In this document: positions 1-64,000 of the stretch, piece by piece
Position numbering within the stretch: position 1 is the first letter of the stretch
Layout of the letters: every line of letters begins with the position of its first letter
IMG/VR virus record: IMGVR_UViG_3300045988_137393
Source of the DNA: a virus
Direction: 5' to 3' (one strand)
DNA: 64,000 bases
Program-made: the position numbers and the translations under genes
Notes under the pieces: model-generated
The model's input: only the letters and a program-made list of their open reading frames with translations
The model's database searches: none
What the model was told of the DNA's origin: nothing

Positions 1-289
1 TCTTTTTATAGTTATGACTGATACGATATAAGAAAGCAGATATATCACGAAGATTGTCAATATTGGCAAGAGGACTTTTTATGTATGATTTAAGTTTCTC
101 TTTTGTGTATTGAGTATATGTCTTCGATGTACCTTTTGATATGTTCTGCTGTAAGATACGTTGTAATTCCTGAAAGTTAATCATCTGTGCATACTTCTGA
201 GTAGAAGTAGTCAGCTCATTTTTACGAGTTGGCGATGGTTCTGTCTGTACTGATTTCTTTGCAGAATTATTTGTTTTCTGTGTTGCCAT
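1..289 (-). CDS. 5' part of a late gene in the portal position (continues beyond window start)
   Basis: ATG at 289-287 with GGAGG RBS (revcomp of 305-309); frame stays open to position 1; lies directly downstream of terminase large subunit; no motif recognised. Confidence 0.35.
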   Translation of the reverse strand, partial: MATQKTNNSAKKSVQTEPSPTRKNELTTSTQKYAQMINFQELQRILQQNISKGTSKTYTQYTKEKLKSYIKSPLANIDNLRDISAFLYRISHNYKK

Positions 290-314
290 TTATATTTCTG
301 ATTTCCTCCTTTCC

Positions 315-2339
315 TTAGTTATAGAATCCCCATTTTTTAGGGCGTTTTGAGACACCGACCATTTTGGTGATGTCAAAGTTGTTTGTACGTTTCTTGTTTC
401 TGATATGATCCATTCGTTTTTCAGATAAATACCATCCAAGCATAGCCAAGACATACGCACGGTCGTCATGCATAGTAGCTTCTGAAGCTCCTGTATCAGC
501 GTCTTTATACGCAGGAAGTTTAAATGAATCCTTACCACCTTCACGCTTATTTCTACAGATATTAACAATTTCCTCTTTCATTGCATCAATCTGAACTAAT
601 GCAACTTCTTCATCAGGTGTTAATTTATATACTTGTGTTTTAGCAGCTTCAATCAATGAAAGTCTTTCTTCCAGCTCATTTTCATATTCATCAATGCTCA
701 AATCCAATTTGTCTAATTCTGCACGAATCTTTTCTTCCGATTCATTCATAAGTTTGATATCAACTTCCATGATATTGAGATAACCTTTGTTATCATATTT
801 TTCTGTGAAATGAATTTTGTCTGCTTCAACCATTTTTATTAAAGCCTCAAACATTTCAGATTTATATTTTGATGGTTCAATTAATTTCAGTTTTTCAACT
901 GCATTAGGGTATCTTTTAGCATACACATCACCATTGTTATATTCCTTATCCAATAAACCACGGTGAACATTACCTTTTTTATCTTTCCAATCTTCAATTA
1001 AACTGTCTCGAACCCAAGAGTTTCCCCCTCCACCAGAACCAGCATCGGCTAAGAAAATTTCAATATTGTCATAATCCAAAGCTTCACCGTTATAATCAAG
1101 AAGTATTTTCCTAATTTCTTTTATCTGGTCTTGAGTCATCATGGGTGTCTTTCTCCTAAGACCTAAATCAGAAAATGACACAACATTTACAATATCCATT
1201 GTGTATCCATCTTCTTCGTTATAAAGTAATTCACCTATACCCAGAATTGAATTGTCGGTTGAACGTGCTGGATCATATGCTAAAACAAATGTTCTTTCAT
1301 TGGTATCATTACATAACACAGGTGGACGAGTGTAAGAATTACGAACAATTAAAGCTCTTTTAATAATCTGGTTCGCATTCCCGTCTTGAGTGAATTTATT
1401 ATAATACTCACGTTGAGCTTTTTCTGGATTATTTCTTAATTCTGTCTCAACGGTTTCTCTATTCAAAAGTGGAACATAAGGTTTGCCATGAAAAGTAGCA
1501 TTAATAACAACATCACAGTTAATATCTGCTACAAAATATTTTGGATCACCTAACATCATTTTCTTGGAAAAATCACGATACTTTTGATAAAAAGCTGTGT
1601 CAATAGAAGAAGCAGAAGAAGCATATAAGAGCTGATGTGGAAATTCCTTTGGAAGAGAAGATATATCAATATTTCCACCAAGTTTGAAATTTGAATCAAG
1701 AGTTGTAAATGCACCAATAACATTAAATTCTTCTTCTGAGAGCCAGCCGCCCTCATCAAAACAGACGCACTCACACCTCTTACCTCTTTTGGCATTGATA
1801 TTACTATTCAATGTTTTTACAAAGCTACCATTATACAACCTATATGTAAATCCCATTGGATTGTGGATAAATCCATTTGAGTTTGCTTGCGATATTTCAA
1901 CTTCATTTTTAAAAACATCTGTAAGACCAGTCATTGATTCAATATTTTTTAATGCAATATCTTCGATCTTCTTAAAAGTTTCTTGGGACTGGTCTGCTGT
2001 TCCTGAACAAATGTACGTTCTGTAGTTGTTGAACAGAAGTCCCTTTATTATGGTAAATAAAGCAAGTAATGTCGTCTTTCCTGCGGCACGACTTTCCAAC
2101 CATAACACAAATGGTTTTGTCCATGAATTCATAAAAGTATATTCTTGTGCATCAAGAAGCTCAACTCCTATAAATTCTTTCATAAATTTTGTCGGGTATT
2201 TAATCCCAAATTGCTTTATTTCCGCTAATTTTTTATATCCTTCCAACTTCCTTTCAGATATTTGAAATTCAGTTGGTTTGACATAAATTTCATAATTTTT
2301 AGGTATCAATATTCCAGATTCAGTAGTCTCAAACGCCAT
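315..2339 (-). CDS. terL: terminase large subunit
   Basis: 674-aa ORF, GAGGAGG RBS; Walker A-like ESRAAGKTTL, Walker B-like CVCFDEGGW, C-terminal nuclease-size half; typical TerL size and position. Confidence 0.85.
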   Translation of the reverse strand: MAFETTESGILIPKNYEIYVKPTEFQISERKLEGYKKLAEIKQFGIKYPTKFMKEFIGVELLDAQEYTFMNSWTKPFVLWLESRAAGKTTLLALFTIIKGLLFNNYRTYICSGTADQSQETFKKIEDIALKNIESMTGLTDVFKNEVEISQANSNGFIHNPMGFTYRLYNGSFVKTLNSNINAKRGKRCECVCFDEGGWLSEEEFNVIGAFTTLDSNFKLGGNIDISSLPKEFPHQLLYASSASSIDTAFYQKYRDFSKKMMLGDPKYFVADINCDVVINATFHGKPYVPLLNRETVETELRNNPEKAQREYYNKFTQDGNANQIIKRALIVRNSYTRPPVLCNDTNERTFVLAYDPARSTDNSILGIGELLYNEEDGYTMDIVNVVSFSDLGLRRKTPMMTQDQIKEIRKILLDYNGEALDYDNIEIFLADAGSGGGGNSWVRDSLIEDWKDKKGNVHRGLLDKEYNNGDVYAKRYPNAVEKLKLIEPSKYKSEMFEALIKMVEADKIHFTEKYDNKGYLNIMEVDIKLMNESEEKIRAELDKLDLSIDEYENELEERLSLIEAAKTQVYKLTPDEEVALVQIDAMKEEIVNICRNKREGGKDSFKLPAYKDADTGASEATMHDDRAYVLAMLGWYLSEKRMDHIRNKKRTNNFDITKMVGVSKRPKKWGFYN

Positions 2340-2341
2340 AA

Positions 2342-3547
2342 CTAATCCTCCTCAATATTGATTCCGTTTTCTTTTACGAGAGCTTTTAAGTCAATGTTTT
2401 CTCTGAGTAAAATACGGGCTTTTTCTTCATACTCATCAGCAATTCTCTTATATTTTGTAATAAGTTCTCTCTGTTGAATAATCATATCTGCTGAATCATT
2501 TTCGTCTAACATAATCTGCTTTAAGATAGAAGCATTGCTGATATCTGCAACTTGCTTTAGACCAGCAGAGTATTCCGCATCATATAAATTTACTTCTGCA
2601 TCTCGTAAATTCATTTCTTTCATTTTACGGACTTTTCCAGTCCATGTGTTTTCGCCCTTAGTCGAATTAACACTATGCTTTAACGAAATTCCATTATCTG
2701 CTGCAAGTTTCAATACAGAAGCAGTAATTTTACTTTTTGTATCTTCGAGATTTTTAATGGTAGATATATTTGCTTCAATATTTGTGTAGTCATTCATAAG
2801 CCTTGCGATAATATCATTCATTTTCTCTATGTGATTAAATCCTTTTACAATTTCAATAATAGAGGAGAGTCGCATTCTATCATCATTTGCTTCTTCAGCA
2901 GCATCCAAATAACCAATAAGTGTTGCATATAAAAAAGGCTGTTCATCAGTTGATTCTTTTGAAAATGGATCATAGCCTAATAGCCTTATAGCATCTTTTT
3001 TATTCTGTTCATAAGCTGACATTATTTCTTCATCTGAACTATCTTCATTTTCTACGGAAGAATTGTCAAAACTATCTTCTGATATATTTGTTTTGACTTT
3101 ATAAAAATCAGAATCAAAATATGTCATACCATTATATTGTCCCATTGAGATCTGACGGATATATGCAACCCAAATATTAGATTTAACTCTCCCAGAAGCA
3201 AGGTTTTCCATTTCCTGCATACTTGAATCCCATATCCTGTCGAGGTAGGGTTTATTTAAATATCTCAATGCGAGCTTTACAGACTCTTTATCTGGCTCAT
3301 GTTCAACATTTTTATTGTCTACTTTTAACGCTATTCTACGAGCACAATCTTTACAAATTGGAGTAAGACCACTTTTACTCATAGGATCTGTACTCATATA
3401 AAATTTATCTCTTGCTTTATGTGTATCACACATATAGCACCAAGCACCTTCTTTAAGTGACTTGATTTTCTCTTCCTGTGTTTCAACTTTCTTCTTTAAT
3501 TGTGCAGCCGTTAATTTTGTGGGCTGTGTCTCTTTTGTCGTAGCCAA
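2342..3547 (-). CDS. hypothetical protein with N-terminal Cys4 zinc ribbon; possible small terminase by position
   Basis: ORF abuts terL start; CYMCD...CKDCARR zinc ribbon; start ambiguous (GTG 3559 lies inside the GGAGGTG RBS, so TTG 3547 preferred). Confidence 0.55.
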   Translation of the reverse strand: MATTKETQPTKLTAAQLKKKVETQEEKIKSLKEGAWCYMCDTHKARDKFYMSTDPMSKSGLTPICKDCARRIALKVDNKNVEHEPDKESVKLALRYLNKPYLDRIWDSSMQEMENLASGRVKSNIWVAYIRQISMGQYNGMTYFDSDFYKVKTNISEDSFDNSSVENEDSSDEEIMSAYEQNKKDAIRLLGYDPFSKESTDEQPFLYATLIGYLDAAEEANDDRMRLSSIIEIVKGFNHIEKMNDIIARLMNDYTNIEANISTIKNLEDTKSKITASVLKLAADNGISLKHSVNSTKGENTWTGKVRKMKEMNLRDAEVNLYDAEYSAGLKQVADISNASILKQIMLDENDSADMIIQQRELITKYKRIADEYEEKARILLRENIDLKALVKENGINIEED

Positions 3548-3661
3548 ACTAACGACCACCTCCTTTTATTTCAATATAAAAAAGAAGCCACTTAATACGA
3601 AATGACTTCTCAAACTTTCCAATATTAAATTTTCAATGAAAGCGCAATTCACTTCACTTAG

Positions 3662-3734
3662 CACACCTTCTACGATTTGAACATAGATCTGACGATTTTG
3701 GAGATCGTTGCTTTACCAATTAAGCTAAAGGTGT
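3662..3734 (-). tRNA. tRNA-Trp (CCA)
   Basis: Hand-folded canonical cloverleaf: acceptor ACACCTT/AAGGTGT, D arm GCTT/AAGC, anticodon loop CTCCAAA, T loop TTCAAAT. Confidence 0.85.
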
Positions 3735-3740
3735 ATATAA

Positions 3741-3770
3741 CAAAAGAACCGCCTCCAAAGGAAACGGCTC
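3741..3770 (-). terminator. rho-independent terminator after tail-fibre gene
   Basis: 6-bp hairpin 3746-3751/3765-3770 that is complete (G.U) only on the minus strand, followed on that strand by a T run. Confidence 0.55.
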
Positions 3771-3823
3771 TTTCTTCCAAACAAGCAGAAGAGTAGCAAT
3801 AACCACTCAACTGCTATAATTTT

Positions 3824-5800
3824 TTAAGATTCTGCAACAGGGTAACTAAATAATCCACTATATACTTGACTTGTTAATCCTACAACATGATGTTCCAATC
3901 CACCACTTAAATTAGGATGAATTAATACGCTATATGATGGATCAGCAACACAAACCAAAGGACACCAACAATAATCAGAACTTGGTTTTGGAACTGAATT
4001 AGCTCCCAATATTATTGCTTGGGTTGCTGTCTTAAACCCAATATTCAAAATACTCATATAACATATTCCATTTTTAATGCAATAGTTAATTGTCGCTCCT
4101 GCACTTGTATTTTCATCAACACTAGAAATATCAACAGAAGTCCAATTAACATCTGCAACCTTACTTTTATCAGCTTTGCCATCAATTGCAGATTTTAGAC
4201 TAATATTACTTTCGGTTGTCGGCTCATACATATGTGCAATAGCACCAATTTCAAGCATCGGTTTCAATACTACATTATCAACAGTAACGCCACTTCTAAC
4301 AACAATTCGGATACCATACTGTAACAAATTAGCATCACTAGCAGTCCAAGTCCTATTTCCATAATTTGTACTGATACCATAATTAAAATCGTTCTTTGTT
4401 GCATCAATTCTTACAAACTGGAAATAAATAGGTGCTTTGTAGCCGATACTATTAGACTGATTCACGCCATCTGACAATGTATAAGTCTGTCCAAGTTCCA
4501 GTGTTTTTCTATCAGAAGTATCATATGGACTTACCAATCTGAAATCAGATTCTTTTGTAGCTGTACCATTGACAGTTATAGTACCATCGACTTCATTCAC
4601 TGTATAGGTAACTCCATTTGATTCAAAACTTGTTCCATTATAATATGGATAGGATATTAGATTTCTTCCCTGTGAAGTTCCCACGCCACCAAGTTTAGTC
4701 TTTTCTTCACTTGTATAATCATTAGAAGATAATCCCTTGCCTTCTTCCTTTACAACAAGATTAGAAATATCTTGATGCTCAGTAAGATATCCTGCATCAT
4801 TTGTAAAGTCAGATACATTTGTTGGAACAGTCGGAATTTCTGTCTTATCTGCTTTATCAGTCTGTAATGTTGTAATAGCATTCTTATTATCCTTAATAGC
4901 ACTATTCATGGCAGATGCATCATTTTCATGACCAGAAATCCAACCACTAATTTCTTTTAGTGTATTAAAACTTTCAGGTGCATCAGAAACAACCTCTGCA
5001 ATCTTATCTGAAATTTCCTTTGTTACATTAGTCGAATTAGCTTTCTTTGCCAATTCAGTCTTAATCTCTGTATCATCATAATTCTTAATACTTTTTAATC
5101 TTTCAATCTCAGTGTCAGCAATCAGTGATTTACCTTTTATTTTGTCAACTTTACCGCTAATATCCTGATGAGAGGTCAGATAACCTTTTGCATTTAATTC
5201 TTCATCAGTCACATATTTATCAAGAGATGGAATATCAGAAGTGTTTGCTTTCTTAGCAAGTTCTGTATCAACATAATTCTTGTCAACATCTACAGTTGGC
5301 ACAGTAATATCAACTGATTTATCCTCCGCAACAGTCTGTGCGACACCATTGACCTTGATAGATTCAATGATATTTTCTTCGCCTGTAGAAGAACCTGAAC
5401 CATTCTTTCCGTCTTTACCATTTGTAACCGTGTATTCAAATGTAGAATCATCAGAAAATGTGATAACATATGTATCAACTAGACCTTCGGTTTTTGTCTT
5501 TTCAATTTTTGAAATACCGATACCATCCTGACCATTTGTTCCGTCTTGACCATTTTGACCAGGATCTCCCTTCGTACCTTTTGCACCATTCTTACCGTTT
5601 GTTCCGTTTACACCATTCATAACATCAAGAGTGGAAGTCTGTTTTGTGCCACTTGTGCCAGTCCATTCAAATGTAACTCTGTGACCACCATCAATTTCTG
5701 TAATTGATTTGATAGTAGCAGGAGCACCTTTTACTGCTCCGAGAGAATCGGCAGTTTCTCCAACATAGCCCTTAGCGGCAGCCAATGTAATAAGATCCAT
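3824..5800 (-). CDS. tail fibre protein with collagen-like repeat
   Basis: 658 aa; G-X-Y run GVNGTNGKNGAKGTKGDPGQNGQDGTNGQDG; repeated fibre-like segments (LTSHQDISGK / LTEHQDISNL); beta-rich C-terminal domain; GGAGGTG RBS. Confidence 0.8.
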   Translation of the reverse strand: MDLITLAAAKGYVGETADSLGAVKGAPATIKSITEIDGGHRVTFEWTGTSGTKQTSTLDVMNGVNGTNGKNGAKGTKGDPGQNGQDGTNGQDGIGISKIEKTKTEGLVDTYVITFSDDSTFEYTVTNGKDGKNGSGSSTGEENIIESIKVNGVAQTVAEDKSVDITVPTVDVDKNYVDTELAKKANTSDIPSLDKYVTDEELNAKGYLTSHQDISGKVDKIKGKSLIADTEIERLKSIKNYDDTEIKTELAKKANSTNVTKEISDKIAEVVSDAPESFNTLKEISGWISGHENDASAMNSAIKDNKNAITTLQTDKADKTEIPTVPTNVSDFTNDAGYLTEHQDISNLVVKEEGKGLSSNDYTSEEKTKLGGVGTSQGRNLISYPYYNGTSFESNGVTYTVNEVDGTITVNGTATKESDFRLVSPYDTSDRKTLELGQTYTLSDGVNQSNSIGYKAPIYFQFVRIDATKNDFNYGISTNYGNRTWTASDANLLQYGIRIVVRSGVTVDNVVLKPMLEIGAIAHMYEPTTESNISLKSAIDGKADKSKVADVNWTSVDISSVDENTSAGATINYCIKNGICYMSILNIGFKTATQAIILGANSVPKPSSDYCWCPLVCVADPSYSVLIHPNLSGGLEHHVVGLTSQVYSGLFSYPVAES

Positions 5801-5803
5801 ATG

Positions 5804-5995
5804 TTACACCTCCCACCACTTCTGATTTTCTTCATCGTAAATGTAAGACTTTTTACTATCCATTTCATAATAGGTTGAAGCATTCCCCACGAAAACATCT
5901 TCAAACTTACCAATAGGTTTTTCATCAGTAGAAAGTCCGTATAATTCAAGCCATACACGATTTGGCTTATCTGCATACTTGTTAATTGTGATCAT
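5804..5995 (-). CDS. small hypothetical protein upstream of tail fibre
   Basis: ORF-track ORF trimmed to the ATG with AAAGGATGG RBS 8 nt upstream; stop overlaps RBS of tail-fibre gene. Confidence 0.6.
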   Translation of the reverse strand: MITINKYADKPNRVWLELYGLSTDEKPIGKFEDVFVGNASTYYEMDSKKSYIYDEENQKWWEV

Positions 5996-6043
5996 TTTAT
6001 ATACCATCCTTTCTTTTTATTTAGTCGATTTTTTATATAACAA

Positions 6044-6065
6044 AACCGACTATAGAAAGTCGGTT
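6044..6065 (-). terminator. stem-loop/terminator downstream of tRNA-Pro
   Basis: Perfect 8-bp hairpin AACCGACT/AGTCGGTT with 6-nt loop, T run on minus strand. Confidence 0.5.
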
Positions 6066-6125
6066 AAAAAGTTTTAATATTTACCAATCAGTCGCCAAAC
6101 TGATCATAACTATATAGGGCGATAA

Positions 6126-6199
6126 TATGGATAGCAGGACTTGAACCTACAACGTCTAGTTCCCAAAACTAGTGGACTACCAAATTGTCCTATATCCAT
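6126..6199 (-). tRNA. tRNA-Pro (UGG), A1:U72
   Basis: Hand-folded cloverleaf: acceptor ATGGATA/TATCCAT, D stem GGAC/GTCC, anticodon loop TTTGGGA, T arm GTAGG-TTCAAGT-CCTGC. Confidence 0.8.
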
Positions 6200-6252
6200 G
6201 TAATAATTTTAAAATTTCTTCACATACTAATCAAAAACCCAAGGAGTAACCA

Positions 6253-6921
6253 ATGAACACATCATATAAAACAGCAATCAAATTCAAAGACTTATATATT
6301 CCTGTAAAAATGGTCAAAGTATCTCATAATAACTCAATAGAACTTAATCAGCTCTGCAAAGATTCAAAGGAAAGAGTACGTTATATCAAATTTTGCCCAT
6401 CATGCAATAAAGAAATTCACAATGAAGATATTGTGAAAGGATATAGATATGCAGAAGATAAGTATGTTATTTTGGAACAATATGATATAGAATCAATTAC
6501 ATCAAACCAAGATAGAACACTTTCAATAAAATATTTCTGTAAATCAAAGGAAATATCAGACATACTCATAGATAAATCATATTATTTAATTCCTGAAATG
6601 AATTCAGAAATCGAATATGAGCTTTTTCGCAAAGCTATGACTACGAATAGAGTAGTAGGTATTGCTGAAATTGTATTGGGTACAAAACAAGAATTAGTTG
6701 CGTTATTTGCCAATAAGAATTGTATTATTGCAACCATTTTATTTTATGAGAATGAGATTAACGAATTGCCGATTATCATGAAACACAAAATAGATAAACA
6801 ACAACTCGAAAATCTCAAACAAGATATTATAGATAATACAAAAGATTTTAATTGGAATTCACATTATGATAAATATCAACTCAAACTAAGAGAATTAATA
6901 TTTGAAAAAATTCCAAAATGA
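6253..6921 (+). CDS. ku: Ku-family DNA end-binding protein
   Basis: 222 aa; N-terminus YKTAIKFKDLYIPVKMVKV..ELNQLCKD..ERVRYIKFCPSCNKEI..EDIVKGYRY..DKYVIL follows the bacterial Ku (YkoV/Mt-Ku) core pattern; AAGGAG RBS. Confidence 0.8.
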   Translation: MNTSYKTAIKFKDLYIPVKMVKVSHNNSIELNQLCKDSKERVRYIKFCPSCNKEIHNEDIVKGYRYAEDKYVILEQYDIESITSNQDRTLSIKYFCKSKEISDILIDKSYYLIPEMNSEIEYELFRKAMTTNRVVGIAEIVLGTKQELVALFANKNCIIATILFYENEINELPIIMKHKIDKQQLENLKQDIIDNTKDFNWNSHYDKYQLKLRELIFEKIPK

Positions 6922-7111
6922 TAACGCCTTTCTCATTCCATCCTCGAATGGCGAGCTTTCATCTAAACTGCATAGGACGTATCCTATTGTTACAACAGTA
7001 CCAGTCCGAAGACCGCAAAGGGCATAGGGCGGTAGTAAGTGTTGAGCTTACACGCCTAAGTTTCGTATACATCCAAAAAATAGGTTTTTACATCAGGTTT
7101 ACCGCACGAAA
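6922..7111 (-). ncRNA. structured ~190-nt RNA leader immediately 5' of tRNA-Glu
   Basis: GC-richer than flanks; on minus strand two UNCG-closed hairpins (GGUC-UUCG-GACU; AUAGGA-UACG-UCCUAU) and a long GGCG..CGCC helix; only a spurious plus-strand ORF. Confidence 0.35.
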
Positions 7112-7182
7112 TAGGGCATAACGGACTCGAACCGATACTCATGGAATGAAAATCCATTGTCTTACCTTTTGACTAATGCCCC
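7112..7182 (-). tRNA. tRNA-Glu (UUC)
   Basis: Cloverleaf: acceptor GGGGCAT/ATGCCCT, anticodon arm ATGGA-TTTTCAT-TCCAT, T loop TTCGAGT (one U.U in T stem). Confidence 0.75.
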
Positions 7183-7216
7183 ATATTTAGGGTGGAAAAG
7201 TACCACCCATTATTTT

Positions 7217-7690
7217 TTACAGAGTATATTCTGTAGTTCCTTCAAAAGTATTATTCAATGCACGAATTTCAGCCAATTTCTCAGTAACAGCTTCCTTAAC
7301 TTTTGTAGCAAATAATACACACTGAGCCTGTGCATACAGTTCCTTCTTATCAAGAACAGTATTTAATACTGTATCAGGGTATTTTGTTACATCTCTTTCA
7401 AAATGAAATGCTAAATCTTCATTGATAAGTTTTCTCTCATTTGTTACATCCGTAATCTCCAATTCAACAATAGTAGAATCGTCTTTTGGATCTGTTGTTA
7501 CTTCTGGAACGCCATTATTAAGCTTGATGTTTCCCTTGAACTGAATTTTGCTATACTCGATATACTTATTGTAATTTGCAAGTAATTCTTTTTCCTGCTC
7601 ACTTGTCAAATCAGCAGTGCCAAGACTTGTAACCGTAATGTCTACACTTGCAATATCATTTTCTACATTAAATTTCTGATCTAATTTCAT
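7217..7690 (-). CDS. hypothetical protein
   Basis: 157-aa ORF, ATGA start/stop overlap with upstream ORF, GAGGGG RBS; no motif recognised. Confidence 0.7.
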   Translation of the reverse strand: MKLDQKFNVENDIASVDITVTSLGTADLTSEQEKELLANYNKYIEYSKIQFKGNIKLNNGVPEVTTDPKDDSTIVELEITDVTNERKLINEDLAFHFERDVTKYPDTVLNTVLDKKELYAQAQCVLFATKVKEAVTEKLAEIRALNNTFEGTTEYTL

Positions 7691-7980
7691 GAATTTGTCC
7701 CCTCGCTTTCGTTTGCAATTATTTGGTTATATGCGTCTTTGAAACTGATTACTAAATCCCTTAAAGTCTCTTTATCAATAGTACAGTCCAAATTGCTCAT
7801 ATCAATATTTGGATTTGATACCGTAAACTCCAATGTATTTCCATTTGGCGCAAATAAAACTTCCACAGATTCATTAAGCAGAAGAGTAATAGAATCAATT
7901 TTATTTCCATTATTCGATGTTACTCGTTTTACTTGCCCAACTTTTAATCTATCATTTTCAATAGATAATCTACTTGCCAT
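7687..7980 (-). CDS. hypothetical protein
   Basis: ORF-track ORF 7687..8088 trimmed to MASRL start (AAAGGAG RBS at 7990s); the longer version runs through tRNA-Met. Confidence 0.7.
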   Translation of the reverse strand: MASRLSIENDRLKVGQVKRVTSNNGNKIDSITLLLNESVEVLFAPNGNTLEFTVSNPNIDMSNLDCTIDKETLRDLVISFKDAYNQIIANESEGTNS

Positions 7981-8031
7981 TATATATACACTCCTTTCTT
8001 TTATTTTTAGTTTTCCTTTTAATCGTTGAGT

Positions 8032-8103
8032 TGCGGAAACAGGACTCGAACCTGCATTCTCTTGGTTATGAGCCAAGTGAGCTTCCATTGCTCGTCATTC
8101 CGC
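8032..8103 (-). tRNA. tRNA-Met/Ile2-type (CAU)
   Basis: Acceptor GCGGAA(T)/(T)TTCCGC, anticodon arm CTTGG-CTCATAA-CCAAG, T arm GCAGG-TTCGAGT-CCTGT; D stem is shifted by one nt relative to canonical numbering. Confidence 0.75.
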
Positions 8104-9026
8104 TATGATAATAGGAGAGGAGCGACCTCCCCATATTATATGTAGATTGGTAAGATCTACTGCCGATTGATTACCAGTCAACCGACAAAGAGAATATTGA
8201 AAATTCTCTGACATGTAATATTATCCAGTTGCAACGCCACATCGGAATTAAACCGAAATCTTCTCTGATATGAGACGCATGTTCAATCATGCTGATGACC
8301 TGGATAATATATTATTCTCCACATATTTTCAGTCTTCGGAGCAAAGACCTCTTGATAAGGTTTAATGACTCTTATCCGTCAATTAAGATTCTCATTAACG
8401 TAGAGAGGCACGAACATCTTCTCATTTCTGAAGGCTGAGATAAACCGATGATCCTAGATGTCGGTAGGAAAGAAATAGGACTTACAATACTACATGAATA
8501 ACAAATGCCAAGTTGATTTTTTCATATTTCAAATGAAACCGTGATGCTGTATCAACCCAATAACGGTTCACTATTTTGTGATTCTTATTGACTAACAGAA
8601 TCACTTTACCTACAACGATTAGAGGTGTTCCACACTTAACGGTGGTGGATTACCATATTTTTTAGTTGTCTACTAAGGCAAGATCTCTCCATAACACCGC
8701 CAATGAGCAGTAAGCAGTGGGAAGTTTTAGACCGTTCCAAAGTCAATAATTTCGCAAACCGACCTTTATATTTATGTCGCATATCGGTCAGCGACAGCTC
8801 ATTTGTAAAAGTCCGTCAACGGATTAACAGACCGCCCTCACTTCTTATGGATGTGAGCAGCTTTGTTATATTTTATTATTCTCTACATTGTCGTCACCTC
8901 TCGGCTCAAATATCACGTTGCTATGCTTTCTTGTTTAAATTAAATTGTTGATGTTGGACGAAAGCTTCATCGGTATCCTCAGTTTCTTCACGAATTATAT
9001 ACATCTGAATGGTTTCGGAAGGATTA
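8104..9026 (-). ncRNA. candidate large structured RNA (a), ~0.9 kb, 5' of tRNA-Met
   Basis: No minus-strand ORF >=60 aa; many perfect helices (8218-8228/8300-8310; 8189-8195/8203-8209; 8578-8585/8597-8604; 8537-8542/8563-8568); helix 8114-8120/8126-8132 is complete only on the minus strand (G.U). Confidence 0.45.
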
Positions 9027-9980
9027 TTAAATTTCAACACTATCTTTTAACTTTCTTACCTTAGAAGTGTCTATTTTAATGTAATATTTTTTTGTGACAT
9101 CCGTTCCAGAATGATTTAACATTGTAGACACATCTTCCAAGCTAACACCTTCATTTTTAAGCAAAGTGGCATAACTATGACGAAAATCATGAGGATGTAA
9201 TGTTGGAACGCCAATCATATTTCCGATCTTTTTACACCAGTCATTTAATGTACCACTTTGAATCGGCTTATTTTCATTGGTGTATGGAGTAATAAATATT
9301 CTTCCGTGGTCATCAATGTTATTATCTTTTCTGTATTGAATTAGTTTCTCAAGATACCCCTTAGTTTCTCTACTAAAACTTAACTCAACAATTTTCCCCT
9401 CTTTTTCAAGCACATTACTACAAATTCTTTCATCAAAATCTACTTGTTCCCATTTTAAACTGCCAATAGCAGTAACTCTTGCCATAGTAGTTAAAGAAAG
9501 AAAAGCATATGCCTGTAACTGAATATCTCCATATTCTTCAAGTTTTTCACGCATTAACTGCACTTGATCTTTTGTAAGATATGTTTGCACAGCGATAGGT
9601 TGACCATTTTTAGGTCTATCAATAAATTCAGTAGGAGATTCTACAATCAATTTTTTCTTACGAAGGAATTTGTAAAATGCAGAAACAGAAGACATAACTC
9701 TTTTTTGTCTTGCAACATTATTCCCTTGTTGTTTCCTCCAATAATAGTATTCTGTGATATCATCCTCTGTTGCTTCCAATACAGATAAATTAAACTGATT
9801 ATCATACATATAAATAAACCATTGTCTTAAATCTATATTGTACGCATTAATAGTATTAACTGATAAATCACGAATAGACATATCTACTTGATACTTTTGA
9901 AACAGTTTTAATGTTTCAGGATTTATATGTTCAAGTTTATCTTCATCATACATTACAATTCTTTTGCTTCGTTCTGCCAT
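9027..9980 (-). CDS. tyrosine recombinase/integrase (XerC/D-like)
   Basis: 317 aa; N-terminal SAM-like core-binding region, C-terminal HPHDFRHSYATLL ... LNHSGTDVTKKYY (H-x-x-R and catalytic Y); start moved to MAERS with GGAAG RBS. Confidence 0.85.
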   Translation of the reverse strand: MAERSKRIVMYDEDKLEHINPETLKLFQKYQVDMSIRDLSVNTINAYNIDLRQWFIYMYDNQFNLSVLEATEDDITEYYYWRKQQGNNVARQKRVMSSVSAFYKFLRKKKLIVESPTEFIDRPKNGQPIAVQTYLTKDQVQLMREKLEEYGDIQLQAYAFLSLTTMARVTAIGSLKWEQVDFDERICSNVLEKEGKIVELSFSRETKGYLEKLIQYRKDNNIDDHGRIFITPYTNENKPIQSGTLNDWCKKIGNMIGVPTLHPHDFRHSYATLLKNEGVSLEDVSTMLNHSGTDVTKKYYIKIDTSKVRKLKDSVEI

Positions 9981-10043
9981 TTTCTCACTTCCTTTCATAA
10001 CAAAAAGAAGCAGTAGTAGTAATAACTAAACTGCTTCATCAAA

Positions 10044-10922
10044 CTATTTTCCATTCTTCATCTGTATATTTTGTATATCTGATACTTTTCTTGGTAATTT
10101 ATATTTATCACACCATTTTCGTATTGTATTGTCTGTAACTTTATACATATCAGCAATATGAGTAAATGGTGTAGATCTTATTAATTTCTTTAAATTATCT
10201 CTTGAAATAATATTATACAATTTTTCTGTATTATATTTTTTGTAACAAATTTCACACATTGTTGATGTTGAATTCATTAAATTTGTTTTGCAATATGGAC
10301 AAAGAATTTTAATCGTTTTATTATTGCGTTTTGTTTTAGCATTCTCTCGTCTATACTTATGTAAGCAAGAAATACATAAGCCACTTTTATTATTTTTACT
10401 AATTTTTGTTCCACATTCTTTACATATCAATTTATTCTTTATTACTCTTTTATAGTTATATACACCAAAATTGTCCGTCATACTATGACAATTAGGACAT
10501 AATATTTGCAAATTTGATAATTCATTATTATCATGATCTCCGTCAATGTGGTGTAATTGCAGTTTAACAGGTTTTCCCATCCATTCAGATATATTACATA
10601 GTTCACATTTATTTTCTTTATATCCAAGTTCAATTAACTTATTTCTTAATTTATGACTTTGTACTTTAGTATTTCTATGTAATTTCGATTCAATATCATA
10701 TTCTGAACATAAAGATTTTTTCGCCATTTGTTGTTTATATACTTTTCTGTTTTCTTCAAATTTAGAAGTATTTAGTTTATATTCATTTATGATTCTTTTT
10801 AACGTATTTGTGCTACTTGATGAATTTATTCCTGCAGCTCTAAGAATTTCTGTGTATGTATTACTTGAATCGAGCAAGCTTTGTAATTGTTCAGGTGAAA
10901 AATTATATAATTTACTCGCCAT
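10044..10922 (-). CDS. HNH homing-type endonuclease with C-terminal HTH
   Basis: LQLHHIDGDHDNNELSNLQILCPNCH HNH motif, several CxxC pairs; start trimmed to MASKL (GGAGG RBS) because the longer ORF overlaps the tRNA-like gene. Confidence 0.85.
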   Translation of the reverse strand: MASKLYNFSPEQLQSLLDSSNTYTEILRAAGINSSSSTNTLKRIINEYKLNTSKFEENRKVYKQQMAKKSLCSEYDIESKLHRNTKVQSHKLRNKLIELGYKENKCELCNISEWMGKPVKLQLHHIDGDHDNNELSNLQILCPNCHSMTDNFGVYNYKRVIKNKLICKECGTKISKNNKSGLCISCLHKYRRENAKTKRNNKTIKILCPYCKTNLMNSTSTMCEICYKKYNTEKLYNIISRDNLKKLIRSTPFTHIADMYKVTDNTIRKWCDKYKLPRKVSDIQNIQMKNGK

Positions 10923-11008
10923 TATATTCCTCCAATCTATTAATTTATTGAAGGTAGAGATAAACTTTATGTTTATAATTCTCTTTATTAATCGAACAGA
11001 TTGACCTA

Positions 11009-11093
11009 GTCCTCCCACTTGGTAACGCTCCAAGCCGATCCGAAGACGACAGATTTACAGTCTGCCCCACATCTTTAGTGGTCTATGAGAGGA
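11009..11093 (-). tRNA. aberrant class-II tRNA-Tyr-like gene (GUA)
   Basis: 7-bp acceptor TCCTCTC/GGGAGGA, anticodon arm GCAGA-CTGTAAA-TCTGT, long variable arm with cUUCGg loop; but T loop AGCGTTA and D loop TAAAGAT lack TPsiC/GG elbow signatures and 3 extra nt precede the D stem. Confidence 0.4.
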
Positions 11094-11134
11094 TACAAAA
11101 AGAGTGTGCAGCATACACCACACACTCTAAATAT

Positions 11135-11809
11135 TTAAAAAATAAAATCAAGCAAATCAAATAATCTTCCAACCGAATTATATTCGTCAAAATCACTTAA
11201 ATCAATCGGCTTACTAGAATAAAATTCACGCTTTTCATATCCATTAACATCACTTTTAACAGAAGTAAATCCGTGAATTTTTCCGTTTTCATCTTTATCA
11301 AATGTAATATTTTTATGAGAATTATCACTTACGTCACTGCAACTGCAATTCTTACAATTACCATCACAATCATCGTCTACATCTTCAGCATCCTCACCAA
11401 TGTTGAATTCATGAATAATGCATCCAGAATCTTTATTGTCCTTGACAAAAGCTGAACTTACATCTCCATGAATAAATACAATGTCTGTCTCATCCATATT
11501 GATATAAGTATCACTTCCCTCATACTTGGTAGCCCGAACACATACATTCATTTCAGAATCAATACTAAGAATAAATGCATCATCATAACCGTCCAAATAA
11601 GGATCATTCAAATCGTTACAAGAAGCAAGTTTAAAATTCGTATTTTTAATAACAGAATTAAGAACATCTTTCATCACATCATACTTAGCCACAACTACAA
11701 TTTCTGAACAATCATCGTCATAATCTCTTGTACAAACATCCAGCTTGTCAAAAGTATCTGCTAAAAATTCAGCAAAATCATTTGTATCTGTAAAACCAAA
11801 TGTTTTCAA
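11135..11809 (-). CDS. hypothetical acidic, Cys-rich protein
   Basis: 224-aa ORF (TTG start, GGTGGTG RBS); DDDCDGNCKNCSCSD cluster; no family recognised. Confidence 0.65.
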   Translation of the reverse strand: MKTFGFTDTNDFAEFLADTFDKLDVCTRDYDDDCSEIVVVAKYDVMKDVLNSVIKNTNFKLASCNDLNDPYLDGYDDAFILSIDSEMNVCVRATKYEGSDTYINMDETDIVFIHGDVSSAFVKDNKDSGCIIHEFNIGEDAEDVDDDCDGNCKNCSCSDVSDNSHKNITFDKDENGKIHGFTSVKSDVNGYEKREFYSSKPIDLSDFDEYNSVGRLFDLLDFIF

Positions 11810-11830
11810 TATATTTTCACCACCTTAGAA

Positions 11831-12115
11831 TTAGAGCTGTTTTGCAGACTTTGACATCTTAAAGCAAATCTCATCATGCTGTGGAGTTACATATTCCTCA
11901 CCCTTGCGATCACCCATCATAATTTTTCCTCTACGCTCTGGAACTGTCTTAACCTTAAACTTTCCAAGTTTTCCAACTGCAACTGATTCTGCGTGATTTG
12001 CTGTTAATGTCTCTGTGATTACATCAGCAAAAGCATCAAGAATAACTGCGATGTCCTTCTGTGAAGCTCCCTCAACTTTATTTACTACTGCCTTTAATAC
12101 CTCGTTCTTTGTCAT
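11831..12115 (-). CDS. HU/IHF-family DNA-binding protein
   Basis: 94 aa from MTKNEV (AAAAGGAGAA RBS); ...DIAVILDAFADVITETL...GKLGKFKVKTVPERRGK... matches HU fold pattern incl. beta-arm R-x-G-x-N/K-P-like region. Confidence 0.8.
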   Translation of the reverse strand: MTKNEVLKAVVNKVEGASQKDIAVILDAFADVITETLTANHAESVAVGKLGKFKVKTVPERRGKIMMGDRKGEEYVTPQHDEICFKMSKSAKQL

Positions 12116-12153
12116 TTTAATTTTCTCCTTTTTTCTCAATTATTTATTTTTTT

Positions 12154-12196
12154 AATACAAAAAGAGGGTAGTGTTTCATTTGAGTACACTCCCTCC
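12154..12196 (-). terminator. rho-independent terminator
   Basis: Hairpin GAGGGTAGTGT / ACACTCCCTC (12164-12174 / 12187-12196) followed on minus strand by TTTTTG. Confidence 0.55.
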
Positions 12197-12321
12197 GATA
12201 CATACAATTGTGACAGCAACATCACAATTTCTATACAATCGGACTAATTAAAAGTAGAAAATTAGCCCAATTTTCATAGTTACTTATGCATAATATAAAA
12301 ACCAAGTCACTCGTACTTGGT

Positions 12322-13317
12322 CTACTTTGTCATGAAATTAGTAATAATTCTTGTCTTGGAATCAATAATGTCACCATTTGAATCCAATGCAAGATACATA
12401 AACCCGTTCTGATTTGGAATTATAAGTTTACCGTTGTTATAATCCAACTTATCCAAATCACACAAACAACCTTGCTCATACATTTTTATTCCACCTTGAG
12501 TAAAACTTCCTACTTTATGGGTATGAGCCATTACGATTCCAGTAAATGTGCGATCTACACGCAAGAAATAATTGACTGCCTTTTCTGTTGTTTTTAACAT
12601 ACCAGATGAATAATTTAATGTGTGACAGAAAATTACATTACCCTCTTTTATCCACCATTTTTTATCATAAACGATTTCAATATTTGAATCTTCAAACACT
12701 TCACGAATAGAAGAGTATTGTGTCTGGGTTTTATTTCTTTCATCATTAACTTTGAATCCATCGTCTACAATCATTTCTAGCGGATCTGTTGGAATGATGC
12801 CAAGTAATTCATTTGATAATCTATCAGAACAGTATCTTTGCATACGGTATTCATGATTTCCCATCACAAACATTACCTTTTTAGGTGTAGTCAGATTGAT
12901 TAAATCAATAATATACTGTCTTCCTAAAACAAGTTCTTCATCAAGATTTATTTTGAATTTTTTAGGAAATGCAGAACATGAAAAACAATCCAATAAATCA
13001 CCATTGACTATTAAAGTGTCTACAATTCCCTTATAACCTGAAAAAATATCAATAGGTAAATTAAACGGAATATGAACATCTGACACACATAAAATTCTTT
13101 CAGATGCACCCTCACAGTTGTGAATATAATTATCATACTCTTCATATCCAACAGCCTGTTTTCTAAGCTGATCTGGTGTAATGTTCAATCCAAGCATATC
13201 TCGAATTTCAATCCAATCCATATCTGTTTCCTTGCGCTTTTTCGCAAGACAACATCTCAATTTCCATTCAAAATCTGTTTCATTTTCTAATCTATGTAAG
13301 TCGATTATAATGTCCAC
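12322..13317 (-). CDS. calcineurin-like metallophosphoesterase
   Basis: 331 aa; motifs SDVHIPF, NGDLLD, GNHEY, FCHT, AHTHK in canonical order. Confidence 0.8.
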   Translation of the reverse strand: MDIIIDLHRLENETDFEWKLRCCLAKKRKETDMDWIEIRDMLGLNITPDQLRKQAVGYEEYDNYIHNCEGASERILCVSDVHIPFNLPIDIFSGYKGIVDTLIVNGDLLDCFSCSAFPKKFKINLDEELVLGRQYIIDLINLTTPKKVMFVMGNHEYRMQRYCSDRLSNELLGIIPTDPLEMIVDDGFKVNDERNKTQTQYSSIREVFEDSNIEIVYDKKWWIKEGNVIFCHTLNYSSGMLKTTEKAVNYFLRVDRTFTGIVMAHTHKVGSFTQGGIKMYEQGCLCDLDKLDYNNGKLIIPNQNGFMYLALDSNGDIIDSKTRIITNFMTK

Positions 13318-13327
13318 CTACTCTCTA

Positions 13328-13555
13328 TTACTCTTCATCAGACGGAACATCCAGCTCCTCATCTGTTTTTAATGCAACAGTAAAATCAATTACCTGATTC
13401 TTAAATGAAGTAAGCAGATCAGCTACCTTTACCTCCTGCTCCATATCATTCTCATCTGTGTATGTAATAGTAGTACAATCCTCTGAGAGTGTACCTGCCT
13501 TTACTGTTAATTTGTCTGTAGTTGTTCTTGTGAACTTTAATTTACTAGCTGCCAT
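13328..13555 (-). CDS. hypothetical protein
   Basis: 75-aa ORF with GGAGG RBS. Confidence 0.65.
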   Translation of the reverse strand: MAASKLKFTRTTTDKLTVKAGTLSEDCTTITYTDENDMEQEVKVADLLTSFKNQVIDFTVALKTDEELDVPSDEE

Positions 13556-13575
13556 TTTTCTTTTCCTCCATAAAA

Positions 13576-13887
13576 TTAAAAATTCCCACCAGAACGCTTT
13601 CTGCCAGGATTAAAATACATTTGTTTCGTTTTATTCTGTTTTACTTTGATATATTCACGAATATTTCTAATATAATTTTCATCATAACTCAAACGAATAT
13701 GTGATTCTAAATAATAACATCCACAACGAGTTGGAATTTTATTTGATAACACATTGTCTATAAGTCTATATGACGGATTAAGATTCGAGAGATGAGTATG
13801 CTTTTCTGTATCTTCTTGTCTACAGATACGATAGCCATTTTCAGTCTTGTCAATATAAAAACCTTTATATTCAATTCGATTTTTCAT
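13576..13887 (-). CDS. hypothetical protein
   Basis: ORF-track ORF, ATG at 13887 chosen over upstream TTG. Confidence 0.6.
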   Translation of the reverse strand: MKNRIEYKGFYIDKTENGYRICRQEDTEKHTHLSNLNPSYRLIDNVLSNKIPTRCGCYYLESHIRLSYDENYIRNIREYIKVKQNKTKQMYFNPGRKRSGGNF

Positions 13888-13896
13888 AGGCAAAAC

Positions 13897-14061
13897 CTAC
13901 TTAACATACTTATCTTCGATGTAACGCTTTCCACCACAAGTCTTGTAATATCCAATATGTTCGCCTCTGCGATCTACATATCCTCGTCTTGTGTTTCTAA
14001 TTATACCTTCGAATAATAATTTTTCAATTTCATTTTTTGAAATGTACTTAATAATTTTCAC
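13897..14061 (-). CDS. possible small protein (54 aa, GTG start)
   Basis: Open frame VKIIKYISKNEIEKLL...GGKRYIEDKYVK between two genes; weak RBS, below ORF-track cutoff. Confidence 0.3.
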   Translation of the reverse strand: MKIIKYISKNEIEKLLFEGIIRNTRRGYVDRRGEHIGYYKTCGGKRYIEDKYVK

Positions 14062-14099
14062 TTCTTTCTTGATTTATTTCCTACAAAGTAGGATAGTAG

Positions 14100-14174
14100 T
14101 TGGAAATGTAGGATTTGAACCCACGACCTCCTGAACCCAAATCAGGCGTTCTAACCAAACTGAACTAATTCCCA
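14100..14174 (-). tRNA. tRNA-Pro (UGG), U1:A72, second copy
   Basis: Acceptor TGGGAAT/ATTTCCA, D arm TAGTTCAGTTTGGTTAGAAC, anticodon arm CCTGA-TTTGGGT-TCAGG, T arm GTGGG-TTCAAAT-CCTAC. Confidence 0.8.
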
Positions 14175-15008
14175 AAATAAAAAATCCCATACCGAAGTAT
14201 GAGATCCTTACTTAATATGAGCTGAGATATTTGACTCAATACACTAACACTTACTGTGGTTGGACACAGTTTATCACACAAGCGATTAGCTTGTAGTTAG
14301 CAACAACACCGATTTTGACATAATCGGCAAACTCTTACCACAAAGTATTATAGATTTTCTTTCTGCACATTCTTCCTTGCGAGATTCATAGGTTGCAGCC
14401 TATTAGAGTTGCACGTACTTGTACTTTCTCATATAACACCTTGCGAGTGCTATATGTCACCATATTACAGGTGAATAAGTTGTTTTTCTCTTTGCGGTCG
14501 CACACACTTTTGCTGTTTTGTAATTTTCTTTTAAATATTATTTACCTAAAATAATTTGATTTCTTTCAAAAGTATGTACTTATTATGGACGATGAGGTGT
14601 ACATTTGATCATCCGTACCTTTTGAGTACAGCCCAATCATCACCATCCTGCTCGGATTGCGATCTCCTTACTTTTTGATTCCATCCCTGTTTTTCAACTT
14701 AAGAGATATTACCAAAATCCTACCAGCGGTTATACTTGCGGTATTCCCACCAATAGTACACAAATCATACCCACATTTCTGTGTTACTACAGTGCCTATT
14801 TCAAGACACCCACCAATCAACCATATTCGCCAACAGTTGTCCTTGAATAGAAGGTTGGGCGTAGATTTTATGTGTTTTCCGTTAAACTGTATTTCACAGT
14901 CGCAGCCTTATAATACGATAAGAACCACTTTATACATGTCGCCATGCTTATTTTTGAGATTTAACATCTCCTGATCCGAAACCAACCAGTCCTACAAAAG
15001 TAGAAAAG
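14175..15008 (-). ncRNA. candidate large structured RNA (b), ~0.83 kb between tRNA-Asn and tRNA-Pro
   Basis: No minus-strand ORF >=60 aa; local hairpins (e.g. CCGATT..AATCGG 14319-14337); CCTTGCGAG (minus: CUC-GCAA-GG, GNRA-type) at 14375 and 14439. Confidence 0.4.
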
Positions 15009-15081
15009 CTCTCCCAGTAAGACTCGAACTTACGACTTTCGCATTAACAGTGCGATGCTCTACCAGCTGAGCTATAAGAGA
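15009..15081 (-). tRNA. tRNA-Asn (GUU)
   Basis: Canonical: acceptor TCTCTTA/TGGGAGA, TAGCTCAGCTGGTAGAGC D arm, anticodon loop CTGTTAA, T loop TTCGAGT. Confidence 0.85.
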
Positions 15082-15756
15082 TTAAGAATTGTCAGTGACC
15101 ATACCACAGGAACTGTAGCACAGCCACCGATCTATAAGAAGAGGAGTACAATATGAATATGTACCAATCTTAGAAATGAACTTTAGAATTGTTCAGAACC
15201 GCCAATGAATTAGTAGCGATGGAATCTCTTAGATTTTATCAGTTCCCCAAATAAGCTGATTATCCGTAGGTTTACCAACCTAACATTAAAATTAGCATTT
15301 ATGGCTGCTTGCACCACATACATTGTCTCTATGGACTTTATTGCCTCAGTATGATACGAGATCTAAATCACTGTTCTGAATTTAATTTGTGTTATATTGT
15401 GTCCGTATAGAACGTTGTTCTAATGTCTTTCGACAATTATATATTCTCTGTTTTATCAGCCAAGAAAAGCTGATTTCATTGTGTTAGCCTTTCGGCACAG
15501 CCCTCAATCAAGAGGGCTTTTATTTTGTAGTAAAACACGTGTTGCATACTTTTATTCCGCATTTGCATATAAGCGGAGAGGATAGTTATGTTGGTATTGT
15601 ACGAAGTACACGCAAATTTACACTGTTATACATTGATAAAGCTTCATTGCCCACTTTCTCCTCATAAGTTCACTTAACTACAATCGTTGAAACCGTTGAT
15701 TTTACTAGCTTTTAGCAACACTAAAGCAATTAAGTCTGTACAAAAACTGTGCATTT
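15082..15756 (-). ncRNA. candidate large structured RNA (c), ~0.67 kb between RNAP-like gene and tRNA-Asn
   Basis: ORF-free; GCC-GAAA-GGC hairpin (minus) next to GCCCTC..GAGGGC stem (15508-15527); shares a ~50-nt module starting CCGCCAATGA (15199) with segment (a) (8697). Confidence 0.4.
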
Positions 15757-18366
15757 TTAACAGTTTTTTGAAAAACATTTTAGCAAATTTGATGAATTTA
15801 TACTGTATAATACCTTCATTAACAATGATTTATTTTTATTAAGGACAGAAGATATTGATTTTTGATTTCGAATTGAACCAGGAAGAATTTTAAAACAACG
15901 ATCAATCATCCAAGAAAACAACCCAAGATAATTCTTAGATATTTTAATTGATTTCACTTCATAAATCATGTCATCAAAATCTTTTCTAAGCAATAAATAA
16001 TCATCATTCTCTGCATCATCGTTTATTTCATATAATTTTAATGAATATTTTGCTATAATTTCCTCAACCTTTCTACAAGTACGAATATTACTTTTCATTT
16101 CATATTTAACAAAAAAATGACTCATTGGCAGAGTTGTATCTGTATTATGAAACTTCATTAAATCCAAATCGTATAAGTAATTCATAGGACATTTTAAACT
16201 TTCGTTTATGTATTTTTCATTAAAACCTCTTTTGATTATTTTCCAAAACGAAGGATAAAGATTTGTTTTAATATCCATATCATCTTTTATTCTTTTGATT
16301 TCACCAGTTAAGTCGATGTCGAATCTTCTCTTTGCGTTATCAATAGCGACTTGAGCCAAAACACTTAATATACATACATAGTCAACATACTTTTGGTCAT
16401 CAAAATTACATGCATATGTTTGAGCTATTTGAGCTAAGTTGCTTGATTCGCCAATATCCAACTGAGATTTTGCTAAATTATTGTCAATTCCAGCATAATC
16501 GTCCATTGATTTACCATATATATTTTTCTCTTTTGGAATGTTATTTTTGATGGTAGGATAATTTTGATAGCATTTTCTCGCATGTTCTACAATATCACAT
16601 TGATTTGTTGTATACCCACTATCGGAATCTTGATCACTTCCATTGTTTCTATCCTGAAAATCTGTACCATTCATATTTACTGCAACGCACTGTTTTCCAA
16701 GGTTAAAATATTTTTCAAGATTTTTATGGTATATATTGTGAAGATATGTAAGATTGTTTTTACTATTAAAAGGACTTCTAAAGAAAGCTAGATATTCACC
16801 ACTATTAAATCTTTCAGTGTAACATTGAATTGTATTGCTTTCAGCAAAAAATGTGTCATCATTATCAACGTCAGACTCATTTCCTGTGGCAGCATATAAA
16901 AGCATTGCATATGGAGATCCAACTATTACTAAATTTTCAGCATTTTGAATAATACGTCCACTTTTCATATTTAACACATATCCTTTAATAATAGCTTTTT
17001 TTCTGTCACGAAAATATGAACTCCTTACAAAATCTGGATTTTGATTACACAAAGCAATTAAAACTTCGTAATCATTTGAAAAGTTTTTATTCTTCTCAAG
17101 ATATTTCAAAAACTCAGAATTGTCTTGTTTGAGTTTATTGATATACTCAACACTTTCCTTTACAACATTTGGCATTATTTTTTCATCAAGAGAGTTTACC
17201 ATTTGGTAGCTCATTCTCTGAACTTCTCCAAGTTTACTTTCATGTGCAGTTTTCACAATACCAAACATACAGCCGTTTTCATAAACTCGATCACACCAAT
17301 ATTCATACGACTTATCAAATTTCAACCATTTCATAGCATTGTCAGTTGTGATCAATTCAATATCCTTAACAAAATGTTCTACTCCAAACATATCTTTTAC
17401 AGTAGCAGAATAGTAATTCTCTCCAAAATAGTCTTTGAAAAATTGCTGGATATTTGTGCTAAAAGCTGCCATTTTACAAAAATGATGTCGTAATAATATA
17501 TATCCATTTCCCCAACTTGGGAAGATACTAGAATCAATTAACGCCTGTCCGTCAAACATCGTGTTCTTCAACTCGTAATTATCAATGTGTTTTGCATAGC
17601 AATGTTTGTTTTCATCTGTCTCAATACTAACTACTTTAGTAAAAAATGATCTATCCACATCTTTTAATATTAAAATATTCTTGGGATTAATTTTGACTTT
17701 ACCAACGACGGCACTGGATATGAGAGGAGCATAAGCACTAATTTCGACTGTAGGAGAATTCCTTTTAGGAAGTCGAATGCCCATATACAAAAATTTAATT
17801 GCTTTTTTATAAAGGCGATCACATATAAACATACACGAGCCTTTTTTTGCTTTTCCTGTACTTCTGTAAAGCATTTTGTAATGAATAGTTTCTCGTTTTA
17901 TGATATCACCGTTTTTCTTTCTGGTAATATATTCAACATTTACACCTTCATTATAAAACAATGTTCTTATTTCTTCTTTTGTGTGTTTGTGATATTTGTC
18001 TTTGTTCTTATTTGCTTCCTGAAATAATTGTGAAAGTTTTTTACGTTTGTTCCTTTTCTTTTGAATCTGACTATTATAGCCATATGATTTTGCAAGCTTA
18101 TATTCAGTTCTCGCATCTCTTGCGACTTTTTGTAAATGTGAAATCTCTTCATCGTAAGAACGAGAACCAAAATTAAATTCCAAACAAATTAAATCTCGTG
18201 TAGATTCTTCTTTCCATACCTTTAATCCATTTTCATTTAAAAAGTCACTAAAAAGGCTATTGGTAAACATCGCATCTTTATACTCATAATGATCTCTGAC
18301 ACCATTATTATACTCATAAAGGGTGCTTGCTTCAATATTCTTTATTTTAATTCCATATTCACTCAT
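15757..18366 (-). CDS. YonO/RdRP-like single-subunit two-barrel RNA polymerase (candidate)
   Basis: 869 aa; LYRSTGKAKKGSCMF and FFRSPFNSKNN...(30 aa)...NGSDQDSDSG resemble the basic-loop and R-x-P...DxDxD metal-site signatures of YonO/cellular RdRP family; size and nearby HU gene recall SPbeta yonN-yonO. Confidence 0.55.
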   Translation of the reverse strand: MSEYGIKIKNIEASTLYEYNNGVRDHYEYKDAMFTNSLFSDFLNENGLKVWKEESTRDLICLEFNFGSRSYDEEISHLQKVARDARTEYKLAKSYGYNSQIQKKRNKRKKLSQLFQEANKNKDKYHKHTKEEIRTLFYNEGVNVEYITRKKNGDIIKRETIHYKMLYRSTGKAKKGSCMFICDRLYKKAIKFLYMGIRLPKRNSPTVEISAYAPLISSAVVGKVKINPKNILILKDVDRSFFTKVVSIETDENKHCYAKHIDNYELKNTMFDGQALIDSSIFPSWGNGYILLRHHFCKMAAFSTNIQQFFKDYFGENYYSATVKDMFGVEHFVKDIELITTDNAMKWLKFDKSYEYWCDRVYENGCMFGIVKTAHESKLGEVQRMSYQMVNSLDEKIMPNVVKESVEYINKLKQDNSEFLKYLEKNKNFSNDYEVLIALCNQNPDFVRSSYFRDRKKAIIKGYVLNMKSGRIIQNAENLVIVGSPYAMLLYAATGNESDVDNDDTFFAESNTIQCYTERFNSGEYLAFFRSPFNSKNNLTYLHNIYHKNLEKYFNLGKQCVAVNMNGTDFQDRNNGSDQDSDSGYTTNQCDIVEHARKCYQNYPTIKNNIPKEKNIYGKSMDDYAGIDNNLAKSQLDIGESSNLAQIAQTYACNFDDQKYVDYVCILSVLAQVAIDNAKRRFDIDLTGEIKRIKDDMDIKTNLYPSFWKIIKRGFNEKYINESLKCPMNYLYDLDLMKFHNTDTTLPMSHFFVKYEMKSNIRTCRKVEEIIAKYSLKLYEINDDAENDDYLLLRKDFDDMIYEVKSIKISKNYLGLFSWMIDRCFKILPGSIRNQKSISSVLNKNKSLLMKVLYSINSSNLLKCFSKNC

Positions 18367-18389
18367 TTATTATAACATCACCACCTTAA

Positions 18390-18590
18390 TCAAATTTGTT
18401 CCCAAAATTCATCTTCATTCCATTCACTATTGCAACGTGAATTTACTTCCATGAAACATTCCTCAATATTTCCACAATTAACACAGTCATAATCGTTACC
18501 AATTAAATCGTTCTTACATTTTCTTTTAGAAATGTAATCTGTAATTAAGTCAGCCATTGACTCCAATTCTTCTTTACTATATTTATTCAT
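18390..18590 (-). CDS. hypothetical Cys-rich protein
   Basis: 66-aa ORF with GGAGG RBS. Confidence 0.65.
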   Translation of the reverse strand: MNKYSKEELESMADLITDYISKRKCKNDLIGNDYDCVNCGNIEECFMEVNSRCNSEWNEDEFWEQI

Positions 18591-18634
18591 ATAAATTTAC
18601 CTCCACTTATATATTCTCCAAATGAAATTTCTAT

Positions 18635-18916
18635 TTACTCACTTTTAGATTTTCCTTCGTTGAAAGCTACAATTCCAAATGTATCAACAGAAATTATCAA
18701 TCCTATTGTTCTAATACATAAATTGTCAACCATGATTGCGAAAACAAAAATGAAAGCAATTGATATAAATGTTAGGAATTTATATATTAACTTTTTATGA
18801 AATCTCTTTTTATCAATATAATGCTGTTTATCCTTAAATTTCACATACCAGAAATCTTGTGTGTTGCAAAACTGAGGTAATTTATCTTTTAGTTTATTTA
18901 CAATTTTATTCATCAT
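18635..18916 (-). CDS. hypothetical membrane protein
   Basis: Start trimmed to MMNKI (GGAGG RBS); two hydrophobic segments (FLTFISIAFIFVFAIMV, IGLIISVDTFGIVAF). Confidence 0.6.
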   Translation of the reverse strand: MMNKIVNKLKDKLPQFCNTQDFWYVKFKDKQHYIDKKRFHKKLIYKFLTFISIAFIFVFAIMVDNLCIRTIGLIISVDTFGIVAFNEGKSKSE

Positions 18917-19145
18917 GATCCTCCATTTCTTTATAATTGAATCCAAGCCAATTAATTATCTGACCTGTCCCTAAACATCCAGTACAGTCCTCATGCATAT
19001 ATTCTCCGTTTTCATTATCAAGATAGCGTTCACCTTGATAAATACCTTCGCCACAATAACAGCATAGATACTTTGGACGAGGTGGAGAGTAATAAGGACA
19101 ACGATAATCATGCAGACCGTCATATCTTCCACATATACTACACAT
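18906..19145 (-). CDS. hypothetical zinc-ribbon protein
   Basis: 79 aa, CSICG...CPYY...CCYCG...C..C pattern. Confidence 0.6.
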   Translation of the reverse strand: MCSICGRYDGLHDYRCPYYSPPRPKYLCCYCGEGIYQGERYLDNENGEYMHEDCTGCLGTGQIINWLGFNYKEMEDHDE

Positions 19146-19281
19146 ATAGTTGTTTCATTCTCCTTTAATACAGTTGCTTAAATTTTTAAGTTACAATTTT
19201 TAGATGGGTATTTGTTCACCGAATGGCGTAGAATTTTCTGTACAATGGTGTACATTAGAAATTCTGGCTAGAAAGGGTATC

Positions 19282-19584
19282 TCAGTTAGATTTACTAGCT
19301 TGATATTTTCTCATACGTTCAGCCGCCTGTTTCTTCTGTTCATCTGTAAGTTCACGTTTCTTTGCTCTAAAACTGATTAATGTTTTATCCTTTAATAAAT
19401 ATTTCTTACCTCTACCAGTATCTTGGATGAGAGAGTACATATCAGGACTTTCCTTGCACAATCTATCCAATTTAGTAATATATGTAGAATCTGAAGCATA
19501 AATTGTTGCGAATTTCTCATCACGCATTGCATTAATACAAATTTCCTGTTCTTCAATTGAAACTGTCATATTTTTATCTGCCAT
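19282..19584 (-). CDS. hypothetical protein
   Basis: 100-aa ORF, 1-nt overlap with upstream stop. Confidence 0.65.
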   Translation of the reverse strand: MADKNMTVSIEEQEICINAMRDEKFATIYASDSTYITKLDRLCKESPDMYSLIQDTGRGKKYLLKDKTLISFRAKKRELTDEQKKQAAERMRKYQASKSN

Positions 19585-19784
19585 TATTCATGTCCCTCCT
19601 TGTAAGCATCTAATACAACTCTGTTTCTTGCACATGCCTTATCAAATCGCCAATCAGACGCAATACGTTCAGCAATATTTCGACTGCCTTCATAACCGGT
19701 GCAAAAATCTGATATACAAATATTTCCCCCATATGTATTCTGGTATTTATGGTTCTTTGATGTAATTGTTATGGTTCTGTTCAT
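19584..19784 (-). CDS. hypothetical protein
   Basis: 66-aa ORF, AAAGGAGAA RBS. Confidence 0.6.
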   Translation of the reverse strand: MNRTITITSKNHKYQNTYGGNICISDFCTGYEGSRNIAERIASDWRFDKACARNRVVLDAYKEGHE

Positions 19785-19881
19785 TAATTAGTTCTCCTTT
19801 TCTGTTTAAGAATTTATTCATTGCAATCAACTCCTTTGAGTGCTGCGTTAATTTGTTACATATGTTTATTCTCTGTTTTAT

Positions 19882-20688
19882 TTACGACTTATTGCCGTTT
19901 TTGATTTCTCCAAATGAGTCTACATTATAGATTTCCAACATCTTAGCAATAGCCCATTCAATTTCTTGCTCATATCCTTCTTTATTAAGTACATATACAT
20001 TTGGTACATTTTGTGGTGGTTTCTTTGGATTAGGTTGAACACTACCAACTTCTTTTTTGATTAGAAGTGGTTCTTTGTCGCCAATAGAAGATGTGAGATA
20101 TTGAATACATTGATTAATGGTATCTTTTGACATAGAGAGTTCTTTTGACATAGATTCTATACTTCGCCAAAAAGCTTCTGGTTTAGTTTCAGGGTTATAC
20201 ATAGTTTCTTCATTATCTTTATTTTTGGGACGAATGAAAATATACGAATTAATATAAAGAAAAGCCATTAATATATTCTCTTTATTAATACTAGATTCAT
20301 TCATCATAATAAAATCAAGCTGAGAAGATGTGATTTTTGAGAACTTATCAACAGCATCAAAATTTTCAGGAATGATCTTAATTTCAATTCCAGTATCATA
20401 TCCAAGCGTGTCAAGATCCTGTTGAACTTCAATCATTTTGTTGTTAATCATATATTCCAGTACATCAAGAATTTCTTGAACAGCTTTCGGTCTGCGTTTG
20501 TGTGTCTTGTATCCGTAGAAATTTAGAACTTTTCTAAGAGTAATCCAACTATAGTCTTCGTAAGACCTATATTTATCAATAAGGATGTAAGTAATATAGA
20601 ATTTACGACTAACTCCATATTTAGTTTTAATGTTTCCTTGAATATAGTTATTTGGAAAACGAGTAAAGTATTCTGTTCTCTGTTGCAA
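19882..20688 (-). CDS. hypothetical protein, first gene of leftward arm
   Basis: 268 aa, TTG start 9 nt after GGAGG; no motif recognised. Confidence 0.65.
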   Translation of the reverse strand: MQQRTEYFTRFPNNYIQGNIKTKYGVSRKFYITYILIDKYRSYEDYSWITLRKVLNFYGYKTHKRRPKAVQEILDVLEYMINNKMIEVQQDLDTLGYDTGIEIKIIPENFDAVDKFSKITSSQLDFIMMNESSINKENILMAFLYINSYIFIRPKNKDNEETMYNPETKPEAFWRSIESMSKELSMSKDTINQCIQYLTSSIGDKEPLLIKKEVGSVQPNPKKPPQNVPNVYVLNKEGYEQEIEWAIAKMLEIYNVDSFGEIKNGNKS

Positions 20689-20719
20689 TAAAAATTCCTC
20701 CTTTATAGGTGATATTTAT

Positions 20720-20739
20720 TTATTCTCCATCTGAAATTA
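20720..20739. repeat. 20-nt direct repeat copy 1 (TTATTCTCCATCTGAAATTA)
   Basis: Exact match to 21011-21030. Confidence 0.9.
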
Positions 20740-21002
20740 AGTGGAAGAGAACCTTGCGAGCGTTCAGTAAAGTAGGTCTGAACCCCCACCTGTTTGTTTT
20801 ATTTTTGAAATTGGTAGGGGGTGAAACCCACTTTGCCGAACTGAAAGAAGATATATAACATTATTAATAAGATAGACTATTACGCTTGTATTTCGCTTAC
20901 GCTTCATACAAGCTCTTTAATTTTTTGTTTGATTGTTATTGGTTGATTTGGGTACATGGTGTTTTGGATTAATGGTTTCATTTGAGTACATGTGAGATCT
21001 AC

Positions 21003-21413
21003 CTATAGTGTTATTCTCCATCTGAAATTATAATTCTGTTTCAAATTAACGTACTTCTCTGTGAAGATATTATCTACAAAAAATACTGGTAGCTTATCAT
21101 GATACATTTTATAAATTTCTTCACCTGATAAACTTATCCAAAAATTACTACCTATTTGTCTTTGTTTCTGCAATGTTTCGATTTCTTCCTGATATTTACT
21201 ATTTTTAATTATTCCTCCAATTTTTCCACAGATAGTACAGTAACTGCATAATGATGTATGAATACGTTCTTTTTATACGTTACTTTTAAAATTCCATTTA
21301 TATTGAATCAGACATTCTTCATAATGATGTTTGTGCTTTGATTTGCGGTTGCTCTTTGAGATATTACTTTCTGTTGACTTGAGATATTTTGGTATTTCGT
21401 TTTCATGTATCAT
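21003..21413 (-). pseudogene. 137-codon reading frame interrupted by one in-frame TAA (21275-21273)
   Basis: ATG 21413 with AAAGGAGG RBS; 46 codons, TAA, then 89 more codons in the same frame with no internal start until late (..HKHHYEEC..*..CSYCTICGK..). Confidence 0.5.
21011..21030. repeat. 20-nt direct repeat copy 2
   Basis: Exact match to 20720-20739; lies inside the 3' end of the interrupted ORF. Confidence 0.9.
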
Positions 21414-21524
21414 ATTTAATTCCTCCTTTGATGTATTATTCTCTCTTTGTGAAAATGTGATTATTGCACTATTGTTCTTTTGGTAGTAAAATAAATATAT
21501 ATAATTTTAAAGGAGGAATTGTTT

Positions 21525-22421
21525 ATGAAAAAATTGAAGAGATTAAAGAGGATATTTAGTTTTGTGTTATGCATTGTAATGGTTATTACCGTTATTCAAT
21601 TAGTACCACAAAATGTTTATGCTGCCAATAAAGTTAAATTGAACTATACAAAGCTTACTTTGTATGTTGGCGAAGTAAAGAATTTGAAAATACATGAAGG
21701 AAAAACGGAAATATATTCTGCTAGATGGTCTTCTTCTAATAAAAATGTTGTGAAAGTTACTAATTATGGACATATAGAAGCATTAAAACATGGTTCTGTT
21801 AAAATAATCGCCAAATATAATAATAAAAATTATGTTTGTAAGGTTACTGTCAAGGATGCTTTAAAAGATCATGTAAGTTATGAGTTGATTGATATTCCTG
21901 AAAATGCATATTCGGGACAGTATAATAAAATGATTAAAATTGTAAACAATAATGATGTTACTGTTAATGTTAATATTTCTATTAAACAATACGATAAGGA
22001 TGGATTTTATATTAGACAAAACACAAATGATTATATAGTAAATAAAAATACTTATATTATTGCATTAATGGAATATAATAATGGACGTGTAATAGATTTT
22101 AATAATCCAATACAATATGACGAACAGTTAAAGATATCTTTGAGAAGTGTAAATAGGGCAAATTCTATTGATATAAAATATAATATTTCTGATCAATATA
22201 TTGATAATGGTTGGATATATAGAGATATTGTTTTTACTTCACCTATTACTAAATCTGCAAAATATTCTGCGTTATGTTATAATAGTAGTGGAGAATTAAC
22301 GAGAATAGTTACCGATTATGTTTATGTTCCTGCTAATGAAAAAGTAAAAAAGAAAGATGGATATAATTTGAATTTTAAAGATAAATATGATATTCAAAAA
22401 ATAAATATATATTTTTATTGA
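21525..22421 (+). CDS. secreted protein with bacterial Ig-like (Big_2) domain
   Basis: AGGAGG RBS; signal peptide KKLKRLKRIFSFVLCIVMVITVIQLVPQNVYA; Big_2-like KLTLYVGEVKNLK...WSSSNKNVVKVTNYGHIEALKHGSVKIIA. Confidence 0.75.
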   Translation: MKKLKRLKRIFSFVLCIVMVITVIQLVPQNVYAANKVKLNYTKLTLYVGEVKNLKIHEGKTEIYSARWSSSNKNVVKVTNYGHIEALKHGSVKIIAKYNNKNYVCKVTVKDALKDHVSYELIDIPENAYSGQYNKMIKIVNNNDVTVNVNISIKQYDKDGFYIRQNTNDYIVNKNTYIIALMEYNNGRVIDFNNPIQYDEQLKISLRSVNRANSIDIKYNISDQYIDNGWIYRDIVFTSPITKSAKYSALCYNSSGELTRIVTDYVYVPANEKVKKKDGYNLNFKDKYDIQKINIYFY

Positions 22422-22438
22422 TCAAGTATTTGTTTATT

Positions 22439-22468
22439 GGACTATGGCTTTGGCTGTAGTCCTTTTTT
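22439..22468 (+). terminator. rho-independent terminator
   Basis: 10-bp hairpin GGACTATGGC/GCTGTAGTCC followed by TTTTTT. Confidence 0.8.
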
Positions 22469-22596
22469 ATTGCTGTTTTATATATAGATATCTCTATTTA
22501 AAAGGTGATTTGTGATATGGTTTTAATATACCCCCCCTATAGGTTGAGATTCTTGAGTGTGGCTTTTGATGGAAAAATCGTTATCGGTGAAAACGC

Positions 22597-22816
22597 TTAT
22601 ATATAAGGAAGAAAATAGGATTGTTGGTGTGATTTTTGGTAAGATAGAAGTTTGAAATTTAGGGGTTGAAGTGAGTGAAATGGTTGAAAAATAATGGTTT
22701 TGACGATATGGGGTACGATAAGTGGTTTGAGATGGTAAAATTGGGATTTTGCTTGATTTTGTTGGAAATTTTGATGATTGGGGAAGGATGGATTTTTGAG
22801 TTGGTGTATGGAATAA
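22597..22816. other. C-depleted (G/T/A-only) block on plus strand
   Basis: Only 3 C in ~220 nt by direct count (C at 22703, 22716, 22752). Confidence 0.85.
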
Positions 22817-23118
22817 CCAGCTATAGGGTTTACTGCATTTCCAGTCCATCTAATTAGTTTTAACTACCCCGGCTAGGCAAAAACAATGGATAATAGATAT
22901 ATATTATACATTGTTTTTCTGATCCGATTTTCACAACAAATAGTATTAAAAACTATGTGTAGTAGTAGTTATTGGTTCTATGACATATAGTTTAATATTG
23001 TTATAATCCAATATAATCTTAATATCGTTTCCATTCACCACTTTTATATCAAAATCAATAATTTTTAGGTTCACATTCTCCACTTTATACCATAAAACCT
23101 GTCTAAAAATGGGACAGT

Positions 23119-23226
23119 CCACCACCACACAAAACCAACCTATAATTCTATTGTTAAAATTTCACAATAACACACACCATAACCACACTAAAACTACACA
23201 TATTTCACAAAACTATAAAATCTTAT
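23119..23226. other. G-depleted (C/A/T) block on plus strand
   Basis: Single G (23153) in ~107 nt; CCACCACCACACAAAACCAACC... Confidence 0.85.
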
Positions 23227-23229
23227 GAA

Positions 23230-23906
23230 AAAGACTTGAATATCTCACAAAAAAGGACTATTATACAGTTGTCCGAAGGGATAGGACATAAAACAAGTCC
23301 CATTGTTAGCACATCTGTAAAGAGGACACCGAACCTCACTTGACATCATTAGTTAAGATAGAACCTATCCAAGAATGATGTAAAACCTCACGGCTACTTG
23401 TACAGCCATTCCAAAGCGGATTAAAAAAGCTATCATATATAGCAACGTACAGGGCACTTGATAGCAGTTATTAAGAGGTTGAATTGATACCTTAATGAAA
23501 CAATTCAGTAAAGCCACACTATAGCAGGCACGTGAATAGTAGGAACGATAGAAACCTCATTAGTAGTCAAGTGGCTACTAATTACCATTCCGGCGATGTG
23601 TAACCGGCAAGACAGCAACTCATAAACGTATTAAATAATCTTTACAAGTGTATCACTTGTTTTGTGGTAAAAACATTAAATTACATAACAGGTTTATTAT
23701 ACCACATTCAAAGAGGTTGTTTCAACCTAACAAGATTAAATAGTACAATACCGCTTTATATGTCAAGCGTTAAAAGTATGGCAATATGACATAAGTATAG
23801 CAGGGTACGCAAGCTATACAGTGTAATTGTAAATTATTACAATAAGCACATTCCGCACATTACAATAATAAGCCACCAAGTAAACATGAAAAATGTTGAA
23901 TTATCC
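23230..23906 (+). ncRNA. candidate large structured RNA (d), ~0.68 kb
   Basis: No ORF >=60 aa in any frame 23129-24030; many hairpins (23344-23350/23374-23380; 23644-23650/23654-23660; 23713-23718/23722-23727); repeated module AACCTCA-hairpin-CCATTCC (23384/23406 and 23553/23585). Confidence 0.4.
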
Positions 23907-23994
23907 AGTCGCATTGAGCAGGCTCAGTCTACGCTTTTTTAAGCGGTTGTGAATTAAGCACATTTGAGAAGTGGTTCGATTCCACTTGCGACTT
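23907..23994 (+). ncRNA. tRNA-like element 1 (acceptor + canonical T arm, no 7-nt anticodon loop)
   Basis: Acceptor AGTCGCA/TGCGACT, T arm AGTGG-TTCGATT-CCACT, long extra arm TGTG..CACA; the anticodon-position hairpin CGCTT-TTTT-AAGCG has a 4-nt loop; D arm truncated. Confidence 0.5.
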
Positions 23995-24048
23995 TACCAA
24001 AAAAATAATTATATTGCACTCATGCGTTAAATGAGAGAAGGAGACATT

Positions 24049-24846
24049 ATGTTAAAATCTGAAAAATTCTACTCAAAAACTAATTCTTTAAAGGACACAA
24101 CTTTCGACTTTGCAGGACACGTTAGAACTTTAGTTCGTAACACTGAATTATCACGGATGCAGGATAAAAAATCATTCAAGGATGGTAAAAAAGCATTAGA
24201 GGATGCACACGCTGATATTGACGTTATGACTTGTGACGCTAGTATTATCAATCAGACTTTAGGTAACGATGCAGGTCAATTCATCAAAGACCGTGAAGAG
24301 ATTATTGCTTTAAAAGATGAAATTGCTACACTTTTACCGATTGACAACGTGACCGCACTTTGTCCAACTGACCGTGTACATATTACTTTGATGGCTCATG
24401 CTATCTATAAAAATGTACAGCTGGATGCTGATATTTTCGACACTGAAAAAGGCGGTGTTGATATTTCTAAGGCAGTACAGGTTTACTATAACAAAGGTTC
24501 TATGAAAGACTTAAAAGATGCTTTACGTTCTGTATTTAATAAATTAATCGGTTCTGAAGGTGATCACTTCTACGGCATTAAAATAAAAAAGTCCGATTTT
24601 ACAGATAAGGATCTGCGTAACTTCCTTGCAACTTTTGGCGGTTCTGCCAAACGTGAACAATCTAAGTCTAAGAAGGATGGAGTAGAAATTGTAAAATTTT
24701 CCGACTTTAACTATACAGACAAGTCAGGCAATAAAAAAGTACAGATTGCAGCTTTTACAACTCTTTGTGCAGTTGTTCTTGATAATGCGTCAAAACATGA
24801 GGTTATTAAGCCGGAAACTACAGAAGAGAAAACCGAAACAAAATAG
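24049..24846 (+). CDS. hypothetical protein (265 aa), first rightward gene
   Basis: Strong RBS GAAGGAGA 7 nt before ATG 24049; bracketed by two tRNA-like elements; no motif recognised. Confidence 0.75.
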   Translation: MLKSEKFYSKTNSLKDTTFDFAGHVRTLVRNTELSRMQDKKSFKDGKKALEDAHADIDVMTCDASIINQTLGNDAGQFIKDREEIIALKDEIATLLPIDNVTALCPTDRVHITLMAHAIYKNVQLDADIFDTEKGGVDISKAVQVYYNKGSMKDLKDALRSVFNKLIGSEGDHFYGIKIKKSDFTDKDLRNFLATFGGSAKREQSKSKKDGVEIVKFSDFNYTDKSGNKKVQIAAFTTLCAVVLDNASKHEVIKPETTEEKTETK

Positions 24847-24898
24847 GATGATACTGCATAAGTAGTAGGTGTGCAGGGTTCGACTCCCTGCTCATCCT
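24846..24898 (+). ncRNA. tRNA-like minihelix element 2 starting at the last base of the stop codon
   Basis: Acceptor GGATGA/TCATCC stacked on T arm GCAGGG-TTCGACT-CCCTGC, single internal hairpin TACT-GCATA-AGTA; no D or anticodon arm. Confidence 0.5.
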
Positions 24899-24957
24899 TT
24901 AACTTTTAAAGTGAAAAATTCAGGCTATAAGTATGCCCATTTTTAAGGAGGTTAATC

Positions 24958-25185
24958 ATGTTAAAGTTTAAAAAATCAGAAATTCATAAACTTGCAAATC
25001 AGCTCACTTGTAACTCTGAACTTTTCGGGGATGAGGTTGCGTCTGTTATTGCACAACTTACATCACTGTCAAACTCTGCAAATGAGTTTGGTTGTACAAT
25101 GGAAGGTAAAATCTTTGATTGTTGGGGTTCTTCCGTTTCGGTAATTGCTTTACCTGATAAGGCAAAACATAGTTGGGAATTTTAG
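24958..25185 (+). CDS. hypothetical protein
   Basis: 75-aa ORF, AAGGAGG RBS. Confidence 0.7.
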   Translation: MLKFKKSEIHKLANQLTCNSELFGDEVASVIAQLTSLSNSANEFGCTMEGKIFDCWGSSVSVIALPDKAKHSWEF

Positions 25186-25195
25186 GAGGTGTACT

Positions 25196-25675
25196 ATGCC
25201 AAAAATCAAACACGAACCAAAATTTTACATTCGACTTTGTAAGGGAACTATCATGCAATTTCCAGATAATTTCACAATCTATCCAGGCTCAATCTATGGA
25301 CGTTTTACGGATAAGCAAGGTAAACGTATATTTTGGGTATGCAATGACTACAGGCTCACAAATGGCAAACTACCTGTAAATATTTTCAATGGAACACGTT
25401 GGACTTTGTGGCTAGTAAATGCAGATCATCCATGCTATAAGTGGGTAAAATCTGTCTGCGAAAAGTTGGGTTATATTCCTAAAATCCAAAGGGAAAATTT
25501 ATCCTTTGACGATTGCCAAAGTATGATGAAAAGCTATGCTTTACATAAAAAAGGAACAGGTTCACGGATCAACACGTATCAGATCAATAATCCTTTGCGT
25601 TGGAATGAAGTAACAGAAACTGCACACTGGTATGGTCACGGAAACGCAAGTGTTGTTGCATCAAATATTAGATAA
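25196..25675 (+). CDS. hypothetical protein
   Basis: Start trimmed to MPKIKHE (TAGGAGGTG RBS). Confidence 0.7.
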   Translation: MPKIKHEPKFYIRLCKGTIMQFPDNFTIYPGSIYGRFTDKQGKRIFWVCNDYRLTNGKLPVNIFNGTRWTLWLVNADHPCYKWVKSVCEKLGYIPKIQRENLSFDDCQSMMKSYALHKKGTGSRINTYQINNPLRWNEVTETAHWYGHGNASVVASNIR

Positions 25676-25692
25676 TAGTATGCAGTACCGAA

Positions 25693-25721
25693 AGGCAGAA
25701 CGCACTAAAAGTCTGCCTTTT
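25693..25721 (+). terminator. rho-independent terminator
   Basis: AGGCAGA/TCTGCCT hairpin followed by TTTT. Confidence 0.7.
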
Positions 25722-25795
25722 CATAGTGCATATTAGCACTAGAATGGAGGTTCGATAGTATGGTAAAATTATAAAGGCAAAATAGGAGGATTGCC

Positions 25796-26059
25796 ATGCT
25801 AAAAATTAATGAATGGTCTGTAAACCGTAGAATAGAGTCTTTGCGTCAGATGGATAAAATGCTGTCCGAAATGAACGTAGGCTCACGCTATACTATATGG
25901 CAGGAATATGGCGGAGGACTAAAGGCAAACGCAGATGATACTCATGCAAATTGGAAACGTATTGCAGAAGATGACGAACTGTACCAAAATGCTATTTTCT
26001 GTTATATGTGTTGCACGTTGGAAAAGTATACTTTACAAAATTTCAATGTAAGGGAGTAG
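25796..26059 (+). CDS. hypothetical protein
   Basis: 87-aa ORF, TAGGAGGA RBS. Confidence 0.7.
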   Translation: MLKINEWSVNRRIESLRQMDKMLSEMNVGSRYTIWQEYGGGLKANADDTHANWKRIAEDDELYQNAIFCYMCCTLEKYTLQNFNVRE

Positions 26060-26065
26060 TCTGCC

Positions 26066-26092
26066 AAGGGCAAGGGGTAACTTTGCCCTTTT
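26066..26092 (+). terminator. rho-independent terminator
   Basis: AAGGGCAA/TTGCCCTT hairpin running into T run. Confidence 0.6.
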
Positions 26093-26130
26093 ACAAAAGC
26101 AAAATTATATGCTAAAATGAAAGGAGATGA

Positions 26131-26391
26131 ATGACATTGGAGGCATATAAGAAAATGAGAATAGAATACAACAGGCTTTTCGATAAGCTGAAGGAAAATA
26201 AAATTACGCAAAAAGATTTTAGGGATAATGCTGGAATTAGTGGAGCAACTATGCAAAAACTACTTCATAACGGAAATATAACAACGGAAATTATTTGCCG
26301 CATCTGCGATTATTTTCAATGTATGCCTGATGAAATAATGGAATTTATCCCTGATAATGACTATATAGAATGCAAACAGTCAATGCCTTAA
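26131..26391 (+). CDS. XRE-type helix-turn-helix protein
   Basis: KITQKDFRDNAGISGATMQKLLHNGNITTEIICRICDYFQCMPDEIMEF is a Cro/C1-type HTH pattern. Confidence 0.7.
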   Translation: MTLEAYKKMRIEYNRLFDKLKENKITQKDFRDNAGISGATMQKLLHNGNITTEIICRICDYFQCMPDEIMEFIPDNDYIECKQSMP

Positions 26392-26789
26392 CTCCAAAGC
26401 AGATCAGTATCACAAATGCAATTCCAATCTGTGACATTGCTGGTTATTTCTATGACAAATATGGATATCTCTGCTTTGAGCTTGGCGATACAACAAAGCA
26501 GTTCAATAAGGCAGATGGATATTCGTATTCAAAAATCTGTGAGAAACTTCCGCATCTTAAAGATTTAGATGAAAACAAAACATATCCTTTGACAGCGAAA
26601 GTAACAAAGGTAAACAAAAAGAAAAACTTTGTCACTGTACAGGATTATAGCGGAAACAAATGGAAATTTCGTGGCTGTGAAGACTATAAAGATGGAGATG
26701 TAGTATCTATACTCATGGATAGTAATGGAACAGAAAAGGTAACTGATGATATTATCTTACAGGTCAGATACAGCGGTGCAGAGTGGTAA
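26370..26789 (+). CDS. hypothetical protein
   Basis: 139-aa ORF overlapping previous stop by 22 nt; no clear RBS, start uncertain. Confidence 0.55.
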   Translation: MQTVNALTPKQISITNAIPICDIAGYFYDKYGYLCFELGDTTKQFNKADGYSYSKICEKLPHLKDLDENKTYPLTAKVTKVNKKKNFVTVQDYSGNKWKFRGCEDYKDGDVVSILMDSNGTEKVTDDIILQVRYSGAEW

Positions 26790-26813
26790 ATAATAAGAAA
26801 GGAAGTAAAAACA

Positions 26814-26987
26814 ATGTCAGAGAAAGCAAAACAAATTCACGCAACCTATTGTGATTATGAAGTAGCAAAAGCAAGCAAACCATCACGGATTTACAGTGTC
26901 CGGACAGAAGTAAAACGAAACCATGGAATCAAAACCCATAATATGAGCAAAGCGATGTTAGCACAGACGTTAGCATCGCTTTTTTAG
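26814..26987 (+). CDS. small hypothetical protein (57 aa)
   Basis: Hand-translated ORF MSEKAKQIHATY..., GAAAGGAAG RBS; fills otherwise empty gap. Confidence 0.5.
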   Translation: MSEKAKQIHATYCDYEVAKASKPSRIYSVRTEVKRNHGIKTHNMSKAMLAQTLASLF

Positions 26988-27005
26988 TACAGATACAAGG
27001 AGGAA

Positions 27006-27188
27006 ATGCAAATGATAATTATCATTAAGGATGGTTATGATGTTATTGATAATCGTCCAGAAGCAGAAATCGCACAGGCAGAACGTGATTATTACGAAGA
27101 TCGATATAACCGTGATTTAAAACGCAAACTCGAAGCAAATAAACATCCATTTGCAAAGAAGTTATTATCTGCATGTGGATTACTTTAA
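27006..27188 (+). CDS. hypothetical protein
   Basis: 60-aa ORF, AAGGAGGA RBS. Confidence 0.6.
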   Translation: MQMIIIIKDGYDVIDNRPEAEIAQAERDYYEDRYNRDLKRKLEANKHPFAKKLLSACGLL

Positions 27189-27204
27189 AAAGGAGAATAA
27201 TACT

Positions 27205-27321
27205 ATGAACGAAACATTGAAAAATAACTACTATGCCTTATTAATAGCAATTACAAAAGGCAAAACAGCAAAAGAATCACTTTTAGCTATGGGAATTTGC
27301 CAGATAGCGAAAATAATTTAG
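27205..27321 (+). CDS. small hypothetical protein (38 aa)
   Basis: AAAGGAGAA RBS, hand-translated. Confidence 0.4.
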   Translation: MNETLKNNYYALLIAITKGKTAKESLLAMGICQIAKII

Positions 27322-27353
27322 CAAGAAGAGCAGAAAGAGAGGCGAAAAAATAG

Positions 27354-27467
27354 ATGAAAGGATATGAAGTACCGGATGGTTATATGGGTTGGATCAATGG
27401 AAAATACCAGCTTTTTGAAAGCGAAAACGAATATTACGAAACACTTTTAGAAAGGGAAGAGATCTAA
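27354..27467 (+). CDS. small hypothetical protein (37 aa)
   Basis: Hand-translated; stop abuts next ATG. Confidence 0.35.
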   Translation: MKGYEVPDGYMGWINGKYQLFESENEYYETLLEREEI

Positions 27468-27605
27468 ATGGAAAGAGAAATTAAAGGCGAATTATTCAAT
27501 GCATTGTGTAAAAGATGCGGAGAACGTAGAACTTGTCATGGGATCTGCGTTGACATGAACAATGCAATGGTAAAGGCAAATGAAATTAAAGCGACTGCAA
27601 AATAA
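27468..27605 (+). CDS. small hypothetical Cys-containing protein (45 aa)
   Basis: Hand-translated; C..C....C...C pattern. Confidence 0.4.
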   Translation: MEREIKGELFNALCKRCGERRTCHGICVDMNNAMVKANEIKATAK

Positions 27606-27650
27606 TTGTGGTCGCTATTTTAATACAAAAAATTAAAACAAGAAAGGTAA

Positions 27651-28598
27651 ATGGTGAAAATTATGTGCAAAATGTTTGAAGTTGTAACAGGAAAGAAATC
27701 AAAGGGAAGTGTAGACAAATTAGAAGGTCTTACAAAGATGTATACGGACATCAACGAAGAAATTGCGATTATTAAAATTCCTGTTGAATTAATGGAAGTT
27801 GATTCACGGTATCAGACAGATGAGAGAACGGAAAGAGATCTTCAGTATCTTGTACGGAATTGGGATGAACGGAAACTTATGCCACTTATGGGCGTTCCGC
27901 ATTGGGAAGAAGGCAAAGTATACATTGTAGATGGTTATGGTCGTTGGATTGCAAGTCAGATTGTAAACAAAAAGAAATACAAAGATTTGAAAGTACAGAT
28001 GATCTTAAATGCACCAACCAACCCAGAAGAACGCCTTGAGTTTGAAGCAGAAATGTATGCATTCCAGAATAGAGATGTAAAGGATTTAACACCTATTCAG
28101 AAACATGGAGCAATGATGGTTTTACACGATCCATCAACAGAAACATTGGAGAATATGAGAAAAAAATATGGCTTTGAATATGTTGCAAGTAAGGGAAACA
28201 GAGAAGCTTCTGTTCTTGGTTCGTATACAGAGACATTGCGGTTATGCAAGTTAGACAACGGAAAAGCTGCTGAATATGTATTTGATATTTGTGCAGGAGC
28301 TGGGTTTGATCGGAAACCAAACGGATACTCTACATATATTATGCGATCATTAAGAGATATTTATAAGCTCTATGCGAATGACCGTGAAGCAACAAAAGAA
28401 TTTTTAATTGAAGAACTTAGACAGATTACACCTGTTGGATTAAAGGCAAAGGCAACTGTAAAATATCCAATGCTTGATATGAAAACTGCTGTATCTCTTT
28501 ACACAGAAGATATGGTTGTTAAAAATCTTGGACTTGAACAATCAAGGGAAGTTTCTGGAACTAGAGTCGTTCCAATTAAAAGGACAAAGACGGTATAA
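27651..28598 (+). CDS. ParB/sulfiredoxin-like nuclease-domain protein
   Basis: IKIPVELMEVDSRYQ...RNWDERKLMPLMGV...VYIVDGYGRWIASQIV matches ParB N-terminal domain (DG..R box). Confidence 0.7.
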   Translation: MVKIMCKMFEVVTGKKSKGSVDKLEGLTKMYTDINEEIAIIKIPVELMEVDSRYQTDERTERDLQYLVRNWDERKLMPLMGVPHWEEGKVYIVDGYGRWIASQIVNKKKYKDLKVQMILNAPTNPEERLEFEAEMYAFQNRDVKDLTPIQKHGAMMVLHDPSTETLENMRKKYGFEYVASKGNREASVLGSYTETLRLCKLDNGKAAEYVFDICAGAGFDRKPNGYSTYIMRSLRDIYKLYANDREATKEFLIEELRQITPVGLKAKATVKYPMLDMKTAVSLYTEDMVVKNLGLEQSREVSGTRVVPIKRTKTV

Positions 28599-28720
28599 AA
28601 CAGAGAACAACATATTAGAAATTGAGGTTATGAAAATGAAACATCAGTAAAAGCGAAACTAAGATGCGCTATCAGACTATACGGGCAAACACATTATAAT
28701 AAGGAAAGGATAGATGAATT

Positions 28721-28918
28721 ATGACATATAGAAAGACAAAACAGTTGAGAGAATTTGAACCCATTTTGTATAGAAATGGATACAGATTTGCACGGTGCAA
28801 GGGAAGTCATTTTATTTACATGAATCGAACTTCTCATAAAATTATCACCGTGAATAAGGACTTAAACAGAATGGTTCGTGAAAGACTTATAAAAGAGAAT
28901 AAGTTGCAGGAGGTATAA
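28721..28918 (+). CDS. hicA: HicA-family mRNA interferase toxin
   Basis: 65 aa; LYRNGYRFARCKGSHFIYMNRTSHKIITVNKD matches HicA/YcfA (GSH..Y) pattern. Confidence 0.75.
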   Translation: MTYRKTKQLREFEPILYRNGYRFARCKGSHFIYMNRTSHKIITVNKDLNRMVRERLIKENKLQEV

Positions 28919-28921
28919 ATT

Positions 28922-29092
28922 ATGCAGACAAGAAATATTAAAGTGGGAACAAAATTTAAGCATATGAAAGAAGAATGGATCTGTACATCAAATGATGGAT
29001 TCATATTTGAGGCAGATTGTTTAAACAAAAATTGTCCAATGAAAGATTTAATGCTTATTGGATCAAGCGAAGAAGTAGAAGTGATTGAATAG
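28922..29092 (+). CDS. small hypothetical protein (56 aa) in the HicB position
   Basis: AGGAGG RBS, starts 3 nt after hicA stop; too short and not HicB-like by eye. Confidence 0.5.
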   Translation: MQTRNIKVGTKFKHMKEEWICTSNDGFIFEADCLNKNCPMKDLMLIGSSEEVEVIE

Positions 29093-29105
29093 GAGGTGTA
29101 AGAAC

Positions 29106-29513
29106 ATGAAATGGACAGAGTTATTACGGAAAGACAATTATGCTTTACTGCAAAGCGAAAGTGATACACAGTATGCGGTTGTAAGTGGCTACGATCCAAC
29201 GCAGCCTGAAGATCAGCAGTGGTCACACGGAACATATTTTGAATATTGGAATGATACAAAGCGAAAAGCAGATTGCTTACAGAATGCATTGGATTGTTTT
29301 AGAGGAAAAACGGAAGAACACTATGTAACTAAAGGACAGAAATACTTTGAAATCTACAGAGAAGATTATACAGAAGGCACATTCAACGAAATTGTTACAT
29401 CGCTTGGAGTTGATAATGAAAGAGTTGGAGATGCACTTGGTTGTTACTGCATTGTAGATGAAGAGAGCTTGAAAGAGGCAGAAGAAAGCGAAGGGTATAA
29501 TTTATGCGATTAG
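29106..29513 (+). CDS. hypothetical protein
   Basis: TAGGAGGTG RBS; start trimmed to MKWTELL. Confidence 0.7.
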   Translation: MKWTELLRKDNYALLQSESDTQYAVVSGYDPTQPEDQQWSHGTYFEYWNDTKRKADCLQNALDCFRGKTEEHYVTKGQKYFEIYREDYTEGTFNEIVTSLGVDNERVGDALGCYCIVDEESLKEAEESEGYNLCD

Positions 29514-29710
29514 ATGATTTATTATCATATATAAGCGAAAATGAAAATGTCTATGTATGGTTGGATGGAAAAATTGTAGCTGAATACAATGGAAGAGATA
29601 GTATTTTTCTTAAATATAATGATTTTGAGGTTGAAAAGGGAAGTCTTAGAAAGTATGAAAACGGAATCGAAGTTACATTAACAGGAAATTTAATTGTCCC
29701 TAAAAGATAA
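29504..29710 (+). CDS. hypothetical protein
   Basis: 68-aa ORF overlapping previous stop. Confidence 0.6.
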   Translation: MRLDDLLSYISENENVYVWLDGKIVAEYNGRDSIFLKYNDFEVEKGSLRKYENGIEVTLTGNLIVPKR

Positions 29711-29798
29711 TGAGCAAGAAGATAAGGATTTTATTATCTCGATGAATGTAATAGCAGAGTAAACAGATATTTCATAATGAAAGGTAAAGGGTAATAGC

Positions 29799-29951
29799 AT
29801 GAAAAAAGTAAAAGTAACAATGACCGTTGTTTTAAATGATAATGCAGATGTAAAAGAAATTAAAAAGTGGGAGCATCATATTGATTATGCGATTGATATG
29901 GATAGTTATCCAGAGATTGAACATATTGAGAATGTTAAGGTTGAAGAATAG
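29799..29951 (+). CDS. small hypothetical protein (50 aa)
   Basis: Hand-translated MKKVKVTMTVVLND... Confidence 0.45.
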   Translation: MKKVKVTMTVVLNDNADVKEIKKWEHHIDYAIDMDSYPEIEHIENVKVEE

Positions 29952-29985
29952 AAAATGGATATTTCACAAGAAGGAGGATAGAATC

Positions 29986-30162
29986 ATGAAGTACAGATTA
30001 GGTTGTTATAACACAGATGGAAGTTTAGAGTGTCTTCGTGCTGTAGATAATAAAGAGAGTGCAAAACTTGCGTACAAACATCTGAAAGAAGAATATCAGT
30101 GTACGATTTGGGTTCAGAAGATAGAGTTTGTTGATCCAAAAGAGGAGTTTAAAGAAGCATAA
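29986..30162 (+). CDS. hypothetical protein
   Basis: GAAGGAGGA RBS; trimmed to MKYRLGC. Confidence 0.65.
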   Translation: MKYRLGCYNTDGSLECLRAVDNKESAKLAYKHLKEEYQCTIWVQKIEFVDPKEEFKEA

Positions 30163-30205
30163 CAAATGCGTGTTTCATTGGATTTAATAAGAAGGAGTGA
30201 TAAGT

Positions 30206-30457
30206 ATGGAATTTTTAGTACAGTATACTATTGAAGGAAGTGAAAAAATTATAAACAAGATTGTAAATTCTTGTTGGATTATTGAAGCAACAAATGAAAG
30301 CGATTTTAATGGAATTGAAGAAATGCATGTGTTTGATATAACAGATCTTGGAAAAATCAAACCGTTGCATTACAGAGGATGGCAGCCAGGATGCTTAATT
30401 GAATATGTAGACGATAAAAACAATGTAGTTATTCATGGATATGGAACAGACCATTAA
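30206..30457 (+). CDS. hypothetical protein
   Basis: AAGGAG RBS; trimmed to MEFLVQY. Confidence 0.65.
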   Translation: MEFLVQYTIEGSEKIINKIVNSCWIIEATNESDFNGIEEMHVFDITDLGKIKPLHYRGWQPGCLIEYVDDKNNVVIHGYGTDH

Positions 30458-30713
30458 ATTCGCATTTATTAGGGAATGGAAAAGAGTTTACATATAACTC
30501 ACCAATACATGAGAACGATACATTATTCAGTGGTTTCTCATATAGAGAAATTATGGATGTTGTAATTGCAAATTATGGTCACGACATTACAGAAGAACAG
30601 TTTGACAAGGCACTCAAAGAGTTTATGGATATGCGAATTGAGGATATGAAAGAGAACTTAATGATGTGTAAAACGAATATGTTAAAGGAAATTAGAAAGG
30701 CAGGTTGATTAGT

Positions 30714-31748
30714 ATGAGAGAAATTAAAGTTCAGTTATATAGAGGCGAAGATGATAATTATGTTGAGCTTTGGAAAACAGTTGAAGAAATCGAAGGAAAG
30801 CACAGATATTATGGAAGATACAAATTTGGAAATAAGGGAACTTGGTATTCAGTATGTGATCCACTTGGTTATTGTGAATTAAATGCACCGATGGCAGATG
30901 ATGTAATGTTTATTTGCTGTGATGAAAATGGAAATGAAGTAATCAGATATTCAAATGCTGATGGAAATAAACTTCCGAAATTTGAAACAGTAATCAAAAG
31001 AGAATGGAATAAGGTAAAAGAAAAGCTTCAGCATAACACAGAAGATTTGACTAAAAACTTTTGGGCTGAGTGCTGGAACGGAGACACTACAATGAAAATA
31101 AATCAGTGGTTGTTATCTTATAAAGATCCAGACTTATATCCTGAAAAGGCAAAAGATTATGATGAAAACTGGACAAATTGTTGGGCAGAAAAAGAAATTG
31201 GATATGAACCTATTCCAGATACAGAATTTGAGTATTTAGGTCATAAATATCAGTTCACAAAGGTAAAACATAAACATGAATACTGTGGTGTTGAGTGGTA
31301 CGAATTTGTATGTACCGATTCTCCTTATGTAATGCAGGATACACCTTGGGTAAAAGATAGGGCATGGATTCAGTCTTATATGTATCTTGGAAATTGGTTC
31401 AATGATAAGACTTATGGAACAATGTATGATCAAAGAACAGCAAGAGAAAGGGTAGTTGCAGCACTTATTAAAAAGTTCCCTATGAAAGAGAAATGGGACA
31501 AGTTACTTTATGTAAAGAAGAGAACTGGAAATGAATTTTATAATTGTGATTGCTGTTATGAAAAGTCATATTCCGATATGGCAGATGTACTTATTAACAG
31601 AAATTATCACAGAAAAGATGTTGACCATCTTTGTAAGTTCATTAACAAGGAAACAGAAGGAATTGTATTTGCAAGCAATAGAGGTAATAAGTACACAATC
31701 AGACAGATTTATCCAGATATTTATGACTATGATAATTGTTTGATATAA
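30714..31748 (+). CDS. hypothetical protein (344 aa)
   Basis: Long ORF in gene train; W/C-rich; no family recognised. Confidence 0.7.
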   Translation: MREIKVQLYRGEDDNYVELWKTVEEIEGKHRYYGRYKFGNKGTWYSVCDPLGYCELNAPMADDVMFICCDENGNEVIRYSNADGNKLPKFETVIKREWNKVKEKLQHNTEDLTKNFWAECWNGDTTMKINQWLLSYKDPDLYPEKAKDYDENWTNCWAEKEIGYEPIPDTEFEYLGHKYQFTKVKHKHEYCGVEWYEFVCTDSPYVMQDTPWVKDRAWIQSYMYLGNWFNDKTYGTMYDQRTARERVVAALIKKFPMKEKWDKLLYVKKRTGNEFYNCDCCYEKSYSDMADVLINRNYHRKDVDHLCKFINKETEGIVFASNRGNKYTIRQIYPDIYDYDNCLI

Positions 31749-31765
31749 GAAATGAGGTGACTGAT

Positions 31766-32131
31766 ATGCAGGTCATAGATAAAGTTGTTACACCAGACGG
31801 AATAGAAATTGAGCTTAGAGATCTAAGTGGTGAACACAAACTACCAGATTATAACGGAATGGAAATTGTCTTCCGTACAATTGCAAAGAAAACATTTCCA
31901 CCAAACAAAGGATGGTATGCACAGAAAGGAAAAGAATTTCATTCATGTATTTGTTACTATAAAAATTATACATCAGATATGTTGAAAGCAGATTATGAGG
32001 AGTTAAAAAATGGTACAAAAACTCTTGCAGATTTGAAATCATATTTCTGGAATGGTAAGAGAGACAGTTATGTACTTGGATTAGAAGGAAGTGAGAATTA
32101 TGCAGAAAACATTAATGGAAATGCTGATTGA
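31766..32131 (+). CDS. hypothetical protein
   Basis: GAGGTG RBS; trimmed to MQVIDKV. Confidence 0.65.
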   Translation: MQVIDKVVTPDGIEIELRDLSGEHKLPDYNGMEIVFRTIAKKTFPPNKGWYAQKGKEFHSCICYYKNYTSDMLKADYEELKNGTKTLADLKSYFWNGKRDSYVLGLEGSENYAENINGNAD

Positions 32132-32333
32132 AGCAGGTTATCCGAAAGAAGAAATGTATCATCCTTCGTATGGATCTGATTTATATGTATATGTAATACC
32201 ACTCACAACAAAAGTAATTGAGGAATGGTGCAAAATACATAATTATAGAATGGCTTGGCATTGTCCTACATTCAAAGATCAGATAACAGGCAAAATGATG
32301 TATGATTGTGCATTTCAGTGGTATGAAAATTAA
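32100..32333 (+). CDS. hypothetical protein
   Basis: GAAGGAAGTGAG RBS; trimmed to MQKTLME. Confidence 0.6.
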   Translation: MQKTLMEMLIEAGYPKEEMYHPSYGSDLYVYVIPLTTKVIEEWCKIHNYRMAWHCPTFKDQITGKMMYDCAFQWYEN

Positions 32334-32352
32334 CAGATAGGAGCGTGATTAT

Positions 32353-32559
32353 ATGGCGAAACATATTATTGATAAAGATAATACATTAAAAGCGTTGGGA
32401 AGCATTAACACATTATTATCTCAATCGTTACAGATAATTAAAAAGGTAAACGAAGATGAACAATGGGATTTTTGTACAGATGATGTTTTGGCAAGACGAG
32501 TCAATGCTGCTGAAAGATTAATAAAAGAAATATCTGACATTGTATTTCAGAATAATTAA
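32353..32559 (+). CDS. hypothetical protein
   Basis: 68-aa ORF, TAGGAG RBS. Confidence 0.65.
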   Translation: MAKHIIDKDNTLKALGSINTLLSQSLQIIKKVNEDEQWDFCTDDVLARRVNAAERLIKEISDIVFQNN

Positions 32560-32659
32560 GCACAGGAAATTGTAATTTCTTGGTAGAATAATTACAAGAT
32601 ATAGTAGTATATAAAACAAGAAACCACAATATATAGTATAAGAAAAGGAGATTAAAACT

Positions 32660-33136
32660 ATGAAACGTAATGAACAGAAAATAACAAAAGAAGTAACAGA
32701 AACTATTGTAACATTTATTGCAAGTGATGGAAAAGAATTTAAAAACGAGGAAGATTGTGCGAAATACGAGAAGTCTTATGTATGCACTATTAAGACTTGC
32801 TTTAAGAAAATTCCACACTTAGAGAAAGCAGCTTCGTCTTTATATATGCAGTATGGAAACGAGGAAGATGAAGCATATATGTTAATTCCAAGAAATATTG
32901 AAGATGTGTGTGCTGTAAACAGAATCCTTGATTATTGCGATGGAATTTATGGAGCAATCGGTCAGACACCAGGAAGACTTACGCATGATGATATTGGCAA
33001 GACAATTCTTATTAACTTTGGATATGAAGGAATGGAAAGTGGATGGTATACAATGTTAAGAAAGGATGAATATCTCAAGAGAATTTCAGATGAGCTTAAT
33101 AAATATGAAACTGAAATTGCTAATCAGGAACAGTAA
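32660..33136 (+). CDS. hypothetical protein
   Basis: 158-aa ORF, AAAGGAGA RBS. Confidence 0.7.
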   Translation: MKRNEQKITKEVTETIVTFIASDGKEFKNEEDCAKYEKSYVCTIKTCFKKIPHLEKAASSLYMQYGNEEDEAYMLIPRNIEDVCAVNRILDYCDGIYGAIGQTPGRLTHDDIGKTILINFGYEGMESGWYTMLRKDEYLKRISDELNKYETEIANQEQ

Positions 33137-33150
33137 TACAGAGAATAATA

Positions 33151-33188
33151 AGGCAGACGCAAACAAATGTGTCTGTCTTATTTATTGG
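33151..33188 (+). terminator. rho-independent terminator
   Basis: AGGCAGAC/GTCTGTCT hairpin followed by TATTTATT. Confidence 0.6.
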
Positions 33189-33200
33189 AAGGAGAACGAA

Positions 33201-33494
33201 ATGCAGTTGATGAAATTTGTAACAAAAGACACCAAAGACAAAAATAAAATTCTTGTATGGTGTACAACAAACAGACTAATTACATTCAGAGATTTCATGC
33301 AGTATGTATTGGACAATGTGAAAAATCCAAAAGATTTTATGATTATTGATACGGAAAAGGATCTTGTTTATGACATGTATAAAGTTGCAACAGAAATGTA
33401 TGGAATGAGAAAGAGAACCTTTGAAGAAAGAATGAATGGTGTGGCGACTGGTAAATGGAATAAATATTCTAACAGTGAAGTAAAAGGAATGTAA
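33201..33494 (+). CDS. hypothetical protein
   Basis: GGAAGGAGAA RBS; trimmed to MQLMKFV. Confidence 0.65.
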   Translation: MQLMKFVTKDTKDKNKILVWCTTNRLITFRDFMQYVLDNVKNPKDFMIIDTEKDLVYDMYKVATEMYGMRKRTFEERMNGVATGKWNKYSNSEVKGM

Positions 33495-33507
33495 AGGAGA
33501 ATGTGAA

Positions 33508-33966
33508 ATGAATAAAAGTAATTTACGGATTAATTATCATATTGAGATTATCAATGATGCAAAAACATGGGATAAATTTGTAAAGGCAACGGAAAGTCTT
33601 AATGTTCCACATAGCGATGCACCCTGGGAGCTATACACAAATAGAGATTTTGACAGCTTTGAAAAAGCATTAGAATATTACATGGTTTGGTATGTAAGCG
33701 ATGAATGCTTTGATATTAAAATGTGGGAACAGATTTTTATAGACAATGAAATGGTTTATGAAGAATATTGTGAACCGCATTGTTGTACTAAAAGCGAAAT
33801 GAGAAGAATCATAGACAGAGATACTTATGACAGATTGCGCAATTATGATATGCAAACAAAAGAACTTGAAGAATCCAATGAGTTGATGAGTGGATTTATC
33901 AAGCGAATGGGAAAGCAGTTTGAAGAAATGTTTAACAAATATGTAAAGGAGATTGCAAATGAGTAA
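33508..33966 (+). CDS. hypothetical protein
   Basis: 152-aa ORF, AAAGGAGAA RBS. Confidence 0.7.
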   Translation: MNKSNLRINYHIEIINDAKTWDKFVKATESLNVPHSDAPWELYTNRDFDSFEKALEYYMVWYVSDECFDIKMWEQIFIDNEMVYEEYCEPHCCTKSEMRRIIDRDTYDRLRNYDMQTKELEESNELMSGFIKRMGKQFEEMFNKYVKEIANE

Positions 33967-34186
33967 TACAGAATATGTAAGACATAGTGCAGATAAATAT
34001 GGGTGGAAAAAATATTATTCCACATTGCGTCCTGTAAGTATGGGGACGCAGCCTAAAGATGGATTTATGGATTTTATAAATTATGATGACAGAACGGAAG
34101 TTGACGGAAAAATGGTGTGGGCTGAGTTGTATTACAACAGGGAACTTACTGAAAAAGAAATGAGAGATTACGACTTAGTTAAATAG
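33959..34186 (+). CDS. hypothetical protein
   Basis: AAGGAG RBS; trimmed to MSNTEYV. Confidence 0.65.
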   Translation: MSNTEYVRHSADKYGWKKYYSTLRPVSMGTQPKDGFMDFINYDDRTEVDGKMVWAELYYNRELTEKEMRDYDLVK

Positions 34187-34204
34187 AAAGTGAGGTTGAT
34201 TGAT

Positions 34205-34828
34205 ATGGTAGAAATCAAAATAGATAACACAGGCGATGGAACATGGTGGCTGTACAATAGTAATCATGGATGGAAAGATTATTGTGGTTGTGGAAACTTC
34301 GATGAACAGGTTGTTCTTACAGGTAATAGAGATTTTACAGGATGTACTGAGGCAGAATGGTATCAGAATGCAAAAAAGATTTTGGATGATATTGATTGTT
34401 ATGACGAATATCCAACGGATGTATCTGATGAAGTGAATTCAAAATTAAAAGAAATGTATGATAAATGCAGATGTACAGAAGATATTCTGGTTGATGTAAT
34501 TAGGCTTCTTTATCCAGAAGACACCTTTAAAACCGGAACAATCAGAGGGTATAGCCAAGGAGATTGGCAAGATTACATTGTCATGGGAGATGTGGATACA
34601 GATTTGCTTGAAGCAATGTATTTTGGAAAGATTTCTGATATTACTGTAACAACGGACGAAGAAGAATTTGGAGATGTAATCACTCATGATGAACTATGGA
34701 GAGCAGAAAGAGAAGAGGGGTTAAAAGAATTTTTCAGAAATCATTATGAACTTGATAAGAATGAAGAAATTCATATATTACAGGCAGACGGATATAAGCA
34801 GGTAGTTGATTGGAAAGAGGTGTCTTAA
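34205..34828 (+). CDS. hypothetical protein
   Basis: GTGAGG RBS; trimmed to MVEIKID. Confidence 0.65.
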   Translation: MVEIKIDNTGDGTWWLYNSNHGWKDYCGCGNFDEQVVLTGNRDFTGCTEAEWYQNAKKILDDIDCYDEYPTDVSDEVNSKLKEMYDKCRCTEDILVDVIRLLYPEDTFKTGTIRGYSQGDWQDYIVMGDVDTDLLEAMYFGKISDITVTTDEEEFGDVITHDELWRAEREEGLKEFFRNHYELDKNEEIHILQADGYKQVVDWKEVS

Positions 34829-35062
34829 ATGAAAAGTGTAGTGATGTTATTCGATGCAAGAAAAGGTGAGTTTGTTAAAGAAGAAATCTACACATTATCA
34901 CCTATGAAAGCAATGATAAGTGCAGTTATGCAATATAAAGGAGATTTTAATACACAAAATTATCCTAGTAAGTTAGATGGAATATATAAGTCAAATGTTA
35001 TTAAAGACAGGCTTTTATATAATTTATCTGATGATTTTATTATGTATAGTCAAAAGGCATAA
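34829..35062 (+). CDS. hypothetical protein
   Basis: 77-aa ORF abutting previous stop. Confidence 0.65.
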   Translation: MKSVVMLFDARKGEFVKEEIYTLSPMKAMISAVMQYKGDFNTQNYPSKLDGIYKSNVIKDRLLYNLSDDFIMYSQKA

Positions 35063-35086
35063 AACCAAAGGAAAGAACTGTTTATT

Positions 35087-35117
35087 GAGACTAGATTTTT
35101 CTAGTCTCTTTTATTTT
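35087..35117 (+). terminator. rho-independent terminator
   Basis: Perfect 8-bp hairpin GAGACTAG/CTAGTCTC followed by TTTTATTTT. Confidence 0.8.
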
Positions 35118-35133
35118 GAAAAGGAGTATATAT

Positions 35134-35487
35134 ATGAGAGCATACAAGCTACTTAGAAAATTGTCTAATGGAAAATTGTACCCACTATTTATTCATAAAA
35201 CATATTCGACTCCATTTAATGAATGGCTATATGCAGAATGCTATCCTACAAAGGGATTTGCAGTACGAAAGGGATATCATTGCTGCTTTAAACCTTTTGC
35301 TCCGCATCTTTCAATGCAACTTGCAAACGGAGAACAGAGAGTATGGGTTGAGTGTGAAGTTGAAGATTGGGATAGCTATAATAGGCCAGAAAGTCAGGGT
35401 GGTAGTTGGATTTTGGCACAGCAAATGAAAATTGTAAGGGAACTTACAGAAAATGAAGTTGAGCAGATATTGAAAGGAGCAGCTTAA
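35134..35487 (+). CDS. hypothetical protein
   Basis: AAAGGAG RBS; trimmed to MRAYKLL. Confidence 0.7.
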   Translation: MRAYKLLRKLSNGKLYPLFIHKTYSTPFNEWLYAECYPTKGFAVRKGYHCCFKPFAPHLSMQLANGEQRVWVECEVEDWDSYNRPESQGGSWILAQQMKIVRELTENEVEQILKGAA

Positions 35488-35488
35488 A

Positions 35489-35680
35489 ATGGAAAAAGAT
35501 ATTAGAATTTGTCCAGTATGCAATAAAGAAGTAGAAAGAAATGATATGAATTTCACAAAAGACTGTCATGGAATTACATTCAGATTAGTGTGTAATGATT
35601 GTTGGGAGAAATTAATGGAAAAGGGATATGATGGTGAGTATTACAGCGAAGCCGATGAATGTATTGATGAGGATTATTAG
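35489..35680 (+). CDS. hypothetical zinc-ribbon protein
   Basis: 63 aa; CPVCNKE...CNDCWE. Confidence 0.65.
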   Translation: MEKDIRICPVCNKEVERNDMNFTKDCHGITFRLVCNDCWEKLMEKGYDGEYYSEADECIDEDY

Positions 35681-35693
35681 GAGGTAGCGTAAT

Positions 35694-36107
35694 ATGACAT
35701 ACTACGAAACAAAAATAGGAAAGATTATTGAAGAAGAGTTCGATTCACGAATGGGAAATGCAGTTATTTCTTACATTATGGATAAAGGTATGAGCAACGT
35801 AAAGGAGATTACTGACGAGCAAATTGAAAAACTTGAAGGTAATGGATTAATGACTCATGATTTCGTTCAGTCATTAGTAAGGTGTGCAAGACGGATATGC
35901 AATGAGTGTGAGTGGATTGAGTTGATTGAGTTCATTCGATTACATTTATGGTGTACTCCAACAGTACATGACGTGTATTTATATAAGGAAAATTTCAACG
36001 ATGAGTCATTTGCAGAGCTGCTTGATAATCTGGATCTTGATGAAAGCGAAGTCGGTGAAGAGATTAAGTTATTTGCAGTAGTTGATAAGGATTGTTTAAA
36101 GGAGTGA
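35694..36107 (+). CDS. hypothetical protein
   Basis: 137-aa ORF, TAGGAGG RBS. Confidence 0.7.
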   Translation: MTYYETKIGKIIEEEFDSRMGNAVISYIMDKGMSNVKEITDEQIEKLEGNGLMTHDFVQSLVRCARRICNECEWIELIEFIRLHLWCTPTVHDVYLYKENFNDESFAELLDNLDLDESEVGEEIKLFAVVDKDCLKE

Positions 36108-36112
36108 TTGAT

Positions 36113-36286
36113 ATGATGACAGAAGAGAGATTTAAAGAGACAAATTATAAAATGAGTTACGAGGAATATAAGAAATGTTGTTGTCACAGATGCATGAAGG
36201 AAGATTGCATTCACAGAGATACATATAGAAGATTACCTGAGATTGATGGTGGTCTTGGCTTGTGTCCTAATTTGAAGGGAGAGTGA
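36113..36286 (+). CDS. hypothetical Cys-rich protein
   Basis: AAAGGAG RBS; trimmed to MMTEERF. Confidence 0.6.
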   Translation: MMTEERFKETNYKMSYEEYKKCCCHRCMKEDCIHRDTYRRLPEIDGGLGLCPNLKGE

Positions 36287-36291
36287 TTAAG

Positions 36292-36642
36292 ATGTATCAG
36301 CATATAGAATTTATTGATGGCAGTAATTCTTATATCAGCAAAACGGAAAAGGATTTCAAATGGATGTGTGAACATTATGTTCTCATTCCAATTGCAGAAA
36401 ATTTCTGGAAGGCAACTGACAGAATTTATTATAAGGTGGTTGGCTTTGCGGATAAAAATAAGATGGCTACTTTTAATAGAAATTACAAATCAAAAGCAGG
36501 TGCAATGAGAGTAATTCGCAAGGCAATTAAAGAGAATAAATTTGAGTGTATTGTACTTAGAAAAGAGGTTGAAGATTTACGGAATGATGAACACTTTGAT
36601 ATTTCAGTGAGTACACCTATTAAAACATGGAATTTAGCATAG
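36292..36642 (+). CDS. hypothetical protein
   Basis: GGGAGAG RBS; trimmed to MYQHIEF. Confidence 0.65.
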   Translation: MYQHIEFIDGSNSYISKTEKDFKWMCEHYVLIPIAENFWKATDRIYYKVVGFADKNKMATFNRNYKSKAGAMRVIRKAIKENKFECIVLRKEVEDLRNDEHFDISVSTPIKTWNLA

Positions 36643-36657
36643 ATTGGAGTGATGAAA

Positions 36658-36894
36658 ATGACAAAATTAGAAAGTATTAAATGTGAAAAGTTACTGAATG
36701 AAGCTATTGAATATGCGATTGATGCAAAAGACAAATTGGATGTAGCTGCAAGACATCCTAATGCAACGGAAAGATATGTTCTGGAAAATACCGCACATAA
36801 TCACAGAGGATATGCAGAAGGAATTAATCAGGCTCTTGCAGTTATAGGTTTTAAGCATGAACAAATGGCAGAGTTAGGGAGACTGATAAGTTAA
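36658..36894 (+). CDS. hypothetical protein
   Basis: TGGAG RBS 8 nt before ATG 36658; earlier GTG/ATG starts possible. Confidence 0.6.
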   Translation: MTKLESIKCEKLLNEAIEYAIDAKDKLDVAARHPNATERYVLENTAHNHRGYAEGINQALAVIGFKHEQMAELGRLIS

Positions 36895-36932
36895 GAAATA
36901 GCAATTTCATTTTAAGATTGGAGGACAAGACT

Positions 36933-37151
36933 ATGGATAATATCACAGTAATTACATTAAATGCAAACGATGAACAAATAGAAACAGTCTTGACGGTGGA
37001 TGAATTAATCTATGCTTGGCAGCACGATATAGATATTCCAACCAATGATGATACTGTTGTTAGTTGTGTATTAGGCAAAACACAGTTGTATTTTGAAACA
37101 TTTGGAGAGCTGATGCAAGCATTGACTGGAAGCGATAGGAAGGATGGTTGA
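36933..37151 (+). CDS. hypothetical protein
   Basis: TGGAGGA RBS. Confidence 0.65.
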   Translation: MDNITVITLNANDEQIETVLTVDELIYAWQHDIDIPTNDDTVVSCVLGKTQLYFETFGELMQALTGSDRKDG

Positions 37152-37155
37152 TTAT

Positions 37156-37629
37156 ATGGCAAGATATAAAATGATAATTAATACAGATACATATAAATGC
37201 GGAAGATGTAGTAAAAAGAATTGGGAACCTGGTACACGGAATGATTACATGATTGCAATAAACGGAATAACGAGAACTCTTTATAATATGAGAGAAGTAA
37301 TGTGGCAGCTTGAATTATTCCACGGAAATTCATTTGTTACGTCAGAATACAGTGATGATAACCCAGAAGAAAATTATGGATTATCTGATAGATATATTAA
37401 ATTTCTAAAGAAAAATACAATCAAATATCATGACAGACTGTGTAATTTGGATAGACAACAGTATTTATCTGGCTATGGTTGGATGCAGGGCTATTTTTCT
37501 ATTGGAGAAGTAATGGAAAAATTGAAAAAAGAGGGAACTGTTAAAGTTCCGTTTAGTTGGCTCTATGATATCAGACAGTATGATAAAGCTATGAATGGTT
37601 GCTATATGGAAATAACGAAGATTGGATAA
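37156..37629 (+). CDS. hypothetical protein
   Basis: GGAAGGA RBS; trimmed to MARYKMI. Confidence 0.65.
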   Translation: MARYKMIINTDTYKCGRCSKKNWEPGTRNDYMIAINGITRTLYNMREVMWQLELFHGNSFVTSEYSDDNPEENYGLSDRYIKFLKKNTIKYHDRLCNLDRQQYLSGYGWMQGYFSIGEVMEKLKKEGTVKVPFSWLYDIRQYDKAMNGCYMEITKIG

Positions 37630-37642
37630 GGAGTGATTGATT

Positions 37643-37879
37643 ATGACAGTAAGAGAATTAAATAGAGATCAGTTACACGAACTGAAACAGGCATATTATT
37701 TAGAACTTGTAAATGAAGGTACTTTTGCAGAAGTGATTGGAGTTAATATCAATGAGCCATCATATGAAATGATTGCAAGTATTGATGAATATGTAAGTGA
37801 TGAATTTATTTATGAACACTATGATGGATATAGTTTTACAGAAGATGATTTTTTCTGTAGTGCGGAAAGGAGTGCTTAA
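37643..37879 (+). CDS. hypothetical protein
   Basis: AAGGAG RBS. Confidence 0.65.
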   Translation: MTVRELNRDQLHELKQAYYLELVNEGTFAEVIGVNINEPSYEMIASIDEYVSDEFIYEHYDGYSFTEDDFFCSAERSA

Positions 37880-37880
37880 A

Positions 37881-38201
37881 ATGTTAGATTATACAAAAAT
37901 TACATTTAATGAGTTAGATGACACAGGCAAGCCATTACAGGCATTTTACAATTATGATTTAAAAGAAAGCGAAATTGATAGCTTTTTGGAAGAGTACGCA
38001 ACAGTCGAAGAAGTTCCAGAAGGTGTATCTATTCAGAAAGTAGAATTATGCTTAACAATTTACGCACAGCATGATTTCAAATTAGAAGCTTGTTGTACAG
38101 ATACAAATAACGAACAGTATTTGGTTGAAATCAATAAACAGTTTACAAACGCAGATGAATTTATTCAGATGACTCCCGATTATGGGAAGATAAAATTATA
38201 A
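37881..38201 (+). CDS. hypothetical protein
   Basis: AAAGGAG RBS; trimmed to MLDYTKI. Confidence 0.65.
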   Translation: MLDYTKITFNELDDTGKPLQAFYNYDLKESEIDSFLEEYATVEEVPEGVSIQKVELCLTIYAQHDFKLEACCTDTNNEQYLVEINKQFTNADEFIQMTPDYGKIKL

Positions 38202-38214
38202 AGAGGTGATGATT

Positions 38215-38442
38215 ATGCTAGATATTACAAACTTATATGCTTACAGGATTGAAGAATTGGCTGTTGGAATTGTAAAGGCAGAGTCATATGAAGATGCAAG
38301 AGAAAAGGTGAAAGCAGCTTATTTGAAACACAACGATTGTTTTGATTCTGAAAGAGATGTTATTGAGTTAAATGAAATTGCAGAAGATGATTCGTGGTTT
38401 AGTGATAATCCTGATGTAGTTGAAGTCGATGAGTTAATATAG
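38215..38442 (+). CDS. hypothetical protein
   Basis: AGAGGTG RBS. Confidence 0.65.
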   Translation: MLDITNLYAYRIEELAVGIVKAESYEDAREKVKAAYLKHNDCFDSERDVIELNEIAEDDSWFSDNPDVVEVDELI

Positions 38443-38460
38443 AAATGGGATGATAACATA

Positions 38461-38796
38461 ATGAATGATGCTTATTTTAGAAATAGAATTGAAAGAAGTC
38501 CATTAGGAAATATGGGACTACATTTATTAGAAGCTCAAGAGAAATTAGTTTCTCAGGAATATGAAGTTGAGAATCTTAGAATTAAAGCAGCTATGTATAA
38601 AGCATATTTCTTTCGTAATTTCATATTAGCAGAAAAATTAGAAAAACAAAGTAAAGAAAACAGAGATGCACTTATCGGAGAGTTTGATGGTTTTTCATAT
38701 GCAAGTTGGAGAGCTAATGCTATATATAGAACGCTTGAAGATATGTGCGATGAAGGACTATTAACTGAAAAAGAATATAGAGAATGCAAAGTATGA
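38461..38796 (+). CDS. hypothetical protein
   Basis: 111-aa ORF, weak RBS. Confidence 0.6.
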   Translation: MNDAYFRNRIERSPLGNMGLHLLEAQEKLVSQEYEVENLRIKAAMYKAYFFRNFILAEKLEKQSKENRDALIGEFDGFSYASWRANAIYRTLEDMCDEGLLTEKEYRECKV

Positions 38797-38829
38797 AACA
38801 AGAGTTTCTTTAGAAGAATGGAGGCAGAC

Positions 38830-39060
38830 ATGGAAAAAATTGATAATAATATTCAATTAGCTTTCTTAGGTGGTATGAAAGCTGGATTAGAAGCATTAAT
38901 TCATGGACTTGAAGTAGTAGCAGAGAATAATAACGGGCAAGTATCATTTGAGTTTGTTAAAATGGTTTCTGCTAGTACGATAGCTGATGTAGAATTAAAA
39001 TTATCTAGTATAGAGAACGGGAAAGGTCTTATAGATGCTTTAAATAATAAAAGCAAATGA
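38830..39060 (+). CDS. hypothetical protein
   Basis: ATGGAGG RBS. Confidence 0.65.
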   Translation: MEKIDNNIQLAFLGGMKAGLEALIHGLEVVAENNNGQVSFEFVKMVSASTIADVELKLSSIENGKGLIDALNNKSK

Positions 39061-39107
39061 AAGATAATTTACAATGCTCAGGATTTGTTATAAAGGAGAG
39101 ATGTATT

Positions 39108-39299
39108 ATGGTAAGAATTAAAGATGGAAATTATATAGCAATATTCCACGATAGAATGATTGAAGTAAAAGCAGATTCAAAAAAAGATGCTTATAATAAA
39201 GCAAAAAGATATTTTGAATCAAGAGAACATAGAGAATTATTTGATGGCGAACTAAAAGTGTGTCAGATACCATCTATGATAGGTGTTCTGGATGAGTGA
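39108..39299 (+). CDS. hypothetical protein
   Basis: AAAGGAGAG RBS; trimmed to MVRIKDG. Confidence 0.6.
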   Translation: MVRIKDGNYIAIFHDRMIEVKADSKKDAYNKAKRYFESREHRELFDGELKVCQIPSMIGVLDE

Positions 39300-39339
39300 A
39301 ATAAATAGAAAAATATTTATTGGAAAGTAAGGTGGCTAC

Positions 39340-39510
39340 ATGAATATTGTATTAGAAATGGAAATTTGGATTGTTAATGATGAGTATTTTATCACACAAG
39401 GACTAAACGGATATGAAGTGTATGATTGTGGCGATGATACAAAAGAAGCAAAAGACTTATATACGGGTACATTTGAAGAATGTTTGACTTGGATATGGAA
39501 TAGTATCTAA
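39340..39510 (+). CDS. small hypothetical protein (56 aa)
   Basis: Hand-translated, AAGGTGG RBS. Confidence 0.5.
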   Translation: MNIVLEMEIWIVNDEYFITQGLNGYEVYDCGDDTKEAKDLYTGTFEECLTWIWNSI

Positions 39511-39557
39511 GTCGAATGAAAGGATGATTTCTTGTTTTAGAAATGGAGGAAATAATT

Positions 39558-39818
39558 ATGAGCCAAACAGTATTTGATGAGAATGATTTTATAAAACGAG
39601 TACCAAAAAAGATTTTGGAACGTACAAGAGAAAATATGGAAGTGTATCATATGGATTTAGCAGATTCATTTCAGGAAGCAACAAGGGAATTAGCAAAGAA
39701 AGGTACAACTTTGTGGAAAGCATGGTATTATGATGATTTTAGAGAATATGTACCATGTATTTACTGCCCAGAATATTTGGATTTATCAAAATATCCATTA
39801 AAATACAAAGGGAAATAA
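39558..39818 (+). CDS. hypothetical protein
   Basis: ATGGAGGAA RBS. Confidence 0.65.
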   Translation: MSQTVFDENDFIKRVPKKILERTRENMEVYHMDLADSFQEATRELAKKGTTLWKAWYYDDFREYVPCIYCPEYLDLSKYPLKYKGK

Positions 39819-39820
39819 TT

Positions 39821-39862
39821 CAATGAATCGGAAATTTACTTGGAGAATATGTAAGAGGTTGG
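39821..39862 (+). promoter_or_regulatory. conserved intergenic leader motif copy
   Basis: CAATGAATCGGAAATTTACTTGGAGAATATGTAAGAGGTTGG; related to copies at 42767 and 43357. Confidence 0.4.
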
Positions 39863-39905
39863 AATATTCAATCTCTTATTTTTTTGGAAAGGAATGGTGA
39901 AAATT

Positions 39906-40130
39906 ATGTTTGATTACAAAGAATTTAAAAAGGAAATGTCTAAAAGAGGACATGAAGTACATAAGAATGGAAAGTATCTTATAATTATTCCTAATAATAA
40001 TTACGAAGGATACAATAAAGGATTTTTGTTTGCAACGGATATCATTAAAGGTTTTGAGGATGTATTGAAGTTACTAAATATGGATCATTTTAATACTTGG
40101 ATATATAGTGCAAAATTTAAAGTCATGTGA
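39906..40130 (+). CDS. hypothetical protein
   Basis: ORF in gene train; start ATG 39906 or upstream GTG. Confidence 0.6.
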   Translation: MFDYKEFKKEMSKRGHEVHKNGKYLIIIPNNNYEGYNKGFLFATDIIKGFEDVLKLLNMDHFNTWIYSAKFKVM

Positions 40131-40180
40131 TAAAATTATAGTAATGATATTCAACAGTTGGAAAAACGGAGGTAATTATT

Positions 40181-40333
40181 ATGTCACAGTTAATCGGATT
40201 TTTAATTGCAGGATACTTATGTATATATCTTCCATGGAGAGCGAACAAAAAGGAAGAATCTCGTAAGAGACAAGATATGTATAATAATCTCAACAAGAAG
40301 TCGGTAGATGAAATGGATAAATGGCGAAAATAA
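40181..40333 (+). CDS. small membrane protein (50 aa)
   Basis: CGGAGG RBS; N-terminal hydrophobic helix LIGFLIAGYLCIYL. Confidence 0.5.
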   Translation: MSQLIGFLIAGYLCIYLPWRANKKEESRKRQDMYNNLNKKSVDEMDKWRK

Positions 40334-40351
40334 TATAGAAGAGAAAAGAGG

Positions 40352-40981
40352 TTGACGAATATATTCGGTGGACTATTGGCATTCTTAGGAATTTATGCAG
40401 GAAGTGCTGCAAAGGCAGCTAAAGATAACTATGATATGAAGAAAACTACTCGCACTGTTGATAAAGATGGAAATATACATTACATGGACAGATTGTGCAA
40501 TGATTACATCAATAGTGAGCGAGTAAAGAGGGTTGAAACTACTGATAGAAACGGAGTTAAGTTATATTCAACTGTTGGTGTGAATAGCAGTAAGGTGTAC
40601 GACACTTCTTATGGAAGGGGTACACAGCAATTATTCGAAATGAGTGAACATGATAAACAGGAAAATCTAAAATATGGAAAAAATGTATATAGTCAATACA
40701 ATCCATATTTCGGAAAAACTGTTACAACAGAAATTAGTTCGGGCAGAACAATTACCTGTTTGTTTAGCGGTAAAAATAGTAAGACTGGTAAAGAGTTCTA
40801 TAGAGTATGGTATTTCCGTCCAGAATGTCAAGGAAAGCTTGATTACAATACTACTGTTGATGGCGATATGGGAATTGAAATTACAAAAGAAGAATTTAAT
40901 AAGTTGAATTTTGGAGCCTTGACATGTACATGTATGCCAAGTGATTATGATGTAGTCCATGCATTATGGGGTGATAGGTAA
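40352..40981 (+). CDS. hypothetical membrane-anchored protein
   Basis: TTG start after AGAGG; N-terminal TM IFGGLLAFLGIYAGSAA. Confidence 0.6.
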   Translation: MTNIFGGLLAFLGIYAGSAAKAAKDNYDMKKTTRTVDKDGNIHYMDRLCNDYINSERVKRVETTDRNGVKLYSTVGVNSSKVYDTSYGRGTQQLFEMSEHDKQENLKYGKNVYSQYNPYFGKTVTTEISSGRTITCLFSGKNSKTGKEFYRVWYFRPECQGKLDYNTTVDGDMGIEITKEEFNKLNFGALTCTCMPSDYDVVHALWGDR

Positions 40982-41229
40982 TGAATAATCAGAGAAGAGA
41001 AAAGATAAGGCAACTCAAAACTCAAATTGATTTGATTAAAACCGATTTGAAGAAAGTTTCAGGTGAGCTATCTTCTATATTAAACGAAGAACAGAATGCA
41101 TTTGATAATATGCCAGCAGGATTACAGAGCAGCTATAGAGGAATGTGTTCTGAAGATGCAATTGATGATATGGAAGAAGCGAGTGAGAAACTTGACGAAG
41201 TAATTGAGTTGTTAAATGATATTGTGTAG
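40981..41229 (+). CDS. hypothetical coiled-coil protein
   Basis: 82-aa ORF, start overlaps previous stop. Confidence 0.65.
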   Translation: MNNQRREKIRQLKTQIDLIKTDLKKVSGELSSILNEEQNAFDNMPAGLQSSYRGMCSEDAIDDMEEASEKLDEVIELLNDIV

Positions 41230-41252
41230 AATGTAGAAAGGAGAATAGTATT

Positions 41253-41441
41253 ATGAATGATACGCCAATATATGAATGGGAAGATGCAATAAATTTTATT
41301 GCAGAAAGATGTAATATTGACAAAGATACCATTGAGACAGTGCTTACGTTAGAAGAGGACTATATGAAAAGTATTGGAATTATCATGGAAGAACAATCTA
41401 ATTTTGAGATTGATGGTCAACAAAGAGAACAAAGTAAATAA
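41253..41441 (+). CDS. hypothetical protein
   Basis: AAAGGAGAA RBS. Confidence 0.6.
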   Translation: MNDTPIYEWEDAINFIAERCNIDKDTIETVLTLEEDYMKSIGIIMEEQSNFEIDGQQREQSK

Positions 41442-41470
41442 TAGATTCATTGGAAAATTGGAGGTTAATT

Positions 41471-41728
41471 ATGAGTAAAGATGAAGTGAAATATTATATA
41501 GATCATATGGACGCAAATGGTTTATTAAATTTGTGCAATGATATAAATGAATGGAAATATAAATACGGGAAACTTAAACCAGATTGTACATTAAATCATC
41601 TAGCAGAAAATTTACAGTATTGGGAATTAAGAGATTTGGAAAAACTTATTCTTAATGCAGCTCATGAAAAATTTGGGAATTTAGTTAGTTTATTAATAAA
41701 GAGTGAACCAAGTATCTATATAAAATAA
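41471..41728 (+). CDS. hypothetical protein
   Basis: TTGGAGG RBS; trimmed to MSKDEVK. Confidence 0.65.
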   Translation: MSKDEVKYYIDHMDANGLLNLCNDINEWKYKYGKLKPDCTLNHLAENLQYWELRDLEKLILNAAHEKFGNLVSLLIKSEPSIYIK

Positions 41729-41764
41729 GCCAATGAATCCAAGTTTTCGTTAGGAGATATGAAT

Positions 41765-41917
41765 ATGATTACATTTAAGTGTTTATATAAGTTAACAAAA
41801 GAAGAAGTAGCTGGAATTGTATTTGATATCAAAAATGGTAAATCTTATACTGTTCTAGGCTGGGAGAATTATTATGCTACAGATGCAGATATTATTAAGT
41901 ATTATAATTCACTTTAA
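41765..41917 (+). CDS. small hypothetical protein (50 aa)
   Basis: TAGGAG RBS 8 nt upstream; hand-translated. Confidence 0.5.
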   Translation: MITFKCLYKLTKEEVAGIVFDIKNGKSYTVLGWENYYATDADIIKYYNSL

Positions 41918-41965
41918 ATAAAAATTACAGACTAAGAAATCTAAGTTTCAGGAGGTAATATTAAA

Positions 41966-42202
41966 ATGATTAAATGGATTAGTGCAGAAACACCACCAAC
42001 CGAATATAGTATGACAAAAGAATACTTTGTCACTTGTGAATATAAGGGAGAAGGAAATGTGAATGGAAGATTAACTTTTGTTATGACTTATGAAGAGAAG
42101 GGAAGAAAGAAAGTTCCTACATGGTGCTGGAATGGAAGAATAGCAATTTGGAAAGTATTATTTTGGGCTGAGTTTCCAACACCATGTCAGGATGAAATTT
42201 AA
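41966..42202 (+). CDS. DUF551-like protein
   Basis: MIKWISAETPP....WCWNGR...VLFWAEFPTP resembles DUF551 (W-I-S-V..P ... W-M-P-L-P). Confidence 0.6.
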   Translation: MIKWISAETPPTEYSMTKEYFVTCEYKGEGNVNGRLTFVMTYEEKGRKKVPTWCWNGRIAIWKVLFWAEFPTPCQDEI

Positions 42203-42279
42203 CTTTCAAAGGGGATGATTTTATAAAAAAGACTGAAAAATTAGAAATTATTAAGTGGTATATAAAACACAATATTAAT

Positions 42280-42537
42280 ATGACTAAATCAATAAATATA
42301 GATTCTATAAGTGATTTGAAAAAACTTGAAGAAATAATTAGAACAAATAAAAATGTTTTTGAAAAAGTATCAAGATGTTACCAATGTACCTCTGACGGAA
42401 AGAGTTTTTGTAATAGATGTGCAAATTGTGTAGAATGGCATTGGGATTTTGATATTCCTGATGAGGAACGTGTGGATAATTATAGATTTAGATATCAATA
42501 CTGGAAGACATTTTATGATATTGAGAACAGGAAATAA
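42280..42537 (+). CDS. hypothetical Cys-rich protein
   Basis: 85-aa ORF; no RBS at ATG; frame is open 84 nt further upstream without a canonical start. Confidence 0.5.
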   Translation: MTKSINIDSISDLKKLEEIIRTNKNVFEKVSRCYQCTSDGKSFCNRCANCVEWHWDFDIPDEERVDNYRFRYQYWKTFYDIENRK

Positions 42538-42570
42538 ATAGAAATTCGACTTTCCTTTGGAGGTGATATT

Positions 42571-42750
42571 TTGAAAAAAGTTAGATATGCGATTGAAAAA
42601 GTAATAGAAGTTCCTGAAACAGAAGGAGAAAAATCTATTAATAATATAATCAATAAAAAGTGTAAAGAAGAAAATGGATTAAGTTATATTTATGTAAGAG
42701 AAGATGATATGAAGGAAAATGGATGGAATAGCCTTTTTGATGAAATGTAA
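42571..42750 (+). CDS. small hypothetical protein (59 aa, TTG start)
   Basis: TGGAGGTG RBS 6 nt before TTG; hand-translated. Confidence 0.5.
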   Translation: MKKVRYAIEKVIEVPETEGEKSINNIINKKCKEENGLSYIYVREDDMKENGWNSLFDEM

Positions 42751-42766
42751 TCAAAAAATATTAAAG

Positions 42767-42812
42767 CCAATGAATGAATGATTTACTCGGAAGATTGAAA
42801 GAGGTGATATAA
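42767..42812 (+). promoter_or_regulatory. conserved intergenic leader motif copy
   Basis: CCAATGAATGAATGATTTACTCGGAAGATTGAAAGAGGTGATATAA directly before ATG 42813. Confidence 0.45.
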
Positions 42813-42995
42813 ATGAAACAGTATGAAAAATTACAAACAGATATGCAACAGAATTTATCAATAGATGAAATATCTGGGTATTTATTTGCATTAAAAGATG
42901 AATACGTTGCATATTGCAATCAAAATGATAAAAGAGTTGATGATATATATTCATTGGCTTCATTTTTAGACACTGAGTACAAAGAGGTACAATAA
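42813..42995 (+). CDS. hypothetical protein
   Basis: 60-aa ORF after leader motif. Confidence 0.6.
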   Translation: MKQYEKLQTDMQQNLSIDEISGYLFALKDEYVAYCNQNDKRVDDIYSLASFLDTEYKEVQ

Positions 42996-42998
42996 ATA

Positions 42999-43175
42999 AT
43001 GGAACAATGGGATATTACATGCTGTAAATGTGGGAAATTCATTCTAACAGAACAAAAGCAAGATGTGACAGGCAATATAAAATGTGTCAGAGGTAGTTAT
43101 GACAATGGATTCTATAATGGAATTGAGGATCAATTCTATTGTAAAAAATGTGCTGATAAATTAGGATTGAGGTGA
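42999..43175 (+). CDS. small zinc-ribbon protein (58 aa)
   Basis: Hand-translated; CCKCGK...CKKCADK. Confidence 0.5.
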   Translation: MEQWDITCCKCGKFILTEQKQDVTGNIKCVRGSYDNGFYNGIEDQFYCKKCADKLGLR

Positions 43176-43179
43176 TGTA

Positions 43180-43356
43180 ATGTACGAATTTTCAAAAGAG
43201 ATTATCGAAAAAATCAATACAGCAAAATGTCTTACTGTAAAAGAATTAAGGATAACCGAAGTTGCATTAAGAATGTATGAATTAAATGAAGATATTTTAG
43301 ATGAATCTACTGGATTATCGAATAACGATAAATACGAATTAAAATATAAGTGTTAA
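43180..43356 (+). CDS. small hypothetical protein (58 aa)
   Basis: TGAGGTG RBS; hand-translated. Confidence 0.5.
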   Translation: MYEFSKEIIEKINTAKCLTVKELRITEVALRMYELNEDILDESTGLSNNDKYELKYKC

Positions 43357-43396
43357 AATAAATGATTTACTTGGAAGATTAGAAGAGGTGGTATTG
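43357..43396 (+). promoter_or_regulatory. conserved intergenic leader motif copy
   Basis: AAATAAATGATTTACTTGGAAGATTAGAAGAGGTGGTATTG directly before ATG 43397. Confidence 0.45.
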
Positions 43397-43552
43397 ATGG
43401 ATAGAAAACGAAATAATTCTACATGGTGTTGTGATCAAATTGAAGAGAAAATTAAAGATTATAAAATATCTCTTACAGAAATTAAAGAAGAAGAGGTAAA
43501 GAGGCAGCTGAAAATTGTGATTGATGATTTAGAATCAATTCTATACAAGTAG
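43397..43552 (+). CDS. small hypothetical protein (51 aa)
   Basis: Hand-translated ORF after leader motif. Confidence 0.5.
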   Translation: MDRKRNNSTWCCDQIEEKIKDYKISLTEIKEEEVKRQLKIVIDDLESILYK

Positions 43553-43572
43553 ATTAGAGGAGGTGATATAAA

Positions 43573-43809
43573 ATGACCAATGGCATTAAAGAGAAAGACA
43601 TTCGTGATATGCAAAAATGCTTTGATAAAATGGAATATATTCTAAAAAGGATTCAGGTGTATAATCCTGAAGCACGAATTATTTGTATTGAAAGTGATAC
43701 AATAGCTCTAGTTAATTTCAATGGTGAGTTTATTGATTCAGCTCCACAAATAAAAGATGAACATATTGTTGCAAGTCAAGACATACCAGCAATGGATAAC
43801 TATTGTTAA
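43573..43809 (+). CDS. hypothetical protein
   Basis: GAGGAGGTG RBS. Confidence 0.65.
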   Translation: MTNGIKEKDIRDMQKCFDKMEYILKRIQVYNPEARIICIESDTIALVNFNGEFIDSAPQIKDEHIVASQDIPAMDNYC

Positions 43810-43837
43810 AAGAAATGACGATTTCTTGGTAAATAGA

Positions 43838-44386
43838 ATGGAGATGATAAAAGTGAAAATAACCAAATTTAAAGATATTCCACAATTGACAAGAGCTGGA
43901 TCATACAACACGAATATTCCATTAACTCACATGTTAAAAACGATTTCAGAATGGGAACAAGATGAATATTATCAGTTACAATTGAATCCTAATTTTCAGC
44001 GTGGACATGTATGGACGGAAAAACAACAAATAGCATTTGTTGAATTTTTACTTCGAGGAGGAAAATCAGCGAGGGTAATTTATTTTAATAAACCAAGTTG
44101 GCAAATGACGAAAACCGTAAATGATTATGATGATTTTGTATGTGTTGATGGTTTACAGAGAATTACAGCGGTAACTAAATTCTTAAAAAATGAAATTAAA
44201 GTTTTTGGTAGTTATTACAAAGATTTTGAAGATAAAATACCACTAAGTATAGATTTAATTTTCAATGTAAATGATTTAAAAACTGAAAAAGAGGTTCTTC
44301 AGTGGTATGTGGATATGAATGCAGGAGGTACTCCTCATACAAGTGAAGAAATTAACAGGATTAAGAAGATGATTGAGGAATTATAA
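43838..44386 (+). CDS. stand-alone DUF262 (ParB-like NTPase/nuclease) domain protein
   Basis: NPNFQRGHVWTEKQQIAFVEFLL ... FVCVDGLQRITAV = DUF262 QR..W and DGQQR boxes; start ambiguous (ATG 43838/43844 or GTG 43853). Confidence 0.7.
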   Translation: MEMIKVKITKFKDIPQLTRAGSYNTNIPLTHMLKTISEWEQDEYYQLQLNPNFQRGHVWTEKQQIAFVEFLLRGGKSARVIYFNKPSWQMTKTVNDYDDFVCVDGLQRITAVTKFLKNEIKVFGSYYKDFEDKIPLSIDLIFNVNDLKTEKEVLQWYVDMNAGGTPHTSEEINRIKKMIEEL

Positions 44387-44428
44387 AGCAAATGAAAAAT
44401 TGCATTTATATAAGGGAGGTGAATAATA

Positions 44429-44587
44429 ATGAATGAACGTGTCTTATATAATGCGCAAAAATCTGTTATTGAGGAAGTAAAACAAGAGTTGCTTAAAAAA
44501 GCAGAAACAGAAAGACAGAGAAATGTTATCAAAGAAGTATGCAGAGCCGTGGCTAGAAAACATAAATTTGATGATTTGAAAACCTGA
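44429..44587 (+). CDS. small hypothetical protein (52 aa)
   Basis: GGGAGGTG RBS; hand-translated. Confidence 0.5.
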   Translation: MNERVLYNAQKSVIEEVKQELLKKAETERQRNVIKEVCRAVARKHKFDDLKT

Positions 44588-44613
44588 TGAAACAGACATT
44601 TGGAGGGGAAATT

Positions 44614-44880
44614 ATGATAAATTTGGACTTGTTAAAAAATAAACTATCTACAATTGAGGTTGTTTGGGATAAAATCCGAATGTACGGAGAGGAGGAACAT
44701 CAATTCGACTATTGGATAATGGCAGACATCTCTACGGATAACAAGATAGATTGGTATGTAAAAAATACGGCTATTGACGAAGTTATTTTCGAAGGAAAGA
44801 CATATGATTCATGTGTTGATTTTCTTGAAAAACTTATAAATAAGTTGGTTGAAACTGGAAAATATAAATACTTGGAGTAA
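44614..44880 (+). CDS. hypothetical protein
   Basis: TGGAGGGG RBS. Confidence 0.65.
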   Translation: MINLDLLKNKLSTIEVVWDKIRMYGEEEHQFDYWIMADISTDNKIDWYVKNTAIDEVIFEGKTYDSCVDFLEKLINKLVETGKYKYLE

Positions 44881-44888
44881 ATAAAAGT

Positions 44889-44920
44889 AGAAGCAGAAAA
44901 TAAACTGCTTCTTTTATTTT
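44889..44920 (+). terminator. rho-independent terminator
   Basis: AGAAGCAG/CTGCTTCT hairpin followed by TTTTATTTT. Confidence 0.8.
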
Positions 44921-45010
44921 ACTTATAAATATGGTAAAATAGATACAATTATAAACCATAACATGAGATGTGCCGTTTTGCGGAAATAATTATAACAGGA
45001 GGTTCAAAAT

Positions 45011-45397
45011 ATGAATTACGATGAAAAGAAAGATCTACTTAAAAGAGTAAAAGAAGGTGCAGAAAAGAAAGAACTCCGTGTAAACAACATCGAAGAATGG
45101 GGATTTATTTGTGGCGCATGGGTGGAATATGTTTTAAAGAACAGTAAATTACCAGATAGAATTTACAAAGGTAGAGAAACATGGATGGTGAAAGAACTTA
45201 ATGGGAATAATATAGAGCCTTTTAAACAAAAATTGATGGAAACTTTCACAAAACAGTATATGGAAAATGTTGGAGAAACTGAATTTTTAAATGGAGTTTT
45301 TCTTGCAGTTATTAGCTATGATCTTGAAGATGGCGAGAAATGGTCTGATGCGGCTGAGATGTTTTCTGTTGGATTGGTTTCGGAAGTAAATTGGTAA
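45011..45397 (+). CDS. hypothetical protein
   Basis: 128-aa ORF, CAGGAGG RBS. Confidence 0.7.
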   Translation: MNYDEKKDLLKRVKEGAEKKELRVNNIEEWGFICGAWVEYVLKNSKLPDRIYKGRETWMVKELNGNNIEPFKQKLMETFTKQYMENVGETEFLNGVFLAVISYDLEDGEKWSDAAEMFSVGLVSEVNW

Positions 45398-45483
45398 TTG
45401 AAATATAAATTTAATATTATAGTAAACAAATCAACTAGATTAATGTCTGGTTGCTTTTTTGTTGCAGAAAAGGAGTGATAGTA

Positions 45484-45750
45484 ATGAATATGGGAAATCC
45501 AAAACGTAGTAGTCAATTTCTCTGTCTCCATTGCATGAAGATTAATCAGTTAGGATCTGGTATACAGAGAAATGGAAATCAACGTAAGAAGAAACATATC
45601 AAAAACTTAACATGTTTTAATGAAGGTTGCAACGGAGAAATTACGAAAAACGTAGAAATTCGTTGGTGTGATGATTATTTGGAAATGTTGGATTATGCTC
45701 AACGAATTAGATCACGTTATTATACGGATAAAGTAGAGAATAATATGTAG
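45484..45750 (+). CDS. hypothetical zinc-ribbon protein
   Basis: AAAGGAG RBS; CLHC ... CFNEGC. Confidence 0.65.
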   Translation: MNMGNPKRSSQFLCLHCMKINQLGSGIQRNGNQRKKKHIKNLTCFNEGCNGEITKNVEIRWCDDYLEMLDYAQRIRSRYYTDKVENNM

Positions 45751-45766
45751 GAAGGTGGAACATAGC

Positions 45767-46036
45767 ATGGAAAATTATAAAATTAGTTATAATGGTGATA
45801 CTCAAATAAAAAATATTCACCATATAGGTATTGATTATAATGGAAATTATTATAGTGTGATTTTCGGAGAATATGTAAATGGAGGATTCTTTAGTATTCC
45901 GAATTGGAATTGCGGTGGTGAGTTAGCTGGACTTAGCGATGTGTTTTGGAATACTGAATCTATTCAGAGATCATTAAAAAGTAAAAGAGCTTCTAAAGCT
46001 ATTGCAAAAGCGATAGCAGATTATGTAAAGGAGTGA
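45767..46036 (+). CDS. hypothetical protein
   Basis: GAAGGTGG RBS. Confidence 0.65.
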   Translation: MENYKISYNGDTQIKNIHHIGIDYNGNYYSVIFGEYVNGGFFSIPNWNCGGELAGLSDVFWNTESIQRSLKSKRASKAIAKAIADYVKE

Positions 46037-46041
46037 TTGGT

Positions 46042-47061
46042 ATGTGTTATAAGATAGAAGTGCAAAATAGAAATGCAGAGAAACTTAATAGAAAGTTAGA
46101 TGAGTTAAACGCACCACAGTTTTTAAGAGGTTATTTGAATGAGTTGGAAAGTAAAAGCGGAGCGTTAAATTATTTAGTGGCAATTAAAGATTTTTTACAG
46201 TGGTTGATTGAAAGCAATATTATCAAAAAGAAATCAATTTCTGAAATAGAAGTTTCTGATTTTAGTGACCTGCGACCACAAAATGTTAGTTCATATCTTA
46301 GATATAAGGAAATGAATGGGATGTCACCGACTACAACGGAGACAAGAAAGAATATTATAAAAAGTTTTATAAAAAATGTATATTCGTATAGAGAATGTTT
46401 ATTGAGAGAACTCTATAACAGTATGGAAGATTTTAGTAAACAAATAAAATATAAAGGAATATCCTCTAAAAACAACTTAACACAAAAACTTCCAACAGAA
46501 AAACAACTTAATGATATGGAAGAGAAAATAATGTGGAAAAAGGATGAATGTGTAAGAAATAGGAATATTGCAATCTTTCAAGTGTTAAGGGGAACTGGAA
46601 TAAGAGAATCTGAACTTGCTGGCTTGGATTTATCAGATTTACATTTAGATGAAAATAGTGAATGTATTGATCTTAATGATATGTCACATATTATGGTTTT
46701 ACCAAAAGGATATCAAAGAGAAACTGAAAAAAGATCTGTATATCTTACTGGATCTGCTCTGAAAGCATTAAGAGAATGGCTAGAATACAGAAATACATTA
46801 GATAACATTGTAGATACGGAAGCTGTATTTATTAATAAAAACGGAACTCGTACAACGGAAAGAAATATCAAACAGATATTTGAGAATTATGGAAATGGTA
46901 TTACTCCACATATGATGCGACATTATTATGCTAGTATAATGAACAGAAATGGAAATCTTGCATTTGTTCAGCAGCAGTTGGGGCATAGTAGTGTAAATAC
47001 AACAGTTAATAATTATGCAAACGGAGCTGTTGGTATGAGAGAAAAATTGATGGAGATGTGA
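46042..47061 (+). CDS. tyrosine recombinase (XerC/D-like), second copy
   Basis: LRGTGIRESELAGL (R box), HMMRHYYAS (H-x-x-R), LGHSSVNTTVNNY (catalytic Y). Confidence 0.85.
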   Translation: MCYKIEVQNRNAEKLNRKLDELNAPQFLRGYLNELESKSGALNYLVAIKDFLQWLIESNIIKKKSISEIEVSDFSDLRPQNVSSYLRYKEMNGMSPTTTETRKNIIKSFIKNVYSYRECLLRELYNSMEDFSKQIKYKGISSKNNLTQKLPTEKQLNDMEEKIMWKKDECVRNRNIAIFQVLRGTGIRESELAGLDLSDLHLDENSECIDLNDMSHIMVLPKGYQRETEKRSVYLTGSALKALREWLEYRNTLDNIVDTEAVFINKNGTRTTERNIKQIFENYGNGITPHMMRHYYASIMNRNGNLAFVQQQLGHSSVNTTVNNYANGAVGMREKLMEM

Positions 47062-47063
47062 TT

Positions 47064-47258
47064 ATGGTTGAATATATTGGAAAGAAAATCAGAACCGAAA
47101 AGAGAATAACGCTAAGAGGGTTAGCGAAAATGGCTGATATTGCACCAAGTACAATTAGCAAATGGGAAAATGGAAGTGCTGTTCCTGATTTAGCTGTACT
47201 TGATTTGGTTGCTAAGGCAATGGAAGTGAATCCGTTCGATCTTGTTAAATTTGTGTAA
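47064..47258 (+). CDS. XRE-family HTH protein
   Basis: ITLRGLAKMADIAPSTISKWENGSAVPDLAVLDLVAKAMEVNPFDL. Confidence 0.8.
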   Translation: MVEYIGKKIRTEKRITLRGLAKMADIAPSTISKWENGSAVPDLAVLDLVAKAMEVNPFDLVKFV

Positions 47259-47271
47259 TATGTATACGACA

Positions 47272-47475
47272 CTATTTCTTAGTGTCGCAGATAAAAATAT
47301 CATTTGGTGTGCAATTTAACGCCTGACATATTTTCTCTATGGTATCAAAACGAATGCTTTTTGTTTTTCCATTACAAATGTCACCAATATTATTACTAGA
47401 AATTCCAGTAGTTTTAGATAACCAATATTGAGTTTTTTCTTGATTGTCAAGAATTTGTTTAAGGTTTATTTTCAT
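47272..47475 (-). CDS. XRE-family HTH protein (leftward, divergent from mazF)
   Basis: TQYWLSKTTGISSNNIGDICNGKTKSIRFDTIEKICQALNCTPNDIF; AAGGAGGAAA RBS. Confidence 0.8.
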   Translation of the reverse strand: MKINLKQILDNQEKTQYWLSKTTGISSNNIGDICNGKTKSIRFDTIEKICQALNCTPNDIFICDTKK

Positions 47476-47546
47476 ATTTATTTTCCTCCTTATAAACTAC
47501 CTATTGGTATAATAGCAAAAAATATTATATTTTTCAATGATATATC

Positions 47547-47575
47547 TTGACATATGATATGTATAAGTATATAAT
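47547..47575 (+). promoter_or_regulatory. consensus sigma-A/sigma-70 promoter
   Basis: TTGACA (47547-52), exact 17-nt spacer, TATAAT (47570-75), ~70 nt upstream of mazF-like ATG. Confidence 0.8.
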
Positions 47576-47644
47576 GCAAAGCATAAGAAGTAGACAAAAG
47601 ATAAAAACGTAGGACATTACATAAGAAGAAAGGAGGTAAAAGGA

Positions 47645-48010
47645 ATGACTGTAAACTTTGGGGATGTTATGATGATTGACTTTGGAGAAGACAAAATTAA
47701 TTCGGTTCAAGTAGGAGTAAGACCAGGTGTGATCATTCAGAACGACATCGGGAACAAATATTCTCCAACCTCAATAGCTGTTCCTTTGACCAGTGAAATC
47801 AAGAAATTAAATATGCCATGTCATAAAGTCCTACATATGAATGAACAAAATGGCTTGACGGAAGATTCAATGGTGCTTGGAGAGCAAGTAAGGGTAATTG
47901 ACAAAAATTCGATATTATACAAAATGGGCACTTTAAACGATGGTGAATGTGATCTTGTCGTTAAAGCATATTTTGCAAATGTACCTAGAAGGAGGGTTAG
48001 TTGTGGCTGA
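47645..48010 (+). CDS. mazF: MazF/PemK-family endoribonuclease toxin
   Basis: GDVMMIDFGE...GVRPGVIIQND...IAVPLTSEIKK...GLTEDSMVLGEQVRVIDK matches PemK/MazF core. Confidence 0.8.
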   Translation: MTVNFGDVMMIDFGEDKINSVQVGVRPGVIIQNDIGNKYSPTSIAVPLTSEIKKLNMPCHKVLHMNEQNGLTEDSMVLGEQVRVIDKNSILYKMGTLNDGECDLVVKAYFANVPRRRVSCG

Positions 48011-48305
48011 ATATAAGACTATCACAAAGAAAGAATTGACAGAATTGTTAGATAAATATCCAGAAGATAAAGAGTTTAGTATTATCCAAACTCAACTTGG
48101 AATGACAATTATTCCATTAGGAGAGAGGATAGCAAATAAAGTAGATATTTTGGAAATTGCGAATGCAGCAAAAACAATGATTTATTCAGAGAATAAATTT
48201 ATGTCACAGGTTGATATGCACAGTGTAAGACAGGATATATTTAATATAGAAAGAAATGGAATAATGGATACGTTGTTGCTACCGAGATTTTCTAATAAGG
48301 AATAA
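48003..48305 (+). CDS. hypothetical protein overlapping mazF stop; candidate cognate antitoxin
   Basis: GTG 48003 7 nt after AGGAGGG, 8-nt overlap with mazF; no antitoxin fold recognisable. Confidence 0.5.
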   Translation: MAEYKTITKKELTELLDKYPEDKEFSIIQTQLGMTIIPLGERIANKVDILEIANAAKTMIYSENKFMSQVDMHSVRQDIFNIERNGIMDTLLLPRFSNKE

Positions 48306-48345
48306 CTTTAGTGTCCTGATTATAGGACACAATACATATTAAAAT

Positions 48346-48359
48346 GCAAACATGAACAA
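48346..48359. repeat. 14-nt direct repeat flanking IS (left)
   Basis: GCAAACATGAACAA, identical at 50098-50111. Confidence 0.85.
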
Positions 48360-50097
48360 CCTAAAATGAAAAATTAAACCTGTACTTTGACAACTGAAAA
48401 TGGCTATAAAAGGTCTAGTTTACTTTTTCTACAGCCCTTTCCAAGGCATGATATATTGGTTATATCGATTACTATCTGCTGGGAAAGGAGCAGATATGAA
48501 TTATTACAATGCTAGCGGACAAATGGATCTGTCAGATCGAATAGCAATAGAAACTGGGATATGCATCGGGGAGTCATTCAAAAAAATAGCAAAAAGACTT
48601 CGCAGACATCCATCTACTATTGCACATGAAGTTAAAGAAAACAGAACCTTCATTAAAGGTAATTACCCGAATGGAAAAGATTGCCGCATGGCAAGACAAT
48701 TCACAGTAAGGAATTTGTGCGGCTGTGATGAAGAAGCCTGTAATACAAAGTGTAGACTTTGCAGAGGAGTGGATTGTACCAAGGTATGCGATAGATATGT
48801 ATCAGTTGCTTGCCATAAGTTTGATTCGCCTCCGTATGTTTGTAATAACTGTAAGGATAAAAAGCTTTGCAACAAAGATAAGTATATTTACAGTGCGAAA
48901 TTCGCTGATGCAGCTGTAACTCGTCGTAGATCGGAGAGTCGACAAGGAGTTAGACTTTCTGATGAAAAGAAGGAAGAATTGGATGAACTTGTGACTCGAC
49001 TTGTTAAGAAAGGCCAGCCTTTAACACACATATATGCAGAACATGAAAATGAAATGCCAGTGTGTTTGAGAACACTTTATAACTATATCGATGAAGGTGC
49101 CTTATCTATTAAAAACATAGATTTAAGAAGAAAGACAGGCTACAAACCACGAAAGAAAAAGTACAACGATATCAATGGATTTCACTCAATGGAGTATAGA
49201 CAGTGTAGGACATATGAGGATTTTGAGTATGCGATGAAATTCAAATATTCAGAAGATGAAGTAACAGAAATGGATACTGTAAAAGGCGTTAGAGAATCTG
49301 GAAAGCGTTTGCTTACAATGATCTTTAGAAAGAACAACGTAATGCTACTATTCCTGATGCCAGATGGAAAAGCAGAATCCGTAAAAAGGGTTCTGGACTA
49401 TCTCGAGACAGGATTGGGAATAGATGTTTTTAGACGGTTGTTTCCGGTTATATTAACTGACAACGGCAGCGAATTCAAGAAGGTAGATGAGTTAGAACTT
49501 ACGCTGGATGAGGATGGCTTCCTAGTTTATAGAACAAGCCTTTATTACTGTGATCCAATGGCTTCATGGCAAAAAGGGTGTATCGAGAAGAATCATGAAT
49601 TTATTCGTTATGCCGTGCCAAAAGGAAAAAGCTTAAACCCATACACGCAAGAAGATATGACTTTATTAATGAATCATATCAATAGTGTAAAACGTCCTGG
49701 ACTTGGAAATAAAAGTCCATACGAGCTCGTAGAAGAGGATGATGAAGATTTCAAAGCATTAATGTCATTATTAAAAATGCACCTCATCCCGCCAGATGAA
49801 GTGCATTTAATGCCAGATTTATTCGTTAAAAAGTAATTAGACCGAAGCTGCAGATAGTAATCGATTTGTCAATAGGTATTAAATAGACGGGTCGCATTTA
49901 CTTTTGCATAACAAGTAGCCAGCCGTCTGTTAATCATGCAAACAAATATATACCTGCTATCTGGAATGCCTTAATTATAGCATGATATTTGAATTTGAAC
50001 ATCCATTATTAGGGCTTTATTTGACCTTTATTTGACCTCAGAACAGAATTTTGATTATTAGACGTATTTTCAGTTGGGTTTTAGTTTTTCATTCAAG
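48360..50097 (+). mobile_element. IS30-family insertion sequence (~1.74 kb)
   Basis: Imperfect terminal inverted repeats CCTAAAATGAAAAATTAAACC (48360-) vs revcomp of right end CTTGAATGAAAAACTAAAACC (-50097); single transposase ORF; flanked by 14-nt direct repeat. Confidence 0.75.
48496..49836 (+). CDS. IS30-family DDE transposase
   Basis: N-terminal HTH (ESFKKIAKRLRRHPSTIAHEV), DDE core with LTDNGSEF and YYCDPMASWQKGCIEKNHEFIRY (IS30-type SWQ+G..EN box); GGAAAGGAG RBS at ATG 48496. Confidence 0.8.
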   Translation: MNYYNASGQMDLSDRIAIETGICIGESFKKIAKRLRRHPSTIAHEVKENRTFIKGNYPNGKDCRMARQFTVRNLCGCDEEACNTKCRLCRGVDCTKVCDRYVSVACHKFDSPPYVCNNCKDKKLCNKDKYIYSAKFADAAVTRRRSESRQGVRLSDEKKEELDELVTRLVKKGQPLTHIYAEHENEMPVCLRTLYNYIDEGALSIKNIDLRRKTGYKPRKKKYNDINGFHSMEYRQCRTYEDFEYAMKFKYSEDEVTEMDTVKGVRESGKRLLTMIFRKNNVMLLFLMPDGKAESVKRVLDYLETGLGIDVFRRLFPVILTDNGSEFKKVDELELTLDEDGFLVYRTSLYYCDPMASWQKGCIEKNHEFIRYAVPKGKSLNPYTQEDMTLLMNHINSVKRPGLGNKSPYELVEEDDEDFKALMSLLKMHLIPPDEVHLMPDLFVKK

Positions 50098-50111
50098 GCA
50101 AACATGAACAA
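50098..50111. repeat. 14-nt direct repeat flanking IS (right)
   Basis: GCAAACATGAACAA. Confidence 0.85.
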
Positions 50112-50138
50112 GAAATCGAACAAACGTTTGCTTTACAC

Positions 50139-50167
50139 TTGACACAAACACATGTTTGGACTATGAT
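50139..50167 (+). promoter_or_regulatory. sigma-A-type promoter overlapped by CAAAC-type palindromes
   Basis: TTGACA (50139-44), 17-nt spacer, TATGAT (50162-67); palindromes CAAACGTTTG (50121-30) and CAAACAcaTGTTTG (50145-58). Confidence 0.6.
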
Positions 50168-50364
50168 TATTGTTGTAAGAGAAATAATGGAAATAAAAAA
50201 CAGTCCGAATGACGTGGCTGCAACCACATATGTCACTCAGACTGTAACTCAACCAACCAAGATTAAGTCATTACATATTTTGGCATAATTTTCCAGTTAT
50301 GTCAAGTTCAGTATGGCTAAAATCATAGCCTATTTCCAATATTTTATCAAAATTTAATATTTAT

Positions 50365-50437
50365 AGGGCATTCGCCAAGCGGAGAAGGCATTGCACTTTG
50401 ATTGCAAAATTCATCAGTTCGAATCTGATATGCCCTG
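50365..50437 (+). tRNA. tRNA-Gln (UUG)
   Basis: Acceptor AGGGCAT/ATGCCCT, D arm TCGCCAAGCGGAGAAGGC, anticodon arm TTGCA-CTTTGAT-TGCAA, T arm ATCAG-TTCGAAT-CTGAT. Confidence 0.85.
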
Positions 50438-50596
50438 CTTTGTGACATTCCACCCGGTATGTTACAGAACGCAAGAGATTTCCTTGTAAGAGCAAAATGT
50501 GTAGTTGCTAAAGTTCTACCATAGTTTAATCCACTAACGGATTACAAGCTGATACTATAGAACTTCCTGATAAACTTGCGATAGTGTCAGCTACTT
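50438..50596 (+). ncRNA. structured spacer between tRNA-Gln and tRNA-Met
   Basis: 7-bp closing helix GTAGTTG/CAGCTAC, inner helices GTTCTA..TAGAAC and TAATCC-ACTAAC-GGATTA; no T-loop signature. Confidence 0.3.
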
Positions 50597-50670
50597 GGAT
50601 CATTAGCACAATTGGTTAGTGCATTCGGCTCATAACCGAAAGGCTCAGAGTTCAAGTCTCTGATGATCCA
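50597..50670 (+). tRNA. tRNA-Met/Ile2-type (CAU), second copy
   Basis: Fully canonical fold: GGATCAT/ATGATCC, TAGCACAATTGGTTAGTGC, TTCGG-CTCATAA-CCGAA, CAGAG-TTCAAGT-CTCTG. Confidence 0.85.
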
Positions 50671-50695
50671 TTGCTAAATCAAACAAAGAGAGGAG

Positions 50696-51313
50696 ATGAT
50701 TACGTTGGCACAATATGTAATTACAGACGGTTCTCGTTGGATTATGAGAAATCGTAATGGTAAATATGTTCCAACATCTTGCGAGGCATTGGCTGATACA
50801 TTTTCAAATAAAGCAGCCAATAATCTATATAATAACTCGCTACCTAAAGCCTTGAAATCAGTATTTCATATCCAGAAAATTGATACCCCACCCGATAATG
50901 TAAAGCAGATTACACAATCAGAAGTGGAAAATAATACCGAAAAAGTTATGGTTGCTGAAAATATCCAGAAATGGATTGACAAAATAACTGATCTTAATGG
51001 ATTAGCAACAGATGCATTACATAGAAAAGAAGAGTTGTGTGAAGAACTTAGCTTTGTAGACAGGGAATTATCCGATATCAATCATTATATAGAATTTTGT
51101 AATCTTAATGCAGCACAAGGATGGAAAGCATATAAGATGATAAAGGAACGGAGAATAAAAAGAAGAAGTATTAAAAATGAGATACAAATTCTTAACATTA
51201 TTCTTGATAAAAAGATTTCTGACACAGTTACAAATGAGATTTTGGAATCCATGTCGAAAATGGATAAGCGTACATATGAACCACGAGTAATGAACGAGCT
51301 GTTTGATTTGTAA
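50696..51313 (+). CDS. hypothetical coiled-coil protein
   Basis: 205-aa ORF, AGAGGAG RBS. Confidence 0.7.
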   Translation: MITLAQYVITDGSRWIMRNRNGKYVPTSCEALADTFSNKAANNLYNNSLPKALKSVFHIQKIDTPPDNVKQITQSEVENNTEKVMVAENIQKWIDKITDLNGLATDALHRKEELCEELSFVDRELSDINHYIEFCNLNAAQGWKAYKMIKERRIKRRSIKNEIQILNIILDKKISDTVTNEILESMSKMDKRTYEPRVMNELFDL

Positions 51314-51326
51314 AGGAAGGATATAT

Positions 51327-51509
51327 ATGGTGATTTGTAAAAATTGTTATATTCCGATGATTGGAGTTATGTCGTTCTCAAAGGACAAGCATGAGAAATT
51401 CTGTCGTTGTTCGAAATGTTGTTCAGAGACACGACATATAAAAATCAATGATAATGAGTTGAGTTTTGGAGAATATTTGTATAGAGAGTTAGACAGAAAA
51501 AGGAAATGA
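51327..51509 (+). CDS. hypothetical zinc-ribbon protein
   Basis: AAAGGAAGGA RBS; CKNC...CRCSKCC. Confidence 0.6.
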   Translation: MVICKNCYIPMIGVMSFSKDKHEKFCRCSKCCSETRHIKINDNELSFGEYLYRELDRKRK

Positions 51510-51519
51510 AGTAAGGCAG

Positions 51520-53727
51520 GTGCATGAAGTGAAAGACGAAATATTGCGTGAAAAATTAAATAATCTTTCATCACAACAGTTGGAATGGATTAATGAATAC
51601 TGTGTAAATGATATGTCAAAATTGAAGAAAATTAGTTACAATGCATTTTTCAGGTATGGGATTCCAGCACATGAACATGACGAATTGTACGATGATGCAA
51701 TGAATGTTCTGATGGAAAGTGTTATCAACTTTGATTCATCTCAAGGTGCGAGTTTTAAAACTTACCTTATTAATAATATTAAAAAATCTGTTATTGACTG
51801 GTATAGAGACAACTATCAGAGATGTAAAAGAAAAAATCTATTAACTGATAAAAATGGAAAGATAGTAAAGGTTGATAAAAATGGAAATGTAACAGATGAC
51901 GATAAAGGAAAACCAGTTATTATTCCAGATACTTCATTTGATGCACCTACTGAAGAAGATAATGATTTAGTAGAAAAAATTGCATCTGACTTTAACGTAG
52001 AAGACAAGAGTGAGTTCGATTTTAGTGCCGATGAAAAAGTTGATAATTTTATTGATTCTTTGCCGAGGATACAAAAAAATATTTTGCTGATGCGGATGGA
52101 GAATGTTCCTGCTGATAATATAAAACAAAAATTGAATATATCAGACAGAGAATATAGTAGTGCTATGAAGTCAATTAAGATAAATAAAGGACTTTCAGTA
52201 TTTTCAAAGAATAAAAATGATGGGAATTATGATGTGGAGGTAAATAATATGGAAGACAGAATTATTGAAATTAGCGAATCTGAAAATTACAGGACGGACA
52301 AGTATAGCATGTATTCGTTGTTACAGGATAAGAAAAATGGAGACGTGAACTGCAACTACATCTTGCAACGTGAACCTTTTCAGTGGACTACAGAAGAAGC
52401 GAATAGATATTTTTGTCGTATTCTTAGTAATCTTCCTATTCCAGAAATTATTCTTTGTGAACAGAAGAAAAAGGGATTGACAATCTCTCATTTAATTGAC
52501 GGATTGCAGAGACTTTCATATGCTGAGGCATTCAAGGAAAATCGTATTAAGATTGGTTCAGCAGGAGCAGAGAGACATTTAATTCAGTATAGAGATTATG
52601 TCTTAGATGATAATGGAAATCGTGTACTTGATGAAGATGGCTTACCAGAATATGAGATGAAAATATTTGATGTTATAGGGAAATATTATAAAGATCTTCC
52701 TGATGAGTTAAAGAAACGATTCAATAATTTCAATATAAACGTAACAAAATTCTTTGATTGTACAGATGAGCAGATTGCAGATCATATTCGTGATTATAAC
52801 AATCATGCGAGTATGAATAAGGAACAGGGTGGTTTTCTTAATGTATCTGCACAGACAGCGGGATATATTAAAAATATTTCACAGAAAAACACATTCTTTA
52901 AAAATTGTGGGAAGTTTACAGATAATAATGTTATTAAGGGAAAGTTGGAACGTGTTGTTGCAGAATCAATAATGTTAATGTTCTTCCGTGATTCATGGAA
53001 AGCAAAACTTGATACAATTTACAAATATGTTGATGAAAATGCAACAGAACAGCAGTTCTTAAAACTTAATTCACATTTTAATAGATTGGAATTAGCATTA
53101 GGCGATGACAATAAAGACTTGAAGTCATTACTTACTCCAACTACAATGCCAATGTGGATTGCAGTATTTGATAAATTTACTACATATAATATTGAAGATT
53201 CAAGATTCATTGATTTCTTAAGAGCATATAATACAGAACTTAAAGATAAAGAAGTTGATGGTGTATCTATGGCAGATTTTAAAGACCAACAGACAAAGAA
53301 AAAGGCAACTATTACAGGTAAAATTGATTTACTTATAAAACTGATGAATGAATTTTTACATATTGGTACAAGAGAAGTAAATAACACAGAATTGGAGAAT
53401 AACAATACGAAAGAAAGTGCTGAAGAAAATACGGAAGAAAGTGTTCTTTCCTTTGTTCAAGAAAATGCAAATCCAAATGTGACAGACGAAGATATAAACC
53501 TTTACACAGACATGGTAGAAGATTGTGTTAAGATTGACGATCCAGTTTATAAAGAGTGTGGAATGGCATTAGTAGCACTCATGGCATATGCTTGTCAAAA
53601 TGATAAGGATCAGGATTTTGAAAAATGGATTGAGAATTACAGAAATAAATCTGATTTTAGTTCATCACAGAAAGTTAATTATACATATATGAAACGCAGC
53701 TTTGATAATTTTATAGCAAATGCGTAA
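51520..53727 (+). CDS. fusion protein: sigma-70-like regions 2 and 4 + DUF262 (ParB-like) domain + C-terminal extension
   Basis: N-term FDSSQGASFKTYLINNIKKSVIDWYRD (region 2-like) and LPRIQKNILLMRMENVPADNIKQKLNISDREYSSAMKSI (region 4 HTH-like); middle YILQREPFQWT...LIDGLQRLSYAE (DUF262 boxes); GTG start uncertain. Confidence 0.6.
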   Translation: MHEVKDEILREKLNNLSSQQLEWINEYCVNDMSKLKKISYNAFFRYGIPAHEHDELYDDAMNVLMESVINFDSSQGASFKTYLINNIKKSVIDWYRDNYQRCKRKNLLTDKNGKIVKVDKNGNVTDDDKGKPVIIPDTSFDAPTEEDNDLVEKIASDFNVEDKSEFDFSADEKVDNFIDSLPRIQKNILLMRMENVPADNIKQKLNISDREYSSAMKSIKINKGLSVFSKNKNDGNYDVEVNNMEDRIIEISESENYRTDKYSMYSLLQDKKNGDVNCNYILQREPFQWTTEEANRYFCRILSNLPIPEIILCEQKKKGLTISHLIDGLQRLSYAEAFKENRIKIGSAGAERHLIQYRDYVLDDNGNRVLDEDGLPEYEMKIFDVIGKYYKDLPDELKKRFNNFNINVTKFFDCTDEQIADHIRDYNNHASMNKEQGGFLNVSAQTAGYIKNISQKNTFFKNCGKFTDNNVIKGKLERVVAESIMLMFFRDSWKAKLDTIYKYVDENATEQQFLKLNSHFNRLELALGDDNKDLKSLLTPTTMPMWIAVFDKFTTYNIEDSRFIDFLRAYNTELKDKEVDGVSMADFKDQQTKKKATITGKIDLLIKLMNEFLHIGTREVNNTELENNNTKESAEENTEESVLSFVQENANPNVTDEDINLYTDMVEDCVKIDDPVYKECGMALVALMAYACQNDKDQDFEKWIENYRNKSDFSSSQKVNYTYMKRSFDNFIANA

Positions 53728-53993
53728 TCAATTTGGTAATAAGCAATAGCTTTTACATAAAAGATGGGCAACGATATGTCGTGAAGTTGCTGTTGCCCAT
53801 CTCGCATATCAACTAGGAATAATCCAGAAGTCGATATACATATATAGTATCTCATTTCTATGGCTGAATCAATATCCAAATGACATTCTTCTCGTTCTGA
53901 GTTGGATTATTCCATTATTAAAAATGGTAAATGAACAGAAATTAAAATAGAAATATCAAAATAAAGTTCGTTTCTTTAGAAGAGAGGTGAAAG

Positions 53994-54404
53994 ATGAAAA
54001 TTATGGGAACAATTCGTAGATTTGACGACTTAGGTAGAATAGTAATTCCAAAGGAAATTAGAAGACTGGTGTTTGGAAAAGCAGACGCAATTGGTGAGCC
54101 AATGGAAATATTTATTGACGGAGGAAATGTTGTACTCCGAAGATACGAGGAAATACAAACTTGTAAATGGATAAAATACGATTATAGAACGATTTGCCCG
54201 AAAGAACATGACGATGCTGATGATCCATATTGGAGGATACCTGAAAATATGGCAAATTTAAAATATTGTCCTTATTGTGGCAAAGAGATAGTTGTTGTAA
54301 ATAAAATCACAGTAAAACTTCGTTTCATTGTAAAAAATTTCTGGGCAATTCAGCTCAATAAAATTCCCAAATTAAAAAGAGAATATAGATATGTAACCAA
54401 TTAA
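53994..54404 (+). CDS. AbrB/SpoVT-family DNA-binding protein with C-terminal zinc ribbon
   Basis: GTIRRFDDLGRIVIPKEIRRLVF...MEIFIDGGNVVLRRYE = swapped-hairpin AbrB motif; C-term CKW...CPKE...CPYCGKE. Confidence 0.75.
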   Translation: MKIMGTIRRFDDLGRIVIPKEIRRLVFGKADAIGEPMEIFIDGGNVVLRRYEEIQTCKWIKYDYRTICPKEHDDADDPYWRIPENMANLKYCPYCGKEIVVVNKITVKLRFIVKNFWAIQLNKIPKLKREYRYVTN

Positions 54405-54444
54405 CATTCATATATAAAAATTATAGAAAAGGATAGTAAAACAG

Positions 54445-57045
54445 ATGAATGGATTGAGTAGTAAAGAAGTTCTCAAAAGTAGAGAGCTTCATGGAAGTAA
54501 TAAGCTTCCTGAACCAAAGTTGGACAAGTGGTATGACTTCGCAAAGGAGGCATTAAGTGAGAAAATCACAATGATTCTTATTGCAATTGCAGTATTACAG
54601 TTATTCCTTGGAGTCATGGGATTAATGGATTTATCAGATCCAATTATGATTCTTGTTGTATTAGCAATTGTAACATGTATTGCTGTTAAGACTGGACTTG
54701 GTGTTCAAAAATCAGCAGCAGAGTTGAGAGCCAAAACATCAGTCAGGTATTGTGACGTAATTCGTGATGGCAAAGTTCAAACAATTAATAAGGATGAATT
54801 GGTAGTTGGTGATATTGTTTGTGTAGGAATGGGACAAGAGATTTTTGCAGATGGATATCTCATTGAAGGTAAGATTTCTGTAAACAATGCAGCTATTAAT
54901 GGAGAAACAAAAGAGTGTAAGAAAACACCAATTGAAGGATACGTTCATAAGAAAACTACTTCAACAGATGCTTATACGAATAAGAATTGCTTATTTGCTG
55001 GCACAACAGTAATGTCAGGCGAAGGAAAAATGATTGTTACTGATGTAGGTGTGAATACAGTAAATGGTGATACACTTGTTAAAATGCAAACACTTGAAGC
55101 ACCAAAGACAGCACTTGATATTGCACTTGATAATCTGAGTGACTTCATTTCTAAGTGGGGAACAATCGCAGCCGTTATTACATTTGCGGTACTTACAATT
55201 TCAGGAATTGTGCAGGTTGGATTTGGAGAATATTTTAGCGGTGGCGTTCTGAATATTATTCAGAAAATTGCACAGAACTTCTCAGTAGCATTAACAATTA
55301 TTGTAGCTGCTGTTCCCGAAGGATTGCCTCTTATTGTAAAACTTGTAACAAAACAGAATGTAAAGACAATGGAGAAATTCAATATTCTTGCTAAGAATCC
55401 TGGTAAAATTCCAGAGTTAGCATATGTTGATATTATCTGTACTGATAAGACAGGTACTCTTACGACAGGTGTTATGACTCCAAAGAAGATTATTGATGGC
55501 TTTGGTAACGATGTAAATAAGGATTCAGTTCTTTGGAATAATATCAAGGCAAACATTTCTTTAAATAATAGTGCAACATTTGATTCAGAAAACAATATTA
55601 CAGGTGGTAATTCAATTGATAGAGCAGTTCTTAGCCTTGTAAATCCTGAAACATATGCTGACATTCAGAAAAAATATCCAGTTAAGTTAAAGCAGGTATT
55701 TAATAGTAGTAATAAGTATTCAGCTTTTACGACAAAGGATGGAATTACATACTATAAGGGTGCACCTGAGAAACTGATTGAGCATTGCACAAAAGTAATG
55801 GACTCAAGTGATAAAATTGTAGACAATAACGACAATGACACATTAAGTAATGCAATTACAGCAATGACAAGTAATGCAATGAGATGTATTGCAGTTACAA
55901 TGGCAGATGGTGATTTAGTAGAGAATGAAATACCGAATGATATGACATTCCTTGGAATTATTGGTGTTGTAGATCCTGTAAGAGATGAAGTACCGAGTGC
56001 AGTAAAAACAGCACATAAGGCTGGTATTCAAGTTATTGAAATTACAGGCGATTGTATTGAGACAGCAGTTGCAGTTGCTACAGAGTGTGGAATTTACAAA
56101 GATGGAGATTTAGCACTTACAAATGATGAATTTGAAGCGATGTCAGATGATGAAGTAAAGAGTATAATTCCTCGATTGAGAGTTATTTCAAGGTGTTCAC
56201 CAAACACAAAACTCAGACTTGTCACATTAGCACAGGAGATTGGAAAATCAGTTGCAATGACAGGTGATGGAGTAAATGATAGTCCTGCTTTAAAGAGAGC
56301 CGATGTTGGTTTTGGTATGCAAGGTGGTTCAGATGTTGCAAAAGAAGCATCAGATATTGTATTAACAGATGATAACTTTGCAAGCGTTGTAAAGGCAGTA
56401 GAACTTGGAAGAACATTTATGCACAATATTATGATGTTCCTTGAATTCCAGTTACCTATCAATATTTCACTTCTGATTCTCAGTGTTATCTATCCAATGA
56501 TTGTAACAGGTGCATTGCTCGCTTCAGTTCAGATTCTGATTGTAAATATCATTATGGATTCCCTTAATTCACTATCATTCGGTGGCGAACCACCAAAAGA
56601 TGAGTATATGACAGAGAAACCTATCAAGAAGGGTTCTGGCTTATTCATTAGAGGAGCAAAGAAACGTATTGCAATTAGTACAGTAGCATTTATTGTACTC
56701 TATGGAATTATTACATTTAGTCCAATTTCAGATATGTTTGCAACTGAAACAGAGGCTATAACAGCGAGATTTGCATTATTATGTTTCATGGCTGTATTTA
56801 ATGGATTTAACATTCGTACAGAGCATATTAATTTATTCAATGGTATTGGAAAGAACAAGTTATTTTCAGCCATTGCAATCGGAATTTTTGTAATGACGAT
56901 TGCTCTTTGTAGCTTTGCGGAAAATCTTATTAAGGTCACAGCTTTAGATTTCAAACATTGGGTAGTAGTTGTAATTTTAGCCTTTATGGTTATTCCAATT
57001 GATCTTATCAGAAAGATTATTGAGAAGAAAAGAGAGAATAAGTAA
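54445..57045 (+). CDS. P-type Ca2+-transporting ATPase (P2-type, YloB/LMCA1-like)
   Basis: 866 aa; GLSSKEVLKSRELHGSNKL N-terminus, TGE-region, VPEGLPLIV, ICTDKTGTLT phosphorylation site, ITGDCIETAVAVA, MTGDGVNDSPALKRADVGFGM; ~10 TM segments. Confidence 0.85.
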   Translation: MNGLSSKEVLKSRELHGSNKLPEPKLDKWYDFAKEALSEKITMILIAIAVLQLFLGVMGLMDLSDPIMILVVLAIVTCIAVKTGLGVQKSAAELRAKTSVRYCDVIRDGKVQTINKDELVVGDIVCVGMGQEIFADGYLIEGKISVNNAAINGETKECKKTPIEGYVHKKTTSTDAYTNKNCLFAGTTVMSGEGKMIVTDVGVNTVNGDTLVKMQTLEAPKTALDIALDNLSDFISKWGTIAAVITFAVLTISGIVQVGFGEYFSGGVLNIIQKIAQNFSVALTIIVAAVPEGLPLIVKLVTKQNVKTMEKFNILAKNPGKIPELAYVDIICTDKTGTLTTGVMTPKKIIDGFGNDVNKDSVLWNNIKANISLNNSATFDSENNITGGNSIDRAVLSLVNPETYADIQKKYPVKLKQVFNSSNKYSAFTTKDGITYYKGAPEKLIEHCTKVMDSSDKIVDNNDNDTLSNAITAMTSNAMRCIAVTMADGDLVENEIPNDMTFLGIIGVVDPVRDEVPSAVKTAHKAGIQVIEITGDCIETAVAVATECGIYKDGDLALTNDEFEAMSDDEVKSIIPRLRVISRCSPNTKLRLVTLAQEIGKSVAMTGDGVNDSPALKRADVGFGMQGGSDVAKEASDIVLTDDNFASVVKAVELGRTFMHNIMMFLEFQLPINISLLILSVIYPMIVTGALLASVQILIVNIIMDSLNSLSFGGEPPKDEYMTEKPIKKGSGLFIRGAKKRIAISTVAFIVLYGIITFSPISDMFATETEAITARFALLCFMAVFNGFNIRTEHINLFNGIGKNKLFSAIAIGIFVMTIALCSFAENLIKVTALDFKHWVVVVILAFMVIPIDLIRKIIEKKRENK

Positions 57046-57061
57046 TTGAGGAGATGAGAGC

Positions 57062-57265
57062 ATGGTAAGGAGAGATAAAAGTTATAAAAAAGTAGAGATT
57101 ATTACTATTATATGCTTTTCAATTAGTGTTATTACAGTATGTATTACACGCTTTATTCCATTTATTTTTCTGACGTTACTCACATTCCCAATTTCTTTTA
57201 AATTATTAAAAGGGAAGGTTGACAGCCTTCCCAAGAATAAGGAGGACAAACAATATGTCAATTAG
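57062..57265 (+). CDS. small membrane protein
   Basis: 67 aa with two hydrophobic helices; GAGGAG RBS. Confidence 0.55.
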   Translation: MVRRDKSYKKVEIITIICFSISVITVCITRFIPFIFLTLLTFPISFKLLKGKVDSLPKNKEDKQYVN

Positions 57266-57833
57266 TTTAGTTAAAGGTCAGAAGATTGACCTTACAAAAG
57301 GTAATGCAGGTTTAAACAAAGTCGTATTTGGTCTTGGATGGGATACAAATAGATACGATGGTAATGCAGATTTCGATTTGGATGTATCAGCATTTTTTAC
57401 TGATGATTCAGGAAAGGTAACAGGCGAACAGGATTTTGTATTTTATGGTCAGCCACAGCATCCAAGCGGAGCATTGATTTATTCTGGCGATAATAGAACA
57501 GGTGTAGGTGATGGCGATGACGAGACAATGATTGTTGAGTTAAATAAGATTCCATCTAATATTACAAAGATTAGCTTCTCAGCGACAATTTATGATGCAG
57601 AAAATCGTTTACAGAATTTCGGAATGGTTGATAATTCGTACATTAGAGCATACAACGCTGATACAAATGAGGAACTTTTCAAATATGAACTTAATGAGGA
57701 TTTCTCATTAGAGACAGGTGTTATTGCAGGTGAGTTGTATCGTAAGAACGGTGAATGGAAGTTTAATGCAGTTGGTTCAGGTTACAATGGTGGTTTAGCT
57801 GCTATTGGTAGAAATTTTGGTCTTGATTTATAA
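57255..57833 (+). CDS. terD: TerD-family protein 1
   Basis: MSISLVKGQKIDLTK...GLGWD...DFDLDVSAF...SGDNRTGVGDGDDETM (Ca2+-site motif); AAGGAGGA RBS. Confidence 0.9.
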   Translation: MSISLVKGQKIDLTKGNAGLNKVVFGLGWDTNRYDGNADFDLDVSAFFTDDSGKVTGEQDFVFYGQPQHPSGALIYSGDNRTGVGDGDDETMIVELNKIPSNITKISFSATIYDAENRLQNFGMVDNSYIRAYNADTNEELFKYELNEDFSLETGVIAGELYRKNGEWKFNAVGSGYNGGLAAIGRNFGLDL

Positions 57834-57851
57834 AATGGAAGGAGAATATAT

Positions 57852-58427
57852 ATGTCAGTAAATTTAGTAAAAGGACAGAAAATTAATTTATCTAAGGAAG
57901 TAGCAGGTGGTCTTACAAAGATTATGGTAGGACTTGGATGGGATGCTGCTAAGAAAGGATTATTTGGTTCTAAGCCAAACATTGATTGCGATGCTTCAGC
58001 AATTATTTTAGGAAAAGATGATAAGTATCGCACATGTGTTTATTATGGTGACAGATCAGCGGAAGACAGATGTGTGTATCATCATGGCGACAACCTCACA
58101 GGAGATGGAGACGGTGATGATGAGCAGATTACAGTTGATCTTGCGAATATTACAAATAAGGTTGAGAAGATTGTATTTGTAGTAAATATCTATGATTGTA
58201 TTTCAAGAAAGCAGGATTTTGGACTTATCAAGAATGCGTACATTAGACTTGTTGATGAGTCAACTGGTAAGGAAATTTGTAAATACAATCTTTCAGATGA
58301 TTATGCTGGCAAGACAGCAATGATATTTGCAGAGGTTTATAAGAAAGACGGAGAGTGGAAATTTAACGCTATCGGTCAGGGAACAAATGATTCAAGTGTT
58401 AGCGAATTAACAAGAAGATACAAATAG
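57852..58427 (+). CDS. terD: TerD-family protein 2
   Basis: MSVNLVKGQKINLSK...GLGWD...HGDNLTGDGDGDDEQI. Confidence 0.9.
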   Translation: MSVNLVKGQKINLSKEVAGGLTKIMVGLGWDAAKKGLFGSKPNIDCDASAIILGKDDKYRTCVYYGDRSAEDRCVYHHGDNLTGDGDGDDEQITVDLANITNKVEKIVFVVNIYDCISRKQDFGLIKNAYIRLVDESTGKEICKYNLSDDYAGKTAMIFAEVYKKDGEWKFNAIGQGTNDSSVSELTRRYK

Positions 58428-58439
58428 GAGGATTTAATT

Positions 58440-59021
58440 ATGTCAGTTTCGTTAAGTAAAGGACAGAGAGTAGATTTAACAAAGGGTAGACCGTCATTAA
58501 AAAACATTCTTGTTGGACTTGGATGGGATATTAATCATTATGATGGAGAAGCAGATTTTGACCTCGATGCATCCGTGTTTATGACAAAAGAGAATGGTAA
58601 GGTTGGCAAGGATGAGGATTTCATTTTCTATGGTAATCTTGAACATAGTTCAAAGAGTGTAAAGCATATGGGAGATAACCGTACAGGTGAGGGAGATGGA
58701 GATGATGAGGTTATTAAGATTAAACTTGATAAAATCCCATCAGACTACGAGACTCTTGCTGTGACGGTCACAATTTATGATGCTGAGAGTAGACTTCAGA
58801 ACTTCGGTATGGTTGGAAATGCATATGTGCGTGTAGTAGACGAAGAGACAGGCGAGGAACTTATTCGTTTTGATTTAAGTGAAGACTTCTCTACCGAGAC
58901 TGCGTTAGTCGTAGCTGAAATTTATAAACATAATGGTGAATGGAAGTTTAAGGCTGTAGGAAGTGGCTATAACGGTGGATTAAAAGCATTATGTAATCAG
59001 TATAGAATTGATGCAGAGTAG
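58440..59021 (+). CDS. terD: TerD-family protein 3
   Basis: MSVSLSKGQRVDLTK...GLGWD...MGDNRTGEGDGDDEVI. Confidence 0.9.
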   Translation: MSVSLSKGQRVDLTKGRPSLKNILVGLGWDINHYDGEADFDLDASVFMTKENGKVGKDEDFIFYGNLEHSSKSVKHMGDNRTGEGDGDDEVIKIKLDKIPSDYETLAVTVTIYDAESRLQNFGMVGNAYVRVVDEETGEELIRFDLSEDFSTETALVVAEIYKHNGEWKFKAVGSGYNGGLKALCNQYRIDAE

Positions 59022-59030
59022 GAGGATTGT

Positions 59031-59780
59031 ATGACAAATTTTATGTTTATTATAATTGTGGCGATTGTATTAATTGCACTGATCCTTTTCTTTACTCCTT
59101 TTGGTAAACAGCTTCGAGTAAAATTTAAAGGAAGAACGGATGAAGTGATGCGTCAGGATGCACAGACACCAGAAGGTGCTAGAGATTATTACAATGCAGC
59201 CATTAGAGAAAAGGAAGACTTTTATAACAAGGCATCTGCTACATATGCTGAAATTTCAGGAAAGCGTGATACAGCAGAAAAAGACTTATATCAGGCGAAT
59301 AAAGATATTATGCGTGTTACACAGCAGATTAATGCTTGTCTTGATGAAAATAAAGAAAATGAAGCAATGCAGTATGCAATGAAGAAGTCTACTTTGGAGA
59401 ATAAGATTAATGTACTAAAAGATACAATTGAAGAGATGAAAGAAGCACAGGTTCACCAAAAAGACATTCGTGATCAGGTAGCCGAAGAATTGCAGAAACT
59501 TAAAGAGGAAAAGGAACAGGTTCTTTTTCAGATGGAAGCTGATAGTCAGATTATCGAACTTCATCAGAGTATGGATAGTCTTAATACGAATAATGAGAGC
59601 GATAGAATGCTTGAAAGAGTTCGTGAAGGAGCAAGAAAGACAAGAGAACGTGCAGAAGGAAGTAGAATTGCATATGATTCTAGCGCACAGGCTAATGAGA
59701 GAAGACTTGCTAATTCTGAAAGAGAGCGCAATGCTCGTCAGATCCTTGATGATATGAAGAGACAGAGGGGTAATAAGTAA
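59031..59780 (+). CDS. membrane-anchored coiled-coil protein, PspA/IM30-like
   Basis: N-terminal TM FMFIIIVAIVLIALILFF followed by ~200 aa heptad-rich, charged sequence with PspA-like layout; assignment by pattern only. Confidence 0.4.
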   Translation: MTNFMFIIIVAIVLIALILFFTPFGKQLRVKFKGRTDEVMRQDAQTPEGARDYYNAAIREKEDFYNKASATYAEISGKRDTAEKDLYQANKDIMRVTQQINACLDENKENEAMQYAMKKSTLENKINVLKDTIEEMKEAQVHQKDIRDQVAEELQKLKEEKEQVLFQMEADSQIIELHQSMDSLNTNNESDRMLERVREGARKTRERAEGSRIAYDSSAQANERRLANSERERNARQILDDMKRQRGNK

Positions 59781-59872
59781 TGATTGTATTAAACATTGGA
59801 GTTTTCGTAATCTGTCTTGGAGTATGCTTTGGAGCAGGTTTTATTGTAGGAAAACGTAAAAAGAATAAATAA
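59780..59872 (+). CDS. small hydrophobic peptide (30 aa)
   Basis: ATG overlaps previous stop (TAATG); MIVLNIGVFVICLGVCFGAGFIVGKRKKNK. Confidence 0.4.
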   Translation: MIVLNIGVFVICLGVCFGAGFIVGKRKKNK

Positions 59873-59877
59873 TTCAA

Positions 59878-59907
59878 GAGTTAGTAGGTGTCATAGCCTA
59901 CTGACTC
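59878..59907 (+). terminator. 11-bp stem-loop, possible terminator
   Basis: GAGTTAGTAGG/CCTACTGACTC; not followed by a T run. Confidence 0.35.
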
Positions 59908-60019
59908 TATCAATACACCATATGTAGTGATTGGAGAATGTAATATATACTTTATATGGTGTATAAATTGCATTAGAAAGAAACGCACATTTCTTGCGGA
60001 TTTTTGGAGGTGAAATCTT

Positions 60020-60268
60020 TTGAAAGTTGTTGGAAACAAAGAAGATGTTAATCGAATAGAATTGTCACATAAAGGTTTGAATGTCAGTTTTAATTGTTCT
60101 ATGAAGCCATTGCCTTATGATTATAATATTGATATATCTAAACCTAAAACAATTGAGATAATATTCAAAGATTCTTACGAAATAGAAGCTTTGATAGATG
60201 TATTAGAAAAATTTAAAAAAGAGTGTTTTGGGCTTATTGGAGAATGGAGACAATATTATGACGAATAA
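60020..60268 (+). CDS. hypothetical protein
   Basis: TTG start 8 nt after GGAGGTG. Confidence 0.6.
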   Translation: MKVVGNKEDVNRIELSHKGLNVSFNCSMKPLPYDYNIDISKPKTIEIIFKDSYEIEALIDVLEKFKKECFGLIGEWRQYYDE

Positions 60269-60800
60269 AGAGCAAAATAATTTAAGCAAATACATAGCAT
60301 TAATTCTTAGACATAGACCTGATGTTGTTGGCATCACATTAGACGAACATGGCTGGGCTAATGTATCAGATTTATTAAAGGGAATCAATAAAACTCAGAC
60401 AATTACAATGAAAATGCTTGAAAAAATTGTAGAAGAAGATTCTAAACAGAGATATTCATTTAATCGAGAGAAGACGCTTATCAGAGCAAATCAAGGTCAT
60501 TCTGTAAAAGTCGATGTAGAATTGAAAGAGTGTATGCCACCAGATATTTTATATCATGGAACAGGTGTTAAATATTGCTCTTCAATCAATAAACAAGGGT
60601 TAATATCCAAGAGTCGTTTATATGTCCATCTATCAAAAGATATTGAAACAGCAACAAATGTTGGCAGTAGACATGGAGAACCGTTTATTTATAAGGTTAG
60701 AGCAAAAGATATGTATAATGACGGATATAAATTCTTTTTATCTCAAAATGATGTATGGCTTACAAAAGAAGTACCAATCTGTTATTTAGAAGGAGAATAA
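60258..60800 (+). CDS. kptA: RNA 2'-phosphotransferase Tpt1/KptA
   Basis: LSKYIALILRHRPDVVGITLDEHGWANVSDLL...KQRYSF...IRANQGHS...LYHGT...GLISKSRLYVHLS...NDVWLTKEVP follows the Tpt1 R-H-R-R catalytic pattern. Confidence 0.85.
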   Translation: MTNKEQNNLSKYIALILRHRPDVVGITLDEHGWANVSDLLKGINKTQTITMKMLEKIVEEDSKQRYSFNREKTLIRANQGHSVKVDVELKECMPPDILYHGTGVKYCSSINKQGLISKSRLYVHLSKDIETATNVGSRHGEPFIYKVRAKDMYNDGYKFFLSQNDVWLTKEVPICYLEGE

Positions 60801-60804
60801 TACA

Positions 60805-61353
60805 ATGTCAAATTTATATGTATATTTAATTCGTTCTCGTAACAAGGATAATAAGGATATTCCAAATTTTAAGCAACGAGATAAGACAATTCTTGAATAT
60901 AAAGAGAATGAAGACGAAATAATTGAAGAATTTAAAAGTTTTGCAACTAAAGGAGTTCCTGGTGAACAGACAAGATTATATAGATCAGTTAATTCTAGGA
61001 ACGAAGAGAAAATCAGGGAAGAATTTATTATTCGTCTGCTGAGAGACAAGCCAAGTATGACACAGCTTAATCGTACATTAGCTTCAGTTGCACAGCAAGT
61101 ACAAAATCGTGACGAGAGTAAATGGTTGTTTGACTTTGATGTGGACAATGAAGAAAAAGTAGAAGATTTTATTGACGATATTTATTTTTATTCAGAATTG
61201 GATAATCACGAATTGCATAAGACTCCACATGGCTATGCAATCATTGTTCCGCATAGATTTGATACAAGAGAGTTGATGGAAAAGTGGAAAGATTATGATA
61301 TCACATTGAAGAAAGATGAGTTGTTGTTTTTGGATATGATAACGAATAAGTGA
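60805..61353 (+). CDS. hypothetical protein between kptA and cca
   Basis: 182-aa ORF, AGGAGAA RBS; no motif recognised. Confidence 0.7.
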   Translation: MSNLYVYLIRSRNKDNKDIPNFKQRDKTILEYKENEDEIIEEFKSFATKGVPGEQTRLYRSVNSRNEEKIREEFIIRLLRDKPSMTQLNRTLASVAQQVQNRDESKWLFDFDVDNEEKVEDFIDDIYFYSELDNHELHKTPHGYAIIVPHRFDTRELMEKWKDYDITLKKDELLFLDMITNK

Positions 61354-61390
61354 TATTTTATTGATATACCAAAAATTGAGGTGAATTTGG

Positions 61391-62800
61391 ATGAAAAGAT
61401 TGAAAATTGAAATTCCATCTGGTGCAAATGAAATTATCCATAGTCTACAAAACAATGGATATGAAGCTTTCTTAGTTGGAGGGTGCGTAAGAGATAGTAT
61501 TCTTGGCAGAATAATTCACGATTATGACATTACAACTTCTGCCACACCAGATGAAATGATGGAAGTATTTAAGGATAAAAGAATTATTGAAACTGGATTA
61601 CAACATGGAACTATTACCATTATAATTGACGGTGAAGGATATGAATGTACCACTTACAGAATTGACGGTAATTACTCAGATAGTCGTAGACCTGATAGCA
61701 TAACATTTACACGAAATCTTAAAGAAGATTTAAAGCGTAGAGATTTTACAATCAATGCGATGGCATACAATGATGAAGTTGGACTTGTAGATCCGTTTAA
61801 TGGCATGGAAGATATTGAGCATTATAAAATCAGATGTGTTGGTAGAGCAGAGGATAGATTTTCAGAAGATGCTTTAAGGATTTTACGTGCTATTCGGTTT
61901 GCTTCACAACTGGGATTTGTCCTTGAACCTGATACAGATTGGAATATCTCTAAAATGTATAAGAATTTGGAGAATATATCTATTGAAAGGATCAATAGTG
62001 AGTTCTGTAAAATTGCTGCATCGAGTGATTTCTGTGTACAAATGGTCTTATATCACGAAGTATTCTCATTGTTCATTCCTGAAATTAAAGATATGTTTGG
62101 CTTTCAACAGAATAATCCATATCACATGTATGATGTATGGAATCATACCGTACATGCAGTACAAGCATATTCTTGTGATTGTGAAGAAGACTTAAATCCA
62201 ATAGATTTAATTACGTCATTAGCGGTGTTCTTTCATGACATAGGAAAGCCACACTGTTATCAAGACGGTGAGGATGGCATTAGACATTTTAAAGGGCATG
62301 GAAAAGTCAGTGCTGATATGACTGATACAATTATGAAAAGACTTCGTTTTGATAATGATACAAGAGAAAAAGTAGTGCAGCTTGTTTATTATCATGATGC
62401 AACTTTTGAAGTGGGTGAAAAGTATATCAAGAGATGGCTCAATAAGATTGGAGAAGAACAATTTAGAAGATTACTGAATGTTCGTAGAGCTGATATTAAA
62501 GCGCAGGCTTATACAGAGCAAGAGAGTAGGCTTCAGAAAATTGACAATATCGAATATATCTTAGAGGAAGTTTTACAGAAAGACGAATGTTTCTCACTGA
62601 AAGATTTGGCTGTTAATGGCAATGATTTGATTGAGATTGGATATAAGCCAGGAAAAGAAATAGGGAATACACTGAATTGTCTTTTACAGTTAGTAATTGA
62701 AGGTGTATATCTAAACGAGAAAAGTGAGTTACTTAAATATGTTGAGACAACAAAAGAATGGATGAAGTTAGGAGAGAATTATAATGGTAAGATTATTTAG
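61391..62800 (+). CDS. cca: CCA-adding tRNA nucleotidyltransferase with HD domain
   Basis: LVGGCVRDSILGRIIHDYDITT (class II NTase G[SG]..RD..L...D.D), RDFTINAMA, ALRILRAIRFASQLGF, HD motif FFHDIGKP. Confidence 0.85.
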   Translation: MKRLKIEIPSGANEIIHSLQNNGYEAFLVGGCVRDSILGRIIHDYDITTSATPDEMMEVFKDKRIIETGLQHGTITIIIDGEGYECTTYRIDGNYSDSRRPDSITFTRNLKEDLKRRDFTINAMAYNDEVGLVDPFNGMEDIEHYKIRCVGRAEDRFSEDALRILRAIRFASQLGFVLEPDTDWNISKMYKNLENISIERINSEFCKIAASSDFCVQMVLYHEVFSLFIPEIKDMFGFQQNNPYHMYDVWNHTVHAVQAYSCDCEEDLNPIDLITSLAVFFHDIGKPHCYQDGEDGIRHFKGHGKVSADMTDTIMKRLRFDNDTREKVVQLVYYHDATFEVGEKYIKRWLNKIGEEQFRRLLNVRRADIKAQAYTEQESRLQKIDNIEYILEEVLQKDECFSLKDLAVNGNDLIEIGYKPGKEIGNTLNCLLQLVIEGVYLNEKSELLKYVETTKEWMKLGENYNGKII

Positions 62801-63707
62801 CCACAGTGATTTAGACGGAATCGGTTGTGCAGTTTTGGCAAAACTTGCATTTGGTAAAGATGTAGATATTTCATACTGTGATTACGACAATATTGATTCA
62901 ACTGTAAAGGAATATTTGGAAACAGAACAGGACGACACAATCCCAATTTATATTACCGATATTCGTGTCAATGAAGAAACTGCTGAGTTGCTAAATAAAA
63001 GAGGCAATGTTCAGTTATTAGATCATCATCCAACAGCTCTTGGATTAAATAAGTATGATTGGTGTGATGTAGTTATCGAAGATTCCAAAGGAATTAAAAC
63101 ATCGGGAACTATGTTGTTTTATCATTGGTTAGGTATGAATGGTAGCCTGAGTGAAGAGTTAGAGAATAATAATGCGTTAGAGAGATTTGCTGAATTAGTG
63201 AGAGATTATGACACTTGGAGATGGTCAGAACTTGGTGAAGATGGAGTTATTTGTAAGCAGGTGAACGATTTACTTTATCTGTATGGTCGAGATGATTTTA
63301 TTCATTGGTGTATTTCGGAGATACGTGGTGAAATATTCCCATTGTTATCTGCTAAAGATGAGGTTGTTCTGAAGATTAAGCAGGATGAAATTGATAGATA
63401 TATCAAGGAGAAGAATGAAACCATGTTTACCAGTCCTATGTGTGGTAAGGTTTGTGGTTTTGTATTTGCAGATAGGTTTGTTAGTGAATTAGGTAATAGA
63501 CTTTGTAAAATGCATCCTGAAATTGATTTTGTGGCAATGATTGATATTGATGGTTGTACGGTATCTTATAGAACCGTTAAAGAAGATATTGATCTTGGTA
63601 AAGATGTAGCAAGTTTATTTGGTGGCGGTGGTCATCCAAAAGCTGCTGGTTCAGAATTTGGTCAGAGTATTAAGTTGAAAATTATTGGGGAAATCTTTGG
63701 ACAGTGA
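62784..63707 (+). CDS. DHH/DHHA1 phosphoesterase (NrnA-like)
   Basis: FSHSDLDGIGCAVL (motif I), YITDI, LLDHHPT (DHH), C-terminal FGGGGHPKAAG (DHHA1 GGGH). Confidence 0.8.
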   Translation: MVRLFSHSDLDGIGCAVLAKLAFGKDVDISYCDYDNIDSTVKEYLETEQDDTIPIYITDIRVNEETAELLNKRGNVQLLDHHPTALGLNKYDWCDVVIEDSKGIKTSGTMLFYHWLGMNGSLSEELENNNALERFAELVRDYDTWRWSELGEDGVICKQVNDLLYLYGRDDFIHWCISEIRGEIFPLLSAKDEVVLKIKQDEIDRYIKEKNETMFTSPMCGKVCGFVFADRFVSELGNRLCKMHPEIDFVAMIDIDGCTVSYRTVKEDIDLGKDVASLFGGGGHPKAAGSEFGQSIKLKIIGEIFGQ

Positions 63708-63720
63708 GGTGAGAGAATAA

Positions 63721-63927
63721 TTGGAATGGATTAAATGTGTCGAAGGACAAATGCCCGAAGATGATAAAAGATACGAAGGTAAGAAAGTAATTAATGTACT
63801 TGTTACTACGAATAGAGGCATGGTAACAAAAGTACAAAGACAACGCTATGATGGGACATGGTTTTGGGGAAGAATTAATGGTGGCATGAAAGCTTGGATG
63901 CCGTTGCCTGAACCATACAGAGAATAA
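63721..63927 (+). CDS. DUF551-like protein
   Basis: TTG start after GAGGTGA; MEWIKCVEGQMPED...VLVTT...WMPLPEPY. Confidence 0.6.
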   Translation: MEWIKCVEGQMPEDDKRYEGKKVINVLVTTNRGMVTKVQRQRYDGTWFWGRINGGMKAWMPLPEPYRE

Positions 63928-63939
63928 GCGAGGTAAAAT

Positions 63940-64000
63940 ATGAGAAAAAGTAAATTTACATATCCAAAATGTCCATATTGCAAGAAAGAATATCAAGATG
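63940..64000 (+). CDS. 5' end of a further ORF (truncated by window end)
   Basis: ATG 63940 after GAGGTAA; MRKSKFTYPKCPYCKKEYQD... Confidence 0.4.
   Translation, partial: MRKSKFTYPKCPYCKKEYQD

Follow-up and report, generated by a model that had tools for sequence, protein, structure and literature searches.

A large structured RNA continued by a tRNA-like element in the genome of a gut phage: a candidate new class of phage RNA

The window analysed here, a stretch of 64,000 nt of viral DNA (IMG/VR record IMGVR_UViG_3300045988_137393), carries eight ordinary tRNA genes and, at the head of a plus-strand gene block directly to the right of a strand switch, a 1.2-kb ORF-poor stretch. An earlier note had singled out positions 23230-23906 of the window as a structured, ORF-free and comparatively GC-rich segment that ends at a tRNA-like element. 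The segment is indeed devoid of sizeable reading frames: of the ORFs in all frames from 23129 to 24030 none reaches 60 aa, and the longest (23365-23517, minus strand) has 50 aa. Across the homologue alignment, variability is flat by codon phase (0.096, 0.094 and 0.100), that is, shows no 3-base periodicity, and 272 of the 292 gap runs are not multiples of three. The higher GC content holds on one side only, since the segment (0.37 and 0.34) is richer than its left neighbours (0.23-0.32) but lies within or near the range of the genes on its right (0.35-0.39). All homologues were found on viral contigs or human-gut metagenome contigs. The host is probably Dorea or another member of the Lachnospiraceae, a lead given by a neighbouring gene; an exact search of reference genomes with the CRISPR repeat returned no match.

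A sigma70-type promoter (TTGAAT, 17-nt spacer, TATTAT) was located by consensus scan at 23236-23264 on the plus strand. Its -35 box, spacing and -10 box are kept in five aligned clades, the distant L021 and L048 included, among which the sequence downstream of the promoter diverges (alignment A2), and the same layout is found in two of three distant relatives (L207 and L208). We infer a transcription start near 23271; the segment as first delimited, from 23230, thus takes in the promoter, and the transcript itself probably begins at about 23271. The 5′ end of the RNA (23271-23313) holds one or two variable hairpins (UUGUCC-GAAG-GGAUAG; GGAC...GUCC; alignments A2 and A5), and this part, which varies between clades, was left out of the curated pair count. 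Upstream of the promoter, the region 22850-23230 contains a 40-bp palindrome and a CA-rich 35-nt direct repeat.

The plus strand of the segment folds with a minimum free energy of -178.4 kcal/mol, compared to -151.6 ± 7.4 for shuffled sequences (z -3.63, none of 20 shuffles being as good), and the adjacent coding gene gives a z of -0.19 in the same test. The curated fold comprises 157 pairs in 27 helices, with two H-type pseudoknots, and is 97.8% paired across 23 distinct homologues from gut-phage contigs. In sixty of the 157 pairs both bases have changed, whereas column shuffles yield 34.6 ± 3.3 such pairs and slid partners yield 3-9. The covariation score is 0.258, against about 0.03 with slid partners. 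These figures were obtained from related and recombining sequences with a fold refined on the same alignment that served for counting. In a test of the strand, 164 pair cells are G-U and 20 are A-C, which favours the plus strand. Covariation, the excess of G-U over A-C, the conserved promoter and the covarying tRNA-like element described below together argue that 23271-23906 is a plus-strand structured RNA, joined to a tRNA-type element as the earlier note had proposed; the conservation in related phages, on which that proposal had been made to depend, was found, as the hairpins are kept and carry compensatory changes. Nearly all supported helices are local, however, with a longest supported span of about 120 nt, and no helix linking the 5′ and 3′ domains survived testing on the homologues, so that one large folded RNA, rather than a string of sub-domains, is not proven.

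The 5′ domain (23314-23611, plus strand) contains the curated hairpins 1-14; in 13 of these helices, one or more pairs changed on both sides. They include GAGG/CCUC (23322-37), CUUGAC/GUUAAG (23339-57), UAUC/GAUG (23366-80), GGCU/AGCC (23392-407), AUUC/GGAU (23408-21), GCUAU/AUAGC (23429-43), AUUAGUAGUC/GGCUACUAAU (23559-82) and CCGG/CCGG (23590-607). The nested hairpin first read here, CATCATT/AATGATG around GATAG/CTATC, can be drawn in the window but is not conserved among the homologues, which favour CUUGAC/GUUAAG (23339-44 with 23352-57) and UAUC/GAUG (23366-69 with 23377-80), both with compensatory changes. L002, L005, L017 and L020 carry, in place of this 5′ domain, a counterpart whose sequence has diverged strongly while its architecture runs parallel. 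The two halves of the RNA recombine independently, and in these four the mosaic breakpoint lies near 23612.

The best-conserved part is a core at 23455-23560, made of a hairpin (CUUGAUAG/UUAUUAAG), two pseudoknots and the hairpins GCC/GGC and CGU/ACG. Pseudoknot 1 pairs AGGU (23476-79) with ACCU (23489-92) and is interleaved with UGAAUUG/CAAUUCA (23480-86 with 23501-07); pseudoknot 2 joins CCU (23555-57) to AGG (23541-43), which lies in the CGU/ACG loop. The core alignment A8 (17 sequences from 7 clades) is 96.3% paired, with a covariation score of 0.487 against at most 0.084 for slid partners. In this alignment the pair of pseudoknot 1 that varies is A-U, C-G or G-C, apart from a single A-C mismatch. 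The partners of pseudoknot 2, read by eye from the sequences, are AGG/CCU, AAG/CUU, AGUCC/GGACU, UAGAC/GUCUA or AGUUC/GAACU depending on the clade. A further compensatory change in the core was seen in L022 and L023. A covariance model of the core (R1) finds exactly one copy in the 64-kb window, and neither this model nor an nhmmer profile detects a second copy of the RNA there.

A repeated module had also been described in this part of the segment. The string AACCTCA-N(10-30)-CCATTCC does occur exactly twice in the 64-kb window (23384-23412 and 23553-23591), when shuffles lead one to expect none, but it does not correspond to one repeated structural unit, because the flanking motifs differ in role between the two copies. 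At 23332, the third AACCTCA provides the 3′ strand for the GAGG/CCUC hairpin, and an all-against-all column scan revealed no pseudoknot partner for the first AACCUCA (23384-90).

The 3′ domain (23612-23906, plus strand) consists of a 120-nt multi-helix unit followed by four hairpins. The closing helix of the unit, ACGUAUUAAAUAAUCUU/AAGAUUAAAUAGUACAAU (23626-42 with 23732-49), has 5 pairs changed on both sides and encloses hairpins at 23644-60, 23664-705 and 23714-28. The hairpins after the unit lie at 23759-93, 23795-819, 23821-49 and 23883-97; the last of them has an A-rich loop and recurs in distant relatives with other stems (GCC/GGC and GUAC/GUAC). Three hairpins already recognized by the earlier note, ACAAGTG/CACTTGT (23644-23660), AGGTTG/CAACCT (23714-23728) and GTATAGC/GCTATAC (23795-23819), are all present within the homologue-supported fold. 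The first of these, together with UUUUGUGG, obtains a weakly terminator-like score. However, the covarying closing helix encloses it, and homologues of the L014 type have no U-run.

Several further pairings were tried and dropped. The helix GAAGCGG/CCGCUUU (23413-19 with 23751-57), proposed by RNAalifold, gives way to the local AUUC[CAAAGC]GGAU hairpin, which covaries instead; moreover, L002-type homologues lack its 5′ strand and one sequence breaks the helix. UCUGU/AUAGA (23314-18 with 23358-62) has a C-A mismatch in 5 sequences. UGUAA/UUACA (23316-20 with 23860-64), a candidate closing helix for the entire RNA, fits the main clade but is lost in the L002 type, and UGUAAAGA/UCUUUACA (23316-23 with 23639-46) has 3 mismatches in the L014 type and clashes with a covarying helix. 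A pairing of the A-run at 23423-30 with the U-rich loop of the tRNA-like element is unsupported, because L065 and L068 have no A-run.

The tRNA-like element directly follows the RNA, at 23907-23994 on the plus strand, where ARAGORN calls a 'tRNA-???' with a 2-base anticodon. It has a 7-bp acceptor stem (AGUCGCA, 23907-13, with UGCGACU, 23987-93) followed by a discriminator U (23994), and a canonical T arm with a 5-bp stem (AGUGG-UUCGAUU-CCACU), the loop being UUCGAUU or UUCAAAU. Two other arms depart from the tRNA pattern: the D-like arm (UUGAG/CUCAG, with a CAGG loop) has a 5-6 bp stem and a 4-5 nt loop, which is not a standard D arm, and the 'anticodon' hairpin (CGCUU/AAGCG) has a U-rich loop of 6 or 8 nt (UUUUUUAA), of other lengths in other clades. 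The variable-arm hairpin (UGUG/CACA) is deleted in L023. A tRNA should have an anticodon loop of 7 nt in which base 33 is U and base 37 a purine; no such loop is found here, CCA is not encoded in register, and the Rfam tRNA model (RF00005; 29-bit criterion) does not match 23907-23994 even at E<=10, nor the homologues at E<=1. We thus refer to the element as a tRNA mimic. Its arms covary: four of the five have pairs changed on both sides in alignment A5, and the fifth, the stem of the U-rich loop, which changed there on one side only, covaries across clades (CGCUU/AAGCG, CCCUU/AAGGG, CACUU/AAGUG). The acceptor stem and the T arm likewise both covary across clades, and they are all that is left of the mimic in L207-L209, where the D-like and 'anticodon' arms are absent. 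In tRNA processing, these two parts serve as recognition sites for RNase P, RNase Z and the CCA-adding enzyme. The conserved U-rich loop and D-like arm suggest that the mimic has a role beyond that of a cleavage signal.

Downstream of the mimic, a leader hairpin (CUCAU-GCGUUAA-AUGAG, 24019-24035) stands directly before a Shine-Dalgarno sequence (AAGGAG, 24038-24043) and the plus-strand gene of a 265-aa protein (24049-24846). This hairpin is also conserved and covarying, reading CCCAC/GUGGG in L027 and GGUG/CACC in L207. The gene is linked to the RNA in every clade examined: in each of them a homologue of it follows the core island at a distance of 720-800 nt, down to 45% protein identity, and gene-free leaders of about 850 nt precede homologues at 37-39% identity. 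The cassette formed by the RNA, the mimic and the gene thus persists to 37% protein identity, where the mimic is an acceptor/T-arm minihelix. The protein has no Pfam or PHROG match; its AlphaFold2 model is confident (pLDDT 91), but a Foldseek search against the PDB and viral structures was uninformative, with no PDB fold match. No convincing terminator was found between the RNA, the tRNA-like element and the gene.

The Rfam scan proposed by the earlier note was run and identified no family. At the gathering score, Rfam 15 gave no GOLLD, ROOL, OLE, raiA, intron or mimic-tRNA match in the whole window, and relaxed searches (E<=10 on 22850-24060, E<=1 on the whole window and E<=1 on 7 divergent homologues) brought up nothing relevant. 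The Rfam models for tmRNA, RNase P RNA, riboswitches, T-box leaders and self-splicing introns did not match either, and the sub-threshold matches are at chance level (sR35, E 1.6; cyano_tmRNA, E 1.7, on a 17-nt stretch of the T arm). A sensitive blastn search of the segment against 50,697 GenBank phage records was also negative, and a 2023 catalogue of viral structured RNAs holds motifs of 29-151 nt only. The RNA is best read as a family absent from Rfam 15 and as a new class of large ornate phage RNA.

How would such an RNA be made? We consider it moderately probable that a precursor is cut at the mimic to yield a stand-alone RNA of about 640 nt, GOLLD- or ROOL-like in kind. Host RNA polymerase would start at the 23236-23264 promoter and produce a single precursor, in which the ~640-nt RNA, with its more than 20 helices and two H-type pseudoknots, is followed by the mimic (23907-23994) and by the hairpin-led mRNA for the 265-aa protein. 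The acceptor/T-arm minihelix would draw the host tRNA-processing enzymes, RNase P cutting at the 5′ side of the mimic (23906/23907) and RNase Z or an equivalent cutting after the discriminator base (23994). Once parted from the mRNA by these cuts, the structured RNA would have a fixed 3′ end and may then act as a stable, stand-alone molecule, broadly like GOLLD and ROOL, large ornate phage RNAs that occur beside tRNA genes. The starting points of this scheme, namely the RNA-level fold and its strand, the promoter, the covarying mimic and the conserved cassette, are shown, and we count in favour of processing that the acceptor stem and T arm are the sole parts of the mimic kept in the most distant relatives. 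From there we infer processing at the mimic and independence from the mRNA, as we did the transcription start, and any biochemical function would be of the same standing.

That the RNA is strictly linked to the 265-aa gene would be explained just as well by a cis-acting leader or by a protein partner. A giant 5′ leader, acting on the 265-aa gene or on the rightward operon through translation, mRNA stability or elongation (e.g. put-like antitermination), would account for an RNA that always directly precedes one and the same gene, even where protein identity has fallen to 37-45%, that heads the plus-strand gene block to the right of the strand switch, and that is served by one conserved promoter with no intrinsic terminator ahead of the gene; the covarying hairpin adjoining the Shine-Dalgarno sequence also agrees with it. 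We think it rather unlikely, however, since the minihelix lodged between leader and mRNA is of a type that cells cleave, which would uncouple the two. Moreover, no Rfam riboswitch, T-box or leader family matches, and known cis-regulators and antiterminator RNAs, at about 70-250 nt, are far smaller. The RNA could instead be the partner of the co-encoded protein, in a ribonucleoprotein kept as one cassette. The linkage in every clade is what one would expect in this case, and a protein predicted to fold confidently with no known fold or family is compatible with an RNA-binding role. But no RNA-binding domain or fold was matched in the protein, the linkage may reflect mere operon order, and GOLLD and ROOL are reported as RNA-only assemblies (PMC12286853), so that we regard this possibility as quite improbable.

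A different objection bears on the unity of the RNA. Most helices are local hairpins, the halves recombine independently with a breakpoint near 23612, the long-range helices of RNAalifold failed checking and a weak terminator-like hairpin lies at 23644-60, all of which would suit a row of independent small RNAs or hairpins, or two RNAs split near 23612-23665, adjacent by chance. However, a single conserved promoter was found, the terminator-like hairpin belongs to the covarying 120-nt unit and loses its U-run in the L014 type, the pseudoknots bind neighbouring hairpins together, and the whole array occurs in the same order in all clades, which makes this explanation very unlikely. That the segment acts as DNA (a replication origin, a packaging site or protein-binding repeats), with incidental hairpins, seems scarcely conceivable. 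The ORF-poor stretch right of a strand switch would be a suitable place for such an element, and the palindrome and direct repeat at 22850-23230 have a DNA-like character, but these features lie upstream of the promoter, outside the RNA, and there are no iteron-like multi-copy repeats inside 23271-23906. Furthermore, compensatory changes that keep the pairing and an eight to one excess of G-U over A-C are expected of RNA and not of duplex DNA.

The stand-alone RNA that we favour may not be the only one of its kind in this genome. Other ORF-free segments of the window had been thought to be similar, and this was borne out for 15007-14175 (minus strand), which is another large covarying RNA, and more weakly for 15756-15082 (minus strand); apart from tRNAs, the ORF-free segments share no sequence similarity. 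At least one further large covarying RNA in the same window suggests that phages of gut Lachnospiraceae are a rich and unexplored source of such molecules. One could go further and suppose that this phage lineage carries an 'RNA island', in which several giant structured RNAs, unrelated to one another and not described before, each have a tRNA or a mimic fused to them or at their side, and that the present mimic, with its conserved U-rich loop, is a functional appendage. We hold this to be unlikely; if it were true, the appendage could act as a decoy that diverts host anticodon nucleases or defences aimed at tRNAs, or it could be the cargo or handle that a multimeric RNA assembly presents, much as has been proposed for GOLLD, and it might act with the co-encoded protein of novel fold.

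Very few RNAs of bacteria and phages are known that exceed about 500 nt and have an elaborate, conserved fold. For GOLLD and ROOL, cryo-EM has revealed cage-like structures but no function is known yet, and an unrelated class with the same genomic habit, in phages and beside tRNAs, would be an independent handle on what such RNAs do. The present one offers experimental footholds in a clear promoter, a tRNA-like end that predicts exact processing sites and an obligately linked protein.

The arrangement as a whole recalls several known systems. In transcripts of the MALAT1/mascRNA type and in tRNA-punctuated transcripts, a long non-coding RNA ends in an acceptor/T-arm mimic, and RNase P and RNase Z cut there to define its end. 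The same kind of mimic is found here at the same place, with cleavage predicted, but those systems are eukaryotic or organellar, and in most clades the phage mimic retains a conserved U-rich 'anticodon' loop as well as a D-like arm. With phage tRNAs (RF00005) the mimic shares the 7-bp acceptor stem, the 5-bp T stem with its T-loop and a class-II-like variable arm, and it differs from them in that the tRNA model is unmatched, the D-like arm is atypical, the loop is variable and U-rich, and there is no in-register CCA.

ROOL (RF03087), with a mean length of 581 nt, has many stems and several pseudoknots and no known protein partner or function (PMC5737381, PMC12286853). Like ROOL, the present RNA is large, ornate, encoded by a phage or prophage near tRNA genes, and found in the Bacillota. 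However, the ROOL covariance model has no match in the window or in 7 divergent homologues, and the RNA here continues covalently into a degenerate tRNA mimic, followed in turn by a fixed protein gene. The size is similar and two pseudoknots are supported, but only a single multi-helix junction is. GOLLD (RF01998) is very large and lies in tRNA-rich phage regions, sometimes with tRNAs within or beside it, and is composed of one conserved and one variable half (PMC12286853). Its model, the conserved 3′ half included, does not match here, our RNA is shorter (~640 nt), and the linked element does not look like a functional tRNA; the division into a conserved core and mimic and a remainder exchanged between lineages is nonetheless reminiscent of it. 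As with GOLLD and ROOL, the setting is a phage genome rich in tRNA genes (PMC5737381, PMC12286853). What the RNA has in common with both is its encoding by a phage beside tRNA genes, of which the window has eight, with the RNA itself adjoining a mimic, and an extensive covariation-backed structure without coding capacity.

We have very little doubt about either the fold or the strand of segment (d), the ORF-free stretch at 23230-23906: it almost certainly specifies a real, previously uncatalogued, large structured RNA, folded at the RNA level from the plus strand. The longest ORF in any frame between 23129 and 24030 has 50 aa, in agreement with the earlier note, which had reported none of 60 aa or more, and the variability of the homologues lacks three-base periodicity, 272 of the 292 gap runs not being multiples of three. 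The minimum free energy of the plus strand (23230-23994) is -178.4 kcal/mol, compared to -151.6 ± 7.4 in dinucleotide shuffles (z -3.63), with z-scores of -3.01 for the minus strand and -0.19 for the adjacent coding gene. A higher GC content had also been claimed; this is true of the segment (0.37 and 0.34) relative to the genes on its left (0.23-0.32) but not to those on its right (0.35-0.39).

The fold was built on A5, an alignment of 23 distinct full-length homologues, by refining an RNAalifold consensus by hand to 157 pairs, 27 helices and two pseudoknots. Standard pairing is found in 97.8% of the cells of the 157 curated pairs, and 24 of the 27 helices contain at least one compensatory pair. 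The hairpins from which a structured RNA had been proposed are, with one exception given below, supported by this covariation analysis: 60 pairs of A5 change on both sides, compared to 3-9 when partners are slid one to three columns and 34.6 ± 3.3 after within-column shuffling of the 3′ letters, although the shuffle figures cannot be read as probabilities, the homologues being related and subject to recombination and the counts being made on the alignment used to refine the fold. The covariation score is 0.258, versus about 0.03 after sliding. G-U cells outnumber A-C cells in the curated fold (164 versus 20), which favours the plus strand. The case for an RNA rests on the controls with slid partners, on the asymmetry between the strands and on the independent clades. 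The long-range helices given by RNAalifold were dropped, as they failed against covariation and the L002-type sequences; the longest-reaching well-supported element spans 120 nt.

The part recognisable in the largest number of clades is a core at 23455-23560 (+). It comprises the hairpin CUUGAUAG/UUAUUAAG, a first pseudoknot of four pairs (AGGU/ACCU, 23476-79 with 23489-92) interleaved with the hairpin UGAAUUG/CAAUUCA, the hairpins GCC/GGC and CGU/ACG, and a second pseudoknot in which AGG in the loop of the CGU/ACG hairpin (23541-43) pairs with CCU (23555-57). On A8, an alignment of 17 sequences from seven clades, the first four elements are 96.3% paired, with a covariation of 0.487 versus at most 0.084 when slid. 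The variable pair of pseudoknot 1 is A-U, C-G or G-C in A8, with one A-C exception; for pseudoknot 2, inspection of the sequences by eye gives the partners AGG/CCU, AAG/CUU, AGUCC/GGACU, UAGAC/GUCUA or AGUUC/GAACU according to the clade. Searched with a covariance model of the core, the window yields a single copy, with no match in its other ORF-free segments; the model also matches loci L022 and L023, where a C-G pair invariant in the training set becomes U-A.

Two readings of the earlier note fared less well. The hairpin CATCATT/AATGATG around GATAG/CTATC can be read in the window, but the homologues keep the incompatible CUUGAC/GUUAAG and UAUC/GAUG. The module AACCTCA-N(10-30)-CCATTCC does occur exactly twice in the 64 kb (23384-23412 and 23553-23591; 0 expected by chance), but its flanking words differ in role. 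The second copy supplies the 3′ strand of pseudoknot 2 through CCU of AACCUCA and opens the hairpin CCGG/CCGG with CC of CCAUUCC; the first supplies the 5′ strand of the hairpin AUUC/GGAU through AUUC of CCAUUCC, and no pairing partner was found for its AACCUCA. A clearer internal duplication relates CACUUGAC...GUUAAGA (23337-58) to CACUUGAUA...UAUUAAGA (23455-76).

The Rfam 15 scan that had been suggested matched no family (gathering scores; E≤10 on the region itself, E≤1 across the whole window), nor did sensitive blastn with the region match GenBank phage records. Homologues came from 31 loci on IMG/VR contigs of 6-216 kb, found with the downstream 265-aa protein as bait, and from a degenerate pattern of the most conserved stretch, which gave further viral loci and 34 metagenome loci; human gut is the source in every descriptive record name among the latter. 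Conservation of the segment is a mosaic. The main clade is collinear over 23300-24000 at 72-99% identity, L002, L005, L006, L017 and L020 show high identity only in the promoter region and at 23612-24048, and the distant clades (L021-L024, L027/L051, L048, L065, L068/L077) keep an island at about 23448-23560 and the tRNA-like element. The seemingly "replaced" 5′ half of the L002 group is the same layout, strongly diverged: it has a hairpin with a CAUAU loop, an A-run before the hairpin, and CAUUGUGA-AGCAGG-UUCACAAG where others have CACUUGAUA-GCAGU-UAUUAAG.

The promoter TTGAAT-17 nt-TATTAT (23236-23264), whose position would place the transcription start near 23271, is kept in five clades, including L021 and L048, with diverging sequence beyond it, and the same layout is found in L207 and L208. 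Upstream of it lie a perfect-centred 40-bp palindrome, AAAAACAATGGATAATAGAT/ATATATTATACATTGTTTTT (22879-22918), and, in 22850-23230, a G-poor CA-rich tract, partly conserved in relatives, with a 35-nt direct repeat (23114-23148 and 23172-23206); a bidirectional terminator and an UP-like or protein-binding region are possible roles for them. The sole terminator-like site inside the RNA is the hairpin at 23644-60 followed by UUUUGUGG; it lies within the covarying 120-nt closing helix, and its U-run is lost in L014-type sequences. On the minus strand, antisense within the 3′ domain, a near-consensus promoter-like TTGAAA-18 nt-TATAAT with an upstream TG (23696-23725; 11/12 matches) may be a by-product of conserved AU-rich RNA sequence.

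The tRNA-like element at which the segment had been said to end was confirmed at 23907-23994 (+) by ARAGORN, as "tRNA-???" with a two-base anticodon, and its arms covary: a 7-bp acceptor stem and a 5-bp T stem whose loop reads UUCGAUU or UUCAAAU, both canonical, a variable-arm hairpin and a D-like arm. Even so, it departs from an ordinary tRNA in several ways: 23907-23994 gives no hit to the Rfam tRNA model at E≤10, the D-like arm has a 5-6 bp stem and a CAGG loop, the variable arm is deleted in L023, CCA is not encoded in register, and the loop of the "anticodon" hairpin is U-rich and measures 6 or 8 nt in the window and other lengths in other homologues. In the most distant loci, L207-L209 (proteins 37-39% identical), only the acceptor stem, a short linker/hairpin and the T arm are left, so that the acceptor/T-arm minihelix is the universally retained part. 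In tRNA maturation, RNase P, RNase Z and the CCA-adding enzyme recognise their substrates by this minihelix. Its retention, together with this recognition, leads us to propose a tRNA-type processing step at the mimic, which would free a stand-alone RNA, and we regard this full model with moderate confidence.

The main rivals concern the 265-aa gene (24049-24846), directly upstream of which the segment lies, within a 1.2-kb ORF-poor stretch (22850-24030). The RNA could be a cis-acting leader of this gene. No terminator was found between the tRNA-like element and ATG 24049, a conserved and covarying hairpin (24019-35) directly precedes the Shine-Dalgarno and this ATG, the core island lies 720-800 nt upstream of the protein homologue in all clades checked, down to 45% identity, and homologues at 37-39% protein identity have gene-free leaders of about 850 nt. 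The same linkage bears on a partnership of the RNA with the protein, whose family of about 80 clusters has no Pfam or PHROG assignment, and whose confident AlphaFold2 model (pLDDT 91, pTM 0.84) matches no solved structure and resembles only uncharacterised viral proteins.

The window belongs to a large phage genome (about 33% GC, eight ordinary tRNA genes), whose genes point left as far as about 20000 and right from 24049 onward. The gene for a YonO-type single-subunit RNA polymerase (15757-18366, minus) has its nearest GenBank relatives in uncultured "Bacteriophage sp." of human faecal origin, followed by phages of Enterocloster and Clostridium; in homologues L118-L121, L126, L134, L138-L141, L149 and L150 the match spans about 2950 or 3800 nt versus 2607, implying that they carry an inserted intron, intein or other element, about 340 or 1200 nt long, that the window's copy lacks. 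Two genes encode proteins unusual in a phage: that at 54445-57045 a full-length P-type cation-transporting ATPase (866 aa), and that at 51520-53727 a 735-aa protein with sigma-70 region 2 and a GmrSD-type endonuclease N-terminal domain. A CRISPR array on metagenome contigs L055, L063 and L080 (about L080:700-1500; repeat GTTTGAGAATGATGTAAAAATGTATGGTACACAAG) carries a spacer, CTATACACTTGCGAGTAGTTCACAAGGGGTT, matching the conserved core of the RNA gene in an L068-type phage at 28/31 positions, and a gene close by on that contig shares 100% identity with genomes of Dorea amylophila and Dorea sp.; Dorea (Lachnospiraceae) is thus a likely host for this group of phages.

Another large ORF-free structured RNA, segment (b), of about 833 nt, lies at 14175-15007 (minus), between tRNA-Asn (15008-15081) and tRNA-Pro (14099-14174). 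Its RNAalifold consensus on 14 distinct homologues has 233 pairs, 96.7% paired, with compensatory changes in 89 of them versus 8-15 when slid, figures that lean in its favour as the fold comes from the same alignment; 573 G-U versus 41 A-C cells place the RNA on the minus strand. No Rfam family matches it, nor does its sequence resemble that of segment (d). An ORF-free stretch at 15082-15756 (minus), between the polymerase gene and tRNA-Asn, gives a weaker signal than (b) and (d). Its conservation is mosaic, relatives having just 15756-15418 and about 15194-15082 in common with it, and on 11 sequences its 171 predicted pairs are 93.2% paired, with 31 compensatory versus 10-14 slid. Further ORF-free stretches lie directly upstream of tRNA-Met (8105-8702, minus; tRNA 8030-8104, minus; fold z -2.77), directly upstream of tRNA-Gln (49837-50364, plus; tRNA 50365-50438, plus; fold z -1.93) and at 26790-27650.

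A catalogue of structured RNAs from viruses, compiled in 2023 on IMG/VR, holds motifs of 29-151 nt only, and short pieces of the present RNA may be among them. The find matters because large structured RNAs of this kind are seldom met and the window contains at least one other. GOLLD and ROOL are large ornate RNAs of phages and prophages, often near tRNA genes and with tRNAs sometimes linked; they assemble into cages made of RNA alone and have no known function (PMC5737381, PMC12286853). The segment (d) RNA resembles them in size class, phage origin, tRNA neighbourhood, pseudoknots and the combination of conserved and variable parts, but matches neither covariance model, the defining membership test. 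Given these shared features and unmatched models, we file it as a new class of the same general kind as GOLLD and ROOL.

Follow-up and report, generated by a model that had tools for sequence, protein, structure and literature searches.

Two non-decoding tRNA-like RNA elements, E1 and E2, stand in the leaders of the first rightward genes of the phage DNA analyzed here, a stretch of 64,000 nt which is referred to as the window. Both are conserved in related phages with compensatory base changes, and are thus selected functional RNA structures and not decaying tRNAs. From the sequences compared we think it somewhat probable that E1 and E2 are interchangeable RNA-cleavage cassettes in the leaders of the first early genes, where they would define the ends of early mRNAs.

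The two elements and their leaders

E1 (23907-23994, plus strand), identified by ARAGORN, folding and covariation, is composed of an acceptor stem of 7 bp (AGTCGCA/TGCGACT), a D-like hairpin (TGAG-CAGG-CTCA) with a tiny D loop of 4 nt, a hairpin at the anticodon position (CGCTT-TTTT-AAGCG) with a U-rich tetraloop, an extra arm (TGTG-AATTAAG-CACA) and a canonical T arm at 23970-23986 (AGTGG-TTCGATT-CCACT), which is followed by a discriminator T. The D and anticodon stems are 4-5 nt apart. E2 (24846-24898, plus strand; fold and covariation) is an acceptor/T-arm minihelix of 53 nt with a stack of 12 bp (6+6; GGATGA/TCATCC and GCAGGG-TTCGACT-CCCTGC) and one inner hairpin (TACTG-CATAAG-TAGTA), and it has neither a D arm nor an anticodon arm. 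The initial annotation had described these sequences and structures, and the MFE folds agree with the description: that of E1 is the described cloverleaf (-27.6 kcal/mol, z = -2.8), while E2 reaches -22.5 kcal/mol (z = -3.7). ARAGORN, which had been suggested as a check for a pseudogene or tRNA-like score, labels E1 as 'tRNA-??? (tt)', and the Rfam model of canonical tRNA (RF00005) gave no match in 23500-25300 at the gathering score (29 bits) or at E<=10. In the commonest form of E1 the loop at the anticodon position can have 4, 6 or 8 nt, and never 7. The linkers GUCU and GAGA of E1 could form a 3-bp helix, with one apparent compensatory change (L027) among few sequences. A tmRNA was considered and rejected: ARAGORN finds none, only the T arm fits tmRNA models, and the acceptor pair 3:70 of E1 is U-A and not G3:U70.

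The acceptor/T stack is established as the minimal substrate of RNase P, RNase Z and CCA-adding enzymes (PMC11143913). E1 has such a stack of about 12 bp (7+5) with a 7-nt T loop (GGTTCGATTCC), and E2 carries the T loop GGTTCGACTCC on its 6+6 bp. Neither element encodes a CCA and both have a U after the discriminator (T|TACC in E1, T|TTAA in E2), and the eight true tRNAs of the window are likewise all encoded without CCA and with a T at +1. RNase Z prefers a U after the discriminator in tRNA precursors that lack CCA. The CCA-adding enzyme announced at 61391 has the expected domains of a CCA-adding-type nucleotidyltransferase (61391-62800, plus strand; PolyA_pol head 7.7e-38, HD and tRNA_NucTran2_2). 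Such enzymes are common in large phages, and the use of this one as an argument for CCA-tagging of mRNA is not specific, since the eight CCA-less tRNA genes explain it.

When both strands of the window were scanned for minihelices, only E1 and E2 had, beyond the eight true tRNAs, the canonical GGTTCGAYTCC T loop; relaxed rules added a few weak AT-rich matches. The conservation and covariation of E1 and E2 in relatives rule out that they are chance occurrences. No further copies of either element and no ribozymes were found in the 64,000 nt, and with only two elements the arrangement is not a genome-wide punctuation.

E1 precedes the first rightward ORF (24049-24846, plus strand; 265 aa), which starts at an ATG at 24049 preceded by AGAAGGAG and ends with a TAG at 24844-24846, so that G24846 is both the last base of the stop codon and base 1 of E2, as had been pointed out. 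The ORF product has no match in Pfam, PHROG or the PDB sequences, its AF2 model (pLDDT 90.8) gave no Foldseek fold match in PDB or BFVD, and its family comprises 111 unannotated clusters. The next ORF in the ORF list (24958-25185, plus strand; 75 aa), possibly served by E2, has no family match in Pfam or PHROG. A blastn search of 23000-26000 against a phage collection produced no match, and neither a prophage copy of the 265-aa ORF nor an isolate genome carrying the phage was found in the genome collection.

About 40 nt upstream of E1 the sequence reads as a -10-like hexamer, TACAAT (23861-23866, plus strand), a candidate early promoter; we infer this function from the sequence, the aligned position being TATAAT in the L014 type and TACAAT in L096. 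A consensus promoter scan reported a neighboring TACAAT at 23838-23843. Between the hexamer and E1 an upstream leader hairpin (AACAT-GAAAA-ATGTT; 23883-23897, plus strand) follows a conserved AAGTA, and hairpins with other stems occupy the same place in relatives (ACCTA/TAGGT in L021, CCATT/AATGG in L106, CCC/GGG in L105, TTGC/GCAA in L099). Behind E1 there is a U/A-rich trailer and spacer, TACCAAAAAAATAATTATATTGCA (23995-24018, plus strand), whose UUAMC and A-run are also found after E2 and after the tRNA-like elements of most relatives. It is followed by the leader hairpin LH (CTCAT-GCGTTAA-ATGAG; 24019-24035, plus strand), directly before the SD AGAAGGAG (24036-24043). The stem of LH covaries (GCTATG/CATAGC in L004, CCCAC/GTGGG in L027, CCTAT/ATAGG in L096/L100) while the loop GCGTYAA is kept, and in L100/L110/L109 LH is repeated before a second gene. 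The leader of the next gene (24899-24957, plus strand) consists of a U/A-rich trailer, the hairpin M (GGC-TATAAGTAT-GCC; 24920-24938) and the SD AAGGAGG (24945-24951). Most relatives have a conserved M with a covarying stem (AAGC/GCTT in L013). The idea that M could be a general promoter was discarded, since the window holds only one good copy and the 'TATAAG' of M varies at key -10 positions.

The same module is thus repeated, running from the tRNA-like element through a U, UUAMC and an A-run, a small hairpin and the SD to the ATG, and L100/L110 have nearly identical leaders after E1 and E2. That each tRNA-like element is followed by the same type of leader indicates that E2 may belong to the next gene. 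The view that the elements bracket one ORF is probably the wrong frame, as each element, followed by this type of leader, lies 42-107 nt upstream of a start codon (55 nt for E1 and 60 nt for E2 in the window); judging by this architecture, E1 and E2 are probably better read as the heads of leader modules.

Conservation and covariation among related phages

The elements were compared across about 70 related gut-phage loci, with an ORF identity of 26-100%. The phages form a family of large human-gut phages, the contigs coming from human gut samples and measuring 75-215 kb in full. For E1, 17 of the 24 pairs were changed on both sides and 92.4% of cells were paired, which none of 500 shuffles matched (0/500), while a control in which partners were slid gave 25-41% paired; after CM realignment the changed pairs rose to 19/24. 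A CM search found one copy of E1 per phage. In E2, 96.5% of cells were paired and 5 of 17 pairs were changed on both sides, and distant versions with fully changed stems were found in L096, L100, L106 and L027. E2 is present in 23 IMG/VR contigs, with one copy per contig and at this locus every time.

A synteny check in relatives had been proposed, with absence of the elements from phages that keep the ORF as the outcome to be expected if they were simply decayed tRNA genes. All relatives read with a form of about 250-310 aa heading the early region have E1 or a reduced version of it, except L112 (a twister candidate); E1-type elements are thus kept before the ORF down to 26% identity, and they covary. 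A full cloverleaf is present in L096, L099, L100 and L106, a 67-nt form with a 6-nt T loop in the L019 type, a 78-nt variant in L109, a minihelix with one hairpin in L105, L107 and L111, and a bare minihelix of 42 nt in L102. Common to nearly all versions is the 12-bp acceptor/T stack with its T loop. The U-run at the anticodon position has 5-7 nt among relatives. L096 has AUUU as its loop instead and L021 has UUUUACU, while L102, L105 and L107 have lost the whole arm; this variation in loop length indicates that decoding is not under selection.

Three clades with AARTAG|GAT as the common junction retain the overlap of E2 with the stop codon, and E2 directly abuts the ORF (TAG|G) in the window, in the L013/14 type and in L096. 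Elsewhere the overlap is absent, the gap between ORF and E2 being 14 nt in L027, 11 nt in L106 and about 30 nt in L100. The abutment of the mitochondrial type that had been proposed therefore holds for the former group and not for the latter. In L019, E2 travels with the last nine codons of the ORF as a recombination module. L025/26 and L099 have no cleavage element 3' of the ORF, so a 3' element is dispensable. The tRNA-like elements of L107 and L111 have a -10-like box 5-6 nt upstream, and may thus start the transcript there and make RNase P needless.

Ribozymes at the same sites and possible processing

In L021-24/L089-93 a hairpin and a type III hammerhead stand in place of E2. The hammerhead of L021 (3821-3872) aligns end to end with RF00008, with a complete core (GUC/CUGAUGA/GAAA) and stems in type III order; stem II has 2 bp only, with the loop AGAA, and the match (23.6 bits, E = 0.0039 in a local search of 161 nt) is below the Rfam gathering score of 48.5 bits. 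Hammerheads of this class are also found on six unrelated contigs, in five of which they are within about 30 nt upstream of an SD and ATG. When seven versions are compared, stems I and III covary, being 97.6% paired with two-sided changes in 7/12 pairs. At the position of E1, L112 has a twister-P1 candidate (1064-1146; 36.9 bits against a gathering score of 67.2, E = 7e-7 in a local search and 1e-4 in 30 kb), a single sequence in which AAGCCC, GGU and UAA are present and P1 is weak. Farther down the operon of L107, from 3216 to the end, a pistol ribozyme scores above the Rfam gathering threshold. Ribozymes at equivalent positions are what would be expected if the job of these sites were RNA cleavage.

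In the cleavage model the early transcript, in which the elements would be co-transcribed with the genes, would fold into the acceptor/T-arm minihelix, host RNase P would cut at the 5' edges (23906/23907 and 24845/24846) and RNase Z after the discriminator (23994/23995 and 24898/24899), as in the CCA-less tRNAs that the phage itself encodes. The gene behind each element would obtain an mRNA with a defined 5' end, in which an A-rich stretch and a conserved small hairpin precede a strong SD. The benefit may be that this new end is uncoupled from the upstream sequence, so that the arrangement would be nature's equivalent of the ribozyme or tRNA insulators used in synthetic designs. The hammerhead of relatives, and probably the twister, would do the same job at the same spots without host enzymes. 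The processing punctuation first suggested for the locus thus gains from the selected structures, the kept minihelix and the ribozymes at the same sites, but not in its form of bracketing a single ORF. More tentatively, the tRNA mimics served by host RNase P/Z and up to three ribozyme classes (hammerhead, twister and pistol) could together form one set of interchangeable early-leader cassettes, which would be the first tRNA-type punctuation of phage mRNA and would leave a UA-ended mRNA in the overlap clades. Such a non-stop end might serve to shut off the first early protein on purpose, or A-addition might complete the stop codon as in mitochondria.

Several observations count against cleavage. 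A cut by RNase P at E2 would strip the stop codon of the upstream ORF in the overlap clades, which seems costly. A weak promoter-like match, with a -35 that is not conserved, lies between E1 and the ORF (TTGCGA-18-TATATT, 23986-24015). The T loop of the L019 type has 6 nt, and the twister and hammerhead matches are below their gathering scores. We consider it rather unlikely that E1 and E2 instead encode stable small RNAs of tRNA-like shape that act in trans, and that RNase P/Z would release them for CCA-tagging. Such RNAs could possibly serve as decoys or sponges for toxins that act on tRNA (at acceptor ends or at anticodon loops of the tRNA-Lys(UUU) type) or for tRNA-modifying or tRNA-binding proteins, and the position before early genes would merely ensure a very early and strong expression. 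The loops of E1 (CAGG, the U-rich tetraloop and AAUUAAG) and its linkers (GUCUAC and UUUGAGA) are indeed conserved beyond the needs of a cleavage signal, several variants are called tRNA-Lys(ttt) by ARAGORN, E1 stands at the very head of the rightward early region, the -10-like box of L107 and L111 is directly before the element, and the phage encodes a CCA-adding-type enzyme. However, the reduced versions in L102, L105 and L107 are without the E1-specific loops, yet have the same position and downstream leader, the ribozymes found at the same sites in relatives yield no tRNA-like product, and complementarity to the downstream mRNA is not above chance. The longest complement to 23995-25700 is 9 nt, which was reached by 85 of 200 shuffles of E1 and 31 of 200 of E2, and an antisense role of the C4/CI type is therefore unlikely.

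An improbable alternative is that the elements are uncut protective folds at transcript ends, with E1 as a 5' cap-like structure and E2 as a 3' exonuclease block or weak terminator, the tRNA shape being incidental or protein-recruiting. Both are stable folds, TTTAACTTTT follows E2, plain hairpins replace E2 after the ORF in L025/26, L097 and L099, and the hammerhead clade has a strong hairpin H before the cleavage site that would remain as the 3' end of the ORF mRNA. A stabilizer, however, needs neither the canonical GGTTCGAWTCC T loop nor the exact 12-bp stack, which are kept despite turnover of the stems; RNase P and RNase Z are known to act on such minihelices anywhere, a terminator scan called neither element, and E1 is not terminal, being placed some 35 nt into the presumed transcript. 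That E1 is an unusual decoding tRNA (e.g., tRNA-Lys(UUU), or a frameshift or suppressor tRNA) and E2 a decayed tRNA remnant is largely refuted and very improbable. ARAGORN labels the versions in L077, L087, L099 and L106 as tRNA-Lys(ttt) and finds no tRNA-Lys gene in the window, though AAA is frequent in this AT-rich genome; against this, the commonest E1 cannot form a 7-nt loop, the U-run differs in length between close relatives, the D loop has 4 nt and the stem spacing is 4-5 nt, the Rfam tRNA model gives no match even at E<=10, the short forms have no arm at the anticodon position, and the compensatory changes in E2 indicate that it is not decaying. The least probable reading, also largely refuted, makes the elements attP copies of host tRNA gene ends or other DNA-level signals. 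The attP sites of phages frequently reproduce the 3' portion of a tRNA gene, but a collection in which 185,579 species have one genome each contains no exact match to the 3' half of E1 or E2, there is no prophage copy of the ORF in the genome collection and no integrase nearby, and the presence of both acceptor-stem strands, which covary, is an RNA-level signature.

Related systems and significance

The initial annotation knew of no comparable arrangement in phages, and the literature searched did not describe leader elements of tRNA-like shape in mRNAs of phages, offering instead two precedents, hammerhead-flanked genes (PMC3088659) and RNase P-matured RNAs (PMC11143913). In the former, prophage genes in a polycistronic RNA are flanked by active hammerheads (Perreault et al., 2011). 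As at our locus, whose relatives carry a hammerhead, RNA-cleavage structures there lie in intergenic regions of phage operons around a single gene of the early or anti-defence type (e.g., ardA), and their function is thought to be transcript processing. Unlike those ribozymes E1 and E2 are tRNA mimics and would need host RNase P/Z; the expected ends are 5'-P/3'-OH for E1 and E2 versus 5'-OH/2',3'-cyclic phosphate for ribozymes. The RNase P-matured phage RNAs are the C4 antisense RNAs of P1 and P7, M3 of phi80 and the T4 gene 32 mRNA (PMC11143913). As proposed for E1 and E2, host RNase P cuts these non-tRNA transcripts of early or immunity operons after recognizing features that resemble tRNA. 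C4 precedes the genes with which it is transcribed and is an antisense RNA with defined downstream targets, unlike E1 and E2, whose complementarity is not beyond chance. Nor are the C4, M3 and gene 32 RNAs known to carry a canonical T arm or a complete acceptor/T minihelix like those of E1 and E2.

Similarities with mitochondrial punctuation are the abutment of tRNA shapes on coding regions, where RNase P/Z would cut, and the start of E2 inside a stop codon, mitochondrial mRNAs ending with U or UA directly before a tRNA. Mitochondria, however, use decoding tRNAs genome-wide, whereas here two non-decoding mimics are present at one locus, completion of the stop codon by A-addition is hypothetical, and the overlap is absent in several relatives. 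In the mascRNA of MALAT1/MEN-beta and the 3' TLS of plant viruses a tRNA-like substrate of RNase P, RNase Z or the CCA enzyme also defines or protects an RNA end. Those elements belong to eukaryotic nuclear lncRNAs or to RNA-virus termini, the TLSs being aminoacylated and pseudoknotted, while E1 and E2, with their ordinary acceptor stems, lie within an operon of bacterial type. The order of cleavage element, short hairpin and RBS is that of RiboJ, and polycistronic tRNA-gRNA arrays likewise use tRNA processing to cut a polycistronic RNA; these are engineered, whereas the arrangement of E1 and E2 is natural and evolutionarily conserved.

That a tRNA mimic precedes a gene in some related phages and a ribozyme its homolog in others, with the remaining leader similar (A-rich spacer, hairpin and SD), amounts to a natural swap experiment, which points to one shared function, the cutting of the transcript just upstream of the leader of the gene. 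An annotation pitfall arises as well, in that ARAGORN names some of the elements tRNA-Lys or 'tRNA-???'. If the cleavage model is true, phage-borne small ribozymes would have a concrete role in mRNA-end definition and operon insulation, which would explain part of the puzzle posed by the many hammerhead, twister and pistol ribozymes in the genomes of phages and bacteria, the elements would be compact natural insulator parts for Gram-positive-type hosts, and phages would co-opt the host tRNA-maturation machinery for their early mRNAs, a strategy known in organelles and a few eukaryotic lncRNAs and not in phage mRNAs.

The tRNA-like elements and their conservation

Two tRNA-like elements lie at the ends of the first rightward ORF of the window (24049-24846, 265 aa). 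The first of these, E1 (23907-23994, + strand), is composed of a 7 bp acceptor stem (AGTCGCA/TGCGACT), a short D-like hairpin (TGAG-CAGG-CTCA), an anticodon-position hairpin with a loop of four bases (CGCTT-TTTT-AAGCG), an extra arm (TGTG-AATTAAG-CACA), a canonical T arm (23970-23986; AGTGG-TTCGATT-CCACT) and T as the discriminator base, all parts being read from the sequence. The second, E2 (24846-24898), is a minihelix in which GGATGA/TCATCC is stacked on GCAGGG-TTCGACT-CCCTGC, and it contains a single internal hairpin. The start codon of the ORF is ATG 24049, preceded by AGAAGGAG, and the stop codon is the TAG at 24844-24846, so that G24846 is common to the stop codon and E2; the initial annotation had described the region, both elements and the shared G in exact agreement with the sequence. 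As that annotation had also supposed, E1 scores as tRNA-like with ARAGORN, which labels it 'tRNA-???' with an anticodon of two bases; the Rfam tRNA model gave no match to E1 even at E<=10. The minimum-energy fold of E1 is the cloverleaf described here (z = -2.8), and the fold of E2 has z = -3.7. Scanning of both strands of the window for minihelices identified only E1 and E2 apart from eight real tRNA genes, and no further element of this type. A weak AT-rich minihelix-like match at 15673-15734 (- strand), between tRNA-Asn and an 869-aa ORF, with a 7-bp terminal stem and a T-loop-like TTTCAAC, is probably due to chance.

Relatives of the ORF were identified in 31 IMG/VR loci and 36 metagenome loci, from the human gut wherever the source is named, and further members of its family (111 clusters, wholly unannotated) were traced back to contigs. 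Almost all of these loci have E1 ahead of the ORF, in one copy per phage. Across 20 distinct E1 sequences 92.4% of cells are paired and both sides have changed in 17 of the 24 pairs; none of 500 shuffles was as good, pairing falls to 25-41% when the partners are slid, and after realignment to a covariance model 19/24 pairs covary. The 5' strand of the acceptor differs between clades (AGTCGCA, GGTCATA, GGTCACA, AGCCGTG, ACCCGTA, TCCCATG, AGCCGTT, AGTCGGT) and is always matched by the 3' strand. E2 is less diverse (96.5% paired, five pairs changed on both sides) and occurs once per contig at this locus only, with distant versions having wholly different stems: GGATAT/GTATCC (locus L096), AGGGCGG/CCGTCCT (L100), GGATAGT/ATTATCC (L106) and GGTATAG/CTATACC (L027). 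Judged by these two-sided changes in both elements, E1 and E2 are not decayed tRNAs, the case that the initial annotation had named against its own proposal. An origin as attP is unsupported and largely refuted, since the 3' halves of E1 and E2 do not occur in 185,579 species genomes and no prophage copy of the ORF was found in that collection.

The anticodon-position loop of E1 is a run of five, six or seven U among close relatives, and this variation makes ARAGORN flip between 'tRNA-???' and 'tRNA-Lys(ttt)'. The commonest form can make loops of 4, 6 or 8 bases but never of 7, which together with the variable length largely refutes a decoding tRNA; L096 has AUUU here, on a stem made wholly of A and U, and the L021 type has UUUUACU. 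Selection on E1, as its sequence variants indicate, is clearly not for decoding, and descent from a gene resembling tRNA-Lys(UUU) is possible.

The overlap of the stop codon with E2 is kept in three clades sharing the junction AARTAG|GAT and is missing in L027, L100 and L106, and thus is not essential. The L019 ORF (1988-2893) has an L021-type body with the last nine codons and E2 of the window type; this mosaic shows that recombination took place within the gene, close to its 3' end, with E2 moving as a module together with the C-terminal codons.

Reduced forms and ribozymes at equivalent positions

E1 gets smaller in more distant relatives, from a 67-nt element without the extra arm (L019 type) to a minihelix with one hairpin of 47-48 nt (L105, L107, L111) and a bare 42-nt minihelix in L102 (GCACGCT-ATAGGTTTTG-TCGGG-TTCGAAT-CCCGA-AGCGTGC); the 78-nt 5' element of L109 (26% protein identity) has a different interior. 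What is retained in almost all relatives is an acceptor/T stack of ~12 bp with its T loop, followed by U, UUAMC and an A-run, the exception being the L019 type with a T loop of 6 nt. Such a stack with a T loop is the established minimal substrate of RNase P, RNase Z and CCA-adding enzymes (review PMC11143913).

In L021-L024 and L089-L093 the E2 site is occupied by a strong hairpin, H, followed by the hammerhead-like sequence GUC|UUACGG-UGAAAGU-CCGUAA-CUGAUGA-GCAGAAGC-GAAAC-GC. This aligns end to end with the type III hammerhead model with all core bases present, at 23.6 bits (E = 0.004, local search), which is under the gathering score. A core scan found the same class on six unrelated viral contigs, where stems I and III covary (97.6% paired, 7/12 pairs changed on both sides) and where, in five of the six, the hammerhead lies within ~30 nt upstream of a Shine-Dalgarno (SD) sequence and ATG. 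In these copies (L054, L056, L057, L059, L062, L063) stem II is invariant (GC-AGAA-GC) and loop I reads TGNRAGT; L059 carries two of them, 600 nt apart, flanking a gene. The L112 locus (ORF identity 44%) has no tRNA-like element; the ORF leader there is immediately preceded by a twister-P1 candidate (1064-1146) that scores 36.9 bits, with E = 1e-4 in a 30-kb search and 7e-7 in a local one. The early operon of L107 carries, farther downstream, a pistol ribozyme (3216-3268; 43.8 bits, above the Rfam gathering score) that is cut off by the locus end, and after the next small gene L109 has a further tRNA (2755-2835), which is Rfam-positive, has a 12-nt anticodon-position loop and is not called by ARAGORN. 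The nearest published precedent that we found is in prophages, where ardA and other genes are flanked by active hammerheads within polycistronic RNAs (Perreault et al., PMC3088659).

Leader modules and 3' end signals

Each tRNA-like element is followed by the same type of leader, composed of a U/A-rich trailer, a spacer, a small hairpin and a strong SD, with 42-107 nt between element and start codon across the folded loci (55 nt for E1 and 60 nt for E2 in the window). The hairpin directly before the SD of the ORF (24019-24035, CTCAT-GCGTTAA-ATGAG) has a conserved loop GCGTYAA and a covarying stem, and may serve to bind a translational regulator or to stabilise the 5' end. Some relatives repeat it ahead of several early genes; copies lie in L100 at about 1467-1483 and ahead of its second gene, and in L109 ahead of its second gene. 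In L100 and L110 the leader after E2 is nearly a copy of that after E1, including ATGTTAAAA. Because the leader repeats in this way and E2 travels with the last nine codons, we read E1 and E2 as the heads of two successive leader modules: elements are indeed present at both ends of the ORF, as initially annotated, but the bracketing of one ORF is not the preferred frame.

Other small structures accompany these leaders. Motif M (CAGGCTATAAGTMTGCC; 24920-24938), between E2 and the next gene (24958-25185), has a short covarying stem RGGC/GCCY and is similar to the interior of E1 (23917-23946). Similar copies occur in L021 (3796-3812 and 3889-3905), in L027 (3828-3842) and just upstream of the tRNA-like elements of L107 and L111, with placements inside the pre-hammerhead hairpin, inside the L027 version of E2 and before the minihelix of L107 and L111. 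Upstream of E1 the hairpin AACAT-GAAAA-ATGTT (23883-23897) follows a conserved AAGTA, and relatives carry a hairpin here whose stem differs. The element may be either a structure at the 5' end of the RNA or an operator.

In all eight genuine phage tRNA genes (3661-15081, - strand; 50365-50671, + strand) the CCA is not encoded and T comes directly after the discriminator, so that the end-processing signals of E1 and E2 are the same as those of true tRNAs; by sequence this fits maturation of the RNase Z type. The product of 61391-62800 does have the CCA-adding-type nucleotidyltransferase domains assigned to it earlier. These eight genes explain its presence with nothing further needed, and it gives no specific support to the idea of a CCA-tagged mRNA.

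Proposed transcript processing and its alternatives

Most likely, host RNase P and RNase Z would cut both edges of each minihelix, thereby giving the following gene an mRNA with a 5' end independent of upstream sequence, and ribozymes would take the same role in relatives. At E2, RNase P cleavage at 24845/24846 would leave an ORF mRNA ending in UA, i.e., a non-stop message or one with a stop codon to complete; if RNase Z alone matters, E2 would remain attached to the ORF mRNA and protect its 3' end, parallel to hairpin H in the hammerhead clade. The processing proposed in the initial annotation is in this respect supported in part, its underlying observation having been confirmed. Against such processing, a weak promoter-like match occurs between E1 and the ORF, a -10-like box directly precedes the element in L107 and L111, and in some relatives the ORF is followed by no cleavage element.

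E1 and E2 might instead act in trans as stable tRNA-like RNAs, such as decoys for tRNA-targeting defences. This would account for the conserved loops of full-length E1, but we consider it unlikely, as the minimal forms and the ribozyme swaps are left unexplained and no antisense complementarity was found. That the elements are uncut, serving as a protective fold or terminator, appears quite improbable given that the conserved T loop would then have no explanation.

The confident AlphaFold model of the ORF product (pLDDT 90.8), a helical bundle with a beta hairpin sheet, had no significant match in the PDB and one weak match in BFVD, to an uncharacterised Siphoviridae protein; the predicted structure is possibly a new fold. 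A 427-aa homologue in L108 (1-2784; 37% identity over the whole query) directly follows a BrxL (BREX Lon-like) gene and precedes an LRR protein, neighbours which hint at a possible connection of the family with defence or anti-defence. A host in the Firmicutes is hinted at by the strong SDs and by a Clostridioides phage that ranks among the closest matches of the CCA-adding enzyme.

Transcript punctuation of the tRNA type or the ribozyme type is a known kind, of which E1 and E2 would be a new variant; the interest lies in the orthologous replacement, which connects phage ribozymes with tRNA mimics.

Follow-up and report, generated by a model that had tools for sequence, protein, structure and literature searches.

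A linked gene block for a predicted Ca2+ pump, TerD proteins and a PspA-like membrane protein in large gut phages of Clostridia

Why would a phage carry, on one strand and almost without spacing, genes for a P-type cation pump, three TerD paralogues and a membrane-anchored PspA-like protein, and do these genes form a unit? The question is raised by positions 53,994–59,872 of a viral stretch of 64,000 nucleotides (IMG/VR record IMGVR_UViG_3300045988_137393), called here the window. An earlier note made from this sequence proposed that the region is a phage-borne Ca2+ module transcribed as a single operon, and suggested a search for the same gene order among phages.

Extent and conservation of the gene block

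Eight ORFs were found by reading the sequence, all on the plus strand:

53994–54404, plus strand: AbrB/SpoVT-like N-terminal domain with a Cys-rich (zinc-ribbon-like) tail, 136 aa (sub-threshold profile matches)
54445–57045, plus strand: P2-type (PMCA/LMCA1-like) cation pump, 866 aa, predicted Ca2+ exporter with a single ion site (profile matches, motifs)
57062–57265, plus strand: 67-aa ORF, predicted two-helix membrane hairpin, coding status uncertain
57255–57833, plus strand: TerD paralogue 1, 192 aa (Pfam TerD, E 4.1e-75, full length)
57852–58427, plus strand: TerD paralogue 2, 191 aa, most divergent of the three (Pfam TerD, E 5e-68, full length)
58440–59021, plus strand: TerD paralogue 3, 193 aa, nearest to classical TerD (Pfam TerD, E 1.3e-83, full length)
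59031–59780, plus strand: membrane-anchored PspA/IM30/Vipp1-like protein, 249 aa (AlphaFold model, family profile match)
59780–59872, plus strand: single-pass membrane microprotein, 30 aa, MIVLNIGVFVICLGVCFGAGFIVGKRKKNK (conserved motif and position)

Neighbouring ORFs are 9–40 nt apart or overlap. The gaps are of 40 nt (AbrB-like gene to ATPase), 16 nt (ATPase to 67-aa ORF), 18 nt (TerD1 to TerD2), 12 nt (TerD2 to TerD3) and 9 nt (TerD3 to the PspA-like gene); the 67-aa ORF overlaps TerD1 by 11 nt, and the stop codon of the PspA-like gene overlaps the start of the 30-aa ORF in an ATGA. A Shine-Dalgarno-like motif precedes every start in the block, and the start of TerD1 is the ATG at 57255, with AAGGAGG upstream, not the TTG at 57219.

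The carrier is a large gut phage of Clostridia. Terminase-like and tail-fibre-like genes occur in the window, as do tRNAs and genes for RNA repair, one source labels the phage 'Caudoviricetes sp.', a relative of the ATPase is encoded in 163 IMG/VR viral stretches, and the phage contigs that carry the linked operon, which reach about 206 kb (many are of 160–186 kb), are assigned to Clostridia. The ATPase, one or more TerD genes and the PspA-like gene are strictly linked: they occur together in 73 of the 74 ATPase-seeded IMG/VR viral loci that are informative, i.e. in which the downstream sequence is long enough, and, conversely, the ATPase and TerD are present in 69/70 of the viral loci seeded with the PspA-like gene that have sufficient upstream sequence. 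Three layouts were observed, with TerD x3, with a vWA-TerF-like gene and one TerD, or with vWA and TerD x3. With recurrences in some 150 independent viral contigs, the block is more than a chance assembly. It is unbroken even where ATPase identity has fallen to 50%, and it sits on different phage backbones, as the genes that flank it in three loci (L008, L009 and L011) have no detectable homology to the window; in two others (L061 and L090) recombination breakpoints lie between the ATPase gene and TerD1. The five large genes are under purifying selection (dN/dS 0.01–0.14), with values of 0.04–0.14 for the ATPase, 0.01–0.07 for TerD1, 0.04–0.12 for TerD2 and 0.04–0.10 for the PspA-like gene. 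The block thus looks like a single functional unit, and the phage carriage, tight spacing and operon-like arrangement put forward in the earlier note are all upheld by these observations.

The linkage of pump and TerD is seen again in a second ATPase clade (30–37% identity), found on huge-phage contigs with a GC content of 0.28–0.55, an independent recurrence in which TerD arrays directly adjoin the pump in all 13 loci, in reversed gene order relative to the window block. TelA is present in nine of these 13 loci, and a PspA_IM30-like protein in one locus of this set.

The conserved core extends from the ATPase through the 30-aa peptide (54445–59872). The AbrB-like gene, which the earlier note had counted as the regulator of the module, is a variable neighbour that lies outside it. 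Of 80 related viral loci, only L037, L044 and L057 have it ahead of the ATPase, and it is replaced by other small genes in near-identical strains (L113–L115) whose ATPase is 99% identical. Its protein matches Pfam MazE_antitoxin (18.9 bits, cutoff 24.7) and TIGR01439 (22.8 bits, cutoff 28.3) below threshold, and its N-terminal 55 residues match the SpoVT profile TIGR02851 with an E-value of 5e-12. The 67-aa ORF is under weak constraint and is not part of the core. It has a good ribosome-binding site (GAGGAG), and a distant lineage (L176–L193) has a related ORF of 62–84 aa after the ATPase, with the conserved core RD.(E/S)Y..VE.I.L.C...C.T(R/K)F.PFI; this ORF adjoins vWA, and in L193 the two are fused. 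Most TerD x3 lineages are devoid of this ORF, its C-terminus is variable and its length ranges from 53 to 69 aa; in the one usable comparison, with L061, we counted 1 synonymous and 13 non-synonymous differences.

Properties of the encoded proteins

The ATPase matches five P-type ATPase Pfam domains and the NCBIfam family of PMCA-type Ca2+-ATPases (TIGR01517) with 512.6 bits, only 5 bits above the cutoff of 507.05. Direct reading identifies PEGLP (E292), DKTGT (D334), TGD (534–536) and GDGVNDSPALK (607–617), and each of the 49 representative homologues conserves residues E292, D334, N673, N701 and D705. In the A domain the family has NGET where TGES is canonical, and this includes the cellular homologues. 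The best solved relatives are ACA8, SPCA1, LMCA1 and PMCA1/2, LMCA1 being among the best PDB matches (E 1.6e-90). Ca2+ is therefore the likely transported ion as far as sequence can tell; SPCA-type relatives carry Mn2+ too, and ion specificity is beyond what can be read from sequence.

All three TerD proteins keep both the DxDxS and the GDN(R/L)TGxGDGDDE loops, which read DFDLDVS and GDNRTGVGDGDDE in TerD1, and IDCDAS and GDNLTGDGDGDDE in TerD2. TerD3 matches the Ca2+-binding TerD of Klebsiella pneumoniae (2KXT) with an E-value of 7.7e-73, and its two Ca2+-binding loops are identical to those of that protein. Positional orthologues of TerD1 are 80–100% identical across phages, compared with 43–55% between paralogues. 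In the type-B TerD the acidic loop is partly lost, GKHYDE taking the place of GDGDDE.

The 249-aa protein is remotely homologous to PspA/Vipp1. Its AlphaFold model (pLDDT 82.5) has a TM helix (2–21), a linker helix (23–43) and then a long helical hairpin, and its top Foldseek matches in the PDB are Vipp1/PspA structures (6zvr, 8qbs, 4whe), with weak E-values of 0.02–0.06, the usual outcome with coiled coils. Taken alone it reaches 27.1 bits against Pfam PspA_IM30, under the cutoff of 33.9; a distant family member (L195) clears this cutoff, and the family profile A4 matches Vipp1/PspA in register (query 52–209, Vipp1 28–186) with an E-value of 1.3e-7, the next non-PspA match being at 2e-4. The family is small: in a set of 1.84 billion proteins clustered at 50% identity, it accounts for 233 clusters. 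The 30-aa peptide is translationally coupled to the PspA-like gene, and its motif, MIVLNIGVF..C......G...GK/R-rich tail, is conserved at the same position in all three layouts, even where the adjacent PspA-like protein is only 33% identical (dN/dS of the peptide, 0.10–0.33).

The P2 signatures, the conserved loops of the three TerD proteins and the TM-anchored PspA/IM30-like layout noticed earlier are thus all present, the last as remote homology, and the ion-site and catalytic residues, the TIGR01517 match and the TerD3 loops agree with a Ca2+ reading of pump and TerD. Of the two micro-membrane proteins proposed with them, the 30-aa peptide is supported and the weakly constrained 67-aa ORF is not.

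Possible functions of the block

With moderate confidence, we propose that the block would be a reduced Ter-type system adapted to phages, with a role in Ca2+ handling and in protecting the membrane of the cell that the phage occupies. Plasmid ter operons confer resistance to phages and pore-forming colicins, PspA and Vipp1 seal leaky membranes, and in eukaryotes ESCRT-III repair is triggered by Ca2+ influx. The module would act at the cytoplasmic membrane, where a breach, caused for example by injection of incoming phage DNA, pore-forming bacteriocins or host abortive-infection effectors, would let in Ca2+ from the gut lumen, which is rich in this ion. The three TerD paralogues, which are non-redundant, or in sister phages the vWA-TerF-like protein and one TerD, would bind the entering Ca2+ as a cytosolic buffer or sensor, the TM-anchored PspA/Vipp1-type protein and its 30-aa partner would stabilize or seal the damaged bilayer, and the PMCA/LMCA1-type pump would export Ca2+ and reset the system. 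The pump would then stand in for the TerC of bacterial TerD operons, and the PspA-like protein for TelA. We infer both that TerD is coupled to the PspA-like protein and that the phage benefits. Blunting abortive infection or excluding superinfecting phages, as the earlier note suggested, is a plausible role, and the fixed linkage of the parts provides a testable idea of TerD protein function.

Plain Ca2+ homeostasis is another, rather unlikely account, in which the pump and a TerD buffer would lower or tune cytosolic Ca2+ for phage replication and packaging, the PspA-like protein and the microprotein would only help to insert, stabilize or regulate the pump, and membrane damage would be irrelevant. 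In size and topology the 30-aa peptide does resemble small P-type ATPase regulators such as sarcolipin, MgtS and KdpF. Ca2+ homeostasis is also the published hypothesis for phage Ca2+-ATPases, proposed for Jug phages, in which the pump is co-transcribed with a small protein (PMC12880540). However, the microprotein of the window is coupled to the PspA-like gene and not to the pump, and homeostasis explains neither why two unrelated ATPase clades both retain a PspA/Vipp1-type or TelA-type protein next to the TerD array nor why a vWA-TerF-like protein can substitute for two TerDs. We likewise consider it improbable that the block serves exclusion or defence in a lysogen or infected cell. In that account a sub-membrane barrier or signalling device, made up of TerD, vWA and the PspA-like protein, would block entry of superinfecting phage or plasmid DNA or of xenobiotics, and the ATPase would be a non-orthologous replacement of TerC that may move another cation, e.g. 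Mn2+. Exactly such a role was proposed for jumbo-phage Ter genes (Iyer et al., 2021; PMC7824862), and temperate features are at hand: two tyrosine integrases and a ParB-like gene in the window, PemK toxin genes in the upstream flank of related contigs, YopX domains in related strains and a terminase with distant relatives in SPbeta-like Bacillus phages. Related modules also lie inside contigs of 378–818 kb, an isolate scaffold among them, and the module occupies a hypervariable accessory region with GmrSD_N-type and methylase genes. Against this, no PADLOC defence model matched the module above noise, the 10-kb flanks of the ATPase gene, upstream and downstream, lack TerB, TerC, TelA and nucleoside-metabolite synthesis genes, and the neighbours are mostly of counter-defence type (tRNA repair, methylases, Tad2-like), which suits the phage's own infection. 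In mechanism this account overlaps with the membrane protection that we favour, and the two differ mainly in who benefits.

A host-derived passenger cassette without function for the phage is disfavoured and, in our view, very improbable. An identity of about 70% to the nearest cellular ATPases, those of Ruminococcus/Oscillospiraceae, means that hosts and phages once exchanged the pump, but these cellular homologues are solitary, among housekeeping genes and with no TerD nearby. Among the cellular loci retrieved, none had the linked form outside a phage-like context, and this restriction to phages, the strong purifying selection and the persistence of the block in about 150 viral contigs as ATPase identity falls to 50% all argue against a passenger.

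Comparison with known systems

The pump resembles Listeria LMCA1, a bacterial single-site Ca2+-ATPase like S. pneumoniae CaxP and B. subtilis YloB, in length (866 aa compared with about 880), in having no calmodulin-binding tail and in its conserved M4 Glu and M6 Asn/Asp ion-site residues. It differs by an identity of only about 30%, by NGET instead of TGES, and in being phage-encoded and locked in an operon with TerD and PspA-like genes. The PspA-like protein shares with PspA/IM30/Vipp1/LiaH (bacterial ESCRT-III superfamily) the helical hairpin, an in-register profile match and pairing with a tiny membrane protein (PspB/C or LiaI in those systems), but belongs to a small divergent family and has a true N-terminal TM helix in place of the amphipathic helix alpha0. 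In eukaryotic membrane repair ALG-2 recruits ESCRT-III on Ca2+, and copines are Ca2+-dependent vWA membrane binders; the type-B vWA protein matches Pfam Copine. The likeness is an analogy only: both combine a soluble protein that binds Ca2+ with a polymer of the ESCRT-III superfamily and with extrusion of Ca2+, but TerD and ALG-2 share no homology.

The B. subtilis yceCDEFGH operon encodes three TerD proteins, TerC, YceG and the TelA-like YceH. The ter operons of bacteria and plasmids (terZABCDEF) and the Ter systems of jumbo phages, the latter described in 2021 with a discussion of their sub-membrane TelA/vWA components (Iyer et al., Viruses; PMC7824862), resemble the window block in several ways. 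TerD paralogues stand in tandem, sub-membrane proteins of vWA-TerF-like and TelA type are optional, one component is a membrane transporter, and large phages are carriers; the window differs by a P-type ATPase where TerC would be and a PspA-like protein where TelA would be. A functional Ca2+-transporting P-type ATPase is also encoded by a Chlorella virus (Bonza et al., 2010, cited in PMC12880540), a eukaryotic giant virus in which the pump has no TerD or PspA partners.

The closest published case is that of the Jug (jumbo gut) phages of Bacteroides/Phocaeicola (2025 preprint; Sci Adv 2026; PMC12880540), gut phages whose genomes encode a P-type ATPase of Ca2+ type along with three terD genes, and in which a pspA-like gene adjoins one terD; all of these are transcribed in vivo, the pump and the terD-pspA-like operon highly so. 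The same work notes the pump in a further 81 huge phages and in 4 of smaller size (159–197 kb), some with Bacillota-like ATPases, and the phage group of the window may be among them. The earlier remark that such an arrangement had not been seen described thus fails for the parts, which were already known from phages, and stands for their union in one operon. Jug phages transcribe the terD genes separately from the pump, which is paired there with a small protein encoded upstream, so that linkage is not universal, and PMC12880540 describes no linkage of the pump with terD/pspA-like genes. A single linked operon of pump, TerD and PspA-like genes is undescribed in published work, and the window phage differs from Jug phages in having all of these parts in one operon, in which the PspA-like protein is TM-anchored and a 30-aa peptide is conserved.

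Genes and predicted proteins of the module

An earlier note described a tightly spaced, single-strand block running from an AbrB regulator to small membrane proteins. Our gene calls confirm its ORFs, strand and spacing: eight plus-strand ORFs lie within 53994-59872, separated by gaps of 9-40 nt or overlapping, each with a Shine-Dalgarno-like motif 5' of it. The start codon of TerD1 is the ATG at 57255 and not a TTG farther upstream.

53994-54404, + strand: AbrB-like ORF
54445-57045, + strand: Ca2+-type P-type ATPase (866 aa)
57062-57265, + strand: 67-aa ORF
from 57255, + strand: TerD1, followed by TerD2 and TerD3
3' of TerD3, + strand: PspA-like protein (249 aa)
ending at 59872, + strand: 30-aa peptide

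The note's interpretation stands in part, as we find a linked unit of a Ca2+-type pump, TerD proteins and a PspA-like protein, while the AbrB-like regulator drops out of it. The AbrB-like gene is kept in only three of 80 related loci, and is therefore a variable neighbour of the module. It is exchanged for other genes in near-identical strains, its matches to swapped-hairpin DNA-binding domains all fall below cutoff, and a role as an AbrB/SpoVT-type regulator dedicated to the module was rejected. The limits of the module thus differ from those drawn in the earlier note. The coding status of the 67-aa ORF is uncertain: its ribosome-binding site is good and its core is conserved in a distant lineage, and it is missing from most lineages, the one usable comparison giving 1 synonymous versus 13 non-synonymous changes. 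Just 3' of the ATPase in the IMG/VR locus L193, a homologue of this membrane ORF reads through into the vWA-TerF-like gene, giving a 311-aa fusion; the two are separate ORFs in the sister contigs L178 and L187.

In a promoter and terminator scan, promoter-like sites were rarer than in shuffled sequence, and no convincing terminator came up inside the block, a result compatible with a single transcript and otherwise uninformative. Two hairpins flank the AbrB-like gene and the module: one at 59880-59905 (9-bp stem), directly 3' of the 30-aa ORF, and one at 53764-53802 (10-bp stem, GATGGGCAAC...GTTGCCCATC), 3' of the gene upstream of the AbrB-like gene. Both are without a T-tract and neither was called by the terminator scan. 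The Rfam scan of the window returned tRNAs only, with no riboswitch or other RNA element hinting at the sensed ion, and no metal riboswitch was found 5' of the chromosomal ATPase homologues.

The ATPase carries the full P-type domain set (five Pfam domains), with the phosphorylation site D334 within CTDKTGTLT, ITGD at residues 533-536 and GDGVND at 607-612; the DKTGT, TGD and GDGVND motifs are conserved in all 49 representative homologues. It scores 512.6 bits against the PMCA-type equivalog model TIGR01517, a narrow margin over the curated cutoff of 507.05, and lies far below the cutoffs of the remaining P-type subfamily models, including the PMR1-type and SERCA-type ones. The solved proteins that match it best are plant ACA8, SPCA1, Listeria LMCA1 and PMCA1/2. 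The ion-site residues E292 (PEGLP, M4), N673 (M5), N701 and D705 (M6) align with those of ACA8 and SPCA1, and are invariant across the 49 homologues. The A-domain motif is NGET (residues 152-155; window 54898-54909) in place of the canonical TGES, the Gly and Glu being retained. Since the whole family has NGE(T/S), chromosomal Ruminococcus homologues and distant relatives in Bacilli and Muribaculaceae included, this variant is, judging from the sequences, a family trait rather than a sign of decay. The protein is predicted to be a P2-type (PMCA/LMCA1-like) Ca2+ pump; LMCA1-type pumps export Ca2+.

TerD binds Ca2+, and plasmid ter operons confer resistance to phages, pore-forming colicins and tellurite. 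Although ter operons occur widely in pathogens, plasmids and large phages, TerD proteins have, to our knowledge, remained without a mechanism for some three decades. TerD genes are frequent in cultured large phages. The three paralogues of the module match the Pfam TerD family (PF02342) over their full length, with scores of 251.8, 228.7 and 279.5 bits for TerD1, TerD2 and TerD3 (cutoff 25.3; E-values about 1e-68 to 1e-83), and both predicted Ca2+-binding loops, DxDxS and GDNxTGxGDGDDE, are present in all three. TerD3 matches Klebsiella pneumoniae TerD (2KXT) with an E-value of 7.7e-73, and both loops are identical. TerC, TerB, TelA and PRTase/HAD metabolite genes were found neither in the module nor within 10 kb on either side of the ATPase; judged by gene content, the module is not a canonical ter operon or a complete Ter system.

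PspA/Vipp1 stabilises damaged membranes. The alpha1-alpha2/3 hairpin fold of PspA/IM30/Vipp1 (ESCRT-III superfamily) is present in the AlphaFold model of the 249-aa protein (pLDDT 82.5), which consists of a TM helix (residues 2-21), a linker helix and a helical hairpin (47-105 and 109-247). The amphipathic membrane-binding helix alpha0 was not found in this protein, which has the hydrophobic TM helix and the linker helix instead. The model superposes on E. coli PspA 1-144 with an rmsd of 2.3 A over 115 alignment columns and a weak E-value. Alone, the protein scores 27.1 bits on PspA_IM30 (PF04012), below the cutoff of 33.9, and its best PDB fold matches are Vipp1/PspA, again with weak E-values. 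The family profile A4, built from 53 diverse members, matches Vipp1/PspA with an E-value of 1.3e-7, in register over helices alpha1-alpha4 and well clear of generic coiled coils, and a distant relative (L195:3082-3912) passes the Pfam cutoff of PspA_IM30 with 42.4 bits. A TelA identity was rejected, as there is no Pfam TelA match. The PspA-like family is small, with 233 clusters at 50% identity among 1.84 billion proteins. The 30-aa microprotein that follows (MIVLNIGVF...GKRKK), whose gene is coupled to the PspA-like gene, is conserved in all layouts, even beside a PspA-like neighbour that is only 33% identical.

A more distantly related branch of TM-anchored PspA-like proteins occurs in Bacillus phage G (gp243-gp250, L194) and MT835556.1 (L195), in a different conserved set of ABC permease, ABC ATPase, a protein of about 200 aa and the PspA-like gene, then OmpA/MotB-domain proteins. 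The PspA-like genes of these two phages (gp247 in phage G) were discarded as TerD-linked cases: there is no TerD nearby, and ABC transporter genes adjoin them. The 'PspA/IM30' fold match of Acinetobacter phage ME3 was likewise dropped as a Ter-cluster neighbour, the same-length gp168 being a different protein.

Linkage across viral loci and pump clades

TerD and PspA-like genes lie directly 3' of the pump in 73 of the 74 viral loci that were found from the ATPase and have enough downstream sequence. Fifty of these carry three TerD genes (type A), and 23 carry a vWA-TerF-like gene and one TerD (type B; the vWA domain was assigned by Pfam in locus L022). Starting from the PspA-like protein, ATPase and TerD were present in 69 of 70 loci with enough upstream sequence. 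In a third layout, with an ATPase about 50% identical, the order is a small membrane protein, vWA, three TerD genes and the PspA-like gene. The gene set is kept together in about 150 gut-phage contigs.

Two viral loci, L061 and L090, have recombination breakpoints inside the module. Between L061 and the window the ATPase has a dS of 1.26 and the TerD and PspA-like genes one of 0.04-0.12; L090 shares 76% identity with the window in the ATPase and 97-99% in the TerDs. Such mosaicism suggests that recombination took place between the pump and TerD1.

A second clade of phage P-type ATPases (L196-L208, and L001, the fecal contig MT840059.1 through which the clade was reached) is 30-37% identical to the window pump, and is carried by huge-phage contigs of 85-355 kb with a GC content of 0.28-0.55. 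In all 13 loci the pump has two to four TerD genes as immediate neighbours, and the gene order is reversed (TelA/PspA, TerDs, ATPase), the TerD array being capped by TelA in nine loci and by a PspA_IM30-like protein in one (L204). A search for relatives of the latter protein returned only the L204 protein itself. One locus of this clade, L206, also has HAD and C-C bond lyase genes, which belong to the classic Ter metabolite set. The strongest computational argument for a functional link is that the association has outlasted deep divergence as well as rearrangement. The set is conserved in about 150 contigs, and in a second, unrelated pump clade a TerD array again adjoins a Ca2+-type pump, usually with TelA or a PspA-like protein; this gene context ties TerD to divalent-cation flux and membrane-remodelling proteins.

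ATPase homologues in GTDB genomes (about 70% identity, Ruminococcus/Oscillospiraceae) are solitary, with no TerD within 10 kb, and in the two cellular loci checked (L014 and L018) the ATPase is surrounded by housekeeping genes (release factor, LeuA and isopropylmalate dehydrogenase, for example). Where a genome locus does contain the module, its flanks are of phage type, with genes for methylases, Thg1, RNA ligase, polynucleotide kinase, NAD-ligase, HNH and integrase. In a neighbour-joining tree the solitary chromosomal pumps (L012-L023) form one clade nested among phage pumps, and type A and type B pumps interleave. Because this tree is without support values we draw no direction of transfer, phage to cell seeming as possible as the reverse.

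The carrier phage and its gene neighbourhood

The window belongs to a large phage. It encodes a terminase-like protein that is distant kin of Bacillus phage terminases, including SPbeta-like ones, as well as tail-fibre-like proteins, a Ku-like protein, HNH and integrase genes, and an RNA-repair set (Tpt1, CCA-adding enzyme, DHH phosphoesterase). Eight tRNAs were confirmed by Rfam; an additional 88-nt tRNA called by ARAGORN at 23907-23994, with an undetermined two-base anticodon, has no support from the Rfam tRNA model. Gene orientation and GC skew flip at about 20000-21500, with genes on the minus strand up to about 20 kb and on the plus strand beyond it, and the cumulative GC skew is at its minimum there; a point of divergent transcription or an origin of replication may lie in this region.

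No near-identical DNA was matched among deposited phages. The exact ATPase sequence was found on human-gut contigs of up to 104 kb, together with more than 100 variants at 98-99% identity whose sources name Agathobacter rectalis or 'Caudoviricetes sp.', and 163 viral stretches in IMG/VR encode a relative at least 70% identical, on contigs of up to about 206 kb (many of 160-186 kb). Lysogeny is likely because copies of the module lie in contigs of 378-818 kb (L009, 378 kb; L022, 499 kb; L113, 818 kb), L022 being an isolate scaffold with an integrase gene in its locus. The phage family is abundant in metagenomes of the human gut, as the number of near-identical ATPase variants and a PspA-like cluster of 800 member sequences show, and, as one source names A. 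rectalis, it appears to infect major butyrate producers. The module may for these reasons affect the fitness of important gut commensals.

RNA-repair genes adjoin the module on backbones otherwise without shared homology: Tpt1, a phrog_8839 protein, CCA-adding enzyme and DHH phosphoesterase in the window (60228-63707), and Thg1, RNA ligase, PNK-HD, RtcB and a PNK-phosphatase-Rnl1 fusion on other backbones (L009, L029, L031 and L197). On the other side, a 735-aa protein (51520-53727) combines a sigma-70 region-2-like N-terminus with a GmrSD_N (type IV restriction-like) domain and matches NsnA of PADLOC; the two parts are separate genes in L114 and L115. Farther upstream, a tyrosine integrase and a transposase-like gene lie at 46033-49836. 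The gene content of the upstream region is highly variable among strains with a 98-100% identical module (L003, L113-L115), and HTH regulator and PemK toxin genes were called there in the near-identical contigs L003 and L004.

Possible roles and relation to known systems

In our preferred reading the module would be a trimmed Ter-type system, with the P-type pump in place of TerC and the PspA-like protein in place of TelA. It would sense or buffer Ca2+ entering via membrane lesions, stabilise the bilayer and pump Ca2+ out, the phage-occupied cell thereby being kept energised. TelA and vWA-TerF are sub-membrane components of jumbo-phage Ter systems (Iyer et al., 2021; PMC7824862).

There are three rival readings. 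Plain Ca2+ tuning for replication is the hypothesis put forward for the Jug phages, jumbo gut phages of Bacteroides/Phocaeicola (PMC12880540); in those phages pump and terD genes were treated as separate operons, whereas here they form one linked block with the PspA-like gene. A superinfection-exclusion or defence role (PMC7824862) is the second. The RNA-repair genes that recur beside the module on unrelated backbones, together with methylases and a Tad2-like gene, fit a counter-defence neighbourhood, a circumstantial argument. Among the PADLOC-DB 2.0 defence models no match was obtained for the ATPase, the TerDs or the type-B vWA protein, and the sole match of a module protein is a 19.9-bit coiled-coil match of the PspA-like protein to PbeC. 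Flanking genes of different lineages have no detectable homology to one another and differ even among strains with 99% identical pumps. The third reading, a passenger cassette, is disfavoured: the five large genes have dN/dS values of 0.01-0.14 and the 30-aa peptide values of 0.10-0.33, and the module is under purifying selection with strict linkage.

The component parts were already known from phages. Phage Ter systems were reviewed in 2021 (PMC7824862), and a 2025 preprint, published as a paper in 2026, reported Ca2+-translocating P-type ATPases as new for phages, in Jug phages, 81 other huge gut phages and 4 smaller ones, and noted terD adjoining a pspA-like gene (PMC12880540). Full-text literature searches found no description of a linked pump-TerD-PspA-like operon. 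What the present finding adds is the linkage, and a minimal testable cassette: the trimmed set of pump, TerDs, PspA-type protein and microprotein is compact, with five to six genes, and directly expressible.

A bolder version of the trimmed Ter-type reading, which we consider rather unlikely as it stands, is that prokaryotes and viruses have a membrane-repair pathway with TerDs as its Ca2+ sensors. Ca2+ that comes in at a lesion would load TerD (or the vWA-TerF-like protein and TerD), loaded TerD would recruit or activate a membrane-anchored polymer of the ESCRT-III superfamily (PspA-like, or TelA in other phages), and a dedicated P-type pump would clear the Ca2+. If so, the long-known resistance of Ter-bearing cells to phages, tellurite and pore-forming colicins would amount to membrane-lesion tolerance, and large phages would carry the module to survive pore-forming abortive-infection effectors of the host or competing phages. 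Such a pathway would be a functional analogue of eukaryotic ALG-2/ESCRT-III repair.
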